Under the pieces are notes generated by a model. The model was not told where the DNA came from. It ran no database searches and saw only the letters and a list, made by a program, of their open reading frames with translations. A stretch of DNA of 64,000 nt, from IMG/VR virus record IMGVR_UViG_3300037400_004242; one strand, given 5' to 3'. Positions 1 through 64,000 of this stretch are shown in pieces (position 1 is the first letter of the stretch; each line of letters opens with the position of its first letter). Both the position numbers and the translations under genes were made by a program. Origin of the DNA: a virus (Duplodnaviria > Caudoviricetes).

Positions 1-672
1 TATTCAGCGGCAAATGTTGGCGCAGAAGCATTAGCAAGAAGGTATATGGCATATCGTTTGCGGTTGGAATCTTGGATTCGTAATAAAGTATATAAACCAA
101 TTGCAGAAACGCAAGGATTTTATAAACCTATTAATGGTACAATTGCTCGTCGTTATATGTCTCCAAAAGAATTAAAACGTTCTGCGGCAAATAAAGAAAT
201 GGAATTAGTGGTTCCGAAAATTCTTTGGCAACATCAAGATTTGACATCAAATCAGACTATTATGTCTTTTATTCAGAGTTTAAGAGATAAAGGATTAGTA
301 TCTATGACTACGGTTCTTCCGTTGTTAGGATTGGATGCAGAGACTGAAAAACGCAATCTAGAAAGAGAACGTGGTAGCGTATTCGATGAAAATGCTCCTA
401 AGACAGGTCCACTTCCAAATGAAGGTAAACCTATTATGAATGAATATGAGACAGGCGAAACAATTCGCGAGAATAAACCTTCTAAAGATGAAGAAGAAAG
501 TGGATATTCAAGCCGTCCTGTTTCTCCAATGTCAAATGAAGCTCCTAGTGTAGGGAATAATCCTGAAGACTTCGGATTGGAAACACATCGTAATGTTCAA
601 ACATCATTAGATTTAAATAAATATTTTAATCGTCGCGGTTCAAATATTGAAACAAAAAGGATTAAAAAGTGA
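1..672 (+). CDS. Portal protein, C-terminal part (frame open from position 1)
   Basis: Frame 1 is open from the window start (YSAANVGAEALARRYMAYRLRLESWI...). It has a portal-like C-terminal segment (VSMTTVLPLLGLDAETEKRNLE) and a disordered tail, and lies upstream of the protease and capsid genes. Confidence 0.6.
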   Translation, partial: YSAANVGAEALARRYMAYRLRLESWIRNKVYKPIAETQGFYKPINGTIARRYMSPKELKRSAANKEMELVVPKILWQHQDLTSNQTIMSFIQSLRDKGLVSMTTVLPLLGLDAETEKRNLERERGSVFDENAPKTGPLPNEGKPIMNEYETGETIRENKPSKDEEESGYSSRPVSPMSNEAPSVGNNPEDFGLETHRNVQTSLDLNKYFNRRGSNIETKRIKK

Positions 673-1337
673 AGCAAAGACTTTATAATATTTACAAAGG
701 AATGAAGCGACGCTGTTATAATAAAAACTATGAAGAATACCATAATTATGGCGGTCGTGGAATAAAAATTTGTAAAGAATGGTTAGATAATTTTCAAAAT
801 TTTTATCGATGGTCTATTCAAAATGGTTACCAGGATAATTTAACGATAGATAGAATAAATGTTGATGGAAATTATGAACCTAAAAATTGCAGATGGGTTG
901 TAATGAAAGTTCAGCAGAATAATCGTAGAAATAATCATTATGTAATAGACCCATATACAAATGAGAAAATGTCTTTGGCTGAAATATGTGATAAATATCA
1001 TATGCCATATAATTTAGTAAATAATCGTCTTTGGAAAATGCATTGGGATTTAAAACGTGCATTAGAAGAACCTGCTCACAAAAAACACGAATATGTAAAT
1101 GAAAAATTATATAGGATGTATAAAAGAAAAGTTAAAAAGAATTGTTGTGAAGAATGGAAAGATTATTTTATTTTTAAAAAATGGTGTATAGGGCATCATT
1201 ATTGCGAAGAAACTAAAAATCTTTGGAAGAATAATAATGATGTGTACAATCCGAAGAACTGTGAATTCATTTCAGATAAAGAAATGCATATTCGAGCAGG
1301 GAAATTAAGTGCAATTAAAAGGAAGGTAACTACTTAA
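669..1337 (+). CDS. HNH-type homing endonuclease
   Basis: RLYNIYKGMKRRCYN..YHNYGGRGIKIC.EW and LTIDRINVDGNYEPKNCRW motifs, with a degenerate second copy of the domain at the C-terminus. Confidence 0.75.
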   Translation: MKQRLYNIYKGMKRRCYNKNYEEYHNYGGRGIKICKEWLDNFQNFYRWSIQNGYQDNLTIDRINVDGNYEPKNCRWVVMKVQQNNRRNNHYVIDPYTNEKMSLAEICDKYHMPYNLVNNRLWKMHWDLKRALEEPAHKKHEYVNEKLYRMYKRKVKKNCCEEWKDYFIFKKWCIGHHYCEETKNLWKNNNDVYNPKNCEFISDKEMHIRAGKLSAIKRKVTT

Positions 1338-2356
1338 TGGAACATTCTGTAAGAAGTATTTCAAAAGAATTGCAAATACAAATTGAAAATATTTTGAATA
1401 ATAGTTACATTGATGCTCCGTTGTTTGAAAAAGCAGAATCCATTAAAAATGCTTTGTTAAATTGTGTTTCTAGTATAAGTAATTCTGCAAAACAATCTAT
1501 GGATGAAACATATCAAGAATCGAAAGAATATCGTCAATTTATTGATACATATTGTGATTCTCTTGTAGATTGGAAAATGCAGGTATATGTTGTATTAGAA
1601 AAGATAAATAATGAATATCATTCATTTAATAGGAATTTTATTCAAGAATTTATGCAGATTTGTAATCAAGAAATTCAATTTGTGTTTAAAAATTTACAAT
1701 ATATTATTATTCAAGAAAAACAAATACCTGCTAAATTTATATCGCATCATTCAGCTTGTGAAGTCTGTAAGTTTGCAGAACAAAATGAATTTGTAAATAA
1801 AGATTTTTTGTCTTATGATACATGTGATTCTTATTTTGTAAAACAAACGGATATGTTAGAAACAGATAATCTTATATCTAATGATATTCGTATGTATAAT
1901 GTTCCAAAGAAGTTTAAGAAACAAATTGCATCTTTTTATAAGATAGTACATTTAAAATACAAAGATTATATTAAAAATAATGTAAAAATAAAATTTGTAC
2001 AAGAATTTGATTTTGGAGAAAAATATAAAAATATTATAGATTGTATGCAATTCTGTTATGATAGTGAAACGGAAACGAATTACATAAAATTTGAGCCTAA
2101 TAGTTTTCAATATTACATCTTAAAATCTATTTTAAAAACAGGAAATAATTACGACGAAGTAAAAGAAATCTATTATTCTAAAACAAGCAAAGACGTGATT
2201 TTATCAGATGTGAAATTTATTAATTTTTTAGCAGGACAAAGTGCAGAAGATTATTACTATGAAACATTAATCTCATATATTTTGAATCCTGAAAAATTGG
2301 AATCTATAGATAAAGAGATTTATAATTTTTGGTATACAGAAATTGAGAGGGTATAA
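1337..2356 (+). CDS. Hypothetical protein, possibly a minor head (MuF-like) protein
   Basis: Position after the portal; CEVC motif; C-terminal EDYYYETLISYILNPEKL resembles a degenerate zincin-like tail. Confidence 0.3.
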   Translation: MEHSVRSISKELQIQIENILNNSYIDAPLFEKAESIKNALLNCVSSISNSAKQSMDETYQESKEYRQFIDTYCDSLVDWKMQVYVVLEKINNEYHSFNRNFIQEFMQICNQEIQFVFKNLQYIIIQEKQIPAKFISHHSACEVCKFAEQNEFVNKDFLSYDTCDSYFVKQTDMLETDNLISNDIRMYNVPKKFKKQIASFYKIVHLKYKDYIKNNVKIKFVQEFDFGEKYKNIIDCMQFCYDSETETNYIKFEPNSFQYYILKSILKTGNNYDEVKEIYYSKTSKDVILSDVKFINFLAGQSAEDYYYETLISYILNPEKLESIDKEIYNFWYTEIERV

Positions 2357-2358
2357 TC

Positions 2359-2673
2359 TTGTATAGCTTTATGATAAAAAAAGATGAAACTGTTTTAGCA
2401 AAAGTTGCTGTTGATGAAAAAACAGATAATATTGGATTCATTGGTAAAACAGATAATAGTTTAAATAAAATATTGAATATGTTAGTAGACATGCCATATT
2501 TGATAGTTACGACCGGAGATAAGATTCATTCATCATATGTACAAATGCATGAAAAAATATCGGTCAAAGATAAAAGATTTTATCAGGTTTTAAAATCACA
2601 ATTAGTACAATATGATTTTACAGAGCCAAAAACATATGATGAACAATATACATTACAAGATATTTTGAATTAA
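2359..2673 (+). CDS. Hypothetical protein
   Basis: ORF packed tightly in the operon, with a GAGAGGG RBS. Confidence 0.5.
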   Translation: MYSFMIKKDETVLAKVAVDEKTDNIGFIGKTDNSLNKILNMLVDMPYLIVTTGDKIHSSYVQMHEKISVKDKRFYQVLKSQLVQYDFTEPKTYDEQYTLQDILN

Positions 2674-2704
2674 AATCTCCGTTTATATAAAGGAGAGAAA
2701 ATTT

Positions 2705-3004
2705 ATGTTTAAACGATTGAGTAATCATGTATCTCCATATACGCATAATGTTGTTACTTCTTTGGTAGATAAACAAGCAACAAGAAAAATGCAAGCAAAT
2801 GATGCGTTATTGCTTGCGAAACAAATTCTTGCAGATTTGCCATTAGTTCCAACAGGTGGATTGACATATAATTTAGCACAGTCTATTCAGTTTGGATTAT
2901 TAGATGAAGTATGCCCAATTGAAGATGCTCATAAACATTGGCAAGATTGCTTAGATGTTGCAGAGAGATATTTAAAAGAAATGAAAATTTGGGAGACATT
3001 TTAA
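2705..3004 (+). CDS. Hypothetical head-module protein (N-terminal KRL motif)
   Basis: AAGGAG RBS; begins MFKRLS. Confidence 0.55.
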   Translation: MFKRLSNHVSPYTHNVVTSLVDKQATRKMQANDALLLAKQILADLPLVPTGGLTYNLAQSIQFGLLDEVCPIEDAHKHWQDCLDVAERYLKEMKIWETF

Positions 3005-3027
3005 GTGTATATGGAGTTGACATATAA

Positions 3028-3936
3028 ATGTTAGTAATAAATAATACAAAAGGAAGAATTGAAGATTTTACAGAATTAAAGAATGGATTGATAACATTTT
3101 ATGGCAATTCAAAAGTAGATACTTCCTTATTGAAAGATAGTAAAACATTAGAATCTATTAATCCAAGAACAAAAACAGCAAAAGTTGTCAAGATTGTTCC
3201 TCGTGAAAAAGATTTTATATATATTCGTAATCGTGCAGTATCAGCAGGAAACGTTATAGAACATAAAAGCGGGGAAGTAGAGCTTGTTCCTATTGATGAA
3301 TATTATAATAACTTCCCAAAGTATTCTCAGGTTTGTAGAAATGCAAATTTAAATGGCGATTTTTTTGCTCATGAAGAACTTTTAAAAACATATAAAACAT
3401 TTATTGGTAAGTCTGTTTTTGTTGACCATGTAGATGAAAATGTAGAAGATGCTCGTGGAATTATTTTAGATGCTATTTATAATACAAATGGATATTTCGT
3501 TGAATTATTAGAAGCTATTGATAAAAAGGCTTTTCCACAGCTTGCTTCAGGAATTGAAAAACGTTATATTACAGATACATCTATGGGTTGTCATTGTGAA
3601 TATGCAATTTGTTCCATTTGTGGACATAAAGCATATAGTGACGTAGATATTTGTGAACATGTTTTAAACTACAAAGGTTTAACTTATAATGGTTTGCCAG
3701 TTTTTGAAGATAATCGAGGGGTAGAATTCTTTGAAGATAGTTTGGTTAGTGAAGGTGCAGATGCAGATGCAAAAATTCTTGAACGAGTTGCAGGTAAACA
3801 AAATCGTTCTAATGTGTTTGTTCCTAAATATTATCATAAGCATGAAAATAAATATGTAAATGAAAAAAATCAAAGAACTTTTGATGGAAGAGTTCAATCA
3901 TTAAGCGACCAATTAAAAAATTTACCGTGGTCATAA
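3028..3936 (+). CDS. Prohead (capsid maturation) protease
   Basis: NLNGDFF..EEL..YKTFIGKSVFVDH, ARGIILDA and TSMGC..A.CSICG...C.H motifs typical of large-phage head proteases; lies between portal and capsid. Confidence 0.7.
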   Translation: MLVINNTKGRIEDFTELKNGLITFYGNSKVDTSLLKDSKTLESINPRTKTAKVVKIVPREKDFIYIRNRAVSAGNVIEHKSGEVELVPIDEYYNNFPKYSQVCRNANLNGDFFAHEELLKTYKTFIGKSVFVDHVDENVEDARGIILDAIYNTNGYFVELLEAIDKKAFPQLASGIEKRYITDTSMGCHCEYAICSICGHKAYSDVDICEHVLNYKGLTYNGLPVFEDNRGVEFFEDSLVSEGADADAKILERVAGKQNRSNVFVPKYYHKHENKYVNEKNQRTFDGRVQSLSDQLKNLPWS

Positions 3937-3942
3937 TATAAT

Positions 3943-3974
3943 AAAAGAGTATCAATTATTGATACTCTTTTTTT
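3943..3974 (+). terminator. Intrinsic terminator
   Basis: AAAAGAGTATCAA-tta-TTGATACTCTTTT followed by a T-run after the protease gene. Confidence 0.75.
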
Positions 3975-5433
3975 GTATGGGAGATATTATATGGTAAAAA
4001 TATATCAAATTATAGATGTAAACACAAATGAAGTAATTTATGTTGGACAAACAGTACAGACGTTGCAACATAGATTTTCTAGTCACATGAAATACAATAA
4101 AGAACTAATTGAGTATGTTCAAAGAACAAAACATGAAATAAAAATAGAATTAATAAAAGAAGTAAATGATGAAGAGAAATTTATTGAAGAAACACGCTAT
4201 ACAATAGAAGCATATAAAAAGAATAAAAATTTGTTAAATTTAAGATTTGGTCAATTTAGTAAAGAAAAAATACAAAATTATTTAAATTTATCTACAGATG
4301 AAATTTTAAATAGTTTATATCAAATAAAAATGAAATCTTCAAGAAAAGTTAATAAGGAAAAACAATCATTTATATATGTAATATTTGATTGTCCGATTAA
4401 AAAGTATTTGGTTGATAATATTGATAATTTAAATAACCATCAATTGCAAAATATATTTTTATCTTTAATAAAAAAGATTCCAAAAAATATAAATGTCTAT
4501 ATTGGATTTTGTACATGCGATGGAAAGATTTTTGATTCATCTAGTAGTAAAAAGACATATCAAGATAAATTATTACATTCTGATATGATATTAAAAATAT
4601 ATTATAATACATGGAATAACGTTAGAGATATGGCGTTTATTTATGGATTAATTTTATATCAACAAGGCTTTAATTATATTAATACGATGATGGGAAAATA
4701 TCACATAAAATATATTCAGCAAATGATAGATATATTAAAATATCCATCATTGAAAAATTTAATTAAAGATGTTTGTTTTGAAAAAAATAAGAAGTATAGA
4801 ATTGCTATTGCTGAGAATGTTTTAACTAAAGAAAAATATATTTTTAAAACGAAAAACTCCATTGTAAAATCTACAATTCGGTCTTTAGATAATACAGATA
4901 ATATGGATATTCGTAAAAGATATGAGTTATTTAAAACATATGAAATATGTATTTGTAATAATAAAAAAGATGCTATTGAGAAACATTGTTCTATTGTTAA
5001 AGAATATTTAGATAAAGGAGAAAAATTGTATAATAAAAGAATTGGTAACAAATTAACAAAAGAACAAAATGAAAAATTAAATCAATATAGACATGCATCA
5101 TATGAAGCATGGAACAAAGGAAAAAGTTGGTCTGAAGAACATAAAAGAAAATTATCTATATCACATAAAGACCAGAAACCAACAAGAAAATGTATTCAAC
5201 GTTCTATAGAGTGTCATAAAGGAAAAAAGCAAAGTCAAGATACAATTCAAAAAAGAATACAAAGTTTACATAAAAAAGTAAAGTGCATCCCATTAAATAT
5301 GATTTTTGATAGTGCAAGAGAAGCTGGACAAAAATTTGGATTAAAAACGAAAACAATTCAACAAGCAATAAAGCGTGGAACATATTGTGGAGAATATAAT
5401 AATATTAAGTTGAAATGGGAATATGTGAAATGA
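3973..5433 (+). CDS. GIY-YIG homing endonuclease with NUMOD3-type DNA-binding repeats (start probably 3991)
   Basis: KIYQI...IYVGQT...RFSSH N-terminus; AWNKGKSWSEEHKRKLSISH repeats; C-terminal HTH (FDSAREA). Confidence 0.75.
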   Translation: MYGRYYMVKIYQIIDVNTNEVIYVGQTVQTLQHRFSSHMKYNKELIEYVQRTKHEIKIELIKEVNDEEKFIEETRYTIEAYKKNKNLLNLRFGQFSKEKIQNYLNLSTDEILNSLYQIKMKSSRKVNKEKQSFIYVIFDCPIKKYLVDNIDNLNNHQLQNIFLSLIKKIPKNINVYIGFCTCDGKIFDSSSSKKTYQDKLLHSDMILKIYYNTWNNVRDMAFIYGLILYQQGFNYINTMMGKYHIKYIQQMIDILKYPSLKNLIKDVCFEKNKKYRIAIAENVLTKEKYIFKTKNSIVKSTIRSLDNTDNMDIRKRYELFKTYEICICNNKKDAIEKHCSIVKEYLDKGEKLYNKRIGNKLTKEQNEKLNQYRHASYEAWNKGKSWSEEHKRKLSISHKDQKPTRKCIQRSIECHKGKKQSQDTIQKRIQSLHKKVKCIPLNMIFDSAREAGQKFGLKTKTIQQAIKRGTYCGEYNNIKLKWEYVK

Positions 5434-5479
5434 TTGTTGCTATATTTATTTTAGATGATAAAATTTTGATATAAAAGAG

Positions 5480-5983
5480 TTGATATATATGAAAAAACGC
5501 TTAATTCGTGCAGACGCAACACAATCTATTGAAACAATTATTAAAGATGTTGCTTCTGATGGTAGAGACATTTTGAAGCAATTGGAAAATTTTAAATTTA
5601 AAATGGCTCAATGTGCAAAAATTTCTGTAAATGAAGAAATTAATGATAAAATTAATCAGCAATATGACATGATTGACAAAATTATGGATGGATTATTTGC
5701 TGTGTGTTATGATTTAGAAAATGTTAATTTGGTCCCACAATATAATAATGACCAAATTGATATGAGTAATCAAGATGCTCCTGACTCTGATAATAATTAT
5801 TATGATTTGAATGATGAAATGCCTGCTGATACAACTCCTGATGAAGAAGAGCAACCAGCGGAAGAAGAATCTTCTGAAGAAGAAAACGGAGAAGAAATGG
5901 GTATGAATGAAGAATCAGAAAATAATGAGGAAGAAAATTCTTCAGAGGAAGAAAATACTGAAGAAAGTAATAATAACGAGTAA
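5480..5983 (+). CDS. Acidic-tailed head-associated protein
   Basis: KKRLIRA N-terminus, helical core and Glu/Asn-rich C-terminus; in the head module. Confidence 0.5.
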   Translation: MIYMKKRLIRADATQSIETIIKDVASDGRDILKQLENFKFKMAQCAKISVNEEINDKINQQYDMIDKIMDGLFAVCYDLENVNLVPQYNNDQIDMSNQDAPDSDNNYYDLNDEMPADTTPDEEEQPAEEESSEEENGEEMGMNEESENNEEENSSEEENTEESNNNE

Positions 5984-6003
5984 ACAGGAAAGGGAAATTC
6001 AAA

Positions 6004-6696
6004 TTGAAACTTAAAATTGTAAAACCAAAACCAAAGTTTTATAGAATTTCTTATGCTATGTTGAAAAATGTTACGCAGAAAAAAGTTCAACCAGCAGAAG
6101 TTCAAAAAAATAATGTAACTGTAAAACAAACGGCAAAATTTGCAGATAAATATGATAAAATTGTTGATGAAGCAGTTCGTAAACATTTAATTGATGAATC
6201 AGATAGAGAAACTAAATTGTTAGAATTAAAATCTTTATCTGATGAAGAATTTAAACAGTATGAACAACAAGTAAATCAAGAAGAAAATATAAATGTTGAT
6301 AATATTGCTGAAAAAGAGCAAGAACAAGATAATATGACAGAAGCAGAAAAAGCTCTTGCTCGTATTCGTAAATCAGGTCCTATTATTGGAGATTTTTCTG
6401 ATGAATCAAATGTCACAGTTGCTAGTACAGGATTTAGTTCATCAGAGAATCGTTCTTTAGCAGATATAAAAGCAAAAAGACAATTAGATGTAAATTCATT
6501 TAATGAAGAAAATTTAATGGATGATGCATTAATGCATTTGGGACAAAAATTACAAAAAAAAGAACAAACCGCGAATGTTAAACCTATGGGGAATTTAAAA
6601 GGTTTGACAAAACCAATTGTTCATGAAAATCAACAATTTAAAAATAATATTTCTGATATATTTAGTAATTTAAATTGGACAATGGGAAGCAGGTAA
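6004..6696 (+). CDS. Putative scaffold / head assembly protein
   Basis: Charged helical protein between the protease and capsid genes; function inferred from position. Confidence 0.4.
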   Translation: MKLKIVKPKPKFYRISYAMLKNVTQKKVQPAEVQKNNVTVKQTAKFADKYDKIVDEAVRKHLIDESDRETKLLELKSLSDEEFKQYEQQVNQEENINVDNIAEKEQEQDNMTEAEKALARIRKSGPIIGDFSDESNVTVASTGFSSSENRSLADIKAKRQLDVNSFNEENLMDDALMHLGQKLQKKEQTANVKPMGNLKGLTKPIVHENQQFKNNISDIFSNLNWTMGSR

Positions 6697-6699
6697 CAT

Positions 6700-8379
6700 A
6701 TGTTAAAATATCTAGATAATTATCAAGGTATAGATTCTTTAAAAAATATGTCATTTGATGATTTGAATGGGTTAATTAAAGATATAGAAATATTAATATT
6801 AAAAAGATGCGAAACAATTGGAGGGCATTTAGCAACTAATATTAGTAATGTAGAAAGTGTTGTAATGTTATATCGCCATTTTAATCCTAAGAATGGATAT
6901 ATTGTGTATGATACTGCCCATGAAGGTTATACACATAAGATTTTAACCGATAGAAAAGATGTTTTTTTAAACAAATTAAAAGTTGGAACGTTAACAACAC
7001 CAAGAGAATCAAAATATGATTGTGTTGGATGTTCACATGGTGGAGTTGGTGCTTCATATTTATGTGGATTTGCTAAAGCAACAGATAAGCCATGCGTACT
7101 ATATGTTGGTGATGGCACGTTAACAAATGGCACAGAATTGGAAGGGCTAAATCAAATTGCTATGTTAAAAAGAAATGTTGTTATTGTGGTTAATGATAAC
7201 AGAATAACAATTATGTCTAGTTCTGGTGGAGTTTATAAACATTTAAATCAAGATTTTTTTAATTCTTTTGGTTTAGATTATATTGAAGTAAAAAATGGAT
7301 ATAACTTAAAAGAATTAGATAAAGCATATGATAAAGCATTTTCTGTTAATCATCCAATTGTTGTGCATGTACATACTGTAAAAGGTAAAGGTTATATTTA
7401 TTCAGAAAAGAATCCTACAAAATGGCATTTTTGTGATGAAGGTTTTAATGTATTAAAGGGAGACAATCATTATGCCGAAGGCGAATTACTAGATTTGTTA
7501 GATGATGTTATATCTGATATAATGAAAAAGAAACAAAATGTATATGCAGTTTCAACTTCGATGCCAGATTTGGGATTTGGGGAAAAAGTACAATCTTTTA
7601 AAAATAGATATTATGATGTTGGTATGGCAGAAGAACACGCATTTGTAGAATCTTGTGGTATTTCTCTTGCTGGTGGATATGCAATATTAGGAACATATTC
7701 AACATTTTCTCAAAGAATGTATGATATGATAATGACTTGTGGTACATTTGATAATATTAATATGACAATTCTTTTGCATGAAAGTGGTGTGAAGGAGAAT
7801 AATATATTTCAAAATGGGATGTATGATATATCAATGTTTAATCAGTCTCCGTATATTACAGAATTGTGCCCAGTAACAATGAATGATATTATATCAATGT
7901 TATATTATACAACATCTCAAAAAGGTATTTATGTTATTCGTATTCCAAATGGAATAGATGAAATAAATAATGAAAAATTGTATTTTGATAAAAATAGTTC
8001 TATGCAAATTCTTTCGTCAAATAACACAGATTTGATTTTTATAGGAATAGGAAAATCTATTTATGAAGCTAAGAAATATTCAGAGAAATATCCGTCAACA
8101 TTAATTTGCAGTATATCTAATCAATTAAATACTGAAATTTTAGATAATTTTAAAAAATCAAAATTAATTGTTGTGTTTGAAGATGGAATAGTTAGTGGTG
8201 GATTTGGAGATAAAATTAATAGATATTTTGCTTTAGATGATGTTAAAGTTTTGCCTGTAGGAATATCAAATTATAATTATTTTGGCAATCCAAATGATAA
8301 GAATATAGAAGATATTTATAAAGAAAATGATATTGATTTTGACTCTATTTGTAAAAAAATTGATAGTGTGATAAAATGA
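6700..8379 (+). CDS. dxs: DXS (1-deoxy-D-xylulose-5-phosphate synthase)-like ThDP-dependent enzyme
   Basis: GGHLA, YDTAHEGYTHKILTDR, ThDP motif GDG...NDN, HVHTVKGKGY, DVGMAEEHA, YSTFSQR, GGFG. Confidence 0.85.
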   Translation: MLKYLDNYQGIDSLKNMSFDDLNGLIKDIEILILKRCETIGGHLATNISNVESVVMLYRHFNPKNGYIVYDTAHEGYTHKILTDRKDVFLNKLKVGTLTTPRESKYDCVGCSHGGVGASYLCGFAKATDKPCVLYVGDGTLTNGTELEGLNQIAMLKRNVVIVVNDNRITIMSSSGGVYKHLNQDFFNSFGLDYIEVKNGYNLKELDKAYDKAFSVNHPIVVHVHTVKGKGYIYSEKNPTKWHFCDEGFNVLKGDNHYAEGELLDLLDDVISDIMKKKQNVYAVSTSMPDLGFGEKVQSFKNRYYDVGMAEEHAFVESCGISLAGGYAILGTYSTFSQRMYDMIMTCGTFDNINMTILLHESGVKENNIFQNGMYDISMFNQSPYITELCPVTMNDIISMLYYTTSQKGIYVIRIPNGIDEINNEKLYFDKNSSMQILSSNNTDLIFIGIGKSIYEAKKYSEKYPSTLICSISNQLNTEILDNFKKSKLIVVFEDGIVSGGFGDKINRYFALDDVKVLPVGISNYNYFGNPNDKNIEDIYKENDIDFDSICKKIDSVIK

Positions 8380-9158
8380 AAATTCCTAAAATGACTTTTT
8401 ATATAAATTCTAATTGTAATTTAAATTGCAAAGGTTGTGCTCACTTTGCTCCATTAGCTAAACCTTGGAAAATAAAATTAGAAGATTTTGAAAATGAAGC
8501 TAATTTAATACATGATTTATGTGAACCAAAACAGATTTCAATACTAGGTGGGGAACCGTTATTACATGATGAATTGGACGAAATATTGAAATATGCAAGA
8601 AAAATATTTATAAAACAAAAAATTTCATTTGTAACGAATGGTGTATTGTTAAATAAACATTTTGATAAAGATTTGTTTAAATGTATTAAAGAAAATAATA
8701 TTAATATCCGATTTTCTGTATATCCTATTGATGTAAATTATAATTTGATTTTTAAAAAATTAGATTTATTAAAAATTTCGTATGATATGGAAAATGATTT
8801 TGTGAATAATAAAAACGAGCCGTGGTTTCATTATCATTATCATAATAAGAAAAATAAAACAGCTAGATATTGTTATATACGTGACGCTTTAGATAGTCCA
8901 CAAGTTTATAATTATAAAATTTTTGGATGTGCAACAACGGCATATATTTGTCATTTTAATCAATATTTTAATGAAAATTTTGAGTTAAAAGAAGATGATT
9001 ATTTAGACTTAAAAACATGTTCTATTGATGAATTTAATAAATTTATTCACAATTTGCATAAAAATGGAACATCATTTTGTCACAATTATTGTAGTTATGA
9101 CATTGATGATAAATGGAAATGGGGATTAACAGAAAGGAATAAAAAAGAATGGACATAA
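8376..9158 (+). CDS. Short radical SAM enzyme (HFAP group, copy 1)
   Basis: CNLNCKGCAHFAP (CxxxCxxC), GGEPLLH, TNG, and C-terminal Cys residues that could bind an auxiliary cluster. Confidence 0.85.
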   Translation: MKIPKMTFYINSNCNLNCKGCAHFAPLAKPWKIKLEDFENEANLIHDLCEPKQISILGGEPLLHDELDEILKYARKIFIKQKISFVTNGVLLNKHFDKDLFKCIKENNINIRFSVYPIDVNYNLIFKKLDLLKISYDMENDFVNNKNEPWFHYHYHNKKNKTARYCYIRDALDSPQVYNYKIFGCATTAYICHFNQYFNENFELKEDDYLDLKTCSIDEFNKFIHNLHKNGTSFCHNYCSYDIDDKWKWGLTERNKKEWT

Positions 9159-10132
9159 AGTTCTCAATTATTATACCTACTCATAATCGACCAAAATTAT
9201 TAAAAGAGAATTTATTATCAATATTAAGGCAATCATATAAAAATTTTGAAGCCATTGTTGTTGATGATAATTCATCAAATGATAATAAAAATAAAAATAA
9301 ACAAGTTATAAATAATTTAAATGATGATAGAATTAAATATTTTTATTTAAAGCAAAATGTGTTGGCTAGAAAAGCTAGAAATTATGGAATAAAAAAATCT
9401 AGTGGTAATTGGCTTCTTTATTTAGATGATGATAATCTTTTATTAGATAACGCTTTAGAAATTTTTGTTAAAAACATAAATACATTTAATAATATTAAAG
9501 TTTTTACAACAAGATATAAATTTTATGAAAATAACAAATGGTATGAAGAAGGAAATGATTTATCCTTATTAAAAAACCCATTTAATTTGTGGAATATTGA
9601 TACATGTTGTATTTTACATCATCGTGATTGTATCAAAAAATGCGATGTATGGAATGAAAATTATATTGTGTTAGACGATTTTGAATTTGTAATTAGATAT
9701 TATTTGGCATATCAAAATAATTATAAATTTATTAATTATGTTTGTATACAAAAAGAACCTGATACATATGCTAGTTCTAGAATATTTATAAATGATAAAT
9801 TAGAATGTTTTAAACGGTTTTATTATGATTATAATAGAAAATATGGATATGAACTGATGAAAATGTTAATTATAAGTGATGATGCCAATTGTTTAAATGA
9901 TATATTACCACATTTATTTTCTTTTTTTTATATTAATATTCAAAATAAATTAAAAAAGGATGATTTAAAAAAGTATGATGTTGTTTATCAATATAAAAAT
10001 GGTAGTTTATTAAATAATATTAATAATTTTTGCGAAGGACATAATAATGTGCCTTTAAATTTTTCATACAAAAATAATAATGAATGGATTTATATCAAGA
10101 AAAATAAATTTGTTGACAATTATGATATATAG
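9149..10132 (+). CDS. Glycosyltransferase family 2
   Basis: FSIIIPTHNR, VVDDNS, ARNYG, YLDDD. Confidence 0.9.
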   Translation: MDIKFSIIIPTHNRPKLLKENLLSILRQSYKNFEAIVVDDNSSNDNKNKNKQVINNLNDDRIKYFYLKQNVLARKARNYGIKKSSGNWLLYLDDDNLLLDNALEIFVKNINTFNNIKVFTTRYKFYENNKWYEEGNDLSLLKNPFNLWNIDTCCILHHRDCIKKCDVWNENYIVLDDFEFVIRYYLAYQNNYKFINYVCIQKEPDTYASSRIFINDKLECFKRFYYDYNRKYGYELMKMLIISDDANCLNDILPHLFSFFYINIQNKLKKDDLKKYDVVYQYKNGSLLNNINNFCEGHNNVPLNFSYKNNNEWIYIKKNKFVDNYDI

Positions 10133-10146
10133 AGGAAGGGAAAATT

Positions 10147-11265
10147 GTGATACCTAATTTTACTAATGCAATAGAATGGTTTTTGTTAAAAAATGATTTT
10201 GATAAATGTATTAATAAAGCCTTTCGTGATGAAATGATTATGGATATTGACAGGGAAACAGAAGAACCTGTTGAAATTATACAAAGAGATTTGTTAAATA
10301 TATTTAAAAATTTTATAAATGTTAAATATATGTATTTTTCAAAAACAGGTACGCAATCACTTTCTGTTGCATTAAAAAGCGTTGGTGTAAAAAAAGATGA
10401 TGAAGTAATTACAACTGTTTGGACTGGAATACCAACAATTAGTGCTATATATCAAATAAAAGCAAAACCTGTATTTGTAGACATAAAATCAGATACATGG
10501 AATATAGATGAAAATAAAATAGAGAAAAAGATTACTGATAAGACAAAAGCTATTGTAACGGTAGATTTGTTTGGAAATCCATGCAATTATGATAAAATAT
10601 TAGAAATTGCTAGAAAATATAATTTAAAAGTTATTGATGATATGTGTCAAGCTATGACCGCAGAATATCATGGTAAGAAACTAGGTAGTTTTTGTGATAT
10701 TGCTTGTGTTTCTTTTGGTAGTAGTAAATCTTTTGGTGGATTAGGACAAGGTGGAGCGATTTTAACAAACGATTTAAATTATTGTCAATTGTGTGATAGT
10801 ATTTTAAATCATGGTTCTAAATTGAATGAAAATAATTGTGTTCGTGTTGGAACGAATGGTTATTTAGATTATATGGAAATTATTTATTTGTATGTAAAAA
10901 CGAGAAAATTTTTAGATTCTAATTTGAATTTTAGAAATGAAATTGCTGATGTTTATAAACAAATGAAAGGGTTTACTTTTCAAAAACAAGAAAAAAATTG
11001 TAAGAGCGCATGGTATAAAATACAAGCATATACAACAAATCAAGATTGTTATAATTTAGCAAAAACCCTGTTTAATATAGATGATTTCTTTTCACAAGAT
11101 ATGTGTGATATGGATTTTGGAAAAGAATATAGAAATGAAAACAAGGTGTCAGAACAAATTTCTCATAATAGTATTAGTTTGCCAATGTACCCATTTATTA
11201 ATAAACAAGAGGTTGAAAAGTTGGTTGATAAATATAATAATTTAGCAAAGGAATATGTTCGATGA
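10147..11265 (+). CDS. DegT/DnrJ/EryC1/StrS PLP aminotransferase (copy 1)
   Basis: SKTGTQSL, PVFVDI, VDLFGNP, DDMCQA; SFGSSK retains the catalytic Lys. Confidence 0.9.
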   Translation: MIPNFTNAIEWFLLKNDFDKCINKAFRDEMIMDIDRETEEPVEIIQRDLLNIFKNFINVKYMYFSKTGTQSLSVALKSVGVKKDDEVITTVWTGIPTISAIYQIKAKPVFVDIKSDTWNIDENKIEKKITDKTKAIVTVDLFGNPCNYDKILEIARKYNLKVIDDMCQAMTAEYHGKKLGSFCDIACVSFGSSKSFGGLGQGGAILTNDLNYCQLCDSILNHGSKLNENNCVRVGTNGYLDYMEIIYLYVKTRKFLDSNLNFRNEIADVYKQMKGFTFQKQEKNCKSAWYKIQAYTTNQDCYNLAKTLFNIDDFFSQDMCDMDFGKEYRNENKVSEQISHNSISLPMYPFINKQEVEKLVDKYNNLAKEYVR

Positions 11266-12350
11266 TTAAAAATTTTGTTAGTACAATTGAATGGTTGAAA
11301 CATAAAAATTCATTCTATAAAAACATGGAAAGGTTTTATCGTGATGAATTAATTTCTAAAAATGATGTAGAACCAATATACGAGTGTGAAAAACAAATTG
11401 AAGAAGAATTTGCTAAACATGCAAATTCAAAATATTGTGTATTAATTTCTTGTGGTACAAAAGCTATAGAATTGGCATTAAAAAGTTTTGATATAAAAGA
11501 TGGAGACGAAGTAATTACAACTCCTTTGACATTTATTGCTACAGTCAATGCTATTCGATTAGTTGGTGCAAAGCCTGTATTTGTCGATGTAAAAAAAGAT
11601 ACATGGAATATAGACGAAAATAAAATAGCAGAAAAAATTACAGATAAAACAAAAGCGATTATACCTGTTGATATTTTTGGAAATCCATGCAACTACGATA
11701 AAATATTAGAAATTGCTAAAAAATATAATTTAAGAGTTATTAATGATTGTTGTCAATCGTTCCTTTCTAAATATAATAATAAGAATATTGGTGGTTTTGG
11801 TGATATTTCTTGCTTTTCTACAGGAGGTACAAAACCTTTTTGCGGAATTGGAGAAGGAGGATTTATAACCACTAATAATAAAGAAGTATATGAAAAAATA
11901 AAATCATATATTAATTATAATTATATTTATAATAATAAGTATGGTACAAATGGAACAAATGGTGAAATGGAATATTTGGAAATTGTGTATTTATATTCCA
12001 AATTAAATGAATTAGATAACATTTTATCTTGGAAAAATGAAATTGCAGATATTTATAAACAAATGAAAGGAATTATTTGGCAAAAACAAGAACCTAATGC
12101 TATTAGTGTTTGGTGTTATATGCAGGGTGTTTTTGAAAGCAACAATAATAGAAATTGTGCAAAAAAAATTTTTCAATTAGGAGATATATATAATAAAACA
12201 ATTTGTGATAATGATTTATATATAAAATATCAGAAGGAAGTTCCAATAGCAAGAAAAATAGCTTGTAATTCCATGAGCTTTCCAATATATCCTTATATGA
12301 ATAAAGATGTGTTAATAAAAGCGATTCAAGAATACAATTCTTTGTTATAA
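11262..12350 (+). CDS. DegT/DnrJ/EryC1/StrS PLP aminotransferase (copy 2)
   Basis: SCGTKAI, TFIATVNAI, DCCQS; STGGTK retains the catalytic Lys. Confidence 0.9.
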   Translation: MIKNFVSTIEWLKHKNSFYKNMERFYRDELISKNDVEPIYECEKQIEEEFAKHANSKYCVLISCGTKAIELALKSFDIKDGDEVITTPLTFIATVNAIRLVGAKPVFVDVKKDTWNIDENKIAEKITDKTKAIIPVDIFGNPCNYDKILEIAKKYNLRVINDCCQSFLSKYNNKNIGGFGDISCFSTGGTKPFCGIGEGGFITTNNKEVYEKIKSYINYNYIYNNKYGTNGTNGEMEYLEIVYLYSKLNELDNILSWKNEIADIYKQMKGIIWQKQEPNAISVWCYMQGVFESNNNRNCAKKIFQLGDIYNKTICDNDLYIKYQKEVPIARKIACNSMSFPIYPYMNKDVLIKAIQEYNSLL

Positions 12351-12369
12351 AAGTTAGGATGGAGTATAA

Positions 12370-13440
12370 ATGATAAAATATTTTTCAAATGAATTTGATT
12401 GGCTCATGACAAAACGTGAAGCATCTAAAATTATTGATGAACAAAGCAAAACTAGAGACTTTATTTGGGGAAAATCATTAGATAGTTTTAAAAATAAATT
12501 ACAAGATTTTTTAAATGTTAAATATGTTGTTTTATCTAAATCAGGAACACAAGCATTGGCAGTTGCATTGAAATGTTATGGAATTGGTGAAGGTGATAAA
12601 GTAATTACAACTCCTTTAACATTTATTGCTACGGTTAATGCAATTCGTTTAGTAGGAGCAGAACCAGTTTTTGTAGATGTAAAAAACGATACATGGAATA
12701 TAGATGAAAATAAAATAGAAGAAAAAATAGACGATACTGTAAAAGCTATTATACCTGTTGATATTTTTGGTAATCCATGTAACTATGAAAAGATTAATGA
12801 AATAGCAAAAAAATACAATATCCCTGTAATTGATGATATGTGTCAAGCGATGACATCAATGTATCATAATAAAAAACTTGGTAATATTTGTGATGTATCG
12901 TGTACTTCTTTTTATCCAACGAAGCCTTTTGGTGGTTTTGGTGAAGGTGGAGCTTTATTTACAAATGATGAAAATGTATATGAACTAGCAAAATCTATTT
13001 TAGACCATGGTTCCGATGATAATGATAATTGTATTAGAGTTGGAACTAATGGTGGATTTGATATGCTTCATGGTGTGTTTTTGGATGTAAAAGCAAAATA
13101 TTTGCCAACTATTTTAGAAAAACGAAACATAATTGCAAATATCTATAAACAAATGAAAAATGTTACTTGGCAACAACAAGAAACAAATGCTATAAGTGCA
13201 TGGGCAAGAATGCAAGGTATTGTAACAGATGAAAAATCAAAAGAAATTATTCATCAATTATTTGAAATAGATGATTTGTATTCTAAAGATGTATGTGATA
13301 ATACATTGTATCAGCAATATCGTAAAGATACTCCGAATTCTGAGTTTATTACACATAATTCTTTAAGTTTTCCAATGTATACATATATGAATATAAAAGA
13401 ATTACAAAATACAGTAAATGAGTATAATTCGTTAGCGTAA
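12370..13440 (+). CDS. DegT/DnrJ/EryC1/StrS PLP aminotransferase (copy 3)
   Basis: SGTQAL, TFIATVNAI, DDMCQA, canonical SFYPTKPFGGFGEGG. Confidence 0.92.
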   Translation: MIKYFSNEFDWLMTKREASKIIDEQSKTRDFIWGKSLDSFKNKLQDFLNVKYVVLSKSGTQALAVALKCYGIGEGDKVITTPLTFIATVNAIRLVGAEPVFVDVKNDTWNIDENKIEEKIDDTVKAIIPVDIFGNPCNYEKINEIAKKYNIPVIDDMCQAMTSMYHNKKLGNICDVSCTSFYPTKPFGGFGEGGALFTNDENVYELAKSILDHGSDDNDNCIRVGTNGGFDMLHGVFLDVKAKYLPTILEKRNIIANIYKQMKNVTWQQQETNAISAWARMQGIVTDEKSKEIIHQLFEIDDLYSKDVCDNTLYQQYRKDTPNSEFITHNSLSFPMYTYMNIKELQNTVNEYNSLA

Positions 13441-13617
13441 ATTTATATAATTTTTAGATAAATTAAAAAAAGGAAATAATATTATTGTTGCTAAAATGAA
13501 AAAAATGCAGAAGACGAAAAAGAAAAGTTTTCCTGATGCAGATGAACGTGATTTGTCATTAAAATATGTTGGAACTAAATAAATTTAACAAATAATAATA
13601 ATGTAAATATATATTTA

Positions 13618-13654
13618 ACAGGTAGTAAAACAAAAATACTATCTGTTATTTTTT
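13618..13654 (+). terminator. Probable intrinsic terminator after the sugar-modification cluster
   Basis: ACAGGTAGTA...TACTATCTGT hairpin followed by a T-run. Confidence 0.5.
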
Positions 13655-13726
13655 ATACAAATTTTTTAAATTATGGTTATAAAAAGAAATCAATGGTATA
13701 TTTTTAGTATGAATAAGTCGAAAAAA

Positions 13727-13842
13727 GAAGTGTGTCTGTGTCAGATAAAACAAACTTTTATATTTTTTCTCATTTTATGAGATATTTGATTACAGCAATT
13801 ATCACGTTTTATTGACAAAACACACTCTTATAATATTATAAT
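13727..13842 (+). promoter_or_regulatory. Structured leader / promoter region of the capsid operon
   Basis: Interrupted inverted repeat AGTGTGT..TGTCA.ATAAAAC / GTTTTAT TGACA..ACACACT; TTGACA at 13812 with TATAAT-like boxes downstream. Confidence 0.45.
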
Positions 13843-13873
13843 ATAATGACACATTATTGGAGGTGTTTCTTCA

Positions 13874-14392
13874 ATGGCAATGAATAATGCAGGTGGACAT
13901 TTTGTGTTTGGACCTACTTTTAACTCCACACAGTACGTCCGTGCGGCTATTGAGGGTGTTATCAACGGTTTCTATGACGTTGATGCAGAAAAGGCTAAGG
14001 CTGTTGACGGTAAGTTGGCAGGTCACTTTGCGGCTATTTCTACAGATGGTAAGGTTACTCTTGCAGGTGCAAAGGGTGAAGGTGCTGTAGGTCTTATCCG
14101 TGAAGATTTGAAGGATATGATTAATGCAAGCGGTAAGGCTTCATTCTATATGCTTGGCATGGGTGGCGAATATCACGTTGCTGAGGAACGTCTTGGCAAG
14201 CCAATTACAGATTTTGCAGTTGGTAAGGATATTACTACAGATGCTAATGGTGCTATCGTTCCTGCCGCCGCTGGTGATAAGGTTCTTGGCACAGTCGTTT
14301 CCGTTGGTGAGTTCCGTCAGGGCAACATGTATGAGTGGGCTGGTACAGCAGCTAACGGTGGTTTGTTCCTCGGTTTCATCATGCATAGCTAA
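13874..14392 (+). CDS. Capsid decoration / cement protein
   Basis: Gly/Ala-rich beta protein directly upstream of the MCP; GGAGG RBS; highly expressed-type codon bias. Confidence 0.65.
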   Translation: MAMNNAGGHFVFGPTFNSTQYVRAAIEGVINGFYDVDAEKAKAVDGKLAGHFAAISTDGKVTLAGAKGEGAVGLIREDLKDMINASGKASFYMLGMGGEYHVAEERLGKPITDFAVGKDITTDANGAIVPAAAGDKVLGTVVSVGEFRQGNMYEWAGTAANGGLFLGFIMHS

Positions 14393-14411
14393 TTTGGAGG
14401 TTTGAATAATT

Positions 14412-15251
14412 ATGACACAAGAAGAAAAAGAATATTTAATCTCCAATGCTCTTGAAACAAGTGAGGGACGTGCCGCACTTGCTAGTGCTATGGCAAACCC
14501 AATTCGTACATCCCTTGATTATCAGGGTATTGGACGTAAGTTACTCGTTGTTGACCCACTTCCACAGGGCGCACTTCCTGTCTACGACCGCGATGTTGAC
14601 GCTAAGGCGTTTGTCGTTTCTAAGCGTGGTCAGGCTCCAGACCAGCTCGTTGAGGGTGAACGTATCCAGGTTCCAACCTTCGAGGTTGTTGCATATCCAC
14701 AGGTTCGTTTCTCCCAGATTAAGGAACGTCGTTTCAACATCATCGACCGTGCTCAACAGCGTGCTAAGTCAGACATTATGGCTGTAGAAGATGAGACATG
14801 CTTCTCACTTCTTGATGCCGCCGCCGCTTCTGTCAACCCAGTAACGGTTTCTGCTGGCGGTCTTACTCGTGATGCTCTCGCAACGGCTTTCCGTGAGATT
14901 GAAAAGCATGACCTTGCTGTTACGAAGATTGTTATGAATGCACAGGCTTTCGCTGATATTCGTAAGTGGGGACAGAATGAGTTCGACCCAGTAACACAGC
15001 ACGAAGTTCTCCAGACGGGTACATTTGGTCATTTGTGGACTGCTGAGATTCTTATCTCCAAGAAGGTTCCACTCAATACAGTTTATGTACTTGCTGACCC
15101 AGAATTTGTTGGTGTTATGCCAATTCGTCAGGATATCCAAGTCATTCCAGCCGATATTCCTGAAAGACTTCGTATTGGTTGGGTTGTTTATGAAGAAATC
15201 GGTATGTCTGTTGTTAACGGTATGTCCGTTGCAAAGATTACGATTAACTAA
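14412..15251 (+). CDS. Major capsid protein (HK97 fold)
   Basis: GRAALASAMANPIRTSLDYQGIGRKLLVVDPLPQGALPVYDRD, typical of short MCPs of large myophage-like viruses; strongest codon bias in the window; followed by a terminator. Confidence 0.85.
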   Translation: MTQEEKEYLISNALETSEGRAALASAMANPIRTSLDYQGIGRKLLVVDPLPQGALPVYDRDVDAKAFVVSKRGQAPDQLVEGERIQVPTFEVVAYPQVRFSQIKERRFNIIDRAQQRAKSDIMAVEDETCFSLLDAAAASVNPVTVSAGGLTRDALATAFREIEKHDLAVTKIVMNAQAFADIRKWGQNEFDPVTQHEVLQTGTFGHLWTAEILISKKVPLNTVYVLADPEFVGVMPIRQDIQVIPADIPERLRIGWVVYEEIGMSVVNGMSVAKITIN

Positions 15252-15281
15252 TTTTAACAACTACTTAAATTTCGATATATT

Positions 15282-15314
15282 AAAAAAGAGACACTTGATT
15301 GTGTCTCTTTTTTT
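15282..15314 (+). terminator. Intrinsic terminator after the MCP gene
   Basis: AAAAAAGAGACAC-ttgatt-GTGTCTCTTTTTTT. Confidence 0.85.
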
Positions 15315-15338
15315 GTTTTATGGTATAATATATATTGG

Positions 15339-16205
15339 GTGATGAATATGTTTCTATCCAATACTGTACCTGTAAAATGGAATGGAAAAAATAAACAATA
15401 TTATATTTCTAAAGGTTATGTTTTTACAAAAATTGCAGATACTTTTCAATGTAAAATACAAGATTTATCAAAAGGAAGTCGCGCAATCGTTATATTAAAA
15501 TGCGATAACTGTGGGAAAGAATTTCAAAAACCTTATGGAAATTTAAGAGATAAAACAAAACATTATTGTAAAGAATGTAGGATTACAATGATGAAACGCA
15601 CTATTAAAGAAAAATATAATGTTTCGTGTGTATCAAAATTAAAAAGAGTTCAAGATAAAATAAAGAAAACAAATTTAGAAAGGTATGGCTGTGAACATCC
15701 TATGCAAAACAAAGATGTATTAAAGAAACAACAAATGACAAACAAAAAACGTTATGGGCATATCACTCCATTGTTAAACACACAAGTTAATCCACATATT
15801 TATCAAAAATTTTCATATATGCAAAAACATATTTGTGAATTAGTCTACGGAACGCTAAATTATTATGAACATGGATTTTATATTGATGTAGCTTTAGTAA
15901 AAGAACATATTGCTATTGAATATGATGGTGGTGGGCATGATTTATCTATAAAACTTCATGCTTGTACACCTGAGCAATTTCAAAAAAAAGAAATTCAAAG
16001 AACAGAAATATTGCAAAGAAGCGGGTGGAAACTTATTCGTATTATTAATAAAAAAGATTTGCAAATTGAAAACGCATTATTGCGTTTGTTTATTAATTAT
16101 TCTAAAATGTATTTAAATAAAGGCCATCATTGGATTCATGTAGATTTTGATAAGCATGAAGTTCGTACATCGCAATTTACAAAAAGTTTTGGGGAGTTGG
16201 AATGA
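15339..16205 (+). CDS. Putative homing endonuclease (Zn ribbon, TNLERYG repeats, PD-(D/E)XK/Vsr-like domain)
   Basis: CDNC/CKEC, KTNLERYG repeats, IDVA..IAIEYDGGGH, GWKLIRI. Confidence 0.7.
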   Translation: MMNMFLSNTVPVKWNGKNKQYYISKGYVFTKIADTFQCKIQDLSKGSRAIVILKCDNCGKEFQKPYGNLRDKTKHYCKECRITMMKRTIKEKYNVSCVSKLKRVQDKIKKTNLERYGCEHPMQNKDVLKKQQMTNKKRYGHITPLLNTQVNPHIYQKFSYMQKHICELVYGTLNYYEHGFYIDVALVKEHIAIEYDGGGHDLSIKLHACTPEQFQKKEIQRTEILQRSGWKLIRIINKKDLQIENALLRLFINYSKMYLNKGHHWIHVDFDKHEVRTSQFTKSFGELE

Positions 16206-17570
16206 TACTTACAAAATTTGTGAAATTGAAATGGAATAGGAATAATAAAAAATTTTATACTTTAAAAGGATATAAATTTACAAACTATGGAGATGAATTT
16301 TTAGTTCATATAAAAGATTTATCAAAAGGAAGTTCTGCAATTGTTCAAGTACAATGTGAATATTGTAAAAAGATATATGATGTAAAATATTGTAATTATC
16401 AAAAAGTAGAAAAATACTGTTGTCATCAATGTTCTAAGAAAAAAGAACAAGAGACAAATTTAAAAAAAATATCATTGTAAAAATCCAATGCAAAATGATA
16501 CAGTTAAACAGAAAATGTATCAAACAAATCTAAAAAAATATGGAAACAAATGTTCTTTACGAAATGAAAATGTTCAATTGAAAGTAAAACATTTAAAAGA
16601 ATGTCCATTATGTCATAAAACATATAAACTTTTATCTTTGCATATTAAAAATTCTCATAACGAATTTTATAAAGAACAAGTAGGACTAATTCAAAAACAA
16701 ATAAATAATTTAGACATAAATAAAAATACAGACTTAACAAAATATAACATTTATTTAAGTTATTGTGTTTGTTGTAGAATATGGAAAGAATTTGATAAAA
16801 CATTATATGATAAAAGAGTAAAGAACTTAACATCAAAAAACATTTCAAAAGCAAAAAAAGGAATGAAAATGTCAGATGAATGGAAACAACATCTATCTGA
16901 AGCACATAAAGGACAAAAAGCATGGAATTGCGGATTAGATATGTCTGATAAACGTGTATATGATAATATTATGAAACGAAATCATACAATTGCAGAACAA
17001 AATAAATTAAAATATAAAACTGGAGAAATGGTTGCTTGGAAAACAGGATTAACAAATGAAAATTCTGAAAAAGTAAGAAAAATATCAGAAAAAACATCGA
17101 AAACAATGGCACAAAAAGAACAATATAATAGTAGAGGAATTGCAGGAATACGACCCGATTTAGGTTTCTTTTGTGCATCAACATATGAAGCAAACATTTA
17201 TCGTATATATCAATATTACAATAAAAAAGATGGAATTGATTATAAAAGAGAATATAACAATATTTTTCCTGTTCATATTCAAGGACAAATACATTATTAT
17301 AGAATAGATATTCAAGATGCATGTGGGCTATTTGGAAACAAAAACCAATACATTGAAGTTAAAGGATATATGAACGAAGAATCAATTGAAAAAATTAATG
17401 CATTTCGTAAAGAATATCCAAATTATAAATTAATCGTTATTGGTGGTAAGGATACAAATCCTGATATTGATTATTTTCAGTTGCAAGAAAAATACCAACC
17501 TTTAATTCCATTGTGGGAAACAAAAAAGAAAAATATACGTGTAACTCCGTGGTTATACAACAAAATTTAA
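16202..17570 (+). pseudogene. Frameshifted putative homing endonuclease (ORFs 16202-16480 and 16488-17570)
   Basis: N-terminus paralogous to the 15339 ORF. Removing one A from the A8 run at about 16462-16469 gives ETNLKKYHCKNPMQN in frame. C-terminal YRIDI...YIEVKGYM nuclease motif. Confidence 0.65.
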
Positions 17571-17610
17571 TATATGTATTATATAATTAACCCTAGGGGG
17601 AGGAGTTTGT

Positions 17611-19296
17611 ATGTTAAAAAGACATGAAGTTAGCGGACAAAAACAATTAAATATGGATGTTTACCAAGCGTTTCAAAAACGTATGGATTTTGTCGTGAAA
17701 GAATTTGATGTCATTAGTATTTCATTTTCAGGTGGTAAAGATAGTGGTGTTCTTTTGAATTTGGTTATGGACTATTTAAAAGAGCATAATATTAATGATA
17801 AAAAAGTATGTATTTTCCATCAAGACATGGAATGTCAATATCAAGCGACTTCTGACTACGTAGAAGAAACGTTTAAAGAATTTGCAGATAAAGCAGAATG
17901 TTATTGGTTTTGTCAGCCGATTGAATCAAGAAATGCATTGAGTATGTTTCAACATTATTGGTATCCGTGGGATGACGAATGTCCTGAAAAATGGACTAGA
18001 CCAATGCCCAATTATCCATATGTATACACATTGAAAAATAATCCATTTTCTTTATATGAATATAAAATGGAATATCATGAACATGCAGAAAAATTTGAAA
18101 TTTGGTTAAAACAAAAATATGGTGGAAGAGTAATTTCTCTTACAGGTATGCGTGCAAGTGAATCCTTAAATCGTTATCGTGCAGTTATAAATAAAGTGTG
18201 TTGTTATAAAGGTAAAAAATGGACGAAAGAAATTGATAAGGACGTTTATGTAGCATATCCAATTTATGATTGGACAGTCAATGATATATGGATAGCAAAT
18301 GCTAAATTTGGATATAAATATAATCATTTATATGATTTGTTTTATAAAGCAGGAGTTCCATTAACACAGATGCGTGTTGCTTCTCCTTTTCATGATGATG
18401 CCAAAAATGATTTAAATATGTATCGTGTAATTGACCCACAAATTTGGTCAAAACTTCTTTGTCGTGTAGAAGGTGTTAACTTCGCGGCAATTTATGGAAG
18501 AACAAAAGCGATGGGATGGAATAAAGTTACCATGCCAAAAGGTAAAACGTGGAAAGAATATAATAAATTTATTATTTTAACATTACCTGCGGAAACACGT
18601 CAAAATTATGTAGATAAATTTAATTTTTCTATTCAATTTTGGTTAACAAAAGGCTCAGGATTAAGTCAAGATATTATTCAAAAATTATATGATACTACTT
18701 GTTTGATAACAAATACATCATTTATGAATAAAGACGAAATTAATAATATAGACTATAGCATCACGAAAAATGAAAATGGAGAATATACTTTAAATTTCCC
18801 AAGTAATTTTAAAGATAATATTTTTCATTATACGTTCTTTGATAACGTAAAAGTAAGGGCAAAAGGAATTTTAAAAGATTTAAAAGGGGAACCGATTCAT
18901 CGTATTAATGCATTAGGAGAAGAAATAGAGGACGAATATCTTCCAGATATTTATGGAGAATACGAATATGTGTTAGATAAAAATAGCAGAATTTATACTG
19001 TGGAACAAGGAATTAAAGATTCAAAAACAGAAGAAGAAAAAGCGTTATATGATGAAAAAAACAAAGATGATGTTTGCCCAAAAATTTCACATTTTGGAAA
19101 ACATATGAACTTCCAGGTTATTTGTTCTATGATTGCTGATGAAACAGATGTATTGCAGGAGACACAAGCAGTAGCTTCATGGAAACGAATGACAATTTGT
19201 TTGCTAAAAAACGATTATCTTTGCAAATACATGGGTTTTGGATTAACAAAAGAACAACAGAAAAAAGTTAATTATATTAAAAATATGAGTAAATAA
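17611..19296 (+). CDS. PAPS reductase-family / DUF3440 protein (IbrA/YbdN-like)
   Basis: ISFSGGKDSG PP-loop, GMRASESLNRY, YPIYDW, MRVASPFH, RVEGVNF, SWKRM..CLLKNDYLCKYMGFG. Confidence 0.85.
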   Translation: MLKRHEVSGQKQLNMDVYQAFQKRMDFVVKEFDVISISFSGGKDSGVLLNLVMDYLKEHNINDKKVCIFHQDMECQYQATSDYVEETFKEFADKAECYWFCQPIESRNALSMFQHYWYPWDDECPEKWTRPMPNYPYVYTLKNNPFSLYEYKMEYHEHAEKFEIWLKQKYGGRVISLTGMRASESLNRYRAVINKVCCYKGKKWTKEIDKDVYVAYPIYDWTVNDIWIANAKFGYKYNHLYDLFYKAGVPLTQMRVASPFHDDAKNDLNMYRVIDPQIWSKLLCRVEGVNFAAIYGRTKAMGWNKVTMPKGKTWKEYNKFIILTLPAETRQNYVDKFNFSIQFWLTKGSGLSQDIIQKLYDTTCLITNTSFMNKDEINNIDYSITKNENGEYTLNFPSNFKDNIFHYTFFDNVKVRAKGILKDLKGEPIHRINALGEEIEDEYLPDIYGEYEYVLDKNSRIYTVEQGIKDSKTEEEKALYDEKNKDDVCPKISHFGKHMNFQVICSMIADETDVLQETQAVASWKRMTICLLKNDYLCKYMGFGLTKEQQKKVNYIKNMSK

Positions 19297-19333
19297 AAAA
19301 AGATACGTACACAAAAATGTACGTATCTTTTTT
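19295..19333. terminator. Bidirectional intrinsic terminator
   Basis: AAAAAAGATACGTACA-caaaaa-TGTACGTATCTTTTTT. Confidence 0.8.
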
Positions 19334-19341
19334 ATGCAAGC

Positions 19342-19536
19342 AAAAAGAGCAACATCAAACGGAAGAAAAATGTTGCTCTTGCAGAGAAAAGGAGAAATAA
19401 GCGAGTATGCCAAGAATCACTACTGGAAGAACGCTTTTTTATGAGAGATATGAACAGGAGGAATTATGATGAGAAAGCAAATATTTTTAGGAATATTTGT
19501 GTTTGAAAACTGTTTAAATCTCTCTATCTCGCTTAC
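19342..19536 (-). ncRNA. Candidate structured antisense small RNA (~195 nt)
   Basis: Perfect minus-strand promoter upstream; closing stem GTAAGCGAG/CTCGCTTAT and internal stems; CU-rich anti-SD segments; own terminator AAGAGCAACAT/ATGTTGCTCTT plus T-run. Confidence 0.6.
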
Positions 19537-19585
19537 ATGTTTATTATACTATGTAGTGGTAATTTTGTCAATCACTTTTTATTGA
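19466..19585 (+). CDS. Possible 39-aa hydrophobic peptide, antisense to the candidate sRNA
   Basis: AGGAGG RBS followed by MMRKQIFLGIFVFENCLNLSISLTCLLYYVVVILSITFY; may be non-coding. Confidence 0.25.
   Translation: MMRKQIFLGIFVFENCLNLSISLTCLLYYVVVILSITFY
19543..19571 (-). promoter_or_regulatory. Consensus sigmaA/sigma70 promoter
   Basis: Minus strand reads TTGACA-17 nt-TATAAT. Confidence 0.8.
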
Positions 19586-19607
19586 AAAATTTGATATATG
19601 ATATAAT

Positions 19608-20123
19608 ATGTGTGGTGAGAGAAAAATGTTAAAACAGATTCCAAATACAAAACATATATATTATGCAGATAAAAATGGAAATATTTACAATAATAAAAAA
19701 GAAAAGAAAAAATGTCATTTAGATAAAGATGGATATTTAATTACTTCTATTGATGGAAAAAGTAAAAAAGTACATCGTTTAATTTTGGGAACTTTTGTTA
19801 TAAATAAAAATAATTATCCAATGGTAAATCATATTAATGGAGTTAAAAATGATAATCGACTTTGTAATTTAGAATGGGTATCATCTTCTCAAAATGTATA
19901 TAAGGCACATCATGAAACAAAAACTAGAATTGCAGGTATTAATACAGGAATGAAAGCTGTTCCTGTGATTTGTATTGAAATTTTAACAAATGCCATGTAT
20001 AATTATAATAGTATTTCAGAAGCAAGTAGAGCCTTGAAAATACCTGAATATATGATAAGTCGTTGTGTAAATGGAAAACGTAAATCAGCGAAAGGTTTTA
20101 TGTTTAAAAAAAAGGAGAATTAA
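19608..20123 (+). CDS. HNH homing endonuclease with C-terminal NUMOD1-like HTH
   Basis: VHRLI...VNHINGVKNDNRLCNLEWV; YNSISEASRAL. Confidence 0.85.
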   Translation: MCGERKMLKQIPNTKHIYYADKNGNIYNNKKEKKKCHLDKDGYLITSIDGKSKKVHRLILGTFVINKNNYPMVNHINGVKNDNRLCNLEWVSSSQNVYKAHHETKTRIAGINTGMKAVPVICIEILTNAMYNYNSISEASRALKIPEYMISRCVNGKRKSAKGFMFKKKEN

Positions 20124-20125
20124 TT

Positions 20126-20701
20126 ATGGAAAAGAAAAATGAAACTGAAGAGCAAGAATTTGTTTCACCTGTCTATCATGTTCGCTGTGTACCTGTTGAA
20201 AAATTAGTTGCAAATGAATATAATCCTAACCACGTAGCTCCCGAAGAATTTAAGCTTCTGTACGATTCAATTAAATGTGATGGTTATACTATGCCAATTG
20301 TTACATATTATCGTAAAGAAGACGATATGTACGAAATTGTTGATGGTTTTCATAGATATTCTATTATGAAAAGATATGATGATATTCGAGAACGTGAACA
20401 TGGATGTTTGCCTGTTGTTGTAATTGATAAGCCTTTGGAAGAACGCATGGCATCAACTGTAAGGCATAATCGAGCTAGGGGCACGCATGATGTAGACCTT
20501 ATGAGTAATATTGTTGGAGAACTTCATAAACTTGGTCGTGAAGATGCTTGGATTGAAAAGCATTTAGGCATGTCAGAAGATGAAGTACTTCGTTTAAAAC
20601 AGATTACAGGACTTGCAGAATTGTTTAGAGATAAAGAATTTTCTCAGGCGTGGACAACAGAAGATAATATCTCTGTAAATGGGGAGGAAGTTGAAGAATG
20701 A
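20126..20701 (+). CDS. ParB/Srx-like protein (IbrB/YbdM-like)
   Basis: ANEYNPNHVAPEEFKLLYDSIKCDGYTMPIV, IVDGFHRY, RMASTVRHNRARGTH. Confidence 0.85.
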   Translation: MEKKNETEEQEFVSPVYHVRCVPVEKLVANEYNPNHVAPEEFKLLYDSIKCDGYTMPIVTYYRKEDDMYEIVDGFHRYSIMKRYDDIREREHGCLPVVVIDKPLEERMASTVRHNRARGTHDVDLMSNIVGELHKLGREDAWIEKHLGMSEDEVLRLKQITGLAELFRDKEFSQAWTTEDNISVNGEEVEE

Positions 20702-21873
20702 AAATCTTTACAGATGATATGAAAATAGATGATGAAGAATGGAAAGATATTGATGAAACATATAAAATTAGTAATTTTGGAAGAGTAATATTTTTTAGAA
20801 ATAAAAAATGGTATTTATCGAATGTAAAGAATGATAGAGTATCTATTCATGCAAAAAAAATGCAGGTGAGCACTTTAGTATTAAAAACATTTAAAAATAT
20901 TGAATTAACAAGTAAAGAATATATTAAACACTTAGATGGGAATGAAGAAAATAATTGTATAGAAAATTTAATTGTTGATACAAAATCAAATAGGTATAAA
21001 CAGCTTGCAAAAGAAGGTAAGTTTGATAATTTTATTCATTCTACAACAAAGAACAATGTATTGATAGAACCATATGAATATACAGATGAAAACAATGTTA
21101 AATGGAAGTCGATTCATGGATATGAAGGATTGTATGAAATAGGAACAAATGGACATATTAAATATTTAACAAAAGATGGTTCAAAACATAATATGTCTAT
21201 CAATAACAATGGTAAAAAAGGATATTTAATTGTTCAATTAAGAAAAAATGGGCAACGTTCAAGTGAACTTGTACATCGCTTAGTTATGGAAAATTTTCAT
21301 CCACTTGAAAATATGAATGATTTGCAAGTAAATCATATTGATGGAAATAATAAAAATAATGATATTTCTAATTTAGAGTGGGTAACTGCAAAAGAAAATA
21401 TGAAACATGCAAATGATAACGGATTAGTTAATAACCAATCTGTATTTTTTAAATATAAGGGGAAAGAATATTTTCATATTCATGAGATAATGAAAGAATA
21501 TGATTTATCCGTTCAGGAAGCACAAAATGTTGTAGAACGAGTTCCAATTCGTGAAGCTGTATATGTAAAACGATGGAAAATTGAGAATGATTTACCAAAT
21601 GAAAAATGGGAAATTGTAGAAGGGTATAATTGCGAAATATCTAATTATGGAAGATGTTTGACTTATGTTGATAACCATCGCTTTAAATGTACATTAAAAC
21701 AGATTAGAAAAGATAAATATTATAATTTAACAGATATGTATGGACATCGTAAAGATTATATGATTGCAAAATTAGTACTTCATGCGTTTACAGATTATCA
21801 AGATGAAAAGATTCAATATAAAGATGGTAACGAATTAAATTTTAAATTAGAGAATTTAATATGGAAAAAATAA
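20698..21873 (+). CDS. NUMOD4/HNH homing endonuclease with three tandem NUMOD4-HNH units
   Basis: Three WK.I..Y.ISN.GR-type repeats; central VHRLV...VNHIDGNNKNNDISNLEW intact, flanking copies degenerate. Confidence 0.8.
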   Translation: MKIFTDDMKIDDEEWKDIDETYKISNFGRVIFFRNKKWYLSNVKNDRVSIHAKKMQVSTLVLKTFKNIELTSKEYIKHLDGNEENNCIENLIVDTKSNRYKQLAKEGKFDNFIHSTTKNNVLIEPYEYTDENNVKWKSIHGYEGLYEIGTNGHIKYLTKDGSKHNMSINNNGKKGYLIVQLRKNGQRSSELVHRLVMENFHPLENMNDLQVNHIDGNNKNNDISNLEWVTAKENMKHANDNGLVNNQSVFFKYKGKEYFHIHEIMKEYDLSVQEAQNVVERVPIREAVYVKRWKIENDLPNEKWEIVEGYNCEISNYGRCLTYVDNHRFKCTLKQIRKDKYYNLTDMYGHRKDYMIAKLVLHAFTDYQDEKIQYKDGNELNFKLENLIWKK

Positions 21874-22628
21874 TATGCGAAGAATTTGATTTGAATTTTA
21901 TAGAAGCAAAAAATAAATATAATTGTTGTTTTACGGAAAAAGATTTTCAAACGGGGAAATATGATTTTTACTATATTTTGCAAAAAGATGACAAGAATCA
22001 TAAGATGTACAACGAATTATTAGTAAAATATAATTCTGTACAAGTTTTAACAAAAGGTTTTTTAGTATCGAATCAATATTCTTTAATCAATTTTAAAAAA
22101 ATAAAAATATATCCTACAAGTCAAGGGATGAATAATCGAAAAAAAGTATTAACAAATACATATGCTATTCGATTTATGAAAAAATATCAAAGAGATTTCA
22201 TATTTCAAAATATGGAATATTTAAAATCTCACAAATTAGAAAAATATCTCCCAAAAATCTTGTATTTTGGGAGATACATTTTAATTGAGGAAAGAATTAA
22301 AACAAATTGGATAAATAAAATAAATTTGTTAAAGTTCTTATTTGTAATGTATTTAATCATATTTAAGCAAATAAGATTGATGGATTTAACACAAACGAAT
22401 ATCTTGTTTTATCATGGTTTTAAAATTATAGATATAGATTTTAATGTAAAAATTCCATCAAAATATTTAATTATTTATTATATTAACGAGTATTTTTTTA
22501 AGTGCTGTGGATTCTTATATGATAATATTGGATGTAGAATAGACAATTGGTTAATCAAAATTGTAAATGATAAAATTTTAAAAAATAACAAAACGTATAA
22601 GTTGTGGGGTAAATATTTTGATAGTTGA
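21861..22628 (+). CDS. Divergent kinase-like protein (copy 1)
   Basis: LPKILY..ILIEERI followed by MDLTQTNIL..FKIIDID, resembling the D-x4-N catalytic loop and metal-binding Asp of the protein kinase-like fold. Confidence 0.5.
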   Translation: MEKIICEEFDLNFIEAKNKYNCCFTEKDFQTGKYDFYYILQKDDKNHKMYNELLVKYNSVQVLTKGFLVSNQYSLINFKKIKIYPTSQGMNNRKKVLTNTYAIRFMKKYQRDFIFQNMEYLKSHKLEKYLPKILYFGRYILIEERIKTNWINKINLLKFLFVMYLIIFKQIRLMDLTQTNILFYHGFKIIDIDFNVKIPSKYLIIYYINEYFFKCCGFLYDNIGCRIDNWLIKIVNDKILKNNKTYKLWGKYFDS

Positions 22629-23355
22629 ATATTTTAAAATAGATTTCTTAGAAGCAAGAAATAAATATAATTGTTGCTTTACAGAAAAAGATTTCAAAAC
22701 AGGAAAATATGATTTTTGGTATTCTTTGATAGATTCAAAAAGGAATCTAAATAGATATGAAGAATTATTAAAAAAGTATAATTGTATTCAAATTTTATTG
22801 AATGGTTTTTTAATTTCAAACAAATACATGATGATAGACTATAAAAAAGTACCTATTACTCCTGTAAATCGTACTTATGGAAGGAGTAAGGTGCTAACTG
22901 ATATATATGCTATTCGATTTATGAAAAGATTTCAAAAAAAGTTTATACATAATAATTTAAAATATTATAATGATAAACATATAGATAAATATTTGCCAAC
23001 AATTCGATATATTAGTAACAATATTTTAATAGAAGATAGAATTTTTCATGATAAACAATTTCAATATCATTATAGAAAACTGTTTTTTGTTTTTTATCTC
23101 ATATTCGTAAAACATATTAATTTGATGGATTTGGTTGAATCTAATATCTTATATACAAAAGATGGAAAATTTAAAATTATAGATATAGATTGTTCTGTTA
23201 AAATACCAAAAAAATTACTAGTTCCATATTATTTAAATGAATATATTTTTCGTAACATTAGTTTTAAATATAGTAAAAAATTTAATGATTTTTTAATTAA
23301 ACAAATTAATAAAATATTTACTGTAGAAGATAAGAGCTTATGGTGGGATTTTTGA
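22618..23355 (+). CDS. Divergent kinase-like protein (copy 2)
   Basis: Paralog of the previous ORF (NKYNCCFTEKDF..GKYDF); MDLVESNIL..FKIIDID. Confidence 0.5.
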   Translation: MIVEYFKIDFLEARNKYNCCFTEKDFKTGKYDFWYSLIDSKRNLNRYEELLKKYNCIQILLNGFLISNKYMMIDYKKVPITPVNRTYGRSKVLTDIYAIRFMKRFQKKFIHNNLKYYNDKHIDKYLPTIRYISNNILIEDRIFHDKQFQYHYRKLFFVFYLIFVKHINLMDLVESNILYTKDGKFKIIDIDCSVKIPKKLLVPYYLNEYIFRNISFKYSKKFNDFLIKQINKIFTVEDKSLWWDF

Positions 23356-24059
23356 TGAATAAAATAATAATAGAGAATTTTAAAATTCCATTTAAAAAAA
23401 TAGTTGAAAGTGGTTATACAATTTGTTTCACGGAAGAACAATTTCAAAAAACGGATATGATTTTTTATATTTGAAAAAATATAAAATTACACATTTATAT
23501 AATGATTTAAAAAAATATAATGTGATTCAAAAAGTAAATGATGGTGTTCTAATTTCAAATAAATATATCATTATAAATAATAAAATATATAAAATTACTT
23601 TATTAAATCAAATAAATCATTCAAAAATACAAGCAAATGATTATATGATTCGATTTTTTACAAAAGGAATAAAATCGAAAATATTATACAATATTAATTT
23701 AATTAAAAATAAATTGGGCATTAAATATCTTCCAAAAAATTTTTTATTTCGGAGATTCCATTTTAGTAGAAGAAAAAATAGTTCCTCATAAAATATTTAA
23801 TCATTTTTATATTATGAAATTTATTTTTATGATGTATTTAACATTATTTAAAAATATAAAAATATTTGATTTAGATGAATATAATATTATTATTGATAAA
23901 AATCTATGTTTTAAAATAATAGATTTAGATAAAACATGTGATTTCTCAAAAATAAAAATTATTATATATTACATATATGATTATTTTATATATAAATATT
24001 TTACGTGGAATATGCAACAAAAAATAGATAATTATTTCTTTCCAGAAGAAAGGGGATAA
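23355..24059 (+). pseudogene. Kinase-like copy 3, broken by two homopolymer frameshifts
   Basis: ATG at 23355 (MNKIIIENF..CFTEEQF) continues into ORF 23423-23791 and then 23814-24059 (FDLDEYNII..FKIIDLD) through indels in A6 runs near 23446 and 23734. Confidence 0.55.
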
Positions 24060-24065
24060 AGTTAC

Positions 24066-25385
24066 ATGGAACCAAAAATTTGCATTGTTGGTTTAGGATA
24101 TGTAGGAATACAATTAGCATGTGAATTTGTTCAGCATGGAATTGTATATGGATATGATATAAATGAACAAAAAATATATGAATATAAACATCATATAGAT
24201 AAAACAAATTCTGTAGATATTGATTACTTAGATGACATTCATTATATTACAGATATTTATGAGTTGTTTAAATTTGATGAAAATATGCGTCCAAATACAT
24301 ATATTGTATGTGTACCAACACCTGTAGATGACAAACATCAACCAGACTTAACTCCTTTAAAAAGCGCGATAGAAGATATTTCAAAAGTTATGGTACAAGA
24401 TTCTACTGTTATTTTTGAATCAACAGTTGCACCAAAAACAACAAGAGAAATATGTATTCCTTTATTAGAGAAATTGACAAAATTAAAATGTGATAAAGAT
24501 TTTTATGTAGGTTTTTCCCCAGAACGTTTACAACCAGGTAGAAATGGAAAACAAATTAAAGAAATTATAAAATTGATTTCTGGTAGTAGTGATGAAGCAT
24601 TAAATAGAGTATATGATATTTATCATTTAATTTTATCTGATGAAAAAATTCATAAATGTTCTTCATTGGAAGTTGCGGAAACATCAAAAATTATGGAGAA
24701 TGTGAAACGTGATGTAAATATTGCATTAATGAACGAATTTCAAATGATTTGTTCTATGAGTAATATTGATTTTGATGATGTATTAGCTTCTGCTAGAACA
24801 AAATTTAATTTTGATAAAGCATCTTACAACCCAGGTATGGTAGGAGGACATTGTATTGGTGTTGACCCGTATTATTTCATTGAATTTGAAAAAAATTATG
24901 TAAAAGATTTATGCGGCGTTGTAAAATCTGCTAGGACATTAAATGAAAATATTCCATTCTTTTTAGCAAATATGATTTTAGATGGTATTCCAAAAGAAGA
25001 AAAAGAAAAAAACGTTTTGATTTTAGGATACACATTTAAAGAAAATTGCAATGATATAAGAAATACGAAAGTAAAAGATTTACGTAATATATTAGCAAAT
25101 GCTGAAGTAAATGTATTTGTTTGCGATAATAAATTACCGTATAATTATATAGATGGATTTGATATGTATAGTAACATATCAAATTTTAAAGATAAAACAT
25201 TTGATTGCATTTTTATTGCTTTGAATGAGCCATCATTAATTGATGGTGATATATTTTCAAAATTAAAAGATACAGGTTTTGTCTTTGATTATAAGGGCGT
25301 ATTTAAGAATTATGTAGATGATATATATAAATGTGGATTTTTGGATAAAAATAATATCCCATTCGATAAAATTGTAACACTATAA
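24066..25385 (+). CDS. Nucleotide-sugar 6-dehydrogenase (UDP-GlcNAc/UDP-glucose/GDP-mannose family, WbpA/TviB-like)
   Basis: IVGLGYVG, CVPTP, FESTV, FSPER, GGHCIGVDPY, LGYTFKENCNDIRN. Confidence 0.92.
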   Translation: MEPKICIVGLGYVGIQLACEFVQHGIVYGYDINEQKIYEYKHHIDKTNSVDIDYLDDIHYITDIYELFKFDENMRPNTYIVCVPTPVDDKHQPDLTPLKSAIEDISKVMVQDSTVIFESTVAPKTTREICIPLLEKLTKLKCDKDFYVGFSPERLQPGRNGKQIKEIIKLISGSSDEALNRVYDIYHLILSDEKIHKCSSLEVAETSKIMENVKRDVNIALMNEFQMICSMSNIDFDDVLASARTKFNFDKASYNPGMVGGHCIGVDPYYFIEFEKNYVKDLCGVVKSARTLNENIPFFLANMILDGIPKEEKEKNVLILGYTFKENCNDIRNTKVKDLRNILANAEVNVFVCDNKLPYNYIDGFDMYSNISNFKDKTFDCIFIALNEPSLIDGDIFSKLKDTGFVFDYKGVFKNYVDDIYKCGFLDKNNIPFDKIVTL

Positions 25386-25453
25386 AATTATTATAGGCAT
25401 ATATTTTTAATCTATTTTATTTAGAGAAGATTCTAATAAGGTGGTGAAAATAT

Positions 25454-25993
25454 ATGCCAATTATTTTACAATCATCTGATGATAATTCAATTTCTCCATT
25501 AACAGACAGAGAAAGAGATTTAGTACATAAATTACGTGCGATGTTGAAAGATATACCAGATGAGCAATTTCGTAGTTTAAATACATTGGTGGAAAAACAA
25601 AGAGGACAAAGATGGTCAGATGAACTTTTGTTGACATATTTACAAATAGCGATGTCTGATATTAATTCAGAACCTCCACTTACACTTTTTACATTATATG
25701 ATGTCCCTATTAGTTGGGATGGATGCATACTTATAGGTGCATTTATCCTGGCTCTCCTTGGGGAAGCAATTGTACAGAATGGTGAAGCATTTAGTTATTC
25801 AGATAATGGTATTTCTTTAAATATTAATCAGGCGGCAGGGTATCAATCTGTTGCACAAGCGATGCAAGGTGCATATCAACAGCAGAAACAGAATTTGAAA
25901 AAGTCTTTAAGACCTTCTGCAAGAGCGATTAAGAGCAACCCAGCTCCCGTCAGGATTCGCTCATATGCTCAAAGGATGTGGACGTATCGTTGA
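25454..25993 (+). CDS. Putative neck / head-tail adaptor protein
   Basis: LRAMLKD...RWSDELLLTYL..AMSDINSEPP.T.FTL and FSYSDNGISL; helical adaptor-like protein near the head genes. Confidence 0.6.
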   Translation: MPIILQSSDDNSISPLTDRERDLVHKLRAMLKDIPDEQFRSLNTLVEKQRGQRWSDELLLTYLQIAMSDINSEPPLTLFTLYDVPISWDGCILIGAFILALLGEAIVQNGEAFSYSDNGISLNINQAAGYQSVAQAMQGAYQQQKQNLKKSLRPSARAIKSNPAPVRIRSYAQRMWTYR

Positions 25994-25999
25994 CAATAA

Positions 26000-27922
26000 T
26001 TGTTTAGAGATTTAGTACAAGCTAAATCTCTTTTTTATATAATAAAACAATATAAAGAATGGAGGTATATATTGTTGAAAGATTCATTTTACAAAATGGC
26101 AATCAAAAGGAATCAATCAAAAGAAGCAAATGAATTACGAAAATATGCAAAACGAGAAATTCCGAAAATATTGATTGAAAAAGATGGAGTATATGCAAGG
26201 GATGAATCTTATTTTAATAATCCATTATATCATCAAACAAAATGCATTGAATGTCATAAAACGTTTTTATATAAGTATAAAAATGGAAAAGAACCTCCAA
26301 AATTTTGTTCAACAAATTGTAGACATAAACATAATCGAAAAAAAGTAATAAAAAAATGTATAGTTTGCGGAAATGAATATATAACAGATAGTTGTGACGA
26401 AAAATATGCTCAATTTTGTTCTGAAAAATGTTATCAAGAAGGATTAAAGAAAGCAAAAATTAATAGAACACCAATTTTAACATGCGTTAATTGTGGTAAA
26501 GAATATCCTTTATATACGAATACGAGTGGATTTTATGATTCATATCAATGTGAATGTGAAATGGAAATAAAACGCAATCAAAAAATCCATACTTGTTATT
26601 ATTGTGGGAAAGAATATTATACTAGTTCTAAGAAATCTAAATTTTGTTCTTTTCGTTGTTCATCGAAGCAAATGCGAAAAGATGTTATGTGGAAAAATTT
26701 AAATGAACATAAAAAAGAATATGAAAAATTTGCGAAAAGAAAATTACCATTAAATAACGAAGATGATTTTGAATGGATAGAAAAAAATGGTATATATGGA
26801 AAATCAGAAGAAGACTTTGATTATTTAAGTTACAATCCAAATGCTTTAAAAACTTGTAAACAATGTGGAAGAAAATATATATCGTCGAATAATGAAGATG
26901 GATATTGCAGTAGAAAATGTTTTTATGAATCAAAAAAATCTTATACTATTAAAAAATGTTTAAATTGCGATAAAGAATATTCTATAAACATTACAGATGA
27001 ACCATATTCACAATTTTGTTCTGATGAATGCGAGCAAGATTATTATGAACATATAAAAGAAAAATGTAAAGTCTATGATAGATTGCATAAATGTACATGT
27101 ATAAATTGTGGAAAAGTGTTTTATGATATAACAAATACAAGTGTAGAGTTTTGTTCTTATCAATGTTCTATTGATTTTAATCATAAACAAAAATTAATAA
27201 CTAAAAAATGTAAACAATGTGGTAAAGAATTTCAAACATATAATAATAGCGATTTTTGTTCTACTAGTTGTTCTTCAAAATATCATATAAAACATGGAAA
27301 ACGACCGCCAAAACAACATCATGCTTGGAATAAAGGATTAACTTCCGAAAATTGCAAAATTATTAAACATAATACAAAAAAGCAATCTATTTCTATGAAA
27401 AAAGGGATTGCTTCAGGAAAAATTAAAATGTATTTTAAAGGGAAACATTTGACAGAAGAACATAAAAAACATTGTTCAATTGGAGTCGCAAAAGCAATTC
27501 GAGAAGGTAGAAAACCCGCATTACCAAGATATATTAGTGGATTTTTTAAAGATATAGGACATTATGTTCGCAGTGGATGGGAATATAACTTTGCAAAAAT
27601 ATTAATTTATTTAAATCGTAATTATGAATATGAACCAAGAACGTTTTTAATAGATGGTGGAGAACAAACATATACTCCTGATTTTTATGATAAAGACAGA
27701 AATTTGTATTATGAGGTAAAAGGTTGGTTTCCAAAAGATGAACAAGAAAAATTTAAAAAATTTCGTGAACAATATCCAGATATAAAAATTCATCTATTAA
27801 AAGCTAACAAATTTAAAAAAATCTATTTTTCTTTTAAAGATAAAATCAAGATGTTGCCACTTTTTAATGTCAAAACAACAAAAATCGGAATCTTAAAAAG
27901 AAAAGATTTACAAAGAATTTAA
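26000..27922 (+). CDS. Multi-zinc-finger putative homing endonuclease (PD-(D/E)XK); true start probably about 26074-26096
   Basis: About 8 CxxC..FCSxxC repeats, AWNKGLT motif, RSGWE...YTPDF..YYEVKGW; a terminator-like hairpin overlaps the first annotated codons. Confidence 0.75.
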   Translation: MFRDLVQAKSLFYIIKQYKEWRYILLKDSFYKMAIKRNQSKEANELRKYAKREIPKILIEKDGVYARDESYFNNPLYHQTKCIECHKTFLYKYKNGKEPPKFCSTNCRHKHNRKKVIKKCIVCGNEYITDSCDEKYAQFCSEKCYQEGLKKAKINRTPILTCVNCGKEYPLYTNTSGFYDSYQCECEMEIKRNQKIHTCYYCGKEYYTSSKKSKFCSFRCSSKQMRKDVMWKNLNEHKKEYEKFAKRKLPLNNEDDFEWIEKNGIYGKSEEDFDYLSYNPNALKTCKQCGRKYISSNNEDGYCSRKCFYESKKSYTIKKCLNCDKEYSINITDEPYSQFCSDECEQDYYEHIKEKCKVYDRLHKCTCINCGKVFYDITNTSVEFCSYQCSIDFNHKQKLITKKCKQCGKEFQTYNNSDFCSTSCSSKYHIKHGKRPPKQHHAWNKGLTSENCKIIKHNTKKQSISMKKGIASGKIKMYFKGKHLTEEHKKHCSIGVAKAIREGRKPALPRYISGFFKDIGHYVRSGWEYNFAKILIYLNRNYEYEPRTFLIDGGEQTYTPDFYDKDRNLYYEVKGWFPKDEQEKFKKFREQYPDIKIHLLKANKFKKIYFSFKDKIKMLPLFNVKTTKIGILKRKDLQRI

Positions 27923-27948
27923 ATAAAAAGCAAAGGCATCTATTACCT

Positions 27949-29328
27949 TTGCTTTTGTTTTTAGAATGGAGCTTCTATATGATAGACATTTTAATATATT
28001 ATCCATATTTGGATGGGACAACAATTTCTTTAATAGATACCTATTATAATTTACGAAATCATCTATCATCTTGTAAGTTCATAAATCCCCTCCAAAACAA
28101 CTTTAAAGATAATCTACATAATAAATCTAATGAAAAAACTGATTACTTGATAAATCCCCATGATAACAATGTATCTAATCGAGATAACAATGTATGTTGT
28201 AACATTGTAGTAGATAGCAAAGACATCAAAACGAATGTAGAATATTTTCTTGCATTAAAAAGAAGTCTACCAAAGGATTTTCAATATACAGTTATTCCAC
28301 TAGAAAAACTATATGAGAAGAAATTTGATAAACTCATTATGTCATTTGGATTTTTTCGTTTTTTAGATACCTATCCACATAAAATAAAACAATTATATTT
28401 ATTAGATGCAGGAAGAATCATTCATGATTATTACGTAGAGCATGGAGAACACATAAAGTATGTGATACATGAATATTCAGAAGTTTACAATTTTCTATAT
28501 ATATTATCCTATGTACATTTTCATCAAACGAGCAATAAAAGATTATTACCGATTTCAAGAATAGAAAAAGAAAGAAATTTATATTTAAAAATTTTGCATC
28601 AAAAAATAAAGAAAGAAGACATTTTTGATATATTTTATCAATATAATTTTCATGAAATTTACGAAACCGTTTTTAAGGGGTCTAGTTTTCGTTCTAAGCA
28701 TGGTCTAGATGAAACAGGTATAGTTAGTCTTAAAGACATTGAAACGCTCTCAGAATCAATCCTAGGAGGGCAGGAAGGCATATCTGAATTAGAAAGTATG
28801 TATCAATATCTTTACAAGTTTATTTATATTCAACATAGAGGGGTAAAGAAAGAGAAATATTGTATATACGGAAATGAAGCGAACGAGAAACTAATACGTA
28901 AAGTAGAACGATATACAGAGTATAAAAGATACTATCATACATTTAGTAAAGAAAGATTTCAGAAACTAAAAGAACTAAATACAACATCAGAGGTAGTACA
29001 AGTAAAAGATAGGGAAAAGACGGGGAATATTAAATTTCAACATTTATTAGCAAAAGAATTAAAATATCATAGATGGAGGAAAGTAATAGAAGGAGTATAT
29101 GCAGAAAATATAGGAAAAATGATATTTGAATTTTCGGCATTAGGGAAAAGAGTATATTATAGCAGAGAAAATAAAACACAAGATGATGGGTTAACAGAAT
29201 ATTTAAAGTTATTTGGAATTGATGATAATATAGACCAAGAAATAAAAATAAGTGAAGAGGAATTATTTGACAAGTTAGGAATGAAAGATGATGATATATT
29301 ATTAATAGATTTATTAAAAGAAAGGTGA
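27949..29328 (+). CDS. Divergent GT-B-like glycosyltransferase with insertions (start probably 27979)
   Basis: Paralog of 56274-57206; ENIGKMIFE is an EX7E motif; DDGLTEY. Confidence 0.45.
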   Translation: MLLFLEWSFYMIDILIYYPYLDGTTISLIDTYYNLRNHLSSCKFINPLQNNFKDNLHNKSNEKTDYLINPHDNNVSNRDNNVCCNIVVDSKDIKTNVEYFLALKRSLPKDFQYTVIPLEKLYEKKFDKLIMSFGFFRFLDTYPHKIKQLYLLDAGRIIHDYYVEHGEHIKYVIHEYSEVYNFLYILSYVHFHQTSNKRLLPISRIEKERNLYLKILHQKIKKEDIFDIFYQYNFHEIYETVFKGSSFRSKHGLDETGIVSLKDIETLSESILGGQEGISELESMYQYLYKFIYIQHRGVKKEKYCIYGNEANEKLIRKVERYTEYKRYYHTFSKERFQKLKELNTTSEVVQVKDREKTGNIKFQHLLAKELKYHRWRKVIEGVYAENIGKMIFEFSALGKRVYYSRENKTQDDGLTEYLKLFGIDDNIDQEIKISEEELFDKLGMKDDDILLIDLLKER

Positions 29329-29339
29329 TTAACGAATGA

Positions 29340-30119
29340 GTCAGTCACCCGACCTCGGCAAAAAGGAAAATTCCCGTCTTTGACGGAGTTGGCAGAGATG
29401 CCCGTGGAATACCGCCCTCTTTTGGGGGCGGGGTGTTCCATGTACTTGTTAGTTGAAACGTGCTTTAGATGCACTTTTAAGTATATTTGTCTATGTTTTT
29501 AGAAGGAGATTTTTCTGTGGAAATAAATGACAAAAATTTTATTAAAAGGAATATGAAAAAAAACGAAACTGATGAATGGCTAACACCAGAATCAGCAGTT
29601 AGCCCTTTAGTTGAACAACTAAGAAATAAATGCTTTAAAACGATTTGGTGTCCGTTTGATTTAGATGATTCTAACTATGTAAAAGTGCTAAAAGAAAATG
29701 GATTCACAGTTATAAATAGTCATTTAGAAAATGGTCAGGACTTTTTTAGTTATGAACCATCTATTCATTATGATGCAATTGTCAGCAATCCACCTTATAC
29801 ATTAAGAAACGAAGTATTAAAAAGAATTTTTGAATTAAATAAACCGTTTGCTTTGCTACTAAATTATAATGGACTTTTTGATAATCAAAAGCGTTTCAAC
29901 CTCTTTAAAGAAAATGGAATAGAGCTTTTTGTATTAAAAGGAAGAACAGGATTTATTAGACGGTCTAATGGTTTTTGTGCAAAACCTTTGTTTCAGTCAA
30001 TCTATCTTTGTCATAATATTTTTGATGAAAAGATTGTATATCAAGATTAATTTTGTCAAACGGTTAAAGTTTTGTTTAGCCCCACGGCTAAAGGCATGGG
30101 CTTTCGTGCCGCAGAGATA
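29340..30119 (+). mobile_element. Non-autonomous IS200/IS605 (IscB-type ends) element carrying a methyltransferase gene
   Basis: Starts GTCAGTCACCC (compare TTCAGTAACCC at 52411); GC-rich hairpins; ends with CCCACGGCTAAAGGCATGGG hairpin; removal restores an in-frame ORF. Confidence 0.65.
29487..30050 (+). CDS. N6-adenine DNA methyltransferase-like protein (start possibly GTG 29517)
   Basis: DEWLTP, IWCPFD, GQDFF, IVSNPPY catalytic motif. Confidence 0.75.
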   Translation: MSMFLEGDFSVEINDKNFIKRNMKKNETDEWLTPESAVSPLVEQLRNKCFKTIWCPFDLDDSNYVKVLKENGFTVINSHLENGQDFFSYEPSIHYDAIVSNPPYTLRNEVLKRIFELNKPFALLLNYNGLFDNQKRFNLFKENGIELFVLKGRTGFIRRSNGFCAKPLFQSIYLCHNIFDEKIVYQD

Positions 30120-30243
30120 GTGAAAATTCCATTGTAAAACGTTTAGCAAAAAATTTTATAAAATAAGAAAAAAAGACAAGTTATTTTTAAACTTGTCTTA
30201 TTTCTTTTATGTAAGTATATTTTAATAAAGAGGAAGTGGAAAT

Positions 30244-30699
30244 ATGGTAGATAACGTAAAAGTCATGAATCAAACGAAATTAGTTATGGATGCACTATTT
30301 CGATATATAGATGTTAATGATATAACATTTTTTGTATATCGAGTAAAAGATTTTCCTTTAATGAAAACAATAACGGAAAAAATCGTAGGAGATTTCAATA
30401 CATATTCAAATAGGAAAACATATTATGTAGGGTATCTAAAAGGATATAAACGAAACACAAAACTAATTATGTTTACATTATTATTAAATGACAGGAATGT
30501 TTGCGATATAACATATCAGTATGATAGAATCAATAATTTTGTAAAAAATAATTTAAAAGATACAGATATTTTTATGATTAAATTGAACACACAATATACA
30601 GATTATCATGAATTTGTTCGAGACTTTCAAAATAGTGTTCAAGCATATTTATCAGATAGATTTAAAAACAAATTAGAAAGGGAAGATTCTAATGAGTGA
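30244..30699 (+). CDS. Hypothetical protein
   Basis: ORF with RBS; no recognised motif. Confidence 0.55.
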   Translation: MVDNVKVMNQTKLVMDALFRYIDVNDITFFVYRVKDFPLMKTITEKIVGDFNTYSNRKTYYVGYLKGYKRNTKLIMFTLLLNDRNVCDITYQYDRINNFVKNNLKDTDIFMIKLNTQYTDYHEFVRDFQNSVQAYLSDRFKNKLEREDSNE

Positions 30700-30856
30700 A
30701 GTATTAGTATTGCTTGTGATAGCATATTTAATGAATATCATTGTAAATTTTATGACAGATGCAATATGGTTTGTTATATTAACATGTATGTTTTTATGGT
30801 CAATTAATGGGGAATTTACGTTAAGATATTTTTTTGAATATTTAAGAAGTAGGTGA
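30692..30856 (+). CDS. Small membrane protein (54 aa, not in the ORF track)
   Basis: GGGAAG RBS; MSEVLVLLVIAYLMNIIVNFMTDAIWFVILTCMFLW...; overlaps the upstream stop and fills the operon gap. Confidence 0.55.
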   Translation: MSEVLVLLVIAYLMNIIVNFMTDAIWFVILTCMFLWSINGEFTLRYFFEYLRSR

Positions 30857-30862
30857 ATAGAC

Positions 30863-32695
30863 GTGGAATTTAATTCCGTAGAGCAAGTAAAGAAATATTT
30901 AAAAGAAAAAGATTTAGATTTTAATGATTTTAAATATGCAACAGATTTTTATTTTGATGAAGATGGAGCAGAATATAATCGTTTTTTTGAAGCTGTTTAT
31001 CCAATGGAATTTATTGATTTCGATAAGAATGAACAAATTTTAAAAGATATTGAAAAAAGCACAATAGATGATTTAGTAGATTATGAAATAAAGAGAAATA
31101 AAGATAAATTTCAAAATGAATATTCTGCATGGATACAAAATGAAGCGAATGTAAATGAAAAATTTACTTTTTCAGATGACTGTCTAAAAGAAATTGTAAA
31201 AGGTTATATTCATGATAGTGCATTTACCAATGGATTTAAGCAAGAAAAGAAAAAATATTATGATTATTTTGAAGCTGAAATTGGAAATGATGACTATAAA
31301 TATGTAGATGAAGAAAAAACAGATAAAACATATCAAAGTGCATCTGCATTGGATGAAGCAGATGATTCTATTGGAGATACCCATAAAATAGATTTTGGAT
31401 TTGATGTACAAGATAGAGATTATGCTTTCATTTATTTAGATGGAGATATAATTAAAGGAAAATTAAATCAAACACATGCGCAGATTTTAAAAGATTATTT
31501 AAAAAACAATGATAAAGAAGATTTAATTCCTGAAGACTTAAAAGATGGTGGAGATGTAGGAGATAGTAGACCGAGCATGAAACGTATGCAACGATTAACA
31601 GGGGAAGAAAATGTTGCATTTGGTAATGTTATTGGGAAAGTTGCTTTTATTGAAGTCGTAAATGGAATAGATGAAAATGAAGTAGCAAAAGAATGTATGA
31701 ATCAGTTGAATATTGATAAAGTATATTTTGCAAGTCATGCGAACAAAATGGTAAAACGTTTGGCAAAATGGGCAGTTGCAAGTAATATAAAATTTTCAAA
31801 TATAAATGATTTAAAAGATTACTTGGGTGCTGATTATAAAACATTCTTGAACGCACCTGCATGTATTCATAAAGACGGAATTATACAAGTTTTTGATATG
31901 TTATTCCCGACATCGAAGCGTAATAAAGATAGAAGTTTGAATGATAATGCATATCAAGGTGTAAATGAATTTGAACAAGGGCAATATATTCAAGGCATTT
32001 TTAAAAACAACATGTTGTTGAATCAATACAATGCATGGCTAAAAAAATACAATAGTTCTGATAATCTTTCGATTGATGAAAATTGTTTGGATGAAGTTAC
32101 AGATGATATGGTAGAAAATACCAATTTTGAAAATGAATTTAAAAGTGCAAAAAAAACATTTATTGTTGACCATGAGCAAGGATACCCAGGGTTTGGAGAA
32201 AATGGGTATAAAGGTATCAATGAAGATAAAGACAATGAAGTAGAAAAATTTAAAGATGTTCCAACCTTAGATGATAAAGTTGGAGATGTAACATATGTTA
32301 CAAAAGATTATGAACTTGATGTTGGAACACGAGATGGAGCATTTTTATATATTGATGGACAAATTTTGAAAGGTGGGAAAAATGAAACACACGCACAGCT
32401 ACTACAGAAATATATGGAAGAGGAAGGGAAAAAAGACGAAATCCCTGAAGACTTGGTACAAAATAATCAAGAAAATAGCAGACCGAGCGAAATCCGAATG
32501 AAACGTTTAACAGAAACTGAAGATGTTGCATTTGGAAGTCTTTTGAAGAATATTGCATTTATTGAAGTGTTTGAAAATGGTGCAGATGAAAATACTGTTG
32601 CTCAGGCTTGCATGAAAGAATTAGGCGTAAAAAAAGTATACTTCTTAGATGATAAGAATGTGCTGAAACGTCTTGCAAAATGGAATTGCTATTAA
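30863..32695 (+). CDS. Acidic tandem-duplicated protein (two ~300-aa units, each ending KRLAKW)
   Basis: Repeated RD.AF.Y.DG.I.KG...THAQ.L...RPS..RM.RLT..E.VAFG...AFIEV...KVYF...KRLAKW. Confidence 0.7.
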   Translation: MEFNSVEQVKKYLKEKDLDFNDFKYATDFYFDEDGAEYNRFFEAVYPMEFIDFDKNEQILKDIEKSTIDDLVDYEIKRNKDKFQNEYSAWIQNEANVNEKFTFSDDCLKEIVKGYIHDSAFTNGFKQEKKKYYDYFEAEIGNDDYKYVDEEKTDKTYQSASALDEADDSIGDTHKIDFGFDVQDRDYAFIYLDGDIIKGKLNQTHAQILKDYLKNNDKEDLIPEDLKDGGDVGDSRPSMKRMQRLTGEENVAFGNVIGKVAFIEVVNGIDENEVAKECMNQLNIDKVYFASHANKMVKRLAKWAVASNIKFSNINDLKDYLGADYKTFLNAPACIHKDGIIQVFDMLFPTSKRNKDRSLNDNAYQGVNEFEQGQYIQGIFKNNMLLNQYNAWLKKYNSSDNLSIDENCLDEVTDDMVENTNFENEFKSAKKTFIVDHEQGYPGFGENGYKGINEDKDNEVEKFKDVPTLDDKVGDVTYVTKDYELDVGTRDGAFLYIDGQILKGGKNETHAQLLQKYMEEEGKKDEIPEDLVQNNQENSRPSEIRMKRLTETEDVAFGSLLKNIAFIEVFENGADENTVAQACMKELGVKKVYFLDDKNVLKRLAKWNCY

Positions 32696-32704
32696 TATAA
32701 TATA

Positions 32705-32733
32705 AAGATAGGTTGTAGATAGCCTATCTTTTT
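32705..32733 (+). terminator. Intrinsic terminator
   Basis: AAAGATAGGTT-gtaga-TAGCCTATCTTTTT. Confidence 0.6.
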
Positions 32734-32765
32734 CTATTTTGTTTATAGAAATATTTTAGAAGGAC

Positions 32766-33563
32766 GTGAATAAAATGGAAGATATTTACATTATGGATAT
32801 AGATGAATTAAAAGAATTGTTAAAAAATAATTATAACCAATGTTTAAAAAATATTGATAAAAATTCTAATATGAAAAAATATTTTAGTGAAGATTATTTG
32901 AAAAATTATTTTTCAAAAGTGGATAAAGAAAATCCTGATGGAGATATAGATTTATATGTTTATAATTTAATGGATGAATTGGATTTTAGATATACATGTG
33001 AAGATAACATAGGTGCGTATATAGATGATGAATTTGAAATGGCAGATGATTTACCTGATGATATACTAGCAGAATTATCAGATGAATATGGATATTATCA
33101 AAATTATTTAAAATGTAAAGATAAATATTTCCCCGATACAATAGAATATATGGAGGATTTGAAGAATAAAAAAGATAATATTGGAGAAAGTACTTTTTTA
33201 ACATATAAAATTGATTATGGAAATCGAGAATATCCATTTGTTTATGTAGATGGAAAAATATACAAAGGTAAATCTATGGAGACTCATACACAATTAGTTG
33301 AACGTGTGTTTTTAAAGCAAAAACCAAATGATGATGACATAACACGTTTGGATAATAATGAAATGGAAAAAGATGTAGGTTCGGATGTATTTGCTTTTGG
33401 TCATATATGTCAAGAGATGGCATTTATAGATAATAATTTATCAAATTGTACAAAAGAAGAAGTAGCAGATGCATTAAAATCACAGACAAATGTAAATAAA
33501 GTGTATTATTATGATTATAGTGATAAACAAGTAACGCGACTTGCTAAATTAAAAACTGTATGA
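32766..33563 (+). CDS. Third copy of the same acidic domain (ends TRLAKLKTV)
   Basis: REYPFVYVDGKIYKG..ETHTQL...FAFGH...AFID...KVYY...RLAK. Confidence 0.7.
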   Translation: MNKMEDIYIMDIDELKELLKNNYNQCLKNIDKNSNMKKYFSEDYLKNYFSKVDKENPDGDIDLYVYNLMDELDFRYTCEDNIGAYIDDEFEMADDLPDDILAELSDEYGYYQNYLKCKDKYFPDTIEYMEDLKNKKDNIGESTFLTYKIDYGNREYPFVYVDGKIYKGKSMETHTQLVERVFLKQKPNDDDITRLDNNEMEKDVGSDVFAFGHICQEMAFIDNNLSNCTKEEVADALKSQTNVNKVYYYDYSDKQVTRLAKLKTV

Positions 33564-33576
33564 AAGGAAAGATTTA

Positions 33577-34755
33577 ATGAAGCGTTTAGGAATGAATAAA
33601 ATGACAGTTGTGTATTCACAAGAGCCTTTTCCAAAAGATGAAATGAAATCTATATTTTTAGCTGGTCCAGTACCTAGAAAAGAATATGAATTATCATGGA
33701 AAAATGAAGCATTAGAAATTTTGGATTCAATGGGATATAATGGCGTTGTATATATTCCTGAAAATAGAAATCCTGAACAAAAAGAAGGGAACTTTGATTT
33801 GCAAGCGCAATTAGATTGGGAATATACTTGTATGTGTGCTTGTGATGCTATTGTATTTTGGATTCCTAGAGAAATGCGTTCGGATTTTGAAATGATTGGA
33901 TTAACAACAAATGTAGAATTTGGTCGTTTTCTTAATTCAAATAAACTGTTTTGTGGTTGTCCTGATGAAGCACCAAGAATGGAATATTTGAAATTAATTT
34001 CAAGAGATAAGTATGAGTGGCATAATACACTTGAAGATACTTTGAAATCTGTGGTACAATATTTAGGTAGAGGAATGTATCGAGAAGATGAAGAAATAAA
34101 AATTCCTTTGCATATATACAAATCAAAACAATTTCAGAATTGGTATAAACAACAATTAAATGTAGGAAATTATTTAACTGGTTTTAATATGGAATATGAA
34201 TTTGTTATGCCAAAAGCAAAACAAATGTTTTTAGAGATTTTTCATCCATCGGTTTATATAGCAAAAGAAGATAGAGTAAAAGATAATGAATTTGTAGTGG
34301 CAAGAACGGATATGAGTTATATTCTTGCTTATTATAAGAAAGAAGATATAATGGATTCAGAAATTGTTTTATGTGAAGAATTTCGTAGTCCGATAAACAA
34401 CAATGAAGAAATGGTTTTTGAATTACCAGGTGGTAGTTCTCTTAATCCAAACGATGATGTTCTTTCGACTGCTTCTAAAGAATTAGAAGAAGAAACAGGG
34501 TTAAAATTAGATAAAAATCGTTTTGAACAAGTAGCATTAAAACAAAGCGCTGCTACATTGTGTTCTCATAAGATAGCTTTATTTAGAGTGGAATTAACAG
34601 AAGAAGAAATCAATTCGCTTAAAAAAGATAATAGTATTCATGGCGTAATCGAAGATACAGAACGAATTCATTTACACGTAATGAAGGTATCTGAAGCATT
34701 GGATATGGTAGATTGGACAAATACAGGTATGATATTAAATGGAATAAAGGAATGA
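33577..34755 (+). CDS. Nucleoside 2-deoxyribosyltransferase-like domain fused to a NUDIX hydrolase
   Basis: SIFLAGP...Q.DWE...DAIVFWIPR..TTNVEFG; NUDIX box ELPGG...A.KELEEETG. Confidence 0.8.
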   Translation: MKRLGMNKMTVVYSQEPFPKDEMKSIFLAGPVPRKEYELSWKNEALEILDSMGYNGVVYIPENRNPEQKEGNFDLQAQLDWEYTCMCACDAIVFWIPREMRSDFEMIGLTTNVEFGRFLNSNKLFCGCPDEAPRMEYLKLISRDKYEWHNTLEDTLKSVVQYLGRGMYREDEEIKIPLHIYKSKQFQNWYKQQLNVGNYLTGFNMEYEFVMPKAKQMFLEIFHPSVYIAKEDRVKDNEFVVARTDMSYILAYYKKEDIMDSEIVLCEEFRSPINNNEEMVFELPGGSSLNPNDDVLSTASKELEEETGLKLDKNRFEQVALKQSAATLCSHKIALFRVELTEEEINSLKKDNSIHGVIEDTERIHLHVMKVSEALDMVDWTNTGMILNGIKE

Positions 34756-34759
34756 AATT

Positions 34760-35875
34760 ATGTTAAAACATTTAAATTTTCATATTAATCAGATTTATTT
34801 AATGATGGGGTATCAATGTAATTTAAAATGTAAATATTGTATTGAACATAATGTAGTAAATCATGCGATGCCAAAGGAAATTAATCCACAGATTGTTGAT
34901 TGGATGATAGATATTGCTCAAAATATAGGTGGTTTTAATGTATTATTTTGGGGTGGTGAACCACTTGTATATTTTGATACTATGAAAAAAGTTGTTGAAA
35001 TGATAAAAGAAAAAGATATAAATCATAATATTTCTTTTTCGATGGTAACAAATGGAAAATTGCTAAATGATAAGACGATTCCGTGGATAAAAGAAAATTT
35101 AAAAGGTTTTGGTTTGTCGTGGGATGGAAGGAATACAGAAAGAACTCGTGGATATGATGTTATCAAGGAGAATAAAGAAAATTTATTTAAATTAGATGAT
35201 TGGGGATTTACAGGAGTTCTTTCTTCTTTTAATTATCCAAAAGATTACTTAGATGACTGTTATGAAATTGAGAAAGAATATGGAAAAGAAATCCATGTAA
35301 ATATAGACAATCTTATGCAATATGAAGATTTACCTGATGCAGAATTAAAAAAGTTTGATGAAAGTAAGTTTTATGGTCAAATGCGAGATATTTGCGATGC
35401 GTATATTGATTACTATATGAATGGTACAGAAATAAATCCAAATTATATACGTTGGATAGAAGAAGAATTTCAACGTATTGCAGAAGGAAAAAAAATAACG
35501 CGCTTGTATTGTGGAAACGGTGGAGAAAATATTAATTTAGATTTACAGGGAAATCTTTATTGCTGTCATGGTGATATAGACCCTGTTGGAACGATTAATG
35601 ATAATTATTTTGATGTGTTAAAGAACATTAATGATAAAGATAATACAATTCAACATGGTATAGATGGATGTAATGAATGTCCTGTACAAGTAATGTGTAG
35701 AAATGGATGCCCAAAAGTTCCGCAACATTCTAGGGATGAATTTTACTGTACAATGAATAATTTAAGATTTTATCCAATTTTAGAAACATATTATGAAATT
35801 GAGCGACTAAAAGGAGAAGAATTTTTTCAGAAGTTACAAGAGAGCAAGAAATTTATGGAGAGAGAAATTAAATGA
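34760..35875 (+). CDS. Radical SAM/SPASM enzyme (locus I, A)
   Basis: CNLKCKYC, FWGGEP, TNG, SWDG; SPASM CGNG..DLQGNLYCCH...CNECPVQVMCRNGCP..C. Confidence 0.9.
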   Translation: MLKHLNFHINQIYLMMGYQCNLKCKYCIEHNVVNHAMPKEINPQIVDWMIDIAQNIGGFNVLFWGGEPLVYFDTMKKVVEMIKEKDINHNISFSMVTNGKLLNDKTIPWIKENLKGFGLSWDGRNTERTRGYDVIKENKENLFKLDDWGFTGVLSSFNYPKDYLDDCYEIEKEYGKEIHVNIDNLMQYEDLPDAELKKFDESKFYGQMRDICDAYIDYYMNGTEINPNYIRWIEEEFQRIAEGKKITRLYCGNGGENINLDLQGNLYCCHGDIDPVGTINDNYFDVLKNINDKDNTIQHGIDGCNECPVQVMCRNGCPKVPQHSRDEFYCTMNNLRFYPILETYYEIERLKGEEFFQKLQESKKFMEREIK

Positions 35876-36963
35876 GAAATTTTCTTAAATCAAATATATC
35901 TAATATCTTTATTATGCTTGGACATGAGTGCAATTTACAATGTAAATATTGCTTACAACATGACGTAGTAAATGTTGCTCTAGATAAAAAAATTAATCCT
36001 GATATTTATTATTTTATTAATGATGTTGCTCGTAGTCAAGAAAATAGAGTTGGTTTACAATTCTATGGTGGTGAACCGCTTGTATTTTTTGATAAAATAA
36101 AAGAATTTGTGAATGGTTTACAAGAACATAATGTTCCTAATAATGTTTACTGCACGATGATTACGAATGGTAAATTATTAGATGAGGAAAAAGTAAAATA
36201 TATTAATCAGAATTTTTCTCATGTTACTATTAGTTGGGATGGAAGAAATTCTATTAAAACTCGTGGATATGATGTTATTAAAGAAAACAAAGAAAACATT
36301 TTTAAATTAAAGAGTTTCAATTTTTCAGGTGTACTTTCTTCATATAATTACATTAAAGACTATTTAGAAGATTGTGAACAAGTAAATCGTGATTATGTAG
36401 AAAATTATTATGGAAGAACATTGTACTTTAATGTTGATGATTTACTTGATGTAAATATGCAAAATCAAGATTTAAAAAATATTGATTTAGACATGGCGGC
36501 AATACAGATGAATGAATTGTGTGAAGAATATTATAATTTTGTCACGCAACATCAACCGATTAGTGTGATTCGTAAGCGATATATTGAGGAAAAAATAAAT
36601 TTCTTGCGTTCAAGTGTAAAGTCAAAACAATATCAGCCAATTCGTGATAGATGCGGAAATGGTTGTGAAGTTTTGAATATGGATTTAAGTGGTAATCTTT
36701 ATAAGTGTCATAATACAGATGATAAATTGGGAACAATTTATGACAATTATTTTGATTATATGAAAAAAGTTTTTGAATTGGATAAGGTAAATGAAAACTC
36801 AAAACGTTGTAATGAATGTCCTGTACAATTGATGTGTAGAAATGGATGCCCTCTTGTTGGAAAAGAAGCAAGAGAAGGATATTATTGTAACATGATTGTT
36901 TTTATGAATTACCCAATCATAAAACTTGTAGAAAAATTGGGTGGTGAAATAGATGTCAATTGA
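35872..36963 (+). CDS. Radical SAM/SPASM enzyme (locus I, B; paralog of A)
   Basis: CNLQCKYC, FYGGEP, SWDG; CGNG..DLSGNLYKCH...CNECPVQLMCRNGCP. Confidence 0.9.
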   Translation: MRNFLKSNISNIFIMLGHECNLQCKYCLQHDVVNVALDKKINPDIYYFINDVARSQENRVGLQFYGGEPLVFFDKIKEFVNGLQEHNVPNNVYCTMITNGKLLDEEKVKYINQNFSHVTISWDGRNSIKTRGYDVIKENKENIFKLKSFNFSGVLSSYNYIKDYLEDCEQVNRDYVENYYGRTLYFNVDDLLDVNMQNQDLKNIDLDMAAIQMNELCEEYYNFVTQHQPISVIRKRYIEEKINFLRSSVKSKQYQPIRDRCGNGCEVLNMDLSGNLYKCHNTDDKLGTIYDNYFDYMKKVFELDKVNENSKRCNECPVQLMCRNGCPLVGKEAREGYYCNMIVFMNYPIIKLVEKLGGEIDVN

Positions 36964-37687
36964 ATATACTGCGCCAATATCGAATAAAGAAAATCCTGCT
37001 TTAAAAGTAACAAAGTTTGAACCAATGATAGGTTGGGACCCAAGTACACGAATTGTTAATAAAGTAGATTTAAATGCGATTGACCAAGCAATTACAAGAT
37101 TGGAGAAAATTAAGTCTCATGTACAGAATTGTGATTGCTTTGATGTTGTTACTTGTCAAACAATTTCTTGTCAGGAATGGACAAAGGGAACAGGAAACTG
37201 TAATTGGCAAAAATGTCAATCTGCAAAAGAATGTATAGATTATATTGAATTTGGTACATATGCAGGAACAGATATGGATAAGCCTATTTCTGCACCAGGC
37301 AAGTGGACACCAACAACTGCAAAAGGTGGTACAAGTCCAAAACCTGAGTATGAAATTAGTAAAACTCCAACAGGTTCTTCTACTCCTTTTCGTAGAAAAG
37401 CATATACATGTCAGGAAATGTCTTGCCAATTTATAACTTGTCAAACAATTATTTGTCAAAGTGGTTTACTTTGTCAGACTTGCCAATCTTGTGAAAGATG
37501 TCAAGTTTGTGAAAGTTGTGAATCTGAATGTTTATGTCAAACTTGTCAGATATGTCAAGATAAAACAATTCCACATAATGACTGTCAAAAGAAATATTGT
37601 CAAGATTGTCAGACGTGTCAAAATTTGATTTGTGAAAATGTAAAGTGCCAAGCGTATTTTACGGATGGTAAAGATTTACCAAATTAA
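36953..37687 (+). CDS. Cys-rich C(Q/E)-repeat protein, putative radical SAM substrate
   Basis: About 27 Cys, most followed by Gln or Glu (CQTCQSCERCQVCESC); overlaps the stop of the upstream SPASM gene. Confidence 0.7.
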   Translation: MSIEYTAPISNKENPALKVTKFEPMIGWDPSTRIVNKVDLNAIDQAITRLEKIKSHVQNCDCFDVVTCQTISCQEWTKGTGNCNWQKCQSAKECIDYIEFGTYAGTDMDKPISAPGKWTPTTAKGGTSPKPEYEISKTPTGSSTPFRRKAYTCQEMSCQFITCQTIICQSGLLCQTCQSCERCQVCESCESECLCQTCQICQDKTIPHNDCQKKYCQDCQTCQNLICENVKCQAYFTDGKDLPN

Positions 37688-37729
37688 AAAACTTATACTT
37701 CATATTTAAAAATTAGAGATAAATATGAG

Positions 37730-38086
37730 GTGATTTTAATGGAAGAACAGTCTACACAACCAGTACAACAACAACCTGTTCAAGCTCCGATGCAATCAAA
37801 GTTTTCAAATTTTTTTCATAGTATTATGTCTGTGGATGAAACACGAGTATCTGTATTGATGATAGGATTTATGTTATCATTATTTTTTGGTGGATATATG
37901 TATTTGTCAACGGGTGCATTAAGTCAAGTTTGGGCAGATATTGTTGAAACATTGATTTTTGCAGTTGCAGGTATCAATGCTGTTAATAGTGTCGTTGGTG
38001 GGAATAATAAAATTGGTCAGATATTGAGGGGAGCAACAAATAATCCACCTCCACCACCAATGCCACCAAGAGAGGAAAGAAAGTAA
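37730..38086 (+). CDS. Two-TM membrane protein (holin-like)
   Basis: Two hydrophobic helices and a Pro-rich, charged C-terminus. Confidence 0.4.
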   Translation: MILMEEQSTQPVQQQPVQAPMQSKFSNFFHSIMSVDETRVSVLMIGFMLSLFFGGYMYLSTGALSQVWADIVETLIFAVAGINAVNSVVGGNNKIGQILRGATNNPPPPPMPPREERK

Positions 38087-38156
38087 GGTTATGTATTTTT
38101 TAGGGAATTTTTAATAAATTCCCTTTTTATTTATGTTTAAAAGAAGGTTCTAGAAT

Positions 38157-38954
38157 ATGAAGAATACAAAATGTCCATATCTTGAAATTCAATGTGAAAA
38201 TTTAGTTTGTGATTGTCCGAAATATAAAGCATATGTGGATGCGAAAGACCCAGTTATTTTTCAACAAGTAATGGACGAAAATCATTTTGATACATCGTTA
38301 TTAGATTTTGATTTAATTATGCAGATGCAAAAGTCTTTTGCTAGTCGTATGAGAAAAATGGATGGATTGACAAAGCGTGAAATTGATAAATGGGTAGATA
38401 AATATCTTGTATGTATTGAAGATGAAATTCGAGAAGTACGAGAACACTTGGATTTATATGGAGAAGAAAAAAAATATGATTCTGAAGTTGATAAAGTTTT
38501 AGAATTAAAAAAAGAAGTTATTGATATTCTTCATTTTATGATGGAACTTTTTATTATCGGAAATGCAGATAAGAATGTAATTAAAAAATATTATTGTAAT
38601 TTTTATCAAGCAGATGCTTCTAATGGAGATTTAATTGATGAAGCATATAAAAAACAAAAAAATACAATTAAAAAATATTTGAACACAAAGAATGATGCAT
38701 CGTTAGATATTACGGTATTAAAAGCTAGTTGTCGTTTATCAGATGCTTGTGCATTAGTACGTCAGCAAATCTCTTGGAAACATTGGAAAAAACCAAGTAA
38801 ATTTATTGATTACGATAAATTATATCATGCATATGCAGTTGTATTCCATGAATTTATTAATTTGTGTATTTTAACTATGAAAGAGAATGAAATTAAAGAT
38901 ATTTATGTAAAGAAAAATGTAGAGAATATTCTTCGTCAGAAATATGGATATTAA
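38157..38954 (+). CDS. Dimeric (all-alpha) dUTPase-like pyrophosphatase
   Basis: Q..F..R, EDEIRE, ELKKEVIDILHF, WKHWKK, Y..KN.EN..RQ.YGY. Confidence 0.75.
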   Translation: MKNTKCPYLEIQCENLVCDCPKYKAYVDAKDPVIFQQVMDENHFDTSLLDFDLIMQMQKSFASRMRKMDGLTKREIDKWVDKYLVCIEDEIREVREHLDLYGEEKKYDSEVDKVLELKKEVIDILHFMMELFIIGNADKNVIKKYYCNFYQADASNGDLIDEAYKKQKNTIKKYLNTKNDASLDITVLKASCRLSDACALVRQQISWKHWKKPSKFIDYDKLYHAYAVVFHEFINLCILTMKENEIKDIYVKKNVENILRQKYGY

Positions 38955-38965
38955 TAAAAAGAAGA

Positions 38966-38995
38966 TTGACAAGCATTTTTGTATTGATGTATAAT
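38966..38995 (+). promoter_or_regulatory. sigmaA-type promoter for the helicase gene
   Basis: TTGACA-18 nt-TATAAT. Confidence 0.65.
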
Positions 38996-39035
38996 ATAGA
39001 TAAGAGAATCAACGGAGATAAAAGGAGATATAAAA

Positions 39036-40727
39036 ATGCAAAGCAACATCAAAATGGAAGATTGCTTTCCATATTCAAAGGCTAGACCAGCACAAGAAGA
39101 TATTTTAAAGTCATTAGACAAAATTTATTCATATGATGATAAATATCGTTATATTGTAATTGAAGCTGGTACAGGAATTGGAAAATCTGCAATTGCTAAG
39201 TCAATTTCAAAGAAAGAAAAGACTTGCTATCTTTTGACAGCAACAAAACAGTTGCAAGACCAATATATTCATGATTTTGGGAATATGGGGGCAAGTGCTG
39301 TCAAAGGTTCTGTAAATTACGAATGTGCAGTTGATGATACGCTTGATTGTTCCAATGGAGCGTGTAAACTTTCCTTGGATGGTATGCGTTCACGTTGCTA
39401 TGCAGATAAGGCTTGTCCATATCAAAACGCAAAGCAAAAAGCGGATGCATCAGAAATGTTTGTTACATCTTATGCATATTTTCTTCGTGTTAGTCGAGGA
39501 AATAATACATCATTCAAATCTAGGAATGTTATTATTGTTGACGAATGTCATATGCTAGAAGACCAGCTTATTAATTGCGCTGGTTTTACTTTGAATCCTG
39601 AAAAAATGAATCATAGGTATCAAATTCATCATGGAATGGATTTCAAAACAATGGTGCTATATAAGCATATGCCAAATCCTGATGATGAACAGCAAATGAT
39701 TCAATGGATTTTCTTAGTTAAAAAATTAATTGCAAAACGCATGGAAATTTTTCAAAAATCTATATTCGCAGCTCGTTATGGTGACAGAAGTCAAATGACT
39801 GCGGATGAACTAAGTGATGTAGAAGATTTGGACATCAAAGATACATCACAAAAACTTGAAGAATTAAAGCGTTTATATGAAAAAATTATTAAATTTTTAA
39901 ATGAAGAAGATAAAAGTAATTGGGTAATGTCTGTAAAAGATAAACAGATTTCTGTAAAACCAATTAATGTAGATGGTTTGTTTAAACAACTAATTGATAA
40001 ATTTGCAATCCATAAAGTTGTTTTTATGTCTGCAACGATTCTTGATAAAGTTGGATTTTGTAATGATATGGGAATTGAAGCAGATAAAACTTGTTTTGTT
40101 ACTAGAGACGGTGTTTTCTCTGCGAAACGTTCACCGATTGTATATGACCCTGTAGGTTCTATGAGTTACAAAAACATTAATTTCACAATGCCATATGTAA
40201 TTGATGAAATTAAACGTATTATGGAACTGTATCCGAACGAAAAAGGAATTATTCATACAGCTACATATAATATTGCGCAACAAATTACAGAAGCTATTAA
40301 AAGTGATAGATTTGTAGTAAGAGAGCATGATGAATCAAATGAAGATTTGTTTCAATATCATGCGCAATCTGATAAACCTACAATTTTAGTTAGTCCATCG
40401 CTGATGGCAGGTGTGGATTTACATGATGATTTAAGTAGATTTCAGATTGTAGTAAAACTTCCTTATATTTCTCTTGCAGATGAAAGAGTAAAACGTAAAA
40501 TGCAAAAGAATCAAAAATGGTATACATGCAAGATGTTGCGTAATTTAGTTCAGGAATGTGGTAGAAGTACAAGAAACGAAAAAGATTGGTCAGTTACTTA
40601 TATTTTAGATAATGCTTTTGAAAAAACAGTTTATTTTAATAAAAAAATGCTGTCACCACATTTTTTGAATCGTATTGTGAATGTTAATAATTTTAAGGTT
40701 CAAGAGTATCGTAATTTGGTGAAATAA
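39036..40727 (+). CDS. DinG/Rad3-family SF2 helicase with Fe-S cluster
   Basis: RPAQ, EAGTGIGKS, 4-Cys cluster region, DECH, MSAT, GVDLHDD, KLPY, QECGRSTR. Confidence 0.9.
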   Translation: MQSNIKMEDCFPYSKARPAQEDILKSLDKIYSYDDKYRYIVIEAGTGIGKSAIAKSISKKEKTCYLLTATKQLQDQYIHDFGNMGASAVKGSVNYECAVDDTLDCSNGACKLSLDGMRSRCYADKACPYQNAKQKADASEMFVTSYAYFLRVSRGNNTSFKSRNVIIVDECHMLEDQLINCAGFTLNPEKMNHRYQIHHGMDFKTMVLYKHMPNPDDEQQMIQWIFLVKKLIAKRMEIFQKSIFAARYGDRSQMTADELSDVEDLDIKDTSQKLEELKRLYEKIIKFLNEEDKSNWVMSVKDKQISVKPINVDGLFKQLIDKFAIHKVVFMSATILDKVGFCNDMGIEADKTCFVTRDGVFSAKRSPIVYDPVGSMSYKNINFTMPYVIDEIKRIMELYPNEKGIIHTATYNIAQQITEAIKSDRFVVREHDESNEDLFQYHAQSDKPTILVSPSLMAGVDLHDDLSRFQIVVKLPYISLADERVKRKMQKNQKWYTCKMLRNLVQECGRSTRNEKDWSVTYILDNAFEKTVYFNKKMLSPHFLNRIVNVNNFKVQEYRNLVK

Positions 40728-40748
40728 AGGAGGTACGCTGGATGTAAT

Positions 40749-41015
40749 ATGAATAAGATTTTTATATGTTCTATTACAAAGATATACGATAAACAATATA
40801 CATTAAATATGATAGCTTTTTATTGTGCTAAAAATGGATTTGATTATTCTCAAAGAATAATGTTTGATAAGATAGATTTAAATGAAGATTTATCTTGGGA
40901 GAAAAATCAATTAGAACATTATTTTGAATATGAAACAAAAACTCCACATATTTTATGTAATAATCATATTGTGTTAAAGAAACTTTTTAAGAGATATAAA
41001 AAAATATTTATTTAA
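40749..41015 (+). CDS. Hypothetical protein
   Basis: ORF between the helicase gene and a terminator-like hairpin. Confidence 0.45.
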   Translation: MNKIFICSITKIYDKQYTLNMIAFYCAKNGFDYSQRIMFDKIDLNEDLSWEKNQLEHYFEYETKTPHILCNNHIVLKKLFKRYKKIFI

Positions 41016-41108
41016 TAGAAAACAGGCATACTTTCAAAGTATGCCTGTATTTTTAATGTAGAGAATTTTGTAAATTTTAAATTTTATATAAAAAGGATTG
41101 ATGCTATA

Positions 41109-42431
41109 GTGAATATCGTATTAGCAAAACTTCGTCGCCTAATTCGTAAAGCACTAGAAACAGGGCAAAAAGTTAGTGTCCCTGGTGAGCCTGTACAAAA
41201 AGATGCTGTAAATTCAGTTAATAATATGGGTAATTTAGGTTTTACGCAAATTGAAGGTAGTAGAGAAGCAAAGTATGTTGCTAAACTTCCATTTGAACAA
41301 GGAAGAATGGATATTAAGGATTTACCAAGCTATGATGAAATTGAATCTTTTTCATCAGAAAATATTAAGAGTGTAAAATCTTTAACAAAACATATTTGTG
41401 ACCAAATTTTTCCATTTACGAACAAGAGCGGGCGTAATGAAGGTGTTGAATGGGTAGCAAAAGAATCTAGACCAAAACTGTATAAAGTAGATAAAAATAC
41501 AGGTGATAAAGATGGCGTTGCTATTTATGTAAAACCAAAGAACTCGCAAGATGCAAGTCGTTCTAATGGCTATGTTATTGTAACAGGTAGCGTTGCATAT
41601 GCTAAATTCCAAGTATATGAACAAAATGATGATGGAACATTTTCACCAACAAATGACGTATTAGTATATGTAAACAATTCTAGTTTCCAAAAAAGCCAAG
41701 TTAATTTAAGTATTGATAACGTGAATAATCATTCAGATATGAATGAAGAAGGAGACGTTTCAAGAGAATATTGTGAAGGTATATTTACAACACAAAACAT
41801 TGGCGTTTCTAGTAGTGCAAATTATTTTGCAGGAGCTTCAGGAAAGATTGAAAGAGCCTTTGCAGAGTATAAGTTCTTAAAAGGAAAAGCAAAAGATTTT
41901 GTTAAATTTTTGAATGATGACCAAGTAGATATTTCATTGACAAAAACAAGATTTAAGATTAAACAAAATCTTGAACTTGAATTGTCAAATTTCTTGGTTG
42001 AACAAGGAATGACATTACAAGAAGTTAATGCACAAAAAGATGCAGTACATGACGTAATTACATCATGCACTAATGCTTTGGCGGCAGAATGTGTTGCAGA
42101 AGCACATGGTATGACTGGTGAAGAAGTTACACATCAAGCCGCACAGAAAGTTGATAAACTTAGTCAATATGCAGATGCTATTGATGAAAAGATTGATAAC
42201 GGTAAAAACTTCGATGACATTATCAGTCAGTATGTTATTCCATTCTCTCGTGTTAATCGACAGAATGGTAAAAACAAGACGCAGACAAGAGGTACGTCTA
42301 AACCATCTTTCAATCAGTTGATTGCTTACTTCTCAGGTGTTATGAATCCAGAAGATATAAAAATTAGTGGAGTTAACTTTACAGTTGATGAGCTTGAATC
42401 TGCTTTACAGAAAGCTGCTTCAGAGAAATAA
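41109..42431 (+). CDS. Hypothetical protein, possible internal head protein (N-terminal RRLIRKA)
   Basis: Long ORF preceded by TATT-N7-TAGA and followed by a terminator. Confidence 0.55.
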   Translation: MNIVLAKLRRLIRKALETGQKVSVPGEPVQKDAVNSVNNMGNLGFTQIEGSREAKYVAKLPFEQGRMDIKDLPSYDEIESFSSENIKSVKSLTKHICDQIFPFTNKSGRNEGVEWVAKESRPKLYKVDKNTGDKDGVAIYVKPKNSQDASRSNGYVIVTGSVAYAKFQVYEQNDDGTFSPTNDVLVYVNNSSFQKSQVNLSIDNVNNHSDMNEEGDVSREYCEGIFTTQNIGVSSSANYFAGASGKIERAFAEYKFLKGKAKDFVKFLNDDQVDISLTKTRFKIKQNLELELSNFLVEQGMTLQEVNAQKDAVHDVITSCTNALAAECVAEAHGMTGEEVTHQAAQKVDKLSQYADAIDEKIDNGKNFDDIISQYVIPFSRVNRQNGKNKTQTRGTSKPSFNQLIAYFSGVMNPEDIKISGVNFTVDELESALQKAASEK

Positions 42432-42432
42432 T

Positions 42433-42462
42433 AAAAGGAGAGGATTAATCCTCTCCTTTTTT
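42433..42462. terminator. Bidirectional terminator between convergent genes
   Basis: AAAAGGAGAGGA-ttaa-TCCTCTCCTTTT. Confidence 0.8.
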
Positions 42463-43179
42463 ATCTAAAATTTTATCATAAATTTTTTGTGTATTTTCAG
42501 CTTTAAAATAAATAAGATGCCATAATAGCGTTTTTTTGTCTCTTACAGACATAATCTCATCAGTATCATAATTAAAATTATATTTTTTATCTTCTTGTAA
42601 TCTATCTACGATTTCATCTATTGCTTCACCATAATCTTGTTGCAAATATTGCATTTGTTGTGTAGCATATATGAATTTTTTATCTAATTTTTCTTTTCGA
42701 TTAATTAAACGATTTACAGTAATTTTTTGTTTTGGATTAATTTTTATTTCAAAAATAGGTTCTTTTAATTCTTTTTTCAAAAAAGCAACCATATTGTTGT
42801 ATTCATTATCATCAGATTTGGTAGTTGAAGAAAAATCTAAAATATCTTCTGTATCACTATTAAAATCTTCATCAAATGTATCTTTGTCTTCTTGCGTTGC
42901 ATCATATTTTGCTTGCGCAATTTTCATTTCTTTTGTATTATAAAAGAGTAAATCGTTTTTATCTATCATAAAAATATGTTTTTTGTATGAATAGTCTTCC
43001 CAAAATTCATTCCGAAAATATAAAGATATTTGATTTAATTTTATTTTTAGTTCCTTGCTTAATTCTTTGCTTTTTTGTTGCAATTTATTATGTTGTTTCG
43101 TAATCATGGCGATTTCTTTTGCCATATCATCATAGGAAGAATCTAATTGAATATACTCTTTATCATTTGCATTATCCAT
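42445..43179 (-). CDS. Hypothetical coiled-coil protein (only convincing minus-strand gene)
   Basis: 244 aa, GAAAGGG RBS, local strand composition inverted. Confidence 0.7.
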   Translation of the reverse strand: MDNANDKEYIQLDSSYDDMAKEIAMITKQHNKLQQKSKELSKELKIKLNQISLYFRNEFWEDYSYKKHIFMIDKNDLLFYNTKEMKIAQAKYDATQEDKDTFDEDFNSDTEDILDFSSTTKSDDNEYNNMVAFLKKELKEPIFEIKINPKQKITVNRLINRKEKLDKKFIYATQQMQYLQQDYGEAIDEIVDRLQEDKKYNFNYDTDEIMSVRDKKTLLWHLIYFKAENTQKIYDKILDKKGED

Positions 43180-43329
43180 AGGCGTACCCTTTCCGTTACA
43201 AATTTCAAAAATATTATATGAAAAGTATTATTATATATTACAAGTAATTATTTTGCAACTTTTTGTACAAATATATCATAAAGTGTTTAATTTGACATAT
43301 ATTTAATACAGGATGGAGGTGAAATAATA

Positions 43330-44637
43330 TTGAAACTTAGTTCAAATACAAAGAAGAAAACTATTTCATTTTACTCATATCATTTAAATCATGAGAAATA
43401 TGAACAGATTGAAAATTTAGCAAAACAAATTCAAGCATATCAAAATTTCATTTCTGAGATTTACTACAACACTTATTTTCAGAAACAAAAGATTTCTTGT
43501 GGTAAATTCATCACAGAAATGAAAATATATCGTGATAAGGAATTTTCCTCTTCATTTTTTCAACAGATATGTAAACAAGTATATGAAAAATATGAAAAGA
43601 AAAAACCTCCAAAACAGCAAGTGGTTTTCAAGAAATTATCCTTTGTTGGTATCAATCTAATGACAAAACCTTTTATTGAAGAAAGCAACAACAAATATAC
43701 AAACGGAATTATCAATTTTAATATACCTAAACAAGGAGTAATTTGTATTCCATTTAGATATTCAAAAAAGTATCATGGTGATTTGTCAGATATTACTTAT
43801 TCCATGACAGGTGCAAACAAATCTCAATTTCAAAAACTGTATACTTGTACATTGTTAGGTAAAGATAAACTAAAAATTACTATTGTCGAGGATGATAACA
43901 GAACATATACTACATCAATCAATCACATCGAAGGTATAGATGTAAATGTAAAACATAACCTTTTACAATGTTCTGATGGATTTTCTGTAGATTATGATAG
44001 AAAATTTGTTACTAAAATTATTAAACAAAGAAAAAAGTATGATAGAATTGTATCTACCAAAATGAAAAGAAACATTGACCATACAATGACTGAAAAACAA
44101 TATCATTTAAGTAAGAAAAATTCACGAAGAAGTATTTCTATGGTGGAACAATGTTTGGTAAAATTATTTAAGCATTGTAATAAAAATGGTATTGACCATT
44201 TAGTTTTTGAAGATTTAGGTAAGTTTACAGGTAGACTAAAAATTACCAACAAAGAATTTGATGTTAACTATAAACGACTAATGTACGCAGTTAAACTTGT
44301 AGATATTAAAAACATTGCAGAACGAATTGGAAAGAAATATGGAATCACAATATCTTTAACCAATCCTGAATATACAAGTCAAGAATGCAGTTGTTGTCAT
44401 CATATTTCTAAAAAGAATAGGCAAACGCAAGAATTGTTTAAATGTGAAAATTGTGGATTTGAATTAAATGCAGACTTAAATGCATCCATCAATATAAAAA
44501 ACAGGATTCTCTCAAACGTTTTGAGAGAATCCTGTCATCAGGAAATTGAACCAAATAAATTCATTCCAATTTACAAGAACTACGAAGAATTTAAAACAGC
44601 ATACATAGAATTAATTAAACAAAATACCGTATCTTGA
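43330..44637 (+). CDS. tnpB: TnpB RNA-guided endonuclease (IS200/IS605 or IS607 type), no adjacent transposase
   Basis: RuvC-I GIDVN, RuvC-II VFEDL, Zn finger TSQECSCC..FKCENCG, RuvC-III NADLNASINI. Confidence 0.9.
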   Translation: MKLSSNTKKKTISFYSYHLNHEKYEQIENLAKQIQAYQNFISEIYYNTYFQKQKISCGKFITEMKIYRDKEFSSSFFQQICKQVYEKYEKKKPPKQQVVFKKLSFVGINLMTKPFIEESNNKYTNGIINFNIPKQGVICIPFRYSKKYHGDLSDITYSMTGANKSQFQKLYTCTLLGKDKLKITIVEDDNRTYTTSINHIEGIDVNVKHNLLQCSDGFSVDYDRKFVTKIIKQRKKYDRIVSTKMKRNIDHTMTEKQYHLSKKNSRRSISMVEQCLVKLFKHCNKNGIDHLVFEDLGKFTGRLKITNKEFDVNYKRLMYAVKLVDIKNIAERIGKKYGITISLTNPEYTSQECSCCHHISKKNRQTQELFKCENCGFELNADLNASINIKNRILSNVLRESCHQEIEPNKFIPIYKNYEEFKTAYIELIKQNTVS

Positions 44638-44700
44638 AAAAAAAAGATTAAGGTGAGCATAGTAACAATGCTTTGAATTTGGAATTCTAAACAAAATTAT
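44501..44700 (+). ncRNA. Probable TnpB omegaRNA (reRNA) overlapping the tnpB 3' end; boundaries approximate
   Basis: Perfect 16-bp hairpin ACAGGATTCTCTCAAA-cgt-TTTGAGAGAATCCTGT (44501-44535) right after RuvC-III, with small hairpins after the stop. Confidence 0.4.
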
Positions 44701-44775
44701 ACATATTTATTCTTATTTATATGTAATTTTGACGTTATTTAAAATAGTAATTTTTGAAGAAAGGGTTGTTTTTCG

Positions 44776-45333
44776 TTGAAATATTTAGAAAACGTAAATC
44801 ATTTATTAGATTTATTGGAAGAAAAAAACCCAAATATATATAAGCATTCGGAACGTGTAGCTATGATGTGTTATGCGTTTGGAAAACGTTTTGATTTAGA
44901 TGGAAAAGAACGTGAGAAATTATATTTGGCAGGGTTTCTTCATGAAATTGGAAAAATTAATTTTGATGATGAAATTACAATTGAAAAAAAGAAAATGAAA
45001 TTAGATGATATTTATCCATTGTTTTCAAAAGCAGTTGTTTCTAGTTTGGGAGATTATGGGAAAATATCAGAAATTGTAAGTCAGCATTTAGAAAATATTG
45101 ATGGCTCAGGTCATCCATGCGGATTAAATGCAGAACAAATACATTTGTATGCTACTATGGTACATATGTGCGACTATTATGACACTTGTCGTATGGAAGG
45201 TAATACACATAGTGCGGCAACGGCAAAACTTCGTAAATTAGTAGATGTTGCTTTTCCAAAGAAAATGATTACTCCATTTATTAAAATGTTAATTAGTGGA
45301 GAAGTTGAACTTTGGGACGGGAAAAATATATGA
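44776..45333 (+). CDS. HD-GYP-like protein with degenerate motifs
   Basis: HSERVA, AGFLHEIGK (HD to HE), QHLENIDGSGHPCGL (GYP to GHP), CDYYD. Confidence 0.75.
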   Translation: MKYLENVNHLLDLLEEKNPNIYKHSERVAMMCYAFGKRFDLDGKEREKLYLAGFLHEIGKINFDDEITIEKKKMKLDDIYPLFSKAVVSSLGDYGKISEIVSQHLENIDGSGHPCGLNAEQIHLYATMVHMCDYYDTCRMEGNTHSAATAKLRKLVDVAFPKKMITPFIKMLISGEVELWDGKNI

Positions 45334-45563
45334 CAAATGAAATTATTAAGCATTTTATAAAATTAGGATATAAATATCATAAAGACCCATTAGGACATTA
45401 TTTTGATAAAGGCGATACTAGGTTATCAGTTATGATGTCTGGACCAGTATGGAATTGCTATTGTAATAAATGGATAAATGGTCAATTTCAATTAAAAGAC
45501 AAACAAATAAATTTATTAAACGATGATTTTGTTTTTCGTTGGTTATTACTTCATGTAAATTAA
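45312..45563 (+). CDS. Hypothetical protein (start probably 45330)
   Basis: Overlapping stop/start with the previous gene. Confidence 0.5.
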   Translation: MGREKYMTNEIIKHFIKLGYKYHKDPLGHYFDKGDTRLSVMMSGPVWNCYCNKWINGQFQLKDKQINLLNDDFVFRWLLLHVN

Positions 45564-45627
45564 TTTATATGAGAGGTGCATAGTTTTATTGTACCTCTCA
45601 TATTTTGTATATAGGATGTGATTCTCA

Positions 45628-45921
45628 ATGCTTATTGATTTTAAAATACAAGAGGATGATTATGGTTACTATGTTCTTGCTTATCGAATTGTAGGCGGTG
45701 TAGAAATACAATTTGATACATTAAGAACCTTGGCAACGACGTTAAATTTATCTCATGAAAATATGAAATATTATATTAGTCATGAGTTTAATTCAGATGA
45801 ACAGCCCAAAAATGATAGATTACATTTTGTTAATTATGATGATGCAATCGAATGTAGAGAAGGATTGCGTGCTTTAATACCTAAAGCAATTGAAACGGGA
45901 AATTTATATTTAGCAGAATGA
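45628..45921 (+). CDS. Hypothetical protein
   Basis: ORF with RBS. Confidence 0.5.
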   Translation: MLIDFKIQEDDYGYYVLAYRIVGGVEIQFDTLRTLATTLNLSHENMKYYISHEFNSDEQPKNDRLHFVNYDDAIECREGLRALIPKAIETGNLYLAE

Positions 45922-45934
45922 GAAAGGAGAAAAT

Positions 45935-48643
45935 ATGTTAAATAAAGATATAACATTTTCATTAGATAGTTACGATAAGAAAAAATTCAAGCATGAAGTA
46001 TATGACCACAAGGATGTTTTCTATAGTAGAGAATATATTTATAATTTTAAATTTACAGTAAATATAGATAAAAATGAAATGCCAATTAATCATTTAATTA
46101 TTTATCGTAATGGTGAACCATATAACAATTGTAAGATTATACAAGTTGGGAATAAATCTTATGAGGTTAAAGATGATGTATGGATTCGTTATGGAAACAC
46201 ATGTTATGGTGTAGATGTCGTTCTTGAAGGTGGAAAAACATATCATAATTATTTCTATTTGAAAATTTTACAATCATATCAGCCAAATGATATTCGTTTT
46301 ATAAGTTTTGCAACGTATGGATTACATGAAAATTATTCTATGTTGGATGTAATTGCAAACATTCAGACAAAATATCAAATTGATAGAGTTTTATTATATG
46401 AACATATTTGTCCATTGACAGAGATAGATGAAAAAAGTCGTATATCTAAAATAAGTGAAATGAATGAAAGATATGATTCCAAAGAAATTAAATGGAATTA
46501 TTTGGGAAAAATGGATTTAATAAATCATCAATATCGTTTTCGTTATATGTTGTTTGATACGTCATTAACTGAGAATCGTACAGTATTATATAAGGCTGTA
46601 GTCGTAACAACAAATGAAGTTCGTAGAAGTGCAATTATGTCTACCATTATTAAACCTAATACAATGTCTGTTAATATATTTACATATATGAATACAGAAA
46701 CAAAAGAAAGATACGATATATATGGTGGATGTGTAGGACGTATTGATGCAAAAATTGATGAATACGACAATCCTGAATATAATGGCAAGATTTTTCAACT
46801 TTTAATAGATAAAAGAGACGATGAACAAAATTATTTAAAGTTGCTTGTCGGCGATGATTATAAATTTGAAGCAGATAATTATCATGTTGAATATAAAAGA
46901 AAGAAATTTAATCGTGTACAAACAAATCGTGACCCTAATATTTTTGAAATTTATGGTGATGGATTGGCTACAAAAGTTATTAATGAGGAAAGAGATTTAT
47001 ATCGTAGAGATAATTGTAGATTTTTAGTAACTTTATATTGCGGTGAAGATACTTTTGTTTCATTTAAAATTACTCCATTAAATGATAATAATTTGGCTGT
47101 TAACACGAATAAGACAGAAAATAATATTGTAAAATATTCTTATAATGGTGAATCCAAGATTATGGATAAACAATATTTGGATAAGACTGTAGATGTAAAT
47201 GCAATTCAAGGATATTATACATATAATAGAAAAACAGAAAATCTAATTTTTACAAATATTGATACAAAGGAACAACATATTACAATTATTCCTGATAAGC
47301 CAAAAGAATTATTGTTTCAGGAATTTGATTACATTACATATAACGATAAATATTTTTTCTTTGTCAACTTAGATAATAAAGGAATCCATATTACACGTTA
47401 TGATGGCGTTAATATTGATAAAATTGAATATTTTACAGAGATTATTAAGAGTTCATTAGATTGGATAAAGTCTCAGCAAATATTAAGTTTTGATAAAAAT
47501 AATAATTTAAATTTGAAATTTATATCTTCTAATGGCAGTAATTTTTTAAAGAAAATTGTTGTAGAAAATAATGATTTATCAGTTATTGATTATAGTGATA
47601 TGTTAGTAAATGTATTTAATGATATTCGTAAGCAGATGTTAAATTATGTTGATAATTTAAATTCTGTGACCGTTGGAAAAGTCGAATATATTATTAAAGC
47701 ATCAAATGTTTATGATACATTAGAGCATAAATTTGAGGATATGGGATATACGGATTTTAATTTGAAATTTACGACGCAATATTTTACATATCAAATCAAA
47801 TTCCCAATAGATGTTAAATTTTTAAACAAGACAACAAATGTTTATGTTCGTTTTCAAACGTCTATGACTGTTACTTGTAGAGAAGATGTTATTTTTTATG
47901 AGACGAATTATAGCTTAGGAAATCCAAGATTCGATATTGATATTGATAGTATTAATTTAACATATCATTATACAGATAATGGGAAAAATTTAATTCCTCA
48001 AGTTGGGTATGAAAAATTAAATCAAAAATATTTCTTGAAATTTAGTCAACCTGTAAACACATATACAAAAGAAGATTATGCAATTTTTAAACGTTGCGAT
48101 ATATATAATGGTGGAGCTAGTCTTTATAAGATAAATCCCGAAGATGTATATGGAAATGGGACAAAAGAAAAAACATTTAGGTATTCAGATTTATGTAGAC
48201 TACGTATTTTTATGCTAAATTATAAAGAGTACATGATTATGCGTTTTATGGGTGATAAATGCATGATGACAGTTGTTAATGTAGAATTGAAAGAGCAAAT
48301 ATCACAAGAAACTATTACAACAGATATGTATTTCGATAGTTTGTTCTATTTTACGAAAGAACAGCTTGTATCATTAGATGATTTGTTAAGTAGTGCATAT
48401 TTATATGATTCTGTAAAACGAAAAATGTATATTTGTGCATTGAGTGATTGTTATGTATTAGCTGTTGGTGGAACATATGATACATCATTTCATAATATGG
48501 AGAAATCGACTAGTTTAAGTGGTATTCCGTTAGATAATATGAAAACATATTTGTCTGAATATGAATTTAGTTATCCATTAAACATTAAAAATCGTAATCA
48601 TTATTTAAATGATATAGTCTTTAGTGAAGGGGTATATTCATGA
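45935..48643 (+). CDS. Large beta-rich hypothetical protein, possibly structural
   Basis: 902 aa, Tyr/Asn-rich; GAAAGGAG RBS; coupled to rSAM locus II by ATGA overlap. Confidence 0.6.
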   Translation: MLNKDITFSLDSYDKKKFKHEVYDHKDVFYSREYIYNFKFTVNIDKNEMPINHLIIYRNGEPYNNCKIIQVGNKSYEVKDDVWIRYGNTCYGVDVVLEGGKTYHNYFYLKILQSYQPNDIRFISFATYGLHENYSMLDVIANIQTKYQIDRVLLYEHICPLTEIDEKSRISKISEMNERYDSKEIKWNYLGKMDLINHQYRFRYMLFDTSLTENRTVLYKAVVVTTNEVRRSAIMSTIIKPNTMSVNIFTYMNTETKERYDIYGGCVGRIDAKIDEYDNPEYNGKIFQLLIDKRDDEQNYLKLLVGDDYKFEADNYHVEYKRKKFNRVQTNRDPNIFEIYGDGLATKVINEERDLYRRDNCRFLVTLYCGEDTFVSFKITPLNDNNLAVNTNKTENNIVKYSYNGESKIMDKQYLDKTVDVNAIQGYYTYNRKTENLIFTNIDTKEQHITIIPDKPKELLFQEFDYITYNDKYFFFVNLDNKGIHITRYDGVNIDKIEYFTEIIKSSLDWIKSQQILSFDKNNNLNLKFISSNGSNFLKKIVVENNDLSVIDYSDMLVNVFNDIRKQMLNYVDNLNSVTVGKVEYIIKASNVYDTLEHKFEDMGYTDFNLKFTTQYFTYQIKFPIDVKFLNKTTNVYVRFQTSMTVTCREDVIFYETNYSLGNPRFDIDIDSINLTYHYTDNGKNLIPQVGYEKLNQKYFLKFSQPVNTYTKEDYAIFKRCDIYNGGASLYKINPEDVYGNGTKEKTFRYSDLCRLRIFMLNYKEYMIMRFMGDKCMMTVVNVELKEQISQETITTDMYFDSLFYFTKEQLVSLDDLLSSAYLYDSVKRKMYICALSDCYVLAVGGTYDTSFHNMEKSTSLSGIPLDNMKTYLSEYEFSYPLNIKNRNHYLNDIVFSEGVYS

Positions 48644-49692
48644 GCCATGTTTTACAAATTCAAATGACAAATCAATGTAATTTAAAATGTGAATATTGTT
48701 ATATTCATCAAAATAATGATAAAATGTCGTTTGAAATGTTAAAACAACAAATTAAATATGTAAAACAATTATCAAACAGAATAGACGATGATTTTGATGG
48801 AAAATATGATGTTACATATTTTGGTGGGGAGCCGTTAATTGAATATCAAAATATATTAAAATTTGATGAATATTTAAAACAATCATTAAATGTGCAACAT
48901 TCTTTCATTCAAACAAATGGTATTTTGTTAGATAAAGAAAAAATTAAACAATTAAGAAAAAAGAATATTTATATTGGAATTAGTTGTGATGGTTGTAATG
49001 ATAAGAATCATATATATATTGAAAAAATTTTTCAAAATAAATGGTTGCCTGTAGAAGCAAAAATGATGATAAATAAGTATAACGTTTTTGACTTAATGAA
49101 AAATGTTATATATTTTTATCGTCAAGCGATGAAAGTTAATTGTGGAAATTTATATATAGATGTTTCTTTTGTAAAGGACAATACATGGGATAAACATTCT
49201 ATTATAGAATTAAGACAACAATTAAAAAATTTGTATGATTTTATGATGATGAATTATAGAGATTATCATCGTTGGATTGATATTGGATTTGTTAATAGAA
49301 TTTGCGCAAATATTTTGAACAAAAAACGAAATTATATTTGTTTTGCAGGAGTGAATGGATATAATTTAACTCCGGATGGAATTATTTATCCATGTGCTAG
49401 ATTTTATACAAATCATAAATATCCATTGTTTGATTCAAATAGTTATAAATTTTATGATAAAAATATAGATATAATAAAGCATTGGAATCGGACAAAAAAT
49501 GATAAATGTATGAATTGTGTATTGAATCAATTTTGTAATCAAGGATGCTTATATTCTCAAATTAATAACAATGGAATTATTGATATGTATTGTGATGTAT
49601 TAAAGTCATGCTATCATATGGTAACAACTTTGTATAAAACGATGAAAAATGAATATAATGTGAATATATTAAAGAAAGTTGGTAAGATTTAA
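48640..49692 (+). CDS. Radical SAM/SPASM enzyme (locus II, A)
   Basis: CNLKCEYC, YFGGEP, QTNG; CFAG..TPDGIIYPC...CMNC..NQFCNQGC..C. Confidence 0.9.
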   Translation: MSHVLQIQMTNQCNLKCEYCYIHQNNDKMSFEMLKQQIKYVKQLSNRIDDDFDGKYDVTYFGGEPLIEYQNILKFDEYLKQSLNVQHSFIQTNGILLDKEKIKQLRKKNIYIGISCDGCNDKNHIYIEKIFQNKWLPVEAKMMINKYNVFDLMKNVIYFYRQAMKVNCGNLYIDVSFVKDNTWDKHSIIELRQQLKNLYDFMMMNYRDYHRWIDIGFVNRICANILNKKRNYICFAGVNGYNLTPDGIIYPCARFYTNHKYPLFDSNSYKFYDKNIDIIKHWNRTKNDKCMNCVLNQFCNQGCLYSQINNNGIIDMYCDVLKSCYHMVTTLYKTMKNEYNVNILKKVGKI

Positions 49693-50757
49693 ATGGAAAA
49701 ACCACCTATTAGTGTTTCAATAAATATGGGAAGTGCTTGTAACTTTCGCTGTAAATATTGTTTTGAGGTAAAGAATGGTGCAGTTAATGATTCTAAAAGA
49801 CTTCAACAAAAAGTGAAAGAACGAGTTATTGATGTTATTAAATTATTGACTGAAACAAATAAAGTTCGTATTGAATTTTGGGGTGGTGAGCCGACAGTAT
49901 ATTTTGATGACATTTATGAAATTATTGAAGCAACGAAAGCATATGAAGAAGTAACCTATTTTATGTATACAAATGGTTCTTTGGTTGAAAAATATAGTAA
50001 AGAATTGCTTCAAATAAAAAATGATGTTGGGCATCGTTTTCAAGTACAAGTTTCTTATGACTATCATGATTTAAAAAATAATCAACGCATTCAATTGAAT
50101 AAGACAGTTGAAGAAACTGAAAAAATGGTATTAGATGCGATTCATTTTTTTGATGATAATGATTTTTTCTTCGGAACAAAAACAACTTGTACAATGCATG
50201 ATTTAGAAGAGAATTTATTTCATCAATATATGAATTTTGAAAATTTAAATAAAACATTAAAACATAAAGTAAATTTTAATCCAACACCTGATACATTAGG
50301 TGTTGGAAATGTTAATTATAATAAAATAGAAAAACAATTTATTCAATTGTTAAAATATTTTGTTAAAAATAAAAAGTTTGGGAAAACAGGATTCATGTGG
50401 TTTGATATGCCATCTAATGCAGATTGTACAGGTGGAATACATTCGTTTCAAATAGATGTTGACGGCAGAGTTACATATTGCCATGGATGTTTATATAGTA
50501 AGAAAGATTTGTTTTACACTTCTGTATTTGATGATAATTTTCTTCATAAAGTAGATTATAATTATCTTGCAGTATATAGAAAATACAAGAAAAATAGTCA
50601 ATGTTCAGATTGCAATTCACAATTCTGTTTCAGATGTAACGCAATTAATAGTGATGGAAACATAGAAGATTGGGATAAATCAAATATTCCTGATGTTTGT
50701 AAATTATATAATAAAATTTCAGATTATATCCGCGCCTATTACAAAATAACTCATTAA
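49693..50757 (+). CDS. Radical SAM/SPASM enzyme (locus II, B)
   Basis: CNFRCKYC, FWGGEP, YTNG; CTGG..DVDGRVTYCHGC...CSDCNSQFCFRCNA..C. Confidence 0.9.
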   Translation: MEKPPISVSINMGSACNFRCKYCFEVKNGAVNDSKRLQQKVKERVIDVIKLLTETNKVRIEFWGGEPTVYFDDIYEIIEATKAYEEVTYFMYTNGSLVEKYSKELLQIKNDVGHRFQVQVSYDYHDLKNNQRIQLNKTVEETEKMVLDAIHFFDDNDFFFGTKTTCTMHDLEENLFHQYMNFENLNKTLKHKVNFNPTPDTLGVGNVNYNKIEKQFIQLLKYFVKNKKFGKTGFMWFDMPSNADCTGGIHSFQIDVDGRVTYCHGCLYSKKDLFYTSVFDDNFLHKVDYNYLAVYRKYKKNSQCSDCNSQFCFRCNAINSDGNIEDWDKSNIPDVCKLYNKISDYIRAYYKITH

Positions 50758-50819
50758 TTTTACGATGTATTTTATTTTTCTAATAGAATAGGTATTGAAA
50801 AATTTGGAGTTGATAATAT

Positions 50820-52397
50820 ATGGCGATATGTACGGACACAAAATATGTAGAGGGATTTTATCAAATTGTAGAACCTCCACAATTTTTAAAAGACATGTTT
50901 CCAATTTGTAGACCTTTTGGTGACCCCGGTGATGACAAAAGTTATGAATTCGGGAGTAGTTATTGGAGCGGGTTCGATTCTACTTCTCGTGATGAAGCAT
51001 CAAGTCGTGGATTAAGTAATCGTAAAGGTCGTTTAAAAGATTCTTTTAGTGTTACAGATAAAGTTACGAATAAAGATTGGAACTGTGCAATTGTAAAATT
51101 GAAACAAGAATTTGCTATTCGTTGCGGTTTTAAGCATAATTGGATTCCATTTGTAGAACAAACGGGAGATTTTGGATTATCCAATCATTTAGGATATTTC
51201 CGTGATGGTATTAAAGGCGGAAGTGATGGTGATAGTGACCCAACGCAAGGCGAAAAAACGGATATTGTATATCGTAGAGATATGCAAAAAATATACTTAG
51301 ATATTATTCGTTTGCTAGACTATGAAGTTCCAATGTATTCCGTAGAAGATGGAAGCAAAAATCCTCGTTTCCCAGAGTTTAGAGGTATTTTTTCTAATGA
51401 TTATGGTAAAGTTGGGGACTACAATTCTATTTTAAAAGAAATTGTTGATATTGATGATGCTGATAAATTTTTAAAACAAGGGAATAATGTGTTTTTACCT
51501 CCTGATAATAAAGCATCTGAGAAAAAATGGAAATATTTTCATTTAAATGATAATGTTATTGGCTATCCTGGTGAACCAGCTTCTTCTTGTGCAAAATATG
51601 AAGGAAAATTAGAGAGTTTTGGTGATAACTATCCACCTGGTGGTTCAATTAACATTGACCAGCTAAACGATTGGGAAAGTCGTTATACATTAGGTACTGA
51701 TGCATATGATTTTAAAAAAATGACCAAGAAACGTATTTTGCAATTCATTGGTGCGTCTCAACCTTGGTATCGTAAGTCCGATTCATTATTGGATTGGGAC
51801 GATGGTATTTTTATTGATTATTGGCAACCAAAAAGAGATACTGATGATTTCGCATACGCTCAAGAAATAGTTCCTAATACATATTATCCATATGGAAATA
51901 AGGATTATACAGAAGATGGTGGAGCAGGTGGAAAAGAACCAAAGCCATCAGCATTATATAAAGCTGTACAAGAATTTAGAAAGAAATTTATAAATCCTGC
52001 AAAAGAAACTACAGATAATGATTTATTAGTTTCTGCCAAAATTTCAAAAACAGCTACAGTTGATAGAGATTTATATGGTAATCCAATTACACAAACTGTA
52101 GAAGAAGATGCATCATTTTCAGTAGCATATGTTATGAGACATGCTTATACAGAGTTTCAAACGGTAGATAAATATGGCGATGATGGAAAACTAATTAGTA
52201 GAATGACAATCGGCGGTGATAAAATTATCGTTGATGCTAACTCTGTCGCAAATGTGTTTATGAAAACAATAAATAAAATTTCAGATATTTGCGTTTGTAA
52301 CTGCAATTATTGTTCTTGCTTTGGTAATGAAGTTACATGCTTATGCTATGTTGTTAAGGTAACAGGTTGGTGCTATTCATACATGTATGTATATTAA
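50820..52397 (+). CDS. Protein with Cys-rich C-terminus, putative structural protein and rSAM substrate
   Basis: Ends ICVCNCNYCSCFGNEVTCLCYVVKVTGWCYSYMYVY (8 Cys); follows the SPASM pair; Gly/Asp-rich body. Confidence 0.6.
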   Translation: MAICTDTKYVEGFYQIVEPPQFLKDMFPICRPFGDPGDDKSYEFGSSYWSGFDSTSRDEASSRGLSNRKGRLKDSFSVTDKVTNKDWNCAIVKLKQEFAIRCGFKHNWIPFVEQTGDFGLSNHLGYFRDGIKGGSDGDSDPTQGEKTDIVYRRDMQKIYLDIIRLLDYEVPMYSVEDGSKNPRFPEFRGIFSNDYGKVGDYNSILKEIVDIDDADKFLKQGNNVFLPPDNKASEKKWKYFHLNDNVIGYPGEPASSCAKYEGKLESFGDNYPPGGSINIDQLNDWESRYTLGTDAYDFKKMTKKRILQFIGASQPWYRKSDSLLDWDDGIFIDYWQPKRDTDDFAYAQEIVPNTYYPYGNKDYTEDGGAGGKEPKPSALYKAVQEFRKKFINPAKETTDNDLLVSAKISKTATVDRDLYGNPITQTVEEDASFSVAYVMRHAYTEFQTVDKYGDDGKLISRMTIGGDKIIVDANSVANVFMKTINKISDICVCNCNYCSCFGNEVTCLCYVVKVTGWCYSYMYVY

Positions 52398-52410
52398 TAC
52401 AGAAAGGAAT

Positions 52411-52670
52411 TTCAGTAACCCACGAATAAATTCGTGGGATTGTGGTAGAAATATCACAATCCTTTGCTGAATAGCCTAAGTCTTAACTGACTACGTTGTT
52501 ATCGTTATCACACCCTAGTGCGTATGCTTTAACGCTAGGCTCTGTAAAAGTTCTAAGAGGTAGGAACAGTCAACCAGACGTAGACCGATTACGGCAAGCG
52601 ATTATAACATTGGCTAAGAGTAACCAACTCAAGAATAAAGTTATTTATAACTTTAGGAAGGAGGTAGACT
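52411..52670 (+). ncRNA. IscB omegaRNA (HEARO-like)
   Basis: TTCAGTAA pairs with TTGCTGAA; CCCACGAA/TTCGTGGG hairpin; characteristic AGCCTAAGTCTTAACTGACTACGTT and AACATTGGC segments directly upstream of iscB. Confidence 0.8.
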
Positions 52671-52674
52671 TGTT

Positions 52675-53013
52675 ATGTTAGTCTACGTATTAAATAAAAA
52701 TGAAAAACCTTTAATGCCTTGCAGTCCCAGAAAAGCTAGGATACTTCTTAAAGAAGGTAAGGCAAAAGTAATTAGACGAGAACCTTTTACTATACAATTA
52801 CTCTATGGTTCTAGTGGATACAAACAGAAAGTAAATCTCGGCGTAGATGCTGGCAGTAAACATATAGGTTTATCTGCGACTACCGAGAAGAAAGAACTTT
52901 TCGCCAGCGAAGTTAAATTAAGAACTGACATCGTAGATTTATTGTCTACGAGACTTCAGTATAGAAGAAGTAGAAGAAATAGAACTACTATAAGAAGGGG
53001 AGACTTAATATGA
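52675..53013 (+). pseudogene. iscB: Truncated IscB (PLMP domain, RuvC-I, start of bridge helix)
   Basis: MLVYVLNK..KPLMPC.P.KARILLK.GKA, LGVDAGSKHIG, RRSRRNR, then a stop; HNH and RuvC-II/III are absent. Confidence 0.85.
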
Positions 53014-53324
53014 CAATGTATGCAATTATTATAACTTTAGACGCTGATACATTATCTAAAGTATACACAGGAAATAGTATAGCAAGTGCTTATACAGATA
53101 TTGAGGAAATACTAAGAAGTTATGGATTTTCTCATAAACAAGGAAGTGTATATTTTGGAGATGAGGGAATAGACGCTGTTCATACAGTTATTGCAGTACA
53201 GAAACTATCAAAAAAATATGATTGGTTTGTACCAAGCGTACAAGATGTGCGAATGATTAGAATAGAGGAAGATAGTGATTTGATGGTGGCGATTAGATTT
53301 GCATATTTGGAATCCAATAAGTGA
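53010..53324 (+). CDS. vapD: VapD-family (Cas2-like fold) protein
   Basis: MYAI..LD...AY.DI...L..YGF...QGSVYFG...WF..SV.DVRMIRIEE.SDL. Confidence 0.85.
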   Translation: MTMYAIIITLDADTLSKVYTGNSIASAYTDIEEILRSYGFSHKQGSVYFGDEGIDAVHTVIAVQKLSKKYDWFVPSVQDVRMIRIEEDSDLMVAIRFAYLESNK

Positions 53325-53448
53325 ACAATATATGTATTCTAAGCCTGTAAAAGTATTAGTAAAAAAATATAAAATGGTTAATAGAAAGGAGGAGCGTTGT
53401 TTCCTCCCATGGTTAAAACCATGGGAGGAAACAACGCAAAATATATGA

Positions 53449-53715
53449 ATGGAGAATAAAACTTTAACAGAAGAAGAAAAAAAAGATTTTATGGAAAAAA
53501 TGGCGAATATAATTAATTATATGGAAGCCACAAGAAATATTATTTATCCTATGGATAAGATATTGTATCAAACAATTAATAATATTTTATCAATGTATAT
53601 GATTAGTTTAGGAAGAAAAGTTGGTATGGAATATGAAGAACTAGAAAAAAAGTATTCCAAAGATGAATCTGAAGTTGATGATATTATTGATAAAATTAGT
53701 AAGGAGACAGAATAA
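53449..53715 (+). CDS. Hypothetical protein (continuation of the rSAM locus II operon)
   Basis: Its apparent original RBS (AGAAAGGA, 52401) lies on the other side of the IscB element. Confidence 0.55.
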   Translation: MENKTLTEEEKKDFMEKMANIINYMEATRNIIYPMDKILYQTINNILSMYMISLGRKVGMEYEELEKKYSKDESEVDDIIDKISKETE

Positions 53716-54353
53716 TGGGAAAACAAATGTTATTTTTTTGCGGAATAATAACAATTAATAATGTTAATTTTTTGGTAAATCCTTTTACAAAAATTGAGGG
53801 TGAACCTGTTCTTCTGAGCAGAGATGCATATGTTCAGCTAACTGCTGAAGCATATGATTTCGTCACAAATGTTTTAGATTTATCACATAGAGAACCACAA
53901 TGCAAAGTTTATATTGAATGTTCTCCAACAGAAAAAGAAATTTTTGACAGAGACGATTTGAAAATTAATGAAGAGTTAAATAATGAGTCTCCTGAAGATA
54001 AACTTGATGCATATAAAGAAAAATGTATTCGTTTGATGAATGAAATGATTTCAAATCAACTTATGATTTCTAATTTTGAATTATATCATTTCTTTAAATT
54101 GAATCATTATCTTGAATCTAAAGGTTTCTTTATTACAGATGAAAATCGTGAAGAAAAGTATTTGGAAGTTATTAATAGTGGTGATGCAGAAGCACTTGAG
54201 AAACTTTCTGAATATTTGGATTCATTAGATGAATTTAATGCGATTGATGATATTTATATGCGTTATAAGGAATTTAAAGACAAGGTTAAGGTTGCTAAGA
54301 ATGAACAAGAAATTAAAGATGCATACATCGCCATGTCAAAAGCAACATTTTAA
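53715..54353 (+). CDS. Hypothetical acidic helical protein (possible fibre assembly chaperone)
   Basis: Translationally coupled ORF; function guessed from position only. Confidence 0.45.
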   Translation: MGKQMLFFCGIITINNVNFLVNPFTKIEGEPVLLSRDAYVQLTAEAYDFVTNVLDLSHREPQCKVYIECSPTEKEIFDRDDLKINEELNNESPEDKLDAYKEKCIRLMNEMISNQLMISNFELYHFFKLNHYLESKGFFITDENREEKYLEVINSGDAEALEKLSEYLDSLDEFNAIDDIYMRYKEFKDKVKVAKNEQEIKDAYIAMSKATF

Positions 54354-55149
54354 TATTGTTTATATGACTAATGAATCATATTTGTTTCAAACATATGTTT
54401 CTATTAGTTCATTGAAGATGAATAAACATCATAACATCAGTTATGATGTTTATTTGTTATGTATTGAAATGCAAGATATTGGAGATATAAAAAAATTAAA
54501 TGATGAGGATTTTTGTATTCATTCAATTTATATTGAACGTAATATTTATAGATATGATGCTAATGCAGGTGTTGTATATTATAAAATGATTTTACACGAA
54601 TTATTGGATGTGGATACAGTATTTCATATTGATTCAGATACAGTTGTTATTGATGATGTTTCAAGTATTTTTGATTATAATTTAACCGATTATTTTTGTG
54701 GTGGTGTAAAAGATAAAATTAAAGGATTGAAATACTTTAATGCAGGAAATGTGTTGTTAAATTTAAAAAAAATACGAGAAACATTATATGATAATGAATA
54801 TACAATGTATGATTATTTTTGGCAATTAGATAAAGAATTAAGAGATAAAAAAGGATTCCTTTGGGAACAAGATGTTTTTAATAAGGCTTTTGAAAATAAG
54901 ATTTTATATATTAATTATGGCTATAATTTTTTGGTGAATACTTATAGCCAATATAAGTTTAATGATTTAAGTAGAATTTATGGAGAAAAAGTAGATTATA
55001 AAAAAATTAAAATATTACATTTTGCAAGTCATCCAAAACCGTGGATAAAAACAAATTTATTTGGTGAAATTTGGAAAATGTATGCAGAAAATAAAGTAAA
55101 TAAAGAATTAGAACAGAAAATATTGAGGGTGGCGTGTCGTGAGTATTGA
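54229..55149 (+). CDS. Glycosyltransferase family 8 (start probably 54319)
   Basis: HIDSDTVV (DxD), YFNAGNVLLNL, EQDVFN, ILHFASHPKPW. Confidence 0.9.
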   Translation: MNLMRLMIFICVIRNLKTRLRLLRMNKKLKMHTSPCQKQHFNIVYMTNESYLFQTYVSISSLKMNKHHNISYDVYLLCIEMQDIGDIKKLNDEDFCIHSIYIERNIYRYDANAGVVYYKMILHELLDVDTVFHIDSDTVVIDDVSSIFDYNLTDYFCGGVKDKIKGLKYFNAGNVLLNLKKIRETLYDNEYTMYDYFWQLDKELRDKKGFLWEQDVFNKAFENKILYINYGYNFLVNTYSQYKFNDLSRIYGEKVDYKKIKILHFASHPKPWIKTNLFGEIWKMYAENKVNKELEQKILRVACREY

Positions 55150-56293
55150 TAGAAAACAAGCATTATTAATGCAATTTATGTTAGGTTCAAATTTAAAAGT
55201 AAAAAAAAGAGATAAAGATAAAATATTAGTTACTTGTAATATAGCTACCCGTCAAGGACACCAATATTTATGGGGAGCAGAAAAATATTGTATGAAAATT
55301 TGTCATCAGTTGGCAAAAAAATATGAAGTACATTTGTTTCAACAAGCAGAAAATTTTTTAAATTGTAATGATATTATTGTGCATCCACATATTTATAATT
55401 TTTTTTCTCGTTCAAAATTATTAGAAGTTGCTTTTAAGGCTTCTATGGTACAACCAAGATGCATTTTATGTAATGCAGGAACAGGTTCACAAGCGTTATT
55501 TTGGACAATTGTAGCAAAAATTATTGATGTTCCAATTATTATGTTTTTACATAATGAACCAACTTTTATAAAAGATACAATTTCTCCTGAATGGGGTATG
55601 TATTATGTTCGTGGTCAAACAATTATGAAAGATAAAGATATGCTGTATGATTTCGTCTTAGATTATTGTGATGAATTAGCATTTTTATTACCGCAATATA
55701 TAGATAGTAAATATAAAGATAAAACTTATGTGTATCTTAATTGTATTGATATTCCTAACAATGTAGATGTTGAATCAGATAGAAAAAATTTGTTGTATGT
55801 TGGTAGAATTAATACCGATGTTAAACGTACACAAATATTGTTAGATTGGGTTAAAAATACAGAATATGCTTGTAAAGTATGTGGCTATAATTATCAAGAA
55901 GATGGGTATCTTGATATGAATCAATATCAAAAATATAAAAATATAAATTTTTTAGGATACCATAAAAATATGGATAACATTTATCGTGAATCTAACGTAT
56001 TAGTTATTCCATCTTTATATGAAGGACTTCCAACAGTTGCATTAGAAGCATTATCTTATGGTATACCAATTGTTGGATTTAAAGAATGTAAATCTATGAA
56101 TGATATTATTCAGGATGGATATAATGGATGGCTAGTAGATAATAACTTTTCAGATGTTATGGAAAAAGTAATGTCTATAAAAGATATGAGACAAATTCGT
56201 AAGAATTGCTTAAATGAATCGAAAAAATATGATATAAATAATATTATGAAAACAATTTTTAAATCAATAGAGGATGTTAAATGTGAAGATTAA
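55139..56293 (+). CDS. Glycosyltransferase family 4 (GT-B)
   Basis: GAEK, LYVGRI, VIPSLYEGLPTVALEALSYGIP. Confidence 0.9.
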   Translation: MSIDRKQALLMQFMLGSNLKVKKRDKDKILVTCNIATRQGHQYLWGAEKYCMKICHQLAKKYEVHLFQQAENFLNCNDIIVHPHIYNFFSRSKLLEVAFKASMVQPRCILCNAGTGSQALFWTIVAKIIDVPIIMFLHNEPTFIKDTISPEWGMYYVRGQTIMKDKDMLYDFVLDYCDELAFLLPQYIDSKYKDKTYVYLNCIDIPNNVDVESDRKNLLYVGRINTDVKRTQILLDWVKNTEYACKVCGYNYQEDGYLDMNQYQKYKNINFLGYHKNMDNIYRESNVLVIPSLYEGLPTVALEALSYGIPIVGFKECKSMNDIIQDGYNGWLVDNNFSDVMEKVMSIKDMRQIRKNCLNESKKYDINNIMKTIFKSIEDVKCED

Positions 56294-57206
56294 TTTAATT
56301 TACTATTTATATGAAGTGAATGGTGCATTTACTTCATTTGAAGATACATTTTATAATTTAAGCAAGTTTACAAATCATAATGTTAATTTCTTTATTTTAT
56401 ATGAAGATAAATATATGTTAGCACAATTTAAAAAATATCTTCCAAAAGGCTCAGGAATTTGCTTATTAGAATTACCAAAAACTCCAGATAAAGGAACGAA
56501 TTTATATAAACGTGTTGCAGTTAGGGAAGTATATCATACAATGGTATATAATATAAAAGGTGACATTAATATTATTAGTTCTGAAGTTATTCGATTACAA
56601 AAAGCAAATAGAATTAAACAGAGTGCAAGTCAAGAAATGTTGTTATATCCTGCATTTATATATAAAGAACAAGGATTAGATAAAACTTTTTACAATGATG
56701 AACAAGAATATATTAAAAATAATGATGTACTTGTAATATGTAATAAATTTAATACAAAGTATGTTAATAATTCATTTGTTTGGTATATGCAATTTTCAAA
56801 AGAAAGAATTGAACAATTAAAAAAACTTGTTTCTAATGAAAATGATGTTTTATGTGCTGAAGAATATTATAAAAATAAAATGAATTGTAAAAATATTGAA
56901 CCGTTTTCATATAAGAAATATGAATATTATAGATATGATAAAAAAAATGAAACAAATTGTTATACAGATGATGGAGCAAGATATTATGAAAATATTGGAA
57001 AATTAATGTTTGAATTTGTTTTACTGGGAAAAGAATCATCATATTCTCCAAGAAATAAACAATTTGATGATGGATTGACAGAATTCATGAATTATTTGGG
57101 ATACGATGATAATCAATTATATTGGTGGAATCATAAGGATATTTCTTATTTAGAAAAAAGATTGTTTATGAACAAAGAAAATAAATTGTTATCTTTATTT
57201 AAATAA
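56274..57206 (+). CDS. Divergent GT-B-like protein (paralog of 27949-29328)
   Basis: NGAFTSFEDTFYNL; ENIGKLMFE (EX7E); DDGLTEF; located within the glycosyltransferase cluster. Confidence 0.45.
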   Translation: MLNVKINLIYYLYEVNGAFTSFEDTFYNLSKFTNHNVNFFILYEDKYMLAQFKKYLPKGSGICLLELPKTPDKGTNLYKRVAVREVYHTMVYNIKGDINIISSEVIRLQKANRIKQSASQEMLLYPAFIYKEQGLDKTFYNDEQEYIKNNDVLVICNKFNTKYVNNSFVWYMQFSKERIEQLKKLVSNENDVLCAEEYYKNKMNCKNIEPFSYKKYEYYRYDKKNETNCYTDDGARYYENIGKLMFEFVLLGKESSYSPRNKQFDDGLTEFMNYLGYDDNQLYWWNHKDISYLEKRLFMNKENKLLSLFK

Positions 57207-57208
57207 AA

Positions 57209-58816
57209 TTGGGAGAAGGTTCATCAATGAAAATTCTTGGAATACAATGTTATCAAGATTATAATGTAACATATTTTGATACAGTTACAAAAGATTTGAA
57301 ATATACAGAACTTGAAAAATTATTGAAGAAAAAACATTTTTCTTTTCATTCTGATAAAATAGATTATATGCCTGAAATTGATAGAATTTACGATGATAAT
57401 TTAAGAAATAATTTATATAAATGTCAGCGTATTATTCATGAAGAATTAGGTGTAAATAGATTTGATGTTGTTTGTTGGAATTACAAAACTTTTAAAGATG
57501 GATATTTAAAACAAGAATCTTATGATTTTGTAAAAATGTTAGAGCGTTGTGATGTTTTGAAATTTCATCATCAAGAGAATCATGTATTACCTACGATTTT
57601 TGAATATGATTTAAAAGATGCATTATGTTTTTCAATTGATGGAAAAGGTGACGGGAACCATGCTTTTTATCATTGGAAAGATAATAAATTAAATTTGTTG
57701 TTTCAGGAAAAAGCATTTTCTTATGGAATGTTTTATGAAGTCTTAGCATGTTATTTCTTAGATAAGAAGAATCAGTATGAACAAGGGTTAGAAGGAAAAT
57801 ATATGGCTTATGCAGGTTTGTCTAATAAATTCCTTGAACTTGAAAATATTGATGCTTTTATGAATGAAGTAAAAAAGACAAATTGGAATATATGGGAAGA
57901 TAAGATTGAAGTAGAAAAATTTATTTATAATTATTTAGATAAAATGTCAGAAAAATATGATAAATATGATTTGGCATATACTATGCAAAAATTATGGATA
58001 AATAATGTTATGGCTGATATAGCAAAGTATCGTCATGAAAGTGAAAATTTTGTAATTTCAGGTGGATGTGCATTAAATTGTATGTTAAATTATGAGATTA
58101 TAAAAACTGGATGGTTTAAAAATGTGTATTATACACCTATTGTTTCAGATGTTGGACAATCATATGGAGCAGTATTAAATTATTTATTGCATTATTCTCC
58201 TGAAAATTTAAAATTTGTAGATTCTGATGATTTTTCTATTACAGAAGGTATTCGAGATAAAAAATATTTTGATTCTATTTCTTCTAATTTTCATACATAT
58301 CAAATAGAAGAAATTTCATCAATATTAGAAAACGATGGAATTGTTGGAATATGTCGTGGAAATATAGAAATGGGACCTCGTGCATTAGGGAATCGTAGTA
58401 TATTGGCTTCACCTTTTCATAAAGAAATGCATGATAAATTAAATAAAATAAAAGGAAGAGAATGGTATCGTCCGTATGGAGTTATTGTTCCAAGAGAATA
58501 TTTATCACGTTATTTCGATATTGATGTTGATGTAAAATATATGAATATGTTAGCATATCCAAAAGACAAAGATGTACTTTTGGGAGCGCAACATACAGAT
58601 GGAACAATTCGTATTCAAACTGTTTCAGATGAAGATAATCGTTGGTTACATGATTTATTATTAACTTTTGGACAAAAAACAGGAGTTCCAATTTTAATTA
58701 ATACATCATTTAATGATGGTGGTATGCCAATTTTTAATTATATGAAAGACATGTATCGTATGTATAATGAAAAATTAAATGCTCTCGTTTATGAGAATAA
58801 GATGGTGTCAAAATGA
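57209..58816 (+). CDS. O-carbamoyltransferase (NodU/CmcH/TobZ family); start probably 57227
   Basis: HHQENH, DGKGD, EGKYMAYAG, SGGCALNC, EMGPRALGNRSILA, KGREWYRPY, HTDGTIRIQTV, LINTSFN. Confidence 0.92.
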   Translation: MGEGSSMKILGIQCYQDYNVTYFDTVTKDLKYTELEKLLKKKHFSFHSDKIDYMPEIDRIYDDNLRNNLYKCQRIIHEELGVNRFDVVCWNYKTFKDGYLKQESYDFVKMLERCDVLKFHHQENHVLPTIFEYDLKDALCFSIDGKGDGNHAFYHWKDNKLNLLFQEKAFSYGMFYEVLACYFLDKKNQYEQGLEGKYMAYAGLSNKFLELENIDAFMNEVKKTNWNIWEDKIEVEKFIYNYLDKMSEKYDKYDLAYTMQKLWINNVMADIAKYRHESENFVISGGCALNCMLNYEIIKTGWFKNVYYTPIVSDVGQSYGAVLNYLLHYSPENLKFVDSDDFSITEGIRDKKYFDSISSNFHTYQIEEISSILENDGIVGICRGNIEMGPRALGNRSILASPFHKEMHDKLNKIKGREWYRPYGVIVPREYLSRYFDIDVDVKYMNMLAYPKDKDVLLGAQHTDGTIRIQTVSDEDNRWLHDLLLTFGQKTGVPILINTSFNDGGMPIFNYMKDMYRMYNEKLNALVYENKMVSK

Positions 58817-59568
58817 AACATATACCGTTGATTGAATATCATTTGGTGAATCATTGCAATTTAAATTGTAAAGGCTGTGCTCATTTTGCACCATTAGCAA
58901 AGCCTTGGTTTGCAAATATAAATAAATTTGAAAAAGATTTAAAACAGTTGTCTTCTTTAGTGATTATTGATAAATTAACTTTATTCGGTGGAGAACCATT
59001 ATTGCATGATAACATTAATGATTTTTTAATAATTGCTAGAAAAATTCTTCCGAATACAGATATTAGTATTTTAACAAATGGGATTTTATTGTTGAAAAAA
59101 TTAGGTTCGCTTGCAAAAGTAATGAAAGAAAATAATATATATATGGATATTACTTGTTATCCTATTCCTGTTAAATATGAATTAGGGCTAAAAATGTTGA
59201 AAACGCTTAAAGTTCCATATCGTATATATAATGATATGGAACGTGTAAAAACATTAAGACATCATTTTCTTTCTCATAAAAAGGAAAAAAATAAATGGGA
59301 ATGTTTGATGATAAATTCAAATTCAGTTCAATTAAGAAATGGGAAATTATATATATGTCCTTTACAAGCATATATTGATATTTTTAATGAGTATTTTCAT
59401 GAGAATTTTAAAGTAGACAATAATGATATTTTAGATATTTATCATTGTACGGATGATGATATATTAAATATGTATCATAGGAAAAATGATTTTTGTGAAT
59501 ATTGTAGAGAACCAATAGAAGGGAATAAATATTCTACATCTAAAAAGGAGAAATCAGAATGGATGTAA
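58813..59568 (+). CDS. Short radical SAM enzyme (HFAP group, copy 2)
   Basis: CNLNCKGCAHFAPLAKPW, GGEPLLH, TNG, LYICP, FCEYC. Confidence 0.88.
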   Translation: MKHIPLIEYHLVNHCNLNCKGCAHFAPLAKPWFANINKFEKDLKQLSSLVIIDKLTLFGGEPLLHDNINDFLIIARKILPNTDISILTNGILLLKKLGSLAKVMKENNIYMDITCYPIPVKYELGLKMLKTLKVPYRIYNDMERVKTLRHHFLSHKKEKNKWECLMINSNSVQLRNGKLYICPLQAYIDIFNEYFHENFKVDNNDILDIYHCTDDDILNMYHRKNDFCEYCREPIEGNKYSTSKKEKSEWM

Positions 59569-60380
59569 AATATTGTTTAAAAACACAAATTGTAGATGAA
59601 TGTAATTTAAATTGTAAAGGTTGTGACCATTTTGCTCCATTAGCAAAACCTTGGCATCAATCTTTACCTGATTTTGTTGATATGATAAAAACGATTCGTA
59701 ATACAGTTGGAGATAACATAAAAGAAATTGAATTATATGGTGGGGAGCCATTATTACATCAACAATTATATGAAATGATTTTAGTTCTAAAAGTTTTATT
59801 TGGAAATAAAATTGTAATTTCAATTGAAACAAATGGAATTTTATTGGACAAATTTTTACAACATCATAAAGATTTAATAGATGATAACAAAATAGAATTT
59901 AAAATTACAGAATATAAAGCAACAAAAGGAATTATTGATAAATTAAAGAAAAAATATCTAAATAATGATATATATCAAGCGGCTATGTTAAAAAATGAAA
60001 TTAAACTAGCAGATGATATAACTTATAAAGAAAATATGTTTAATGTGAACATAAATAAAACAAAAGAAACAGACACAAATAAAATTTTAAATATATATAA
60101 AAATTGTTATTGCAAGAGTGAAGAAGAAGATTCTTTATGTTTGAGAAATTGGGTATTGTCTCCTTGTCCTATGACAATGTGTTTGAATATTTTTGATAAT
60201 TTTTTCAATGAACAATATGATTCTGAAAAAAATCATATAATAGTTACAAATAATTTATCTAAAAAAGATTTGGATAAAATGGCACATTATCCATGTGATT
60301 TTTGCAAAAGGTGTGGAAATGTTGTTTATGGAATACCATATGGCATTTCTAAAAAGGAAAGGGTAGAATGGCAGATATAA
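59559..60380 (+). CDS. Short radical SAM enzyme (HFAP group, copy 3)
   Basis: CNLNCKGCDHFAPLAKPW, GGEPLLH, ETNG, PCP, FCKRC. Confidence 0.88.
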   Translation: MDVKYCLKTQIVDECNLNCKGCDHFAPLAKPWHQSLPDFVDMIKTIRNTVGDNIKEIELYGGEPLLHQQLYEMILVLKVLFGNKIVISIETNGILLDKFLQHHKDLIDDNKIEFKITEYKATKGIIDKLKKKYLNNDIYQAAMLKNEIKLADDITYKENMFNVNINKTKETDTNKILNIYKNCYCKSEEEDSLCLRNWVLSPCPMTMCLNIFDNFFNEQYDSEKNHIIVTNNLSKKDLDKMAHYPCDFCKRCGNVVYGIPYGISKKERVEWQI

Positions 60381-61300
60381 AATTTTATATTATTATTCCA
60401 ACATATAATCGTTTCGAGAAAATAAAAAATGCAATACAAAGTGTATTGCGACAAACATATGATAATTATCATATCATTATAGTGGATGACCATTCAAATG
60501 AAGATAATTATATGAATTTAAAAAAGTATATTGATAATAATGATAAAATATCATATTATTATTTAACTAAAAATATGGGACATTGTTATGCTAGAAATTT
60601 TGCCTTGAAACAAATTATAAAATTAGATAGTTGGATAAAATATTTAGATGATGATGATGTAATATTACCAAATTGTTTACAAGATATATATGAATATATT
60701 AAAGAAAATAAAAATTTAAATGTTATCACGACAGATTATAATATTTTAGATGAGCATAATAATATTATTAAATGTATGCACCCAAATTATAATGTAGAAA
60801 GCGTATTTAACGGAAATCTAGATACATGTTGTATTTGTCATAAATATTCATTATATCAACAACTGGGTGGATGGGATACGAAATTGTTTCGTATGGCAGA
60901 TGATGATTTTTTCTTTAATTATATTTCTAATGGAAAATATGGATATTTAAACAAAATAACATCTGTATTTTATAGAACTAATGATAAGTCAAGAGTAACT
61001 AAGCAAGTATCTAATTTAAAATTTGTAAAATATATAGCTGATAAATATGCATATTTTAATAAAAAATGTTTGATTAAAACAGAAGAAAAATACATAGATA
61101 GTATTAATAATGCTGAATATAATATTGAATCGTTTATGAAATTTGATATTAATAAAAAATTAACAAATGATTATGATTTTATTATTATGATTAATGATAA
61201 TGATGTTATTAATGAAATTTTTCAACATTATTGGAAAACAAAGGAAAAACATTTTAAAATTAAAAATTCATTATTTATAGAAAATAAACTAAAAAAATGA
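60368..61300 (+). CDS. Glycosyltransferase family 2 (paralog of 9149-10132)
   Basis: IIIPTYNR, VDDHS, ARN, YLDDDD, shared DTCCI motif. Confidence 0.9.
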   Translation: MADIKFYIIIPTYNRFEKIKNAIQSVLRQTYDNYHIIIVDDHSNEDNYMNLKKYIDNNDKISYYYLTKNMGHCYARNFALKQIIKLDSWIKYLDDDDVILPNCLQDIYEYIKENKNLNVITTDYNILDEHNNIIKCMHPNYNVESVFNGNLDTCCICHKYSLYQQLGGWDTKLFRMADDDFFFNYISNGKYGYLNKITSVFYRTNDKSRVTKQVSNLKFVKYIADKYAYFNKKCLIKTEEKYIDSINNAEYNIESFMKFDINKKLTNDYDFIIMINDNDVINEIFQHYWKTKEKHFKIKNSLFIENKLKK

Positions 61301-61328
61301 TATAATACCTATATCTTGAATTTAGAAA

Positions 61329-61568
61329 GTGAGGAAGAATATTATGTCAGAAGAACTTAAAACAAATGAACAAGCAGTAGATTCTACAACAGCAGTTATG
61401 GATAATCGTCAATGGGAAAAATTTGCTAAAGGAGATTTAGTTAATTTTCTTGTTAGTCATGGATTGACTAAAATTACTGCTGATGATGGTGCTGGTAAGA
61501 AAGCTGTTGTAAAGTTTACGACAAAAGGAGAATATAACGTAAGCTATACAACAACAGAACTTCTATAA
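61329..61568 (+). CDS. Hypothetical protein
   Basis: GAGGAAG RBS; start probably 61344. Confidence 0.55.
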   Translation: MRKNIMSEELKTNEQAVDSTTAVMDNRQWEKFAKGDLVNFLVSHGLTKITADDGAGKKAVVKFTTKGEYNVSYTTTELL

Positions 61569-61571
61569 GAA

Positions 61572-61910
61572 GTGATTTTTATGGAAACATCTTTTGATAA
61601 ATATAATAACAATGATACGGATAAAAATACGCAACGATTACAATCTATTTTAGAAGGAATCGTTACTATTATGAAACAGAATGAATCTTTAAAACAACAA
61701 ATATCTGAACTATCTAATCGTGTATCTGTTATAGAACATAATGCACAAGTCCAATTGCGTTCAATTGGAGATACATTAGTTTTAACAAACAACATTACAA
61801 ATGATATTGATGATATAAAAGAAAAAATATCTTCTGTTTCTGATAAAGTTGATAATGTAGATTATGATATTAAAAATATTCGTATCTTTAAGTATTACAA
61901 TGGTGAATAA
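61572..61910 (+). CDS. Coiled-coil hypothetical protein
   Basis: Heptad-like sequence, followed by a terminator hairpin (about 61919-61954). Confidence 0.55.
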   Translation: MIFMETSFDKYNNNDTDKNTQRLQSILEGIVTIMKQNESLKQQISELSNRVSVIEHNAQVQLRSIGDTLVLTNNITNDIDDIKEKISSVSDKVDNVDYDIKNIRIFKYYNGE

Positions 61911-61966
61911 TTTATATAATAGCAGAGAAAGCCAATTTTCTCTGCTATTTTTTATGAGGTGAGAAC

Positions 61967-62407
61967 ATGGATGAAATAAATATCGGTTTTGTTGGATATA
62001 GTAATATGAATTTTGATATTGAAAAAGCAAAATCAATTATTTATGATATTTTTGATGTCATTGAAAACAAATATTGTAACGAAGAAAATTTAGAGACAAA
62101 AATAAATATCATTTCAGGCGCAACAGATATAGGAATACCGTCATTAGTATATAATGTTGCTGATAATGAGAATTTGAAATATGGAAAATGGTTTACATTG
62201 GTTGGAATTATGGCAAAAGAAGGATATAAATATCCATTATATCCTTGCGACAAAATATATGCTGTTGGAGAACATTTTGGAGAAGAAAGTGAATTTTTCT
62301 TAAATAAATTAAATGCTTTATATAAAATAGGTGGAGGAAAACAATCAGATAAAGAATCTGAACTTGCAAAAAGAAAAGGCATAGTAGTATATGAGTATTC
62401 TTTATAA
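61967..62407 (+). CDS. SLOG/LOG-like Rossmann-fold nucleotide-binding protein
   Basis: IGFVGYS, ISGAT..GI, GEES..F, IGGG.QS..E pattern. Confidence 0.45.
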   Translation: MDEINIGFVGYSNMNFDIEKAKSIIYDIFDVIENKYCNEENLETKINIISGATDIGIPSLVYNVADNENLKYGKWFTLVGIMAKEGYKYPLYPCDKIYAVGEHFGEESEFFLNKLNALYKIGGGKQSDKESELAKRKGIVVYEYSL

Positions 62408-62491
62408 AATTTTAAAAAATAACTGATAATTAAACTCTATTTATATATTTTCTCTTTAGATGAATAAAATTTTTTGAAAGGATGATATTCT

Positions 62492-63055
62492 TTGTATAAG
62501 GTTAAATTGACTGGCAATTATAATGTCTACGTACAAGACCTTAACTTTGAATTTACTCCGATTAGGCCAGAGAAGAATTTTTCTGATGAAGAATTTGAAA
62601 ACTCTGAAGATATAAAATCATTTTTAGGTAAGTATCTTGAAGCAACTAAAGGAGCAAAATCAAATGCAACAACTGTTGTTGTAACTAAAAAGGTTCATTC
62701 CGATGTACAAGAAGTTCCATCGAAGAAAGATAAATCAGAAGAAAAACCTGTAATAAATGCAACAAATGCTTCTAAAACTACTTCTGCTGATGTCAAAAAG
62801 AAAGAAAAGACTTTAGAGGAAGAGAAAAAAGGAAGCAAGGATGATACAATTGTTGATGCTACAAATGCTTCTTCTACAAATTCTTCTACAACAAAATCAG
62901 CCAATAAGAAAGATGAAAATCTAAAAGATGATAGCGTTGTAGTAGCTGATGGTGCTTCAAAGACAAGTGCTACTACTAAAAATACGTCTGCTACAAAGGC
63001 TAAAAAGCCAGCTAGTAAGACAACAAAAAAGACAACTACAAAATCTACGAAATAA
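62492..63055 (+). CDS. Protein with Ser/Thr/Lys-rich low-complexity tail
   Basis: Repeats VINATNASKTT / IVDATNASSTNSSTT / VVADGASKTSATT. Confidence 0.65.
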   Translation: MYKVKLTGNYNVYVQDLNFEFTPIRPEKNFSDEEFENSEDIKSFLGKYLEATKGAKSNATTVVVTKKVHSDVQEVPSKKDKSEEKPVINATNASKTTSADVKKKEKTLEEEKKGSKDDTIVDATNASSTNSSTTKSANKKDENLKDDSVVVADGASKTSATTKNTSATKAKKPASKTTKKTTTKSTK

Positions 63056-63074
63056 TTAAGGATGTGTGACATAA

Positions 63075-63902
63075 ATGAAGAAAATTTCTTGGTTGGAAAA
63101 TTTTGCTGAATCTCGTAAGAAAGCAGTCGAAAAGAAAAAGGCAGTAAAGGCTTCAAAGAAGAGTATCGCAAATGCTGATATGATTATTCTTTCTAAGTCC
63201 ATGCTTCCAAAGGCTGTAGAAGGTAATACAGTTAAATATAAGAATATTAAGTGGAAGGTTGTTAACGCTTCCTATAAGGATGCTAAAGGTTCTGGCGTTG
63301 TTCTAAAGAAGATTGCTGGTATTGATACAAAGCCACTTACGTCTCCTGAAACACGCGCTAGAAAAGACCCGGGCGATGTTTATGACTATAATGTTCGTGA
63401 AACATCAGAAATTCCTGATTTTGAGGAAGCCGCTCGTAATACAGAAGAGCAGATTGCGAAGGAAGATGCTGTTGACCATGATACAACACCAGCCGCTCGT
63501 TATCAGAATGATGTTCTAAAAGATGCTCCTGCTGTAGAAGCTCCGATTTCTGATGAAGAAGCTCCTGTTGTTGAGGATGAAGCTCCTGCTGAAGAAGATG
63601 TTCCTGTTGTTGAAGATGAAGCAACAGAAGAAACTCCTGTTGAAGATGCACCTGCTAATGAATCTCCTGCTGAGGAACCAGCCGCAGAAGATGCTCCTGC
63701 TGAAGAAGCAACAGAAGAAGTCGCTGAGGAAGCTCCTGCTGAGGAAGAAAAAGATGACTTTACATTTGATGATGTAGACGAAGAACCTCTTGACGAAGAA
63801 GCTCCTGCTGAAGATGACGAAGATGCTGATAAGAAGGAAGATAAAAAGGCTTCTGTAAAGCATCAGAACCGTATTCTTGCCGCTATGTTAAAACAGCTTT
63901 AA
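63075..63902 (+). CDS. Highly expressed acidic-repeat protein (EEAPAEE), likely head/core or scaffold-associated
   Basis: Basic N-terminus, EAP(A/V)EE repeats, capsid-like codon bias. Confidence 0.65.
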   Translation: MKKISWLENFAESRKKAVEKKKAVKASKKSIANADMIILSKSMLPKAVEGNTVKYKNIKWKVVNASYKDAKGSGVVLKKIAGIDTKPLTSPETRARKDPGDVYDYNVRETSEIPDFEEAARNTEEQIAKEDAVDHDTTPAARYQNDVLKDAPAVEAPISDEEAPVVEDEAPAEEDVPVVEDEATEETPVEDAPANESPAEEPAAEDAPAEEATEEVAEEAPAEEEKDDFTFDDVDEEPLDEEAPAEDDEDADKKEDKKASVKHQNRILAAMLKQL

Positions 63903-63928
63903 TTTTTGATAAACGAGGGGTTTTAAAT

Positions 63929-64000
63929 ATGTTAGATAAGAAGAAATTTCATGAAATTGTAAAGAAACATATGCAGGAAAAGACAGCTAAGGCTTCTGCT
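63929..64000 (+). CDS. Partial CDS running off the window end
   Basis: GAGGGG RBS; MLDKKKFHEIVKKHMQEKTAKASA... Confidence 0.55.
   Translation, partial: MLDKKKFHEIVKKHMQEKTAKASA

Follow-up and report, generated by a model that had tools for sequence, protein, structure and literature searches.

A conserved eight-gene operon of a low-GC jumbo phage encodes glycosyltransferases, an O-carbamoyltransferase and SpeY-like radical SAM enzymes, and most likely builds and tailors a sugar chain

Radical SAM enzymes that act on sugars have precedents in antibiotic synthesis. In the butirosin pathway BtrN, together with BtrR (BtrS), sets the precedent for a radical SAM dehydrogenase that feeds a DegT-family aminotransferase, whilst HygY, NeoN and AviX12 are radical SAM sugar epimerases in which a Cys gives hydrogen back to the substrate radical. 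The carbamoyltransferases TobZ, NovN and NodU all carbamoylate sugar hydroxyls. Amongst viruses, mycobacteriophages encode soluble glycosyltransferases for capsid and tail glycosylation, and for the Mimivirus fibrils amino-sugar pathways with a DegT-type aminotransferase decorate virion proteins; we know of no radical SAM enzyme or carbamoyltransferase in either. A viral counterpart of the operon described here is the glyco-operon ORF302-310 of an unrelated large phage, Synechococcus phage S-SCSM2R, whose genes were labelled 'antibiotic synthesis genes' by the authors, a label given without any test (PMC12801897).

The window, by which we mean the whole 64,000-nucleotide stretch of DNA that was analysed, derives from an uncultured giant phage of the gut. 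It belongs to a jumbo phage of low GC content, not to a bacterial antibiotic cluster. Pfam scans covered 58 of its ORFs: five below 150 aa, and every one of 150 aa or more save three, namely a short form and two that overlap on the minus strand. Positions 53715-61949 were found to hold the following features, in this order:

53715..54353, plus strand: first operon gene, 212 aa, with a strong ribosome-binding site
54229..55149, plus strand: GT8 retaining glycosyltransferase (PF01501, E 1.7e-18)
55139..56293, plus strand: GT4 (GT-B) glycosyltransferase (PF00534, E 1.1e-22)
56274..57206, plus strand: compact GT-B-fold glycosyltransferase-like protein, the 'EX7E protein' (AF2 model, pLDDT 81)
57209..58816, plus strand: ATP-/carbamoyl-phosphate-dependent O-carbamoyltransferase of the NodU/TobZ/NovN family (PF16861, E 1.7e-47; PF02543, E 3.1e-16)
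58813..59568, plus strand: short twitch radical SAM protein, SpeY-like, Ser type (Radical_SAM and Fer4_12; AF2 pLDDT 91)
59559..60380, plus strand: second short twitch radical SAM paralogue (Radical_SAM and Fer4_12)
60368..61300, plus strand: GT2 glycosyltransferase (PF00535, E 2.6e-27)
61329..61910, plus strand: two small ORFs 5' of the terminator, of 79 aa and 112 aa, the latter coiled-coil with a weak DUF948 match
61918..61949, plus strand: intrinsic-terminator-like hairpin at the operon end, with a 14-bp stem and then a run of T

This stretch is a single tightly coupled operon, to which the two small ORFs are assigned by position only. Its genes overlap by 4-20 nt or are separated by a 2-nt gap; the exception is GT8, whose ORF in the form given above shares 125 nt with 53715-54353, and its true start is therefore probably the ATG at 54301 or 54319. 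At all three junctions downstream of short radical SAM genes in the window, the ATG of the next gene lies within GAA-TGG (Glu-Trp) codons and the ribosome-binding site within Lys-Lys-Glu codons, such that GT2 60368-61300 is translationally coupled to the radical SAM gene before it. The operon is syntenic, with the same gene order, in five related phage contigs (L002-L006, 27-281 kb), and its arrangement of two radical SAM genes and no DegT gene is kept in all five.

The genes named in the original prediction are real, as Pfam recognized the GT8, the GT4, the carbamoyltransferase, both radical SAM proteins and the GT2. The product of the first gene had no Pfam or NCBIfam match, and its orthologues head the cluster in L002-L006 (50-62 % identity). 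GT8 contains DSD and HFASHPKPW motifs (relatives 57-66 % identical), and in GT4 the EX7E motif reads EGLPTVALE (relatives 53-57 % identical). For 56274-57206, which had no Pfam match and has a conserved ENIGKLMFE motif, the model predicts a GT-B fold: a VIA structure search returned BshA (Z 13.6 over ∼250 residues), and GT-B glycosyltransferases made up 44 of the 50 entries listed, the other six being mostly other GT-B-fold proteins. The carbamoyltransferase has the same two-domain architecture as TobZ, NovN and NodU, with matches of E 1e-28 to 6e-32 (in the PDB, NovN 5.8e-32 and TobZ 1.7e-28), and is 59-71 % identical in relatives; its N-terminal domain, however, is divergent, with the Pfam match beginning at profile position 89, and cyanophage 'Nol-like' copies are no more than ∼27 % identical to the phage protein. 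GT2 contains DDD and DTCCI motifs. A simple hydropathy scan detected no membrane-spanning segment in the operon proteins. In all, the operon encodes four soluble glycosyltransferases, the O-carbamoyltransferase and a pair of twitch radical SAM proteins that resemble SpeY.

Together with a third copy at 8376-9158, the short radical SAM proteins of the window are 30-41 % identical; the motif CNLNCKGCxHFAPLAKPW is invariant among them, and each has EW at its C-terminus. Three C-terminal Cys residues are invariant and a fourth, upstream, is widely kept; we take their spacing (+19, +46, +3) to approximate that of BtrN. The copy at 58813-59568, with CX3CX2C, GGEPLL and four C-terminal Cys, is the one kept in all relatives (orthologues in L002-L006). 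The copy at 59559-60380, which shares 30 % identity with 8376-9158 and 32 % with 58813-59568, is limited to this phage and its closest relative (L002 orthologue, 75 % identical), L003-L006 having a Cys-type copy elsewhere in the cluster in its place. The predicted resemblance to BtrN was borne out, with SpeY, the spectinomycin dehydrogenase (PDB 7WZV, 7WZX, 7X0B), as the best match in both sequence and fold. A sequence profile gave E 1.2e-22 for SpeY and 8e-9 for full-length BtrN, and the model of 58813-59568 aligned with SpeY at Z 24.4 (rmsd 2.4 Å, 240 of 251 residues), followed by BtrN (PDB 4M7T) at Z 14.9. The phage proteins are like SpeY in their CxxxCxxCxH(L/F)(S/A)PL motif, GGEPLLH and Ser at a mostly-Cys site, although identity is only 17-19 %, and SpeY, part of an antibiotic pathway of actinomycetes, has a free aminocyclitol pseudo-disaccharide as its substrate, whereas the phage enzymes are GT2-coupled in a glycan operon. 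BtrN has the same twitch architecture, but is a far weaker match than SpeY. Profile and modelled fold thus place the short enzymes in the BtrN/SpeY twitch class, with SpeY as the nearest solved relative.

At the alignment position of SpeY residue 183, Cys was found in 86 of 95 family copies in bacterial and archaeal loci and in 129 of 147 representative domains, whilst all three window copies, their orthologues and SpeY itself have Ser. The family resembles HygY, NeoN and AviX12, which carry out the same chemistry as far as the substrate radical, in that most members keep Cys at what we infer to be the equivalent site; the phage copies do not. Because they have Ser, as does SpeY, the sequence hints that the phage enzymes are sugar-alcohol dehydrogenases, although in 59559-60380 an additional Cys two residues beyond the Ser might replace the site Cys functionally. 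This separation of epimerases from dehydrogenases leans on the SpeY alignment and on HygY C183A, a variant that has reportedly been made.

The short radical SAM family comprises ∼2,000 sequence clusters, and its commonest neighbours in bacterial and archaeal loci are GT2 and GT4 genes. Amongst 28 long representatives, 16 are fusions of an N-terminal GT2 to a C-terminal radical SAM domain (seven of the nine examined were confirmed by Pfam), whilst DegT occurs within 10 kb at only three of 78 bacterial loci. The usual partner is thus a glycosyltransferase, not an aminotransferase, and the tie to GT2 is physical, being gene overlap in the phage and gene fusion elsewhere. In the S-SCSM2R operon (PMC12801897), likewise, a gene of the family (95 bits against its profile) overlaps one for a glycosyltransferase, with a DegT-like gene and more glycosyltransferase genes alongside; this operon differs in that its radical SAM protein is Cys type, 2OG oxygenases and an amidinotransferase are added, and there is no carbamoyltransferase.

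Further genes of the window bear on function, including a sister cassette (6700-13440) located inside the head-gene block and adjoining the capsid gene:

8376..10132, plus strand: radical SAM gene (8376-9158, Ser type) and GT2 gene of the sister cassette, paralogous to the operon pair
10147..13440, plus strand: three tandem DegT aminotransferases (PF01041, E 5e-61 to 9e-76)
21861..24059, plus strand: three kinase-like paralogues, of which one is split and the others are intact
24066..25385, plus strand: NAD-type nucleotide-sugar 6-dehydrogenase (TIGR03026, 295 bits, above cut-off)
27949..29328, plus strand: second GT-B-like paralogue of 56274-57206 (alignment; phmmer E 6.8e-12)

As had been proposed, the radical SAM-GT2 junction of the operon duplicates that at 8376-10132: the genes are true paralogues, and the two partner GT2s are 33 % identical with DTCCI in both. 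Only 12370-13440 of the three DegT genes has orthologues in all relatives. The 6-dehydrogenase, kept in relatives at 47-60 % identity, is closest to TviB (UDP-GlcNAc 6-dehydrogenase; 271 bits, below cut-off). The third kinase-like paralogue is broken into ORFs 23423-23791 and 23814-24059, and the nearest named protein-atlas clusters are APH and Kdo/WaaP kinases, a lead only.

In its strict form, the original prediction makes these genes a relay, in which each of three short radical SAM enzymes oxidises a sugar hydroxyl for one of three DegT enzymes, the product being an aminoglycoside-like glycan that is multiply aminated, carbamoylated and possibly phosphorylated. We consider this doubtful, although it draws on the BtrN/SpeY class and Ser type of the enzymes, the order radical SAM-GT2-DegT (three) at 8376-13440, the DegT-like gene and amidinotransferase beside the cyanophage family member, and the shortage of other keto-sugar suppliers, for which the prediction was correct: no SDR dehydratase/epimerase or GFO/IDH/MocA oxidase was detected by Pfam in the 58 window ORFs, which do include the 6-dehydrogenase, or seen in the relatives, of which the 98 %-complete G004 holds only a decayed SDR fragment. 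Three short radical SAM genes do exist, but the window has seven in all (the other four SPASM type), and the claimed 3:3:3 ratio with aminotransferases and kinases, one of the latter split, is specific to this genome. In relatives, radical SAM and DegT counts do not co-vary (3:4 in G001, 2:1 in G003, 2 plus a fragment:1 in G004), kinase-like genes number two or none, and the lone DegT of G003 and G004 does not adjoin an intact radical SAM gene; DegT is a conserved partner neither in the operon nor in the family. 'Aminoglycoside-like' therefore describes the enzyme type only, and as no cyclitol-forming enzyme, such as 2-deoxy-scyllo-inosose synthase, was seen in the Pfam-scanned ORFs, nothing shows that the product is an aminoglycoside. 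The earlier interpretation is thus partly supported, and a radical SAM-to-DegT relay is possible mainly for cassette 6700-13440.

Remodelling of a host envelope polymer during infection (teichoic or teichuronic acid, capsule or S-layer glycan), as a superinfection block or release aid, is unlikely. Bacterial family members are located in glycan loci, and in NCBIfam TuaG, TuaC, TuaD and TviB are amongst the best partial matches for GT2, GT4 and the dehydrogenase, but with scores far under the family cut-offs; moreover, none of the window ORFs scanned with Pfam matched a flippase, polymerase or priming transferase, the operon proteins lack membrane-spanning segments as scanned, and the sister cassette sits beside the capsid gene. 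Hypermodification of phage DNA, with hydroxymethyl-pyrimidines glycosylated and carbamoylated as by T4 glucosyltransferases and phage 5hmC carbamoyltransferases, is very improbable. T4 alpha-glucosyltransferase is amongst the GT-B structural matches of 56274-57206 (Z 12.3), the window encodes dUTPase_2-family and deoxyribosyltransferase-like proteins, and a phage carbamoyltransferase making 5-carbamoyloxymethylcytosine is known (PMC8670742). Such DNA-modifying enzymes adjoin thymidylate-synthase homologues, however, whereas copies on unmodified contigs adjoin group 1 glycosyltransferases (PMC8670742), as the operon copy adjoins glycosyltransferases, and a search of G001, G003 and G004 for a thymidylate-synthase-like hydroxymethylase found none. 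A Tet/JBP search gave no match, a weak result as its control was likewise silent.

On balance, we think it probable that the enzymes of this phage operon work in the cytoplasm, where they assemble a sugar chain and tailor it. The glycosyltransferases would use nucleotide sugars of the host to make a short oligosaccharide, and in each radical SAM enzyme a 5'-deoxyadenosyl radical would take hydrogen from a sugar CH-OH carbon of the residue handled by its partner GT2, with the second iron-sulfur cluster accepting an electron. Cys-type family members would then probably return hydrogen to give an epimer, whilst the Ser-type phage copies would more probably release a keto-sugar, and the conserved DegT 12370-13440 may aminate this ketone in trans. 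The carbamoyltransferase would cap a hydroxyl and the kinase-like genes may add phosphate. To our knowledge all characterised twitch sugar enzymes act on free pseudo-oligosaccharides, and it is by extrapolation from these that the phage enzymes are predicted to use a glycan residue or nucleotide sugar. Our tentative first guess for the acceptor is a virion or other phage protein; we rate a host envelope polymer, a small molecule and DNA as less likely. Beyond this phage, the short radical SAM proteins represent a large, uncharacterised family whose members work together with a glycosyltransferase and in many cases are joined to one by gene fusion.

Judged by its Pfam content (a capsid-family protein, HNH/NUMOD endonucleases, a phage endonuclease I, TnpB and a helicase), the window is part of a large phage; its G+C content is ∼27 % and nearly all of its ORFs lie on the + strand. 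The closest relative is an IMG/VR contig of 174.5 kb (G001), the proteins of which are ∼84–98 % identical. Pfam searches of the operon at 53715–61949 recovered the complete gene list of the original prediction, comprising a GT8, a GT4, a Pfam-negative ORF (the EX7E protein), a two-domain carbamoyltransferase, two short radical SAM (rSAM) enzymes and a GT2, in the following arrangement.

Features of the operon in 5' to 3' order
53715–54353, unknown protein
54301 or 54319 (probable true start), GT8; the ORF as listed overlaps 53715–54353 by 125 nt
55139–56293, GT4
56274–57206, EX7E protein
downstream of the EX7E gene, carbamoyltransferase
58813–59568, short rSAM
59559–60380, second short rSAM
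downstream of the second rSAM, GT2
downstream of GT2 and before the hairpin, two small ORFs
61918–61949, terminator-like hairpin with a 14-bp stem and T run

With the exception of the GT8 ORF, the gene junctions between 53715 and 61300 are overlaps of 4–20 nt or a 2-nt gap. At the 3' ends of the three short rSAM genes in the window (junctions at 9149, 59559 and 60368; the first belongs to the copy at 8376–9158), the ATG of the next gene is nested in the GAA-TGG codons of a conserved C-terminal Glu-Trp, and a Shine–Dalgarno-like AAGGA/AGGAG lies in the upstream Lys-Lys-Glu or Glu-Arg-Asn codons, an arrangement indicating that translation of each rSAM is tightly coupled to that of the gene that follows. 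The operon was found to be syntenic in five related viral contigs of 27–281 kb (L002–L006; proteins 32–84 % identical), where the order unknown protein, GT8, GT4, EX7E protein, carbamoyltransferase, rSAM, GT2 is kept. An orthologue of 58813–59568 is present in every one of these loci, and the second rSAM is confined to the window phage and G001; L003–L006 carry a different, Cys-type rSAM copy, 3' of GT2 and of an extra EX7E paralogue. Blastn comparison of the operon with cultured phages gave no match.

Three further genes deserve mention for their sequence features. Directly past the terminator, 61967–62407 encodes a conserved 146-aa protein with a GxxGxS...SGATDIG pattern and no Pfam match, which we take to be reminiscent of LOG/DprA-type (SLOG) nucleotide-binding domains. 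Situated 1.2 kb 3' of the operon, 62492–63055 specifies a conserved 187-aa protein in which a small N-terminal domain precedes a long tail rich in Ser, Thr and Lys (14 % Thr, 11 % Ser and 19 % Lys); the protein may accept O-linked sugars, or its tail may bind DNA. Upstream, a 525-aa protein (50820–52397) follows the second rSAM/SPASM pair (with 48640–50757) and ends in a Cys-rich C-terminal tail (..DICVCNCNYCSCFGNEVTCLCYVV..) that resembles an intrinsic substrate for cross-links of the thioether type; the versions found in relatives are ∼28 % identical.

The three short rSAMs (251–273 aa) are 30–41 % identical to one another and share an invariant CNLNCKGCxHFAPLAKPW, GGEPLL, TNG and C-terminal EW; the CX3CX2C motif of the radical SAM cluster (C15, C19, C22) and GGEPLL, which holds the SAM-binding GGE, are also invariant in 20 diverse family members. 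A profile built from 20 sequences matched SpeY (PDB 7WZV) with an E-value of 1.2e-22 and full-length BtrN with one of 8e-9, whilst an AF2 model (pLDDT 91) superimposed on SpeY with a Z-score of 24.4 (2.4 Å over 240 of 251 residues), on BtrN with 14.9, and on other rSAM folds with no more than 14.8. The C-terminal part contains three invariant cysteines (C182, C228 and C231) and, upstream of them, a widely conserved one near residue 163; the resulting spacing (+19, +46, +3) is, we presume, close to that of the auxiliary-cluster ligands of BtrN, and these residues are putative ligands for one auxiliary [4Fe-4S] cluster. Profile, fold and C-terminal cysteines together place the short rSAMs amongst the twitch enzymes of the SpeY/BtrN class, as the original prediction had guessed for BtrN, and they are predicted to catalyse the two-electron oxidation, or the epimerization, of a secondary alcohol of a sugar. 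The count of three rSAMs in that prediction holds for the short twitch-type copies; of the seven rSAM genes in the window, the remaining four are SPASM-type and PapB-like. NCBIfam matches of the short rSAMs cover only about the N-terminal 100 residues and fall well short of cut-off, and no SPASM-domain model was found for them (for 8376–9158, among the best 25 matches listed), with one present for the longer paralogue 35872–36963. A peptide-modifying role was rejected given the missing SPASM domain and the SpeY-like fold, as was a QueE or NrdG-activase identity, for which there were weak N-terminal matches only. Beyond this, no NCBIfam equivalog was identified for the rSAMs, DegT aminotransferases or glycosyltransferases.

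A single site may separate two chemistries within this family. Eleven residues upstream of the invariant cysteine of 'LYxC', Cys is found in 86 of 95 copies from bacterial and archaeal loci and in 129 of 147 representative domains, and Ser in all three window rSAMs and their phage orthologues. SpeY, a natural dehydrogenase, has Ser at the aligned position (chain index 203), which is residue 183 if a 20-residue tag is assumed; the own-numbering range of 9–265 in the structure match fits that tag length. In the epimerase HygY, Cys183 is reportedly the hydrogen donor, and its mutation is said to yield a dehydrogenase. From residue numbering we take the family site to be the equivalent of HygY Cys183; if this holds, most family members would act as epimerases on glycans, and the phage copies as dehydrogenases with a keto-sugar as product. 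In a 65-member family tree with an unresolved backbone, the phage copies with Ser formed three lineages in separate, well-supported groups. The Cys/Ser site offers a simple test of an epimerase-to-dehydrogenase switch.

The family is large, with 1,980 representative clusters recovered by profile search at E ≤ 1e-30 and 6,007 at ≤ 1e-10, and 393 stretches of bacterial or archaeal species genomes encode a relative. Most of these stretches come from anaerobes (Lachnospiraceae, Gastranaerophilales, spirochaetes, Bacteroidales, Campylobacter and Desulfobacteraceae). Immediately beside the bacterial and archaeal family genes, the most frequent families are GT2 (upstream in 9 of 67 cases, downstream in 4 of 72), group 1 glycosyltransferases (3 and 12, respectively), additional members of this rSAM family (4 and 6) and methyltransferases. 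Moreover, 28 representatives exceed 520 aa, and 16 of these consist of an N-terminal GT2 fused to a C-terminal rSAM; Pfam confirmed this for seven of nine checked, and an eighth has the putative glycosyltransferase domain DUF6716. Gene fusion, gene overlap and neighbourhood therefore all indicate that the functional partner of the family is a glycosyltransferase, above all GT2. Tandem rSAM–rSAM fusions also occur among the representatives (P0121, P0122 and P0160), and about half of the best 144 have an N-terminal extension of ∼100–130 aa, with no membrane-spanning segment detected in those of bacterial members. Within the window, the rSAM–GT2 pair at 8376–10132 is a true paralogue of the operon pair, in agreement with the duplication proposed originally (GT2s 33 % identical, DTCCI in both).

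By tblastn, the rSAM matched only one cyanophage and one marine virus, at 21–27 % identity. An analogous operon exists in the isolated cyanomyovirus Synechococcus phage S-SCSM2R (PQ898602.1, L101 3134–9887), where a family rSAM overlaps a glycosyltransferase gene and the gene set comprises GT, GT25, GT, a DegT-like gene, a Cys-type rSAM, GT, a 2OG oxygenase, an amidinotransferase and GT2; these have been named 'antibiotic synthesis genes' (PMC12801897).

GT8 (PF01501, 67.6 bits) has DSD as its GT-A DxD motif and HFASHPKPW as its HxxGxxKPW-type motif, and GT4 matches PF00534 with the EX7E motif EGLPTVALE. The EX7E protein (motif ENIGKLMFE) has no Pfam match and no assigned CAZy family; its AF2 model (pLDDT 81, from an alignment of ten homologues including the paralogue 27949–29328) was compared with ∼48,000 PDB representatives and gave whole-length GT-B matches to BshA (Z 13.6), PimA (12.7) and T4 alpha-glucosyltransferase (12.3). 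As 44 of the 50 best matches listed were GT-B glycosyltransferases, the other six being mostly further GT-B-fold proteins such as UDP-GlcNAc 2-epimerases, the modelled protein is most plausibly a fourth, compact glycosyltransferase. The carbamoyltransferase combines a Kae1-like N-terminal domain (PF02543, 60 bits) with a YrdC-like C-terminal domain (PF16861, 162 bits), both above cut-off, and matches NovN (E 5.8e-32), TobZ and GdmN; its HHxxxH at residues 120–125 aligns with the His motif of NovN, within a very weak segment.

As to the supply of keto-sugars, the original prediction saw no conventional enzyme, and Pfam scans of 58 window ORFs likewise revealed no SDR or GFO/IDH/MocA oxidase or dehydratase; no GFO/IDH/MocA protein was detected in the window ORFs, G001 or two further relatives, G003 (152 kb, 86 % complete) and G004 (281 kb, 98 % complete). 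A nucleotide-sugar 6-dehydrogenase at 24066–25385 is closest to TviB, below equivalog cut-off. For a WbpA/WbpB/WbpE-type route to a 3-amino uronic acid, this dehydrogenase and DegTs are present, but the 3-oxidase was not found and no acetyltransferase was seen. Cyclitol-forming enzymes (2-deoxy-scyllo-inosose synthase and myo-inositol-phosphate synthase) were absent from the 58 ORFs by Pfam. At 8376–13440 rSAM and DegT genes are close together in the order rSAM–GT2–DegT ×3, which would fit, along with the Ser-type reading, the idea that an rSAM feeds a DegT; the operon itself has no DegT. The proposed 3:3:3 set of rSAMs, aminotransferases and kinases did not survive comparison with relatives: rSAM and DegT counts do not co-vary (3:4 in G001, 2:1 in G003, and two plus a fragment to one in G004), and kinase-like genes vary too (two intact and one split in the window, two in G004, none detected in G003). 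A link of the kinase-like genes to APH and Kdo/WaaP kinases in the protein atlas is no more than a lead, and the split copy (23423–23791 and 23814–24059) may be a pseudogene. In the head-gene block of G003 and G004 only an orthologue of DegT 12370–13440 is kept, with the DXS-like gene, rSAM and GT2 absent. Upstream of the lone DegT of G004 (L099 9813–10242 = G004:C1:81812–82241) lie an SDR epimerase/dehydratase fragment (Pfam positions 182–227 of 240) and a 107-aa rSAM fragment, remnants of two alternative keto-sugar suppliers; the slot turns over and once held a conventional enzyme. Given the varying counts, an operon devoid of DegT, and a DegT within 10 kb of a family rSAM at only 3 of 78 loci (each >5 kb away), three parallel rSAM–DegT relays are not supported. 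Conserved throughout the clade are one Ser-type rSAM and the GT2 paired with it, a single DegT, the 6-dehydrogenase, the glycosyltransferases and the carbamoyltransferase. It is possible that one rSAM supplies one DegT in trans.

Most likely, the operon assembles and tailors a glycan in the cytoplasm. A short glycan would be built there from host nucleotide sugars; rSAM-dependent oxidation or epimerization and carbamoylation would tailor it, and amino and phosphate groups may be added as well. What the operon has in common with aminoglycoside pathways is the class of enzyme, not the product. No operon protein has a membrane-spanning segment in a simple hydropathy scan, and the window gave no Pfam match to a flippase, a polymerase or a priming transferase. 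We favour a virion protein as acceptor, since the enzymes are soluble, the sister cassette (6700–13440) adjoins the capsid gene, and a jumbo phage of lytic type has conserved the module. The carbamoyltransferase and glycosyltransferases might instead modify phage DNA, as phage carbamoyltransferases are known to act on 5hmC in DNA; these, however, co-occur with thymidylate-synthase homologues, whilst those encoded on unmodified contigs have group 1 glycosyltransferase genes at their sides (PMC8670742). The present gene is likewise flanked by glycosyltransferases, and a thymidylate-synthase-like dCMP hydroxymethylase (PF00303) is absent from the scanned window ORFs, G001, G003 and G004 (98 % complete by CheckV), making DNA modification unlikely. 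A Tet/JBP search also gave no match, a weak result as the control genomes were silent too.

Returning to a glycan on the virion, a more specific and rather doubtful reading is that giant phages of anaerobes make amino-sugars on a pre-assembled glycan without an NAD-dependent oxidase: GT2 would add a common sugar, the coupled Ser-type twitch rSAM would convert the added residue into a ketone by oxidation, for amination by a phage DegT, and the carbamoylated, perhaps phosphorylated product would decorate the virion. If true, the Cys-to-Ser change would be a natural epimerase-to-dehydrogenase switch in a GT2-coupled, uncharacterized glycan-editing family of ∼2,000 clusters. The operon is a conserved and costly phage module, and the identity of its acceptor would show whether gut jumbo phages glycosylate their own particles. 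To our knowledge, work on twitch rSAM enzymes that act on sugars has been limited to a few antibiotic pathways. That a family of this size, most of it in anaerobes and giant phages, is wired or fused to GT2 suggests a general way of editing sugars during glycan assembly that needs neither oxygen nor NAD.
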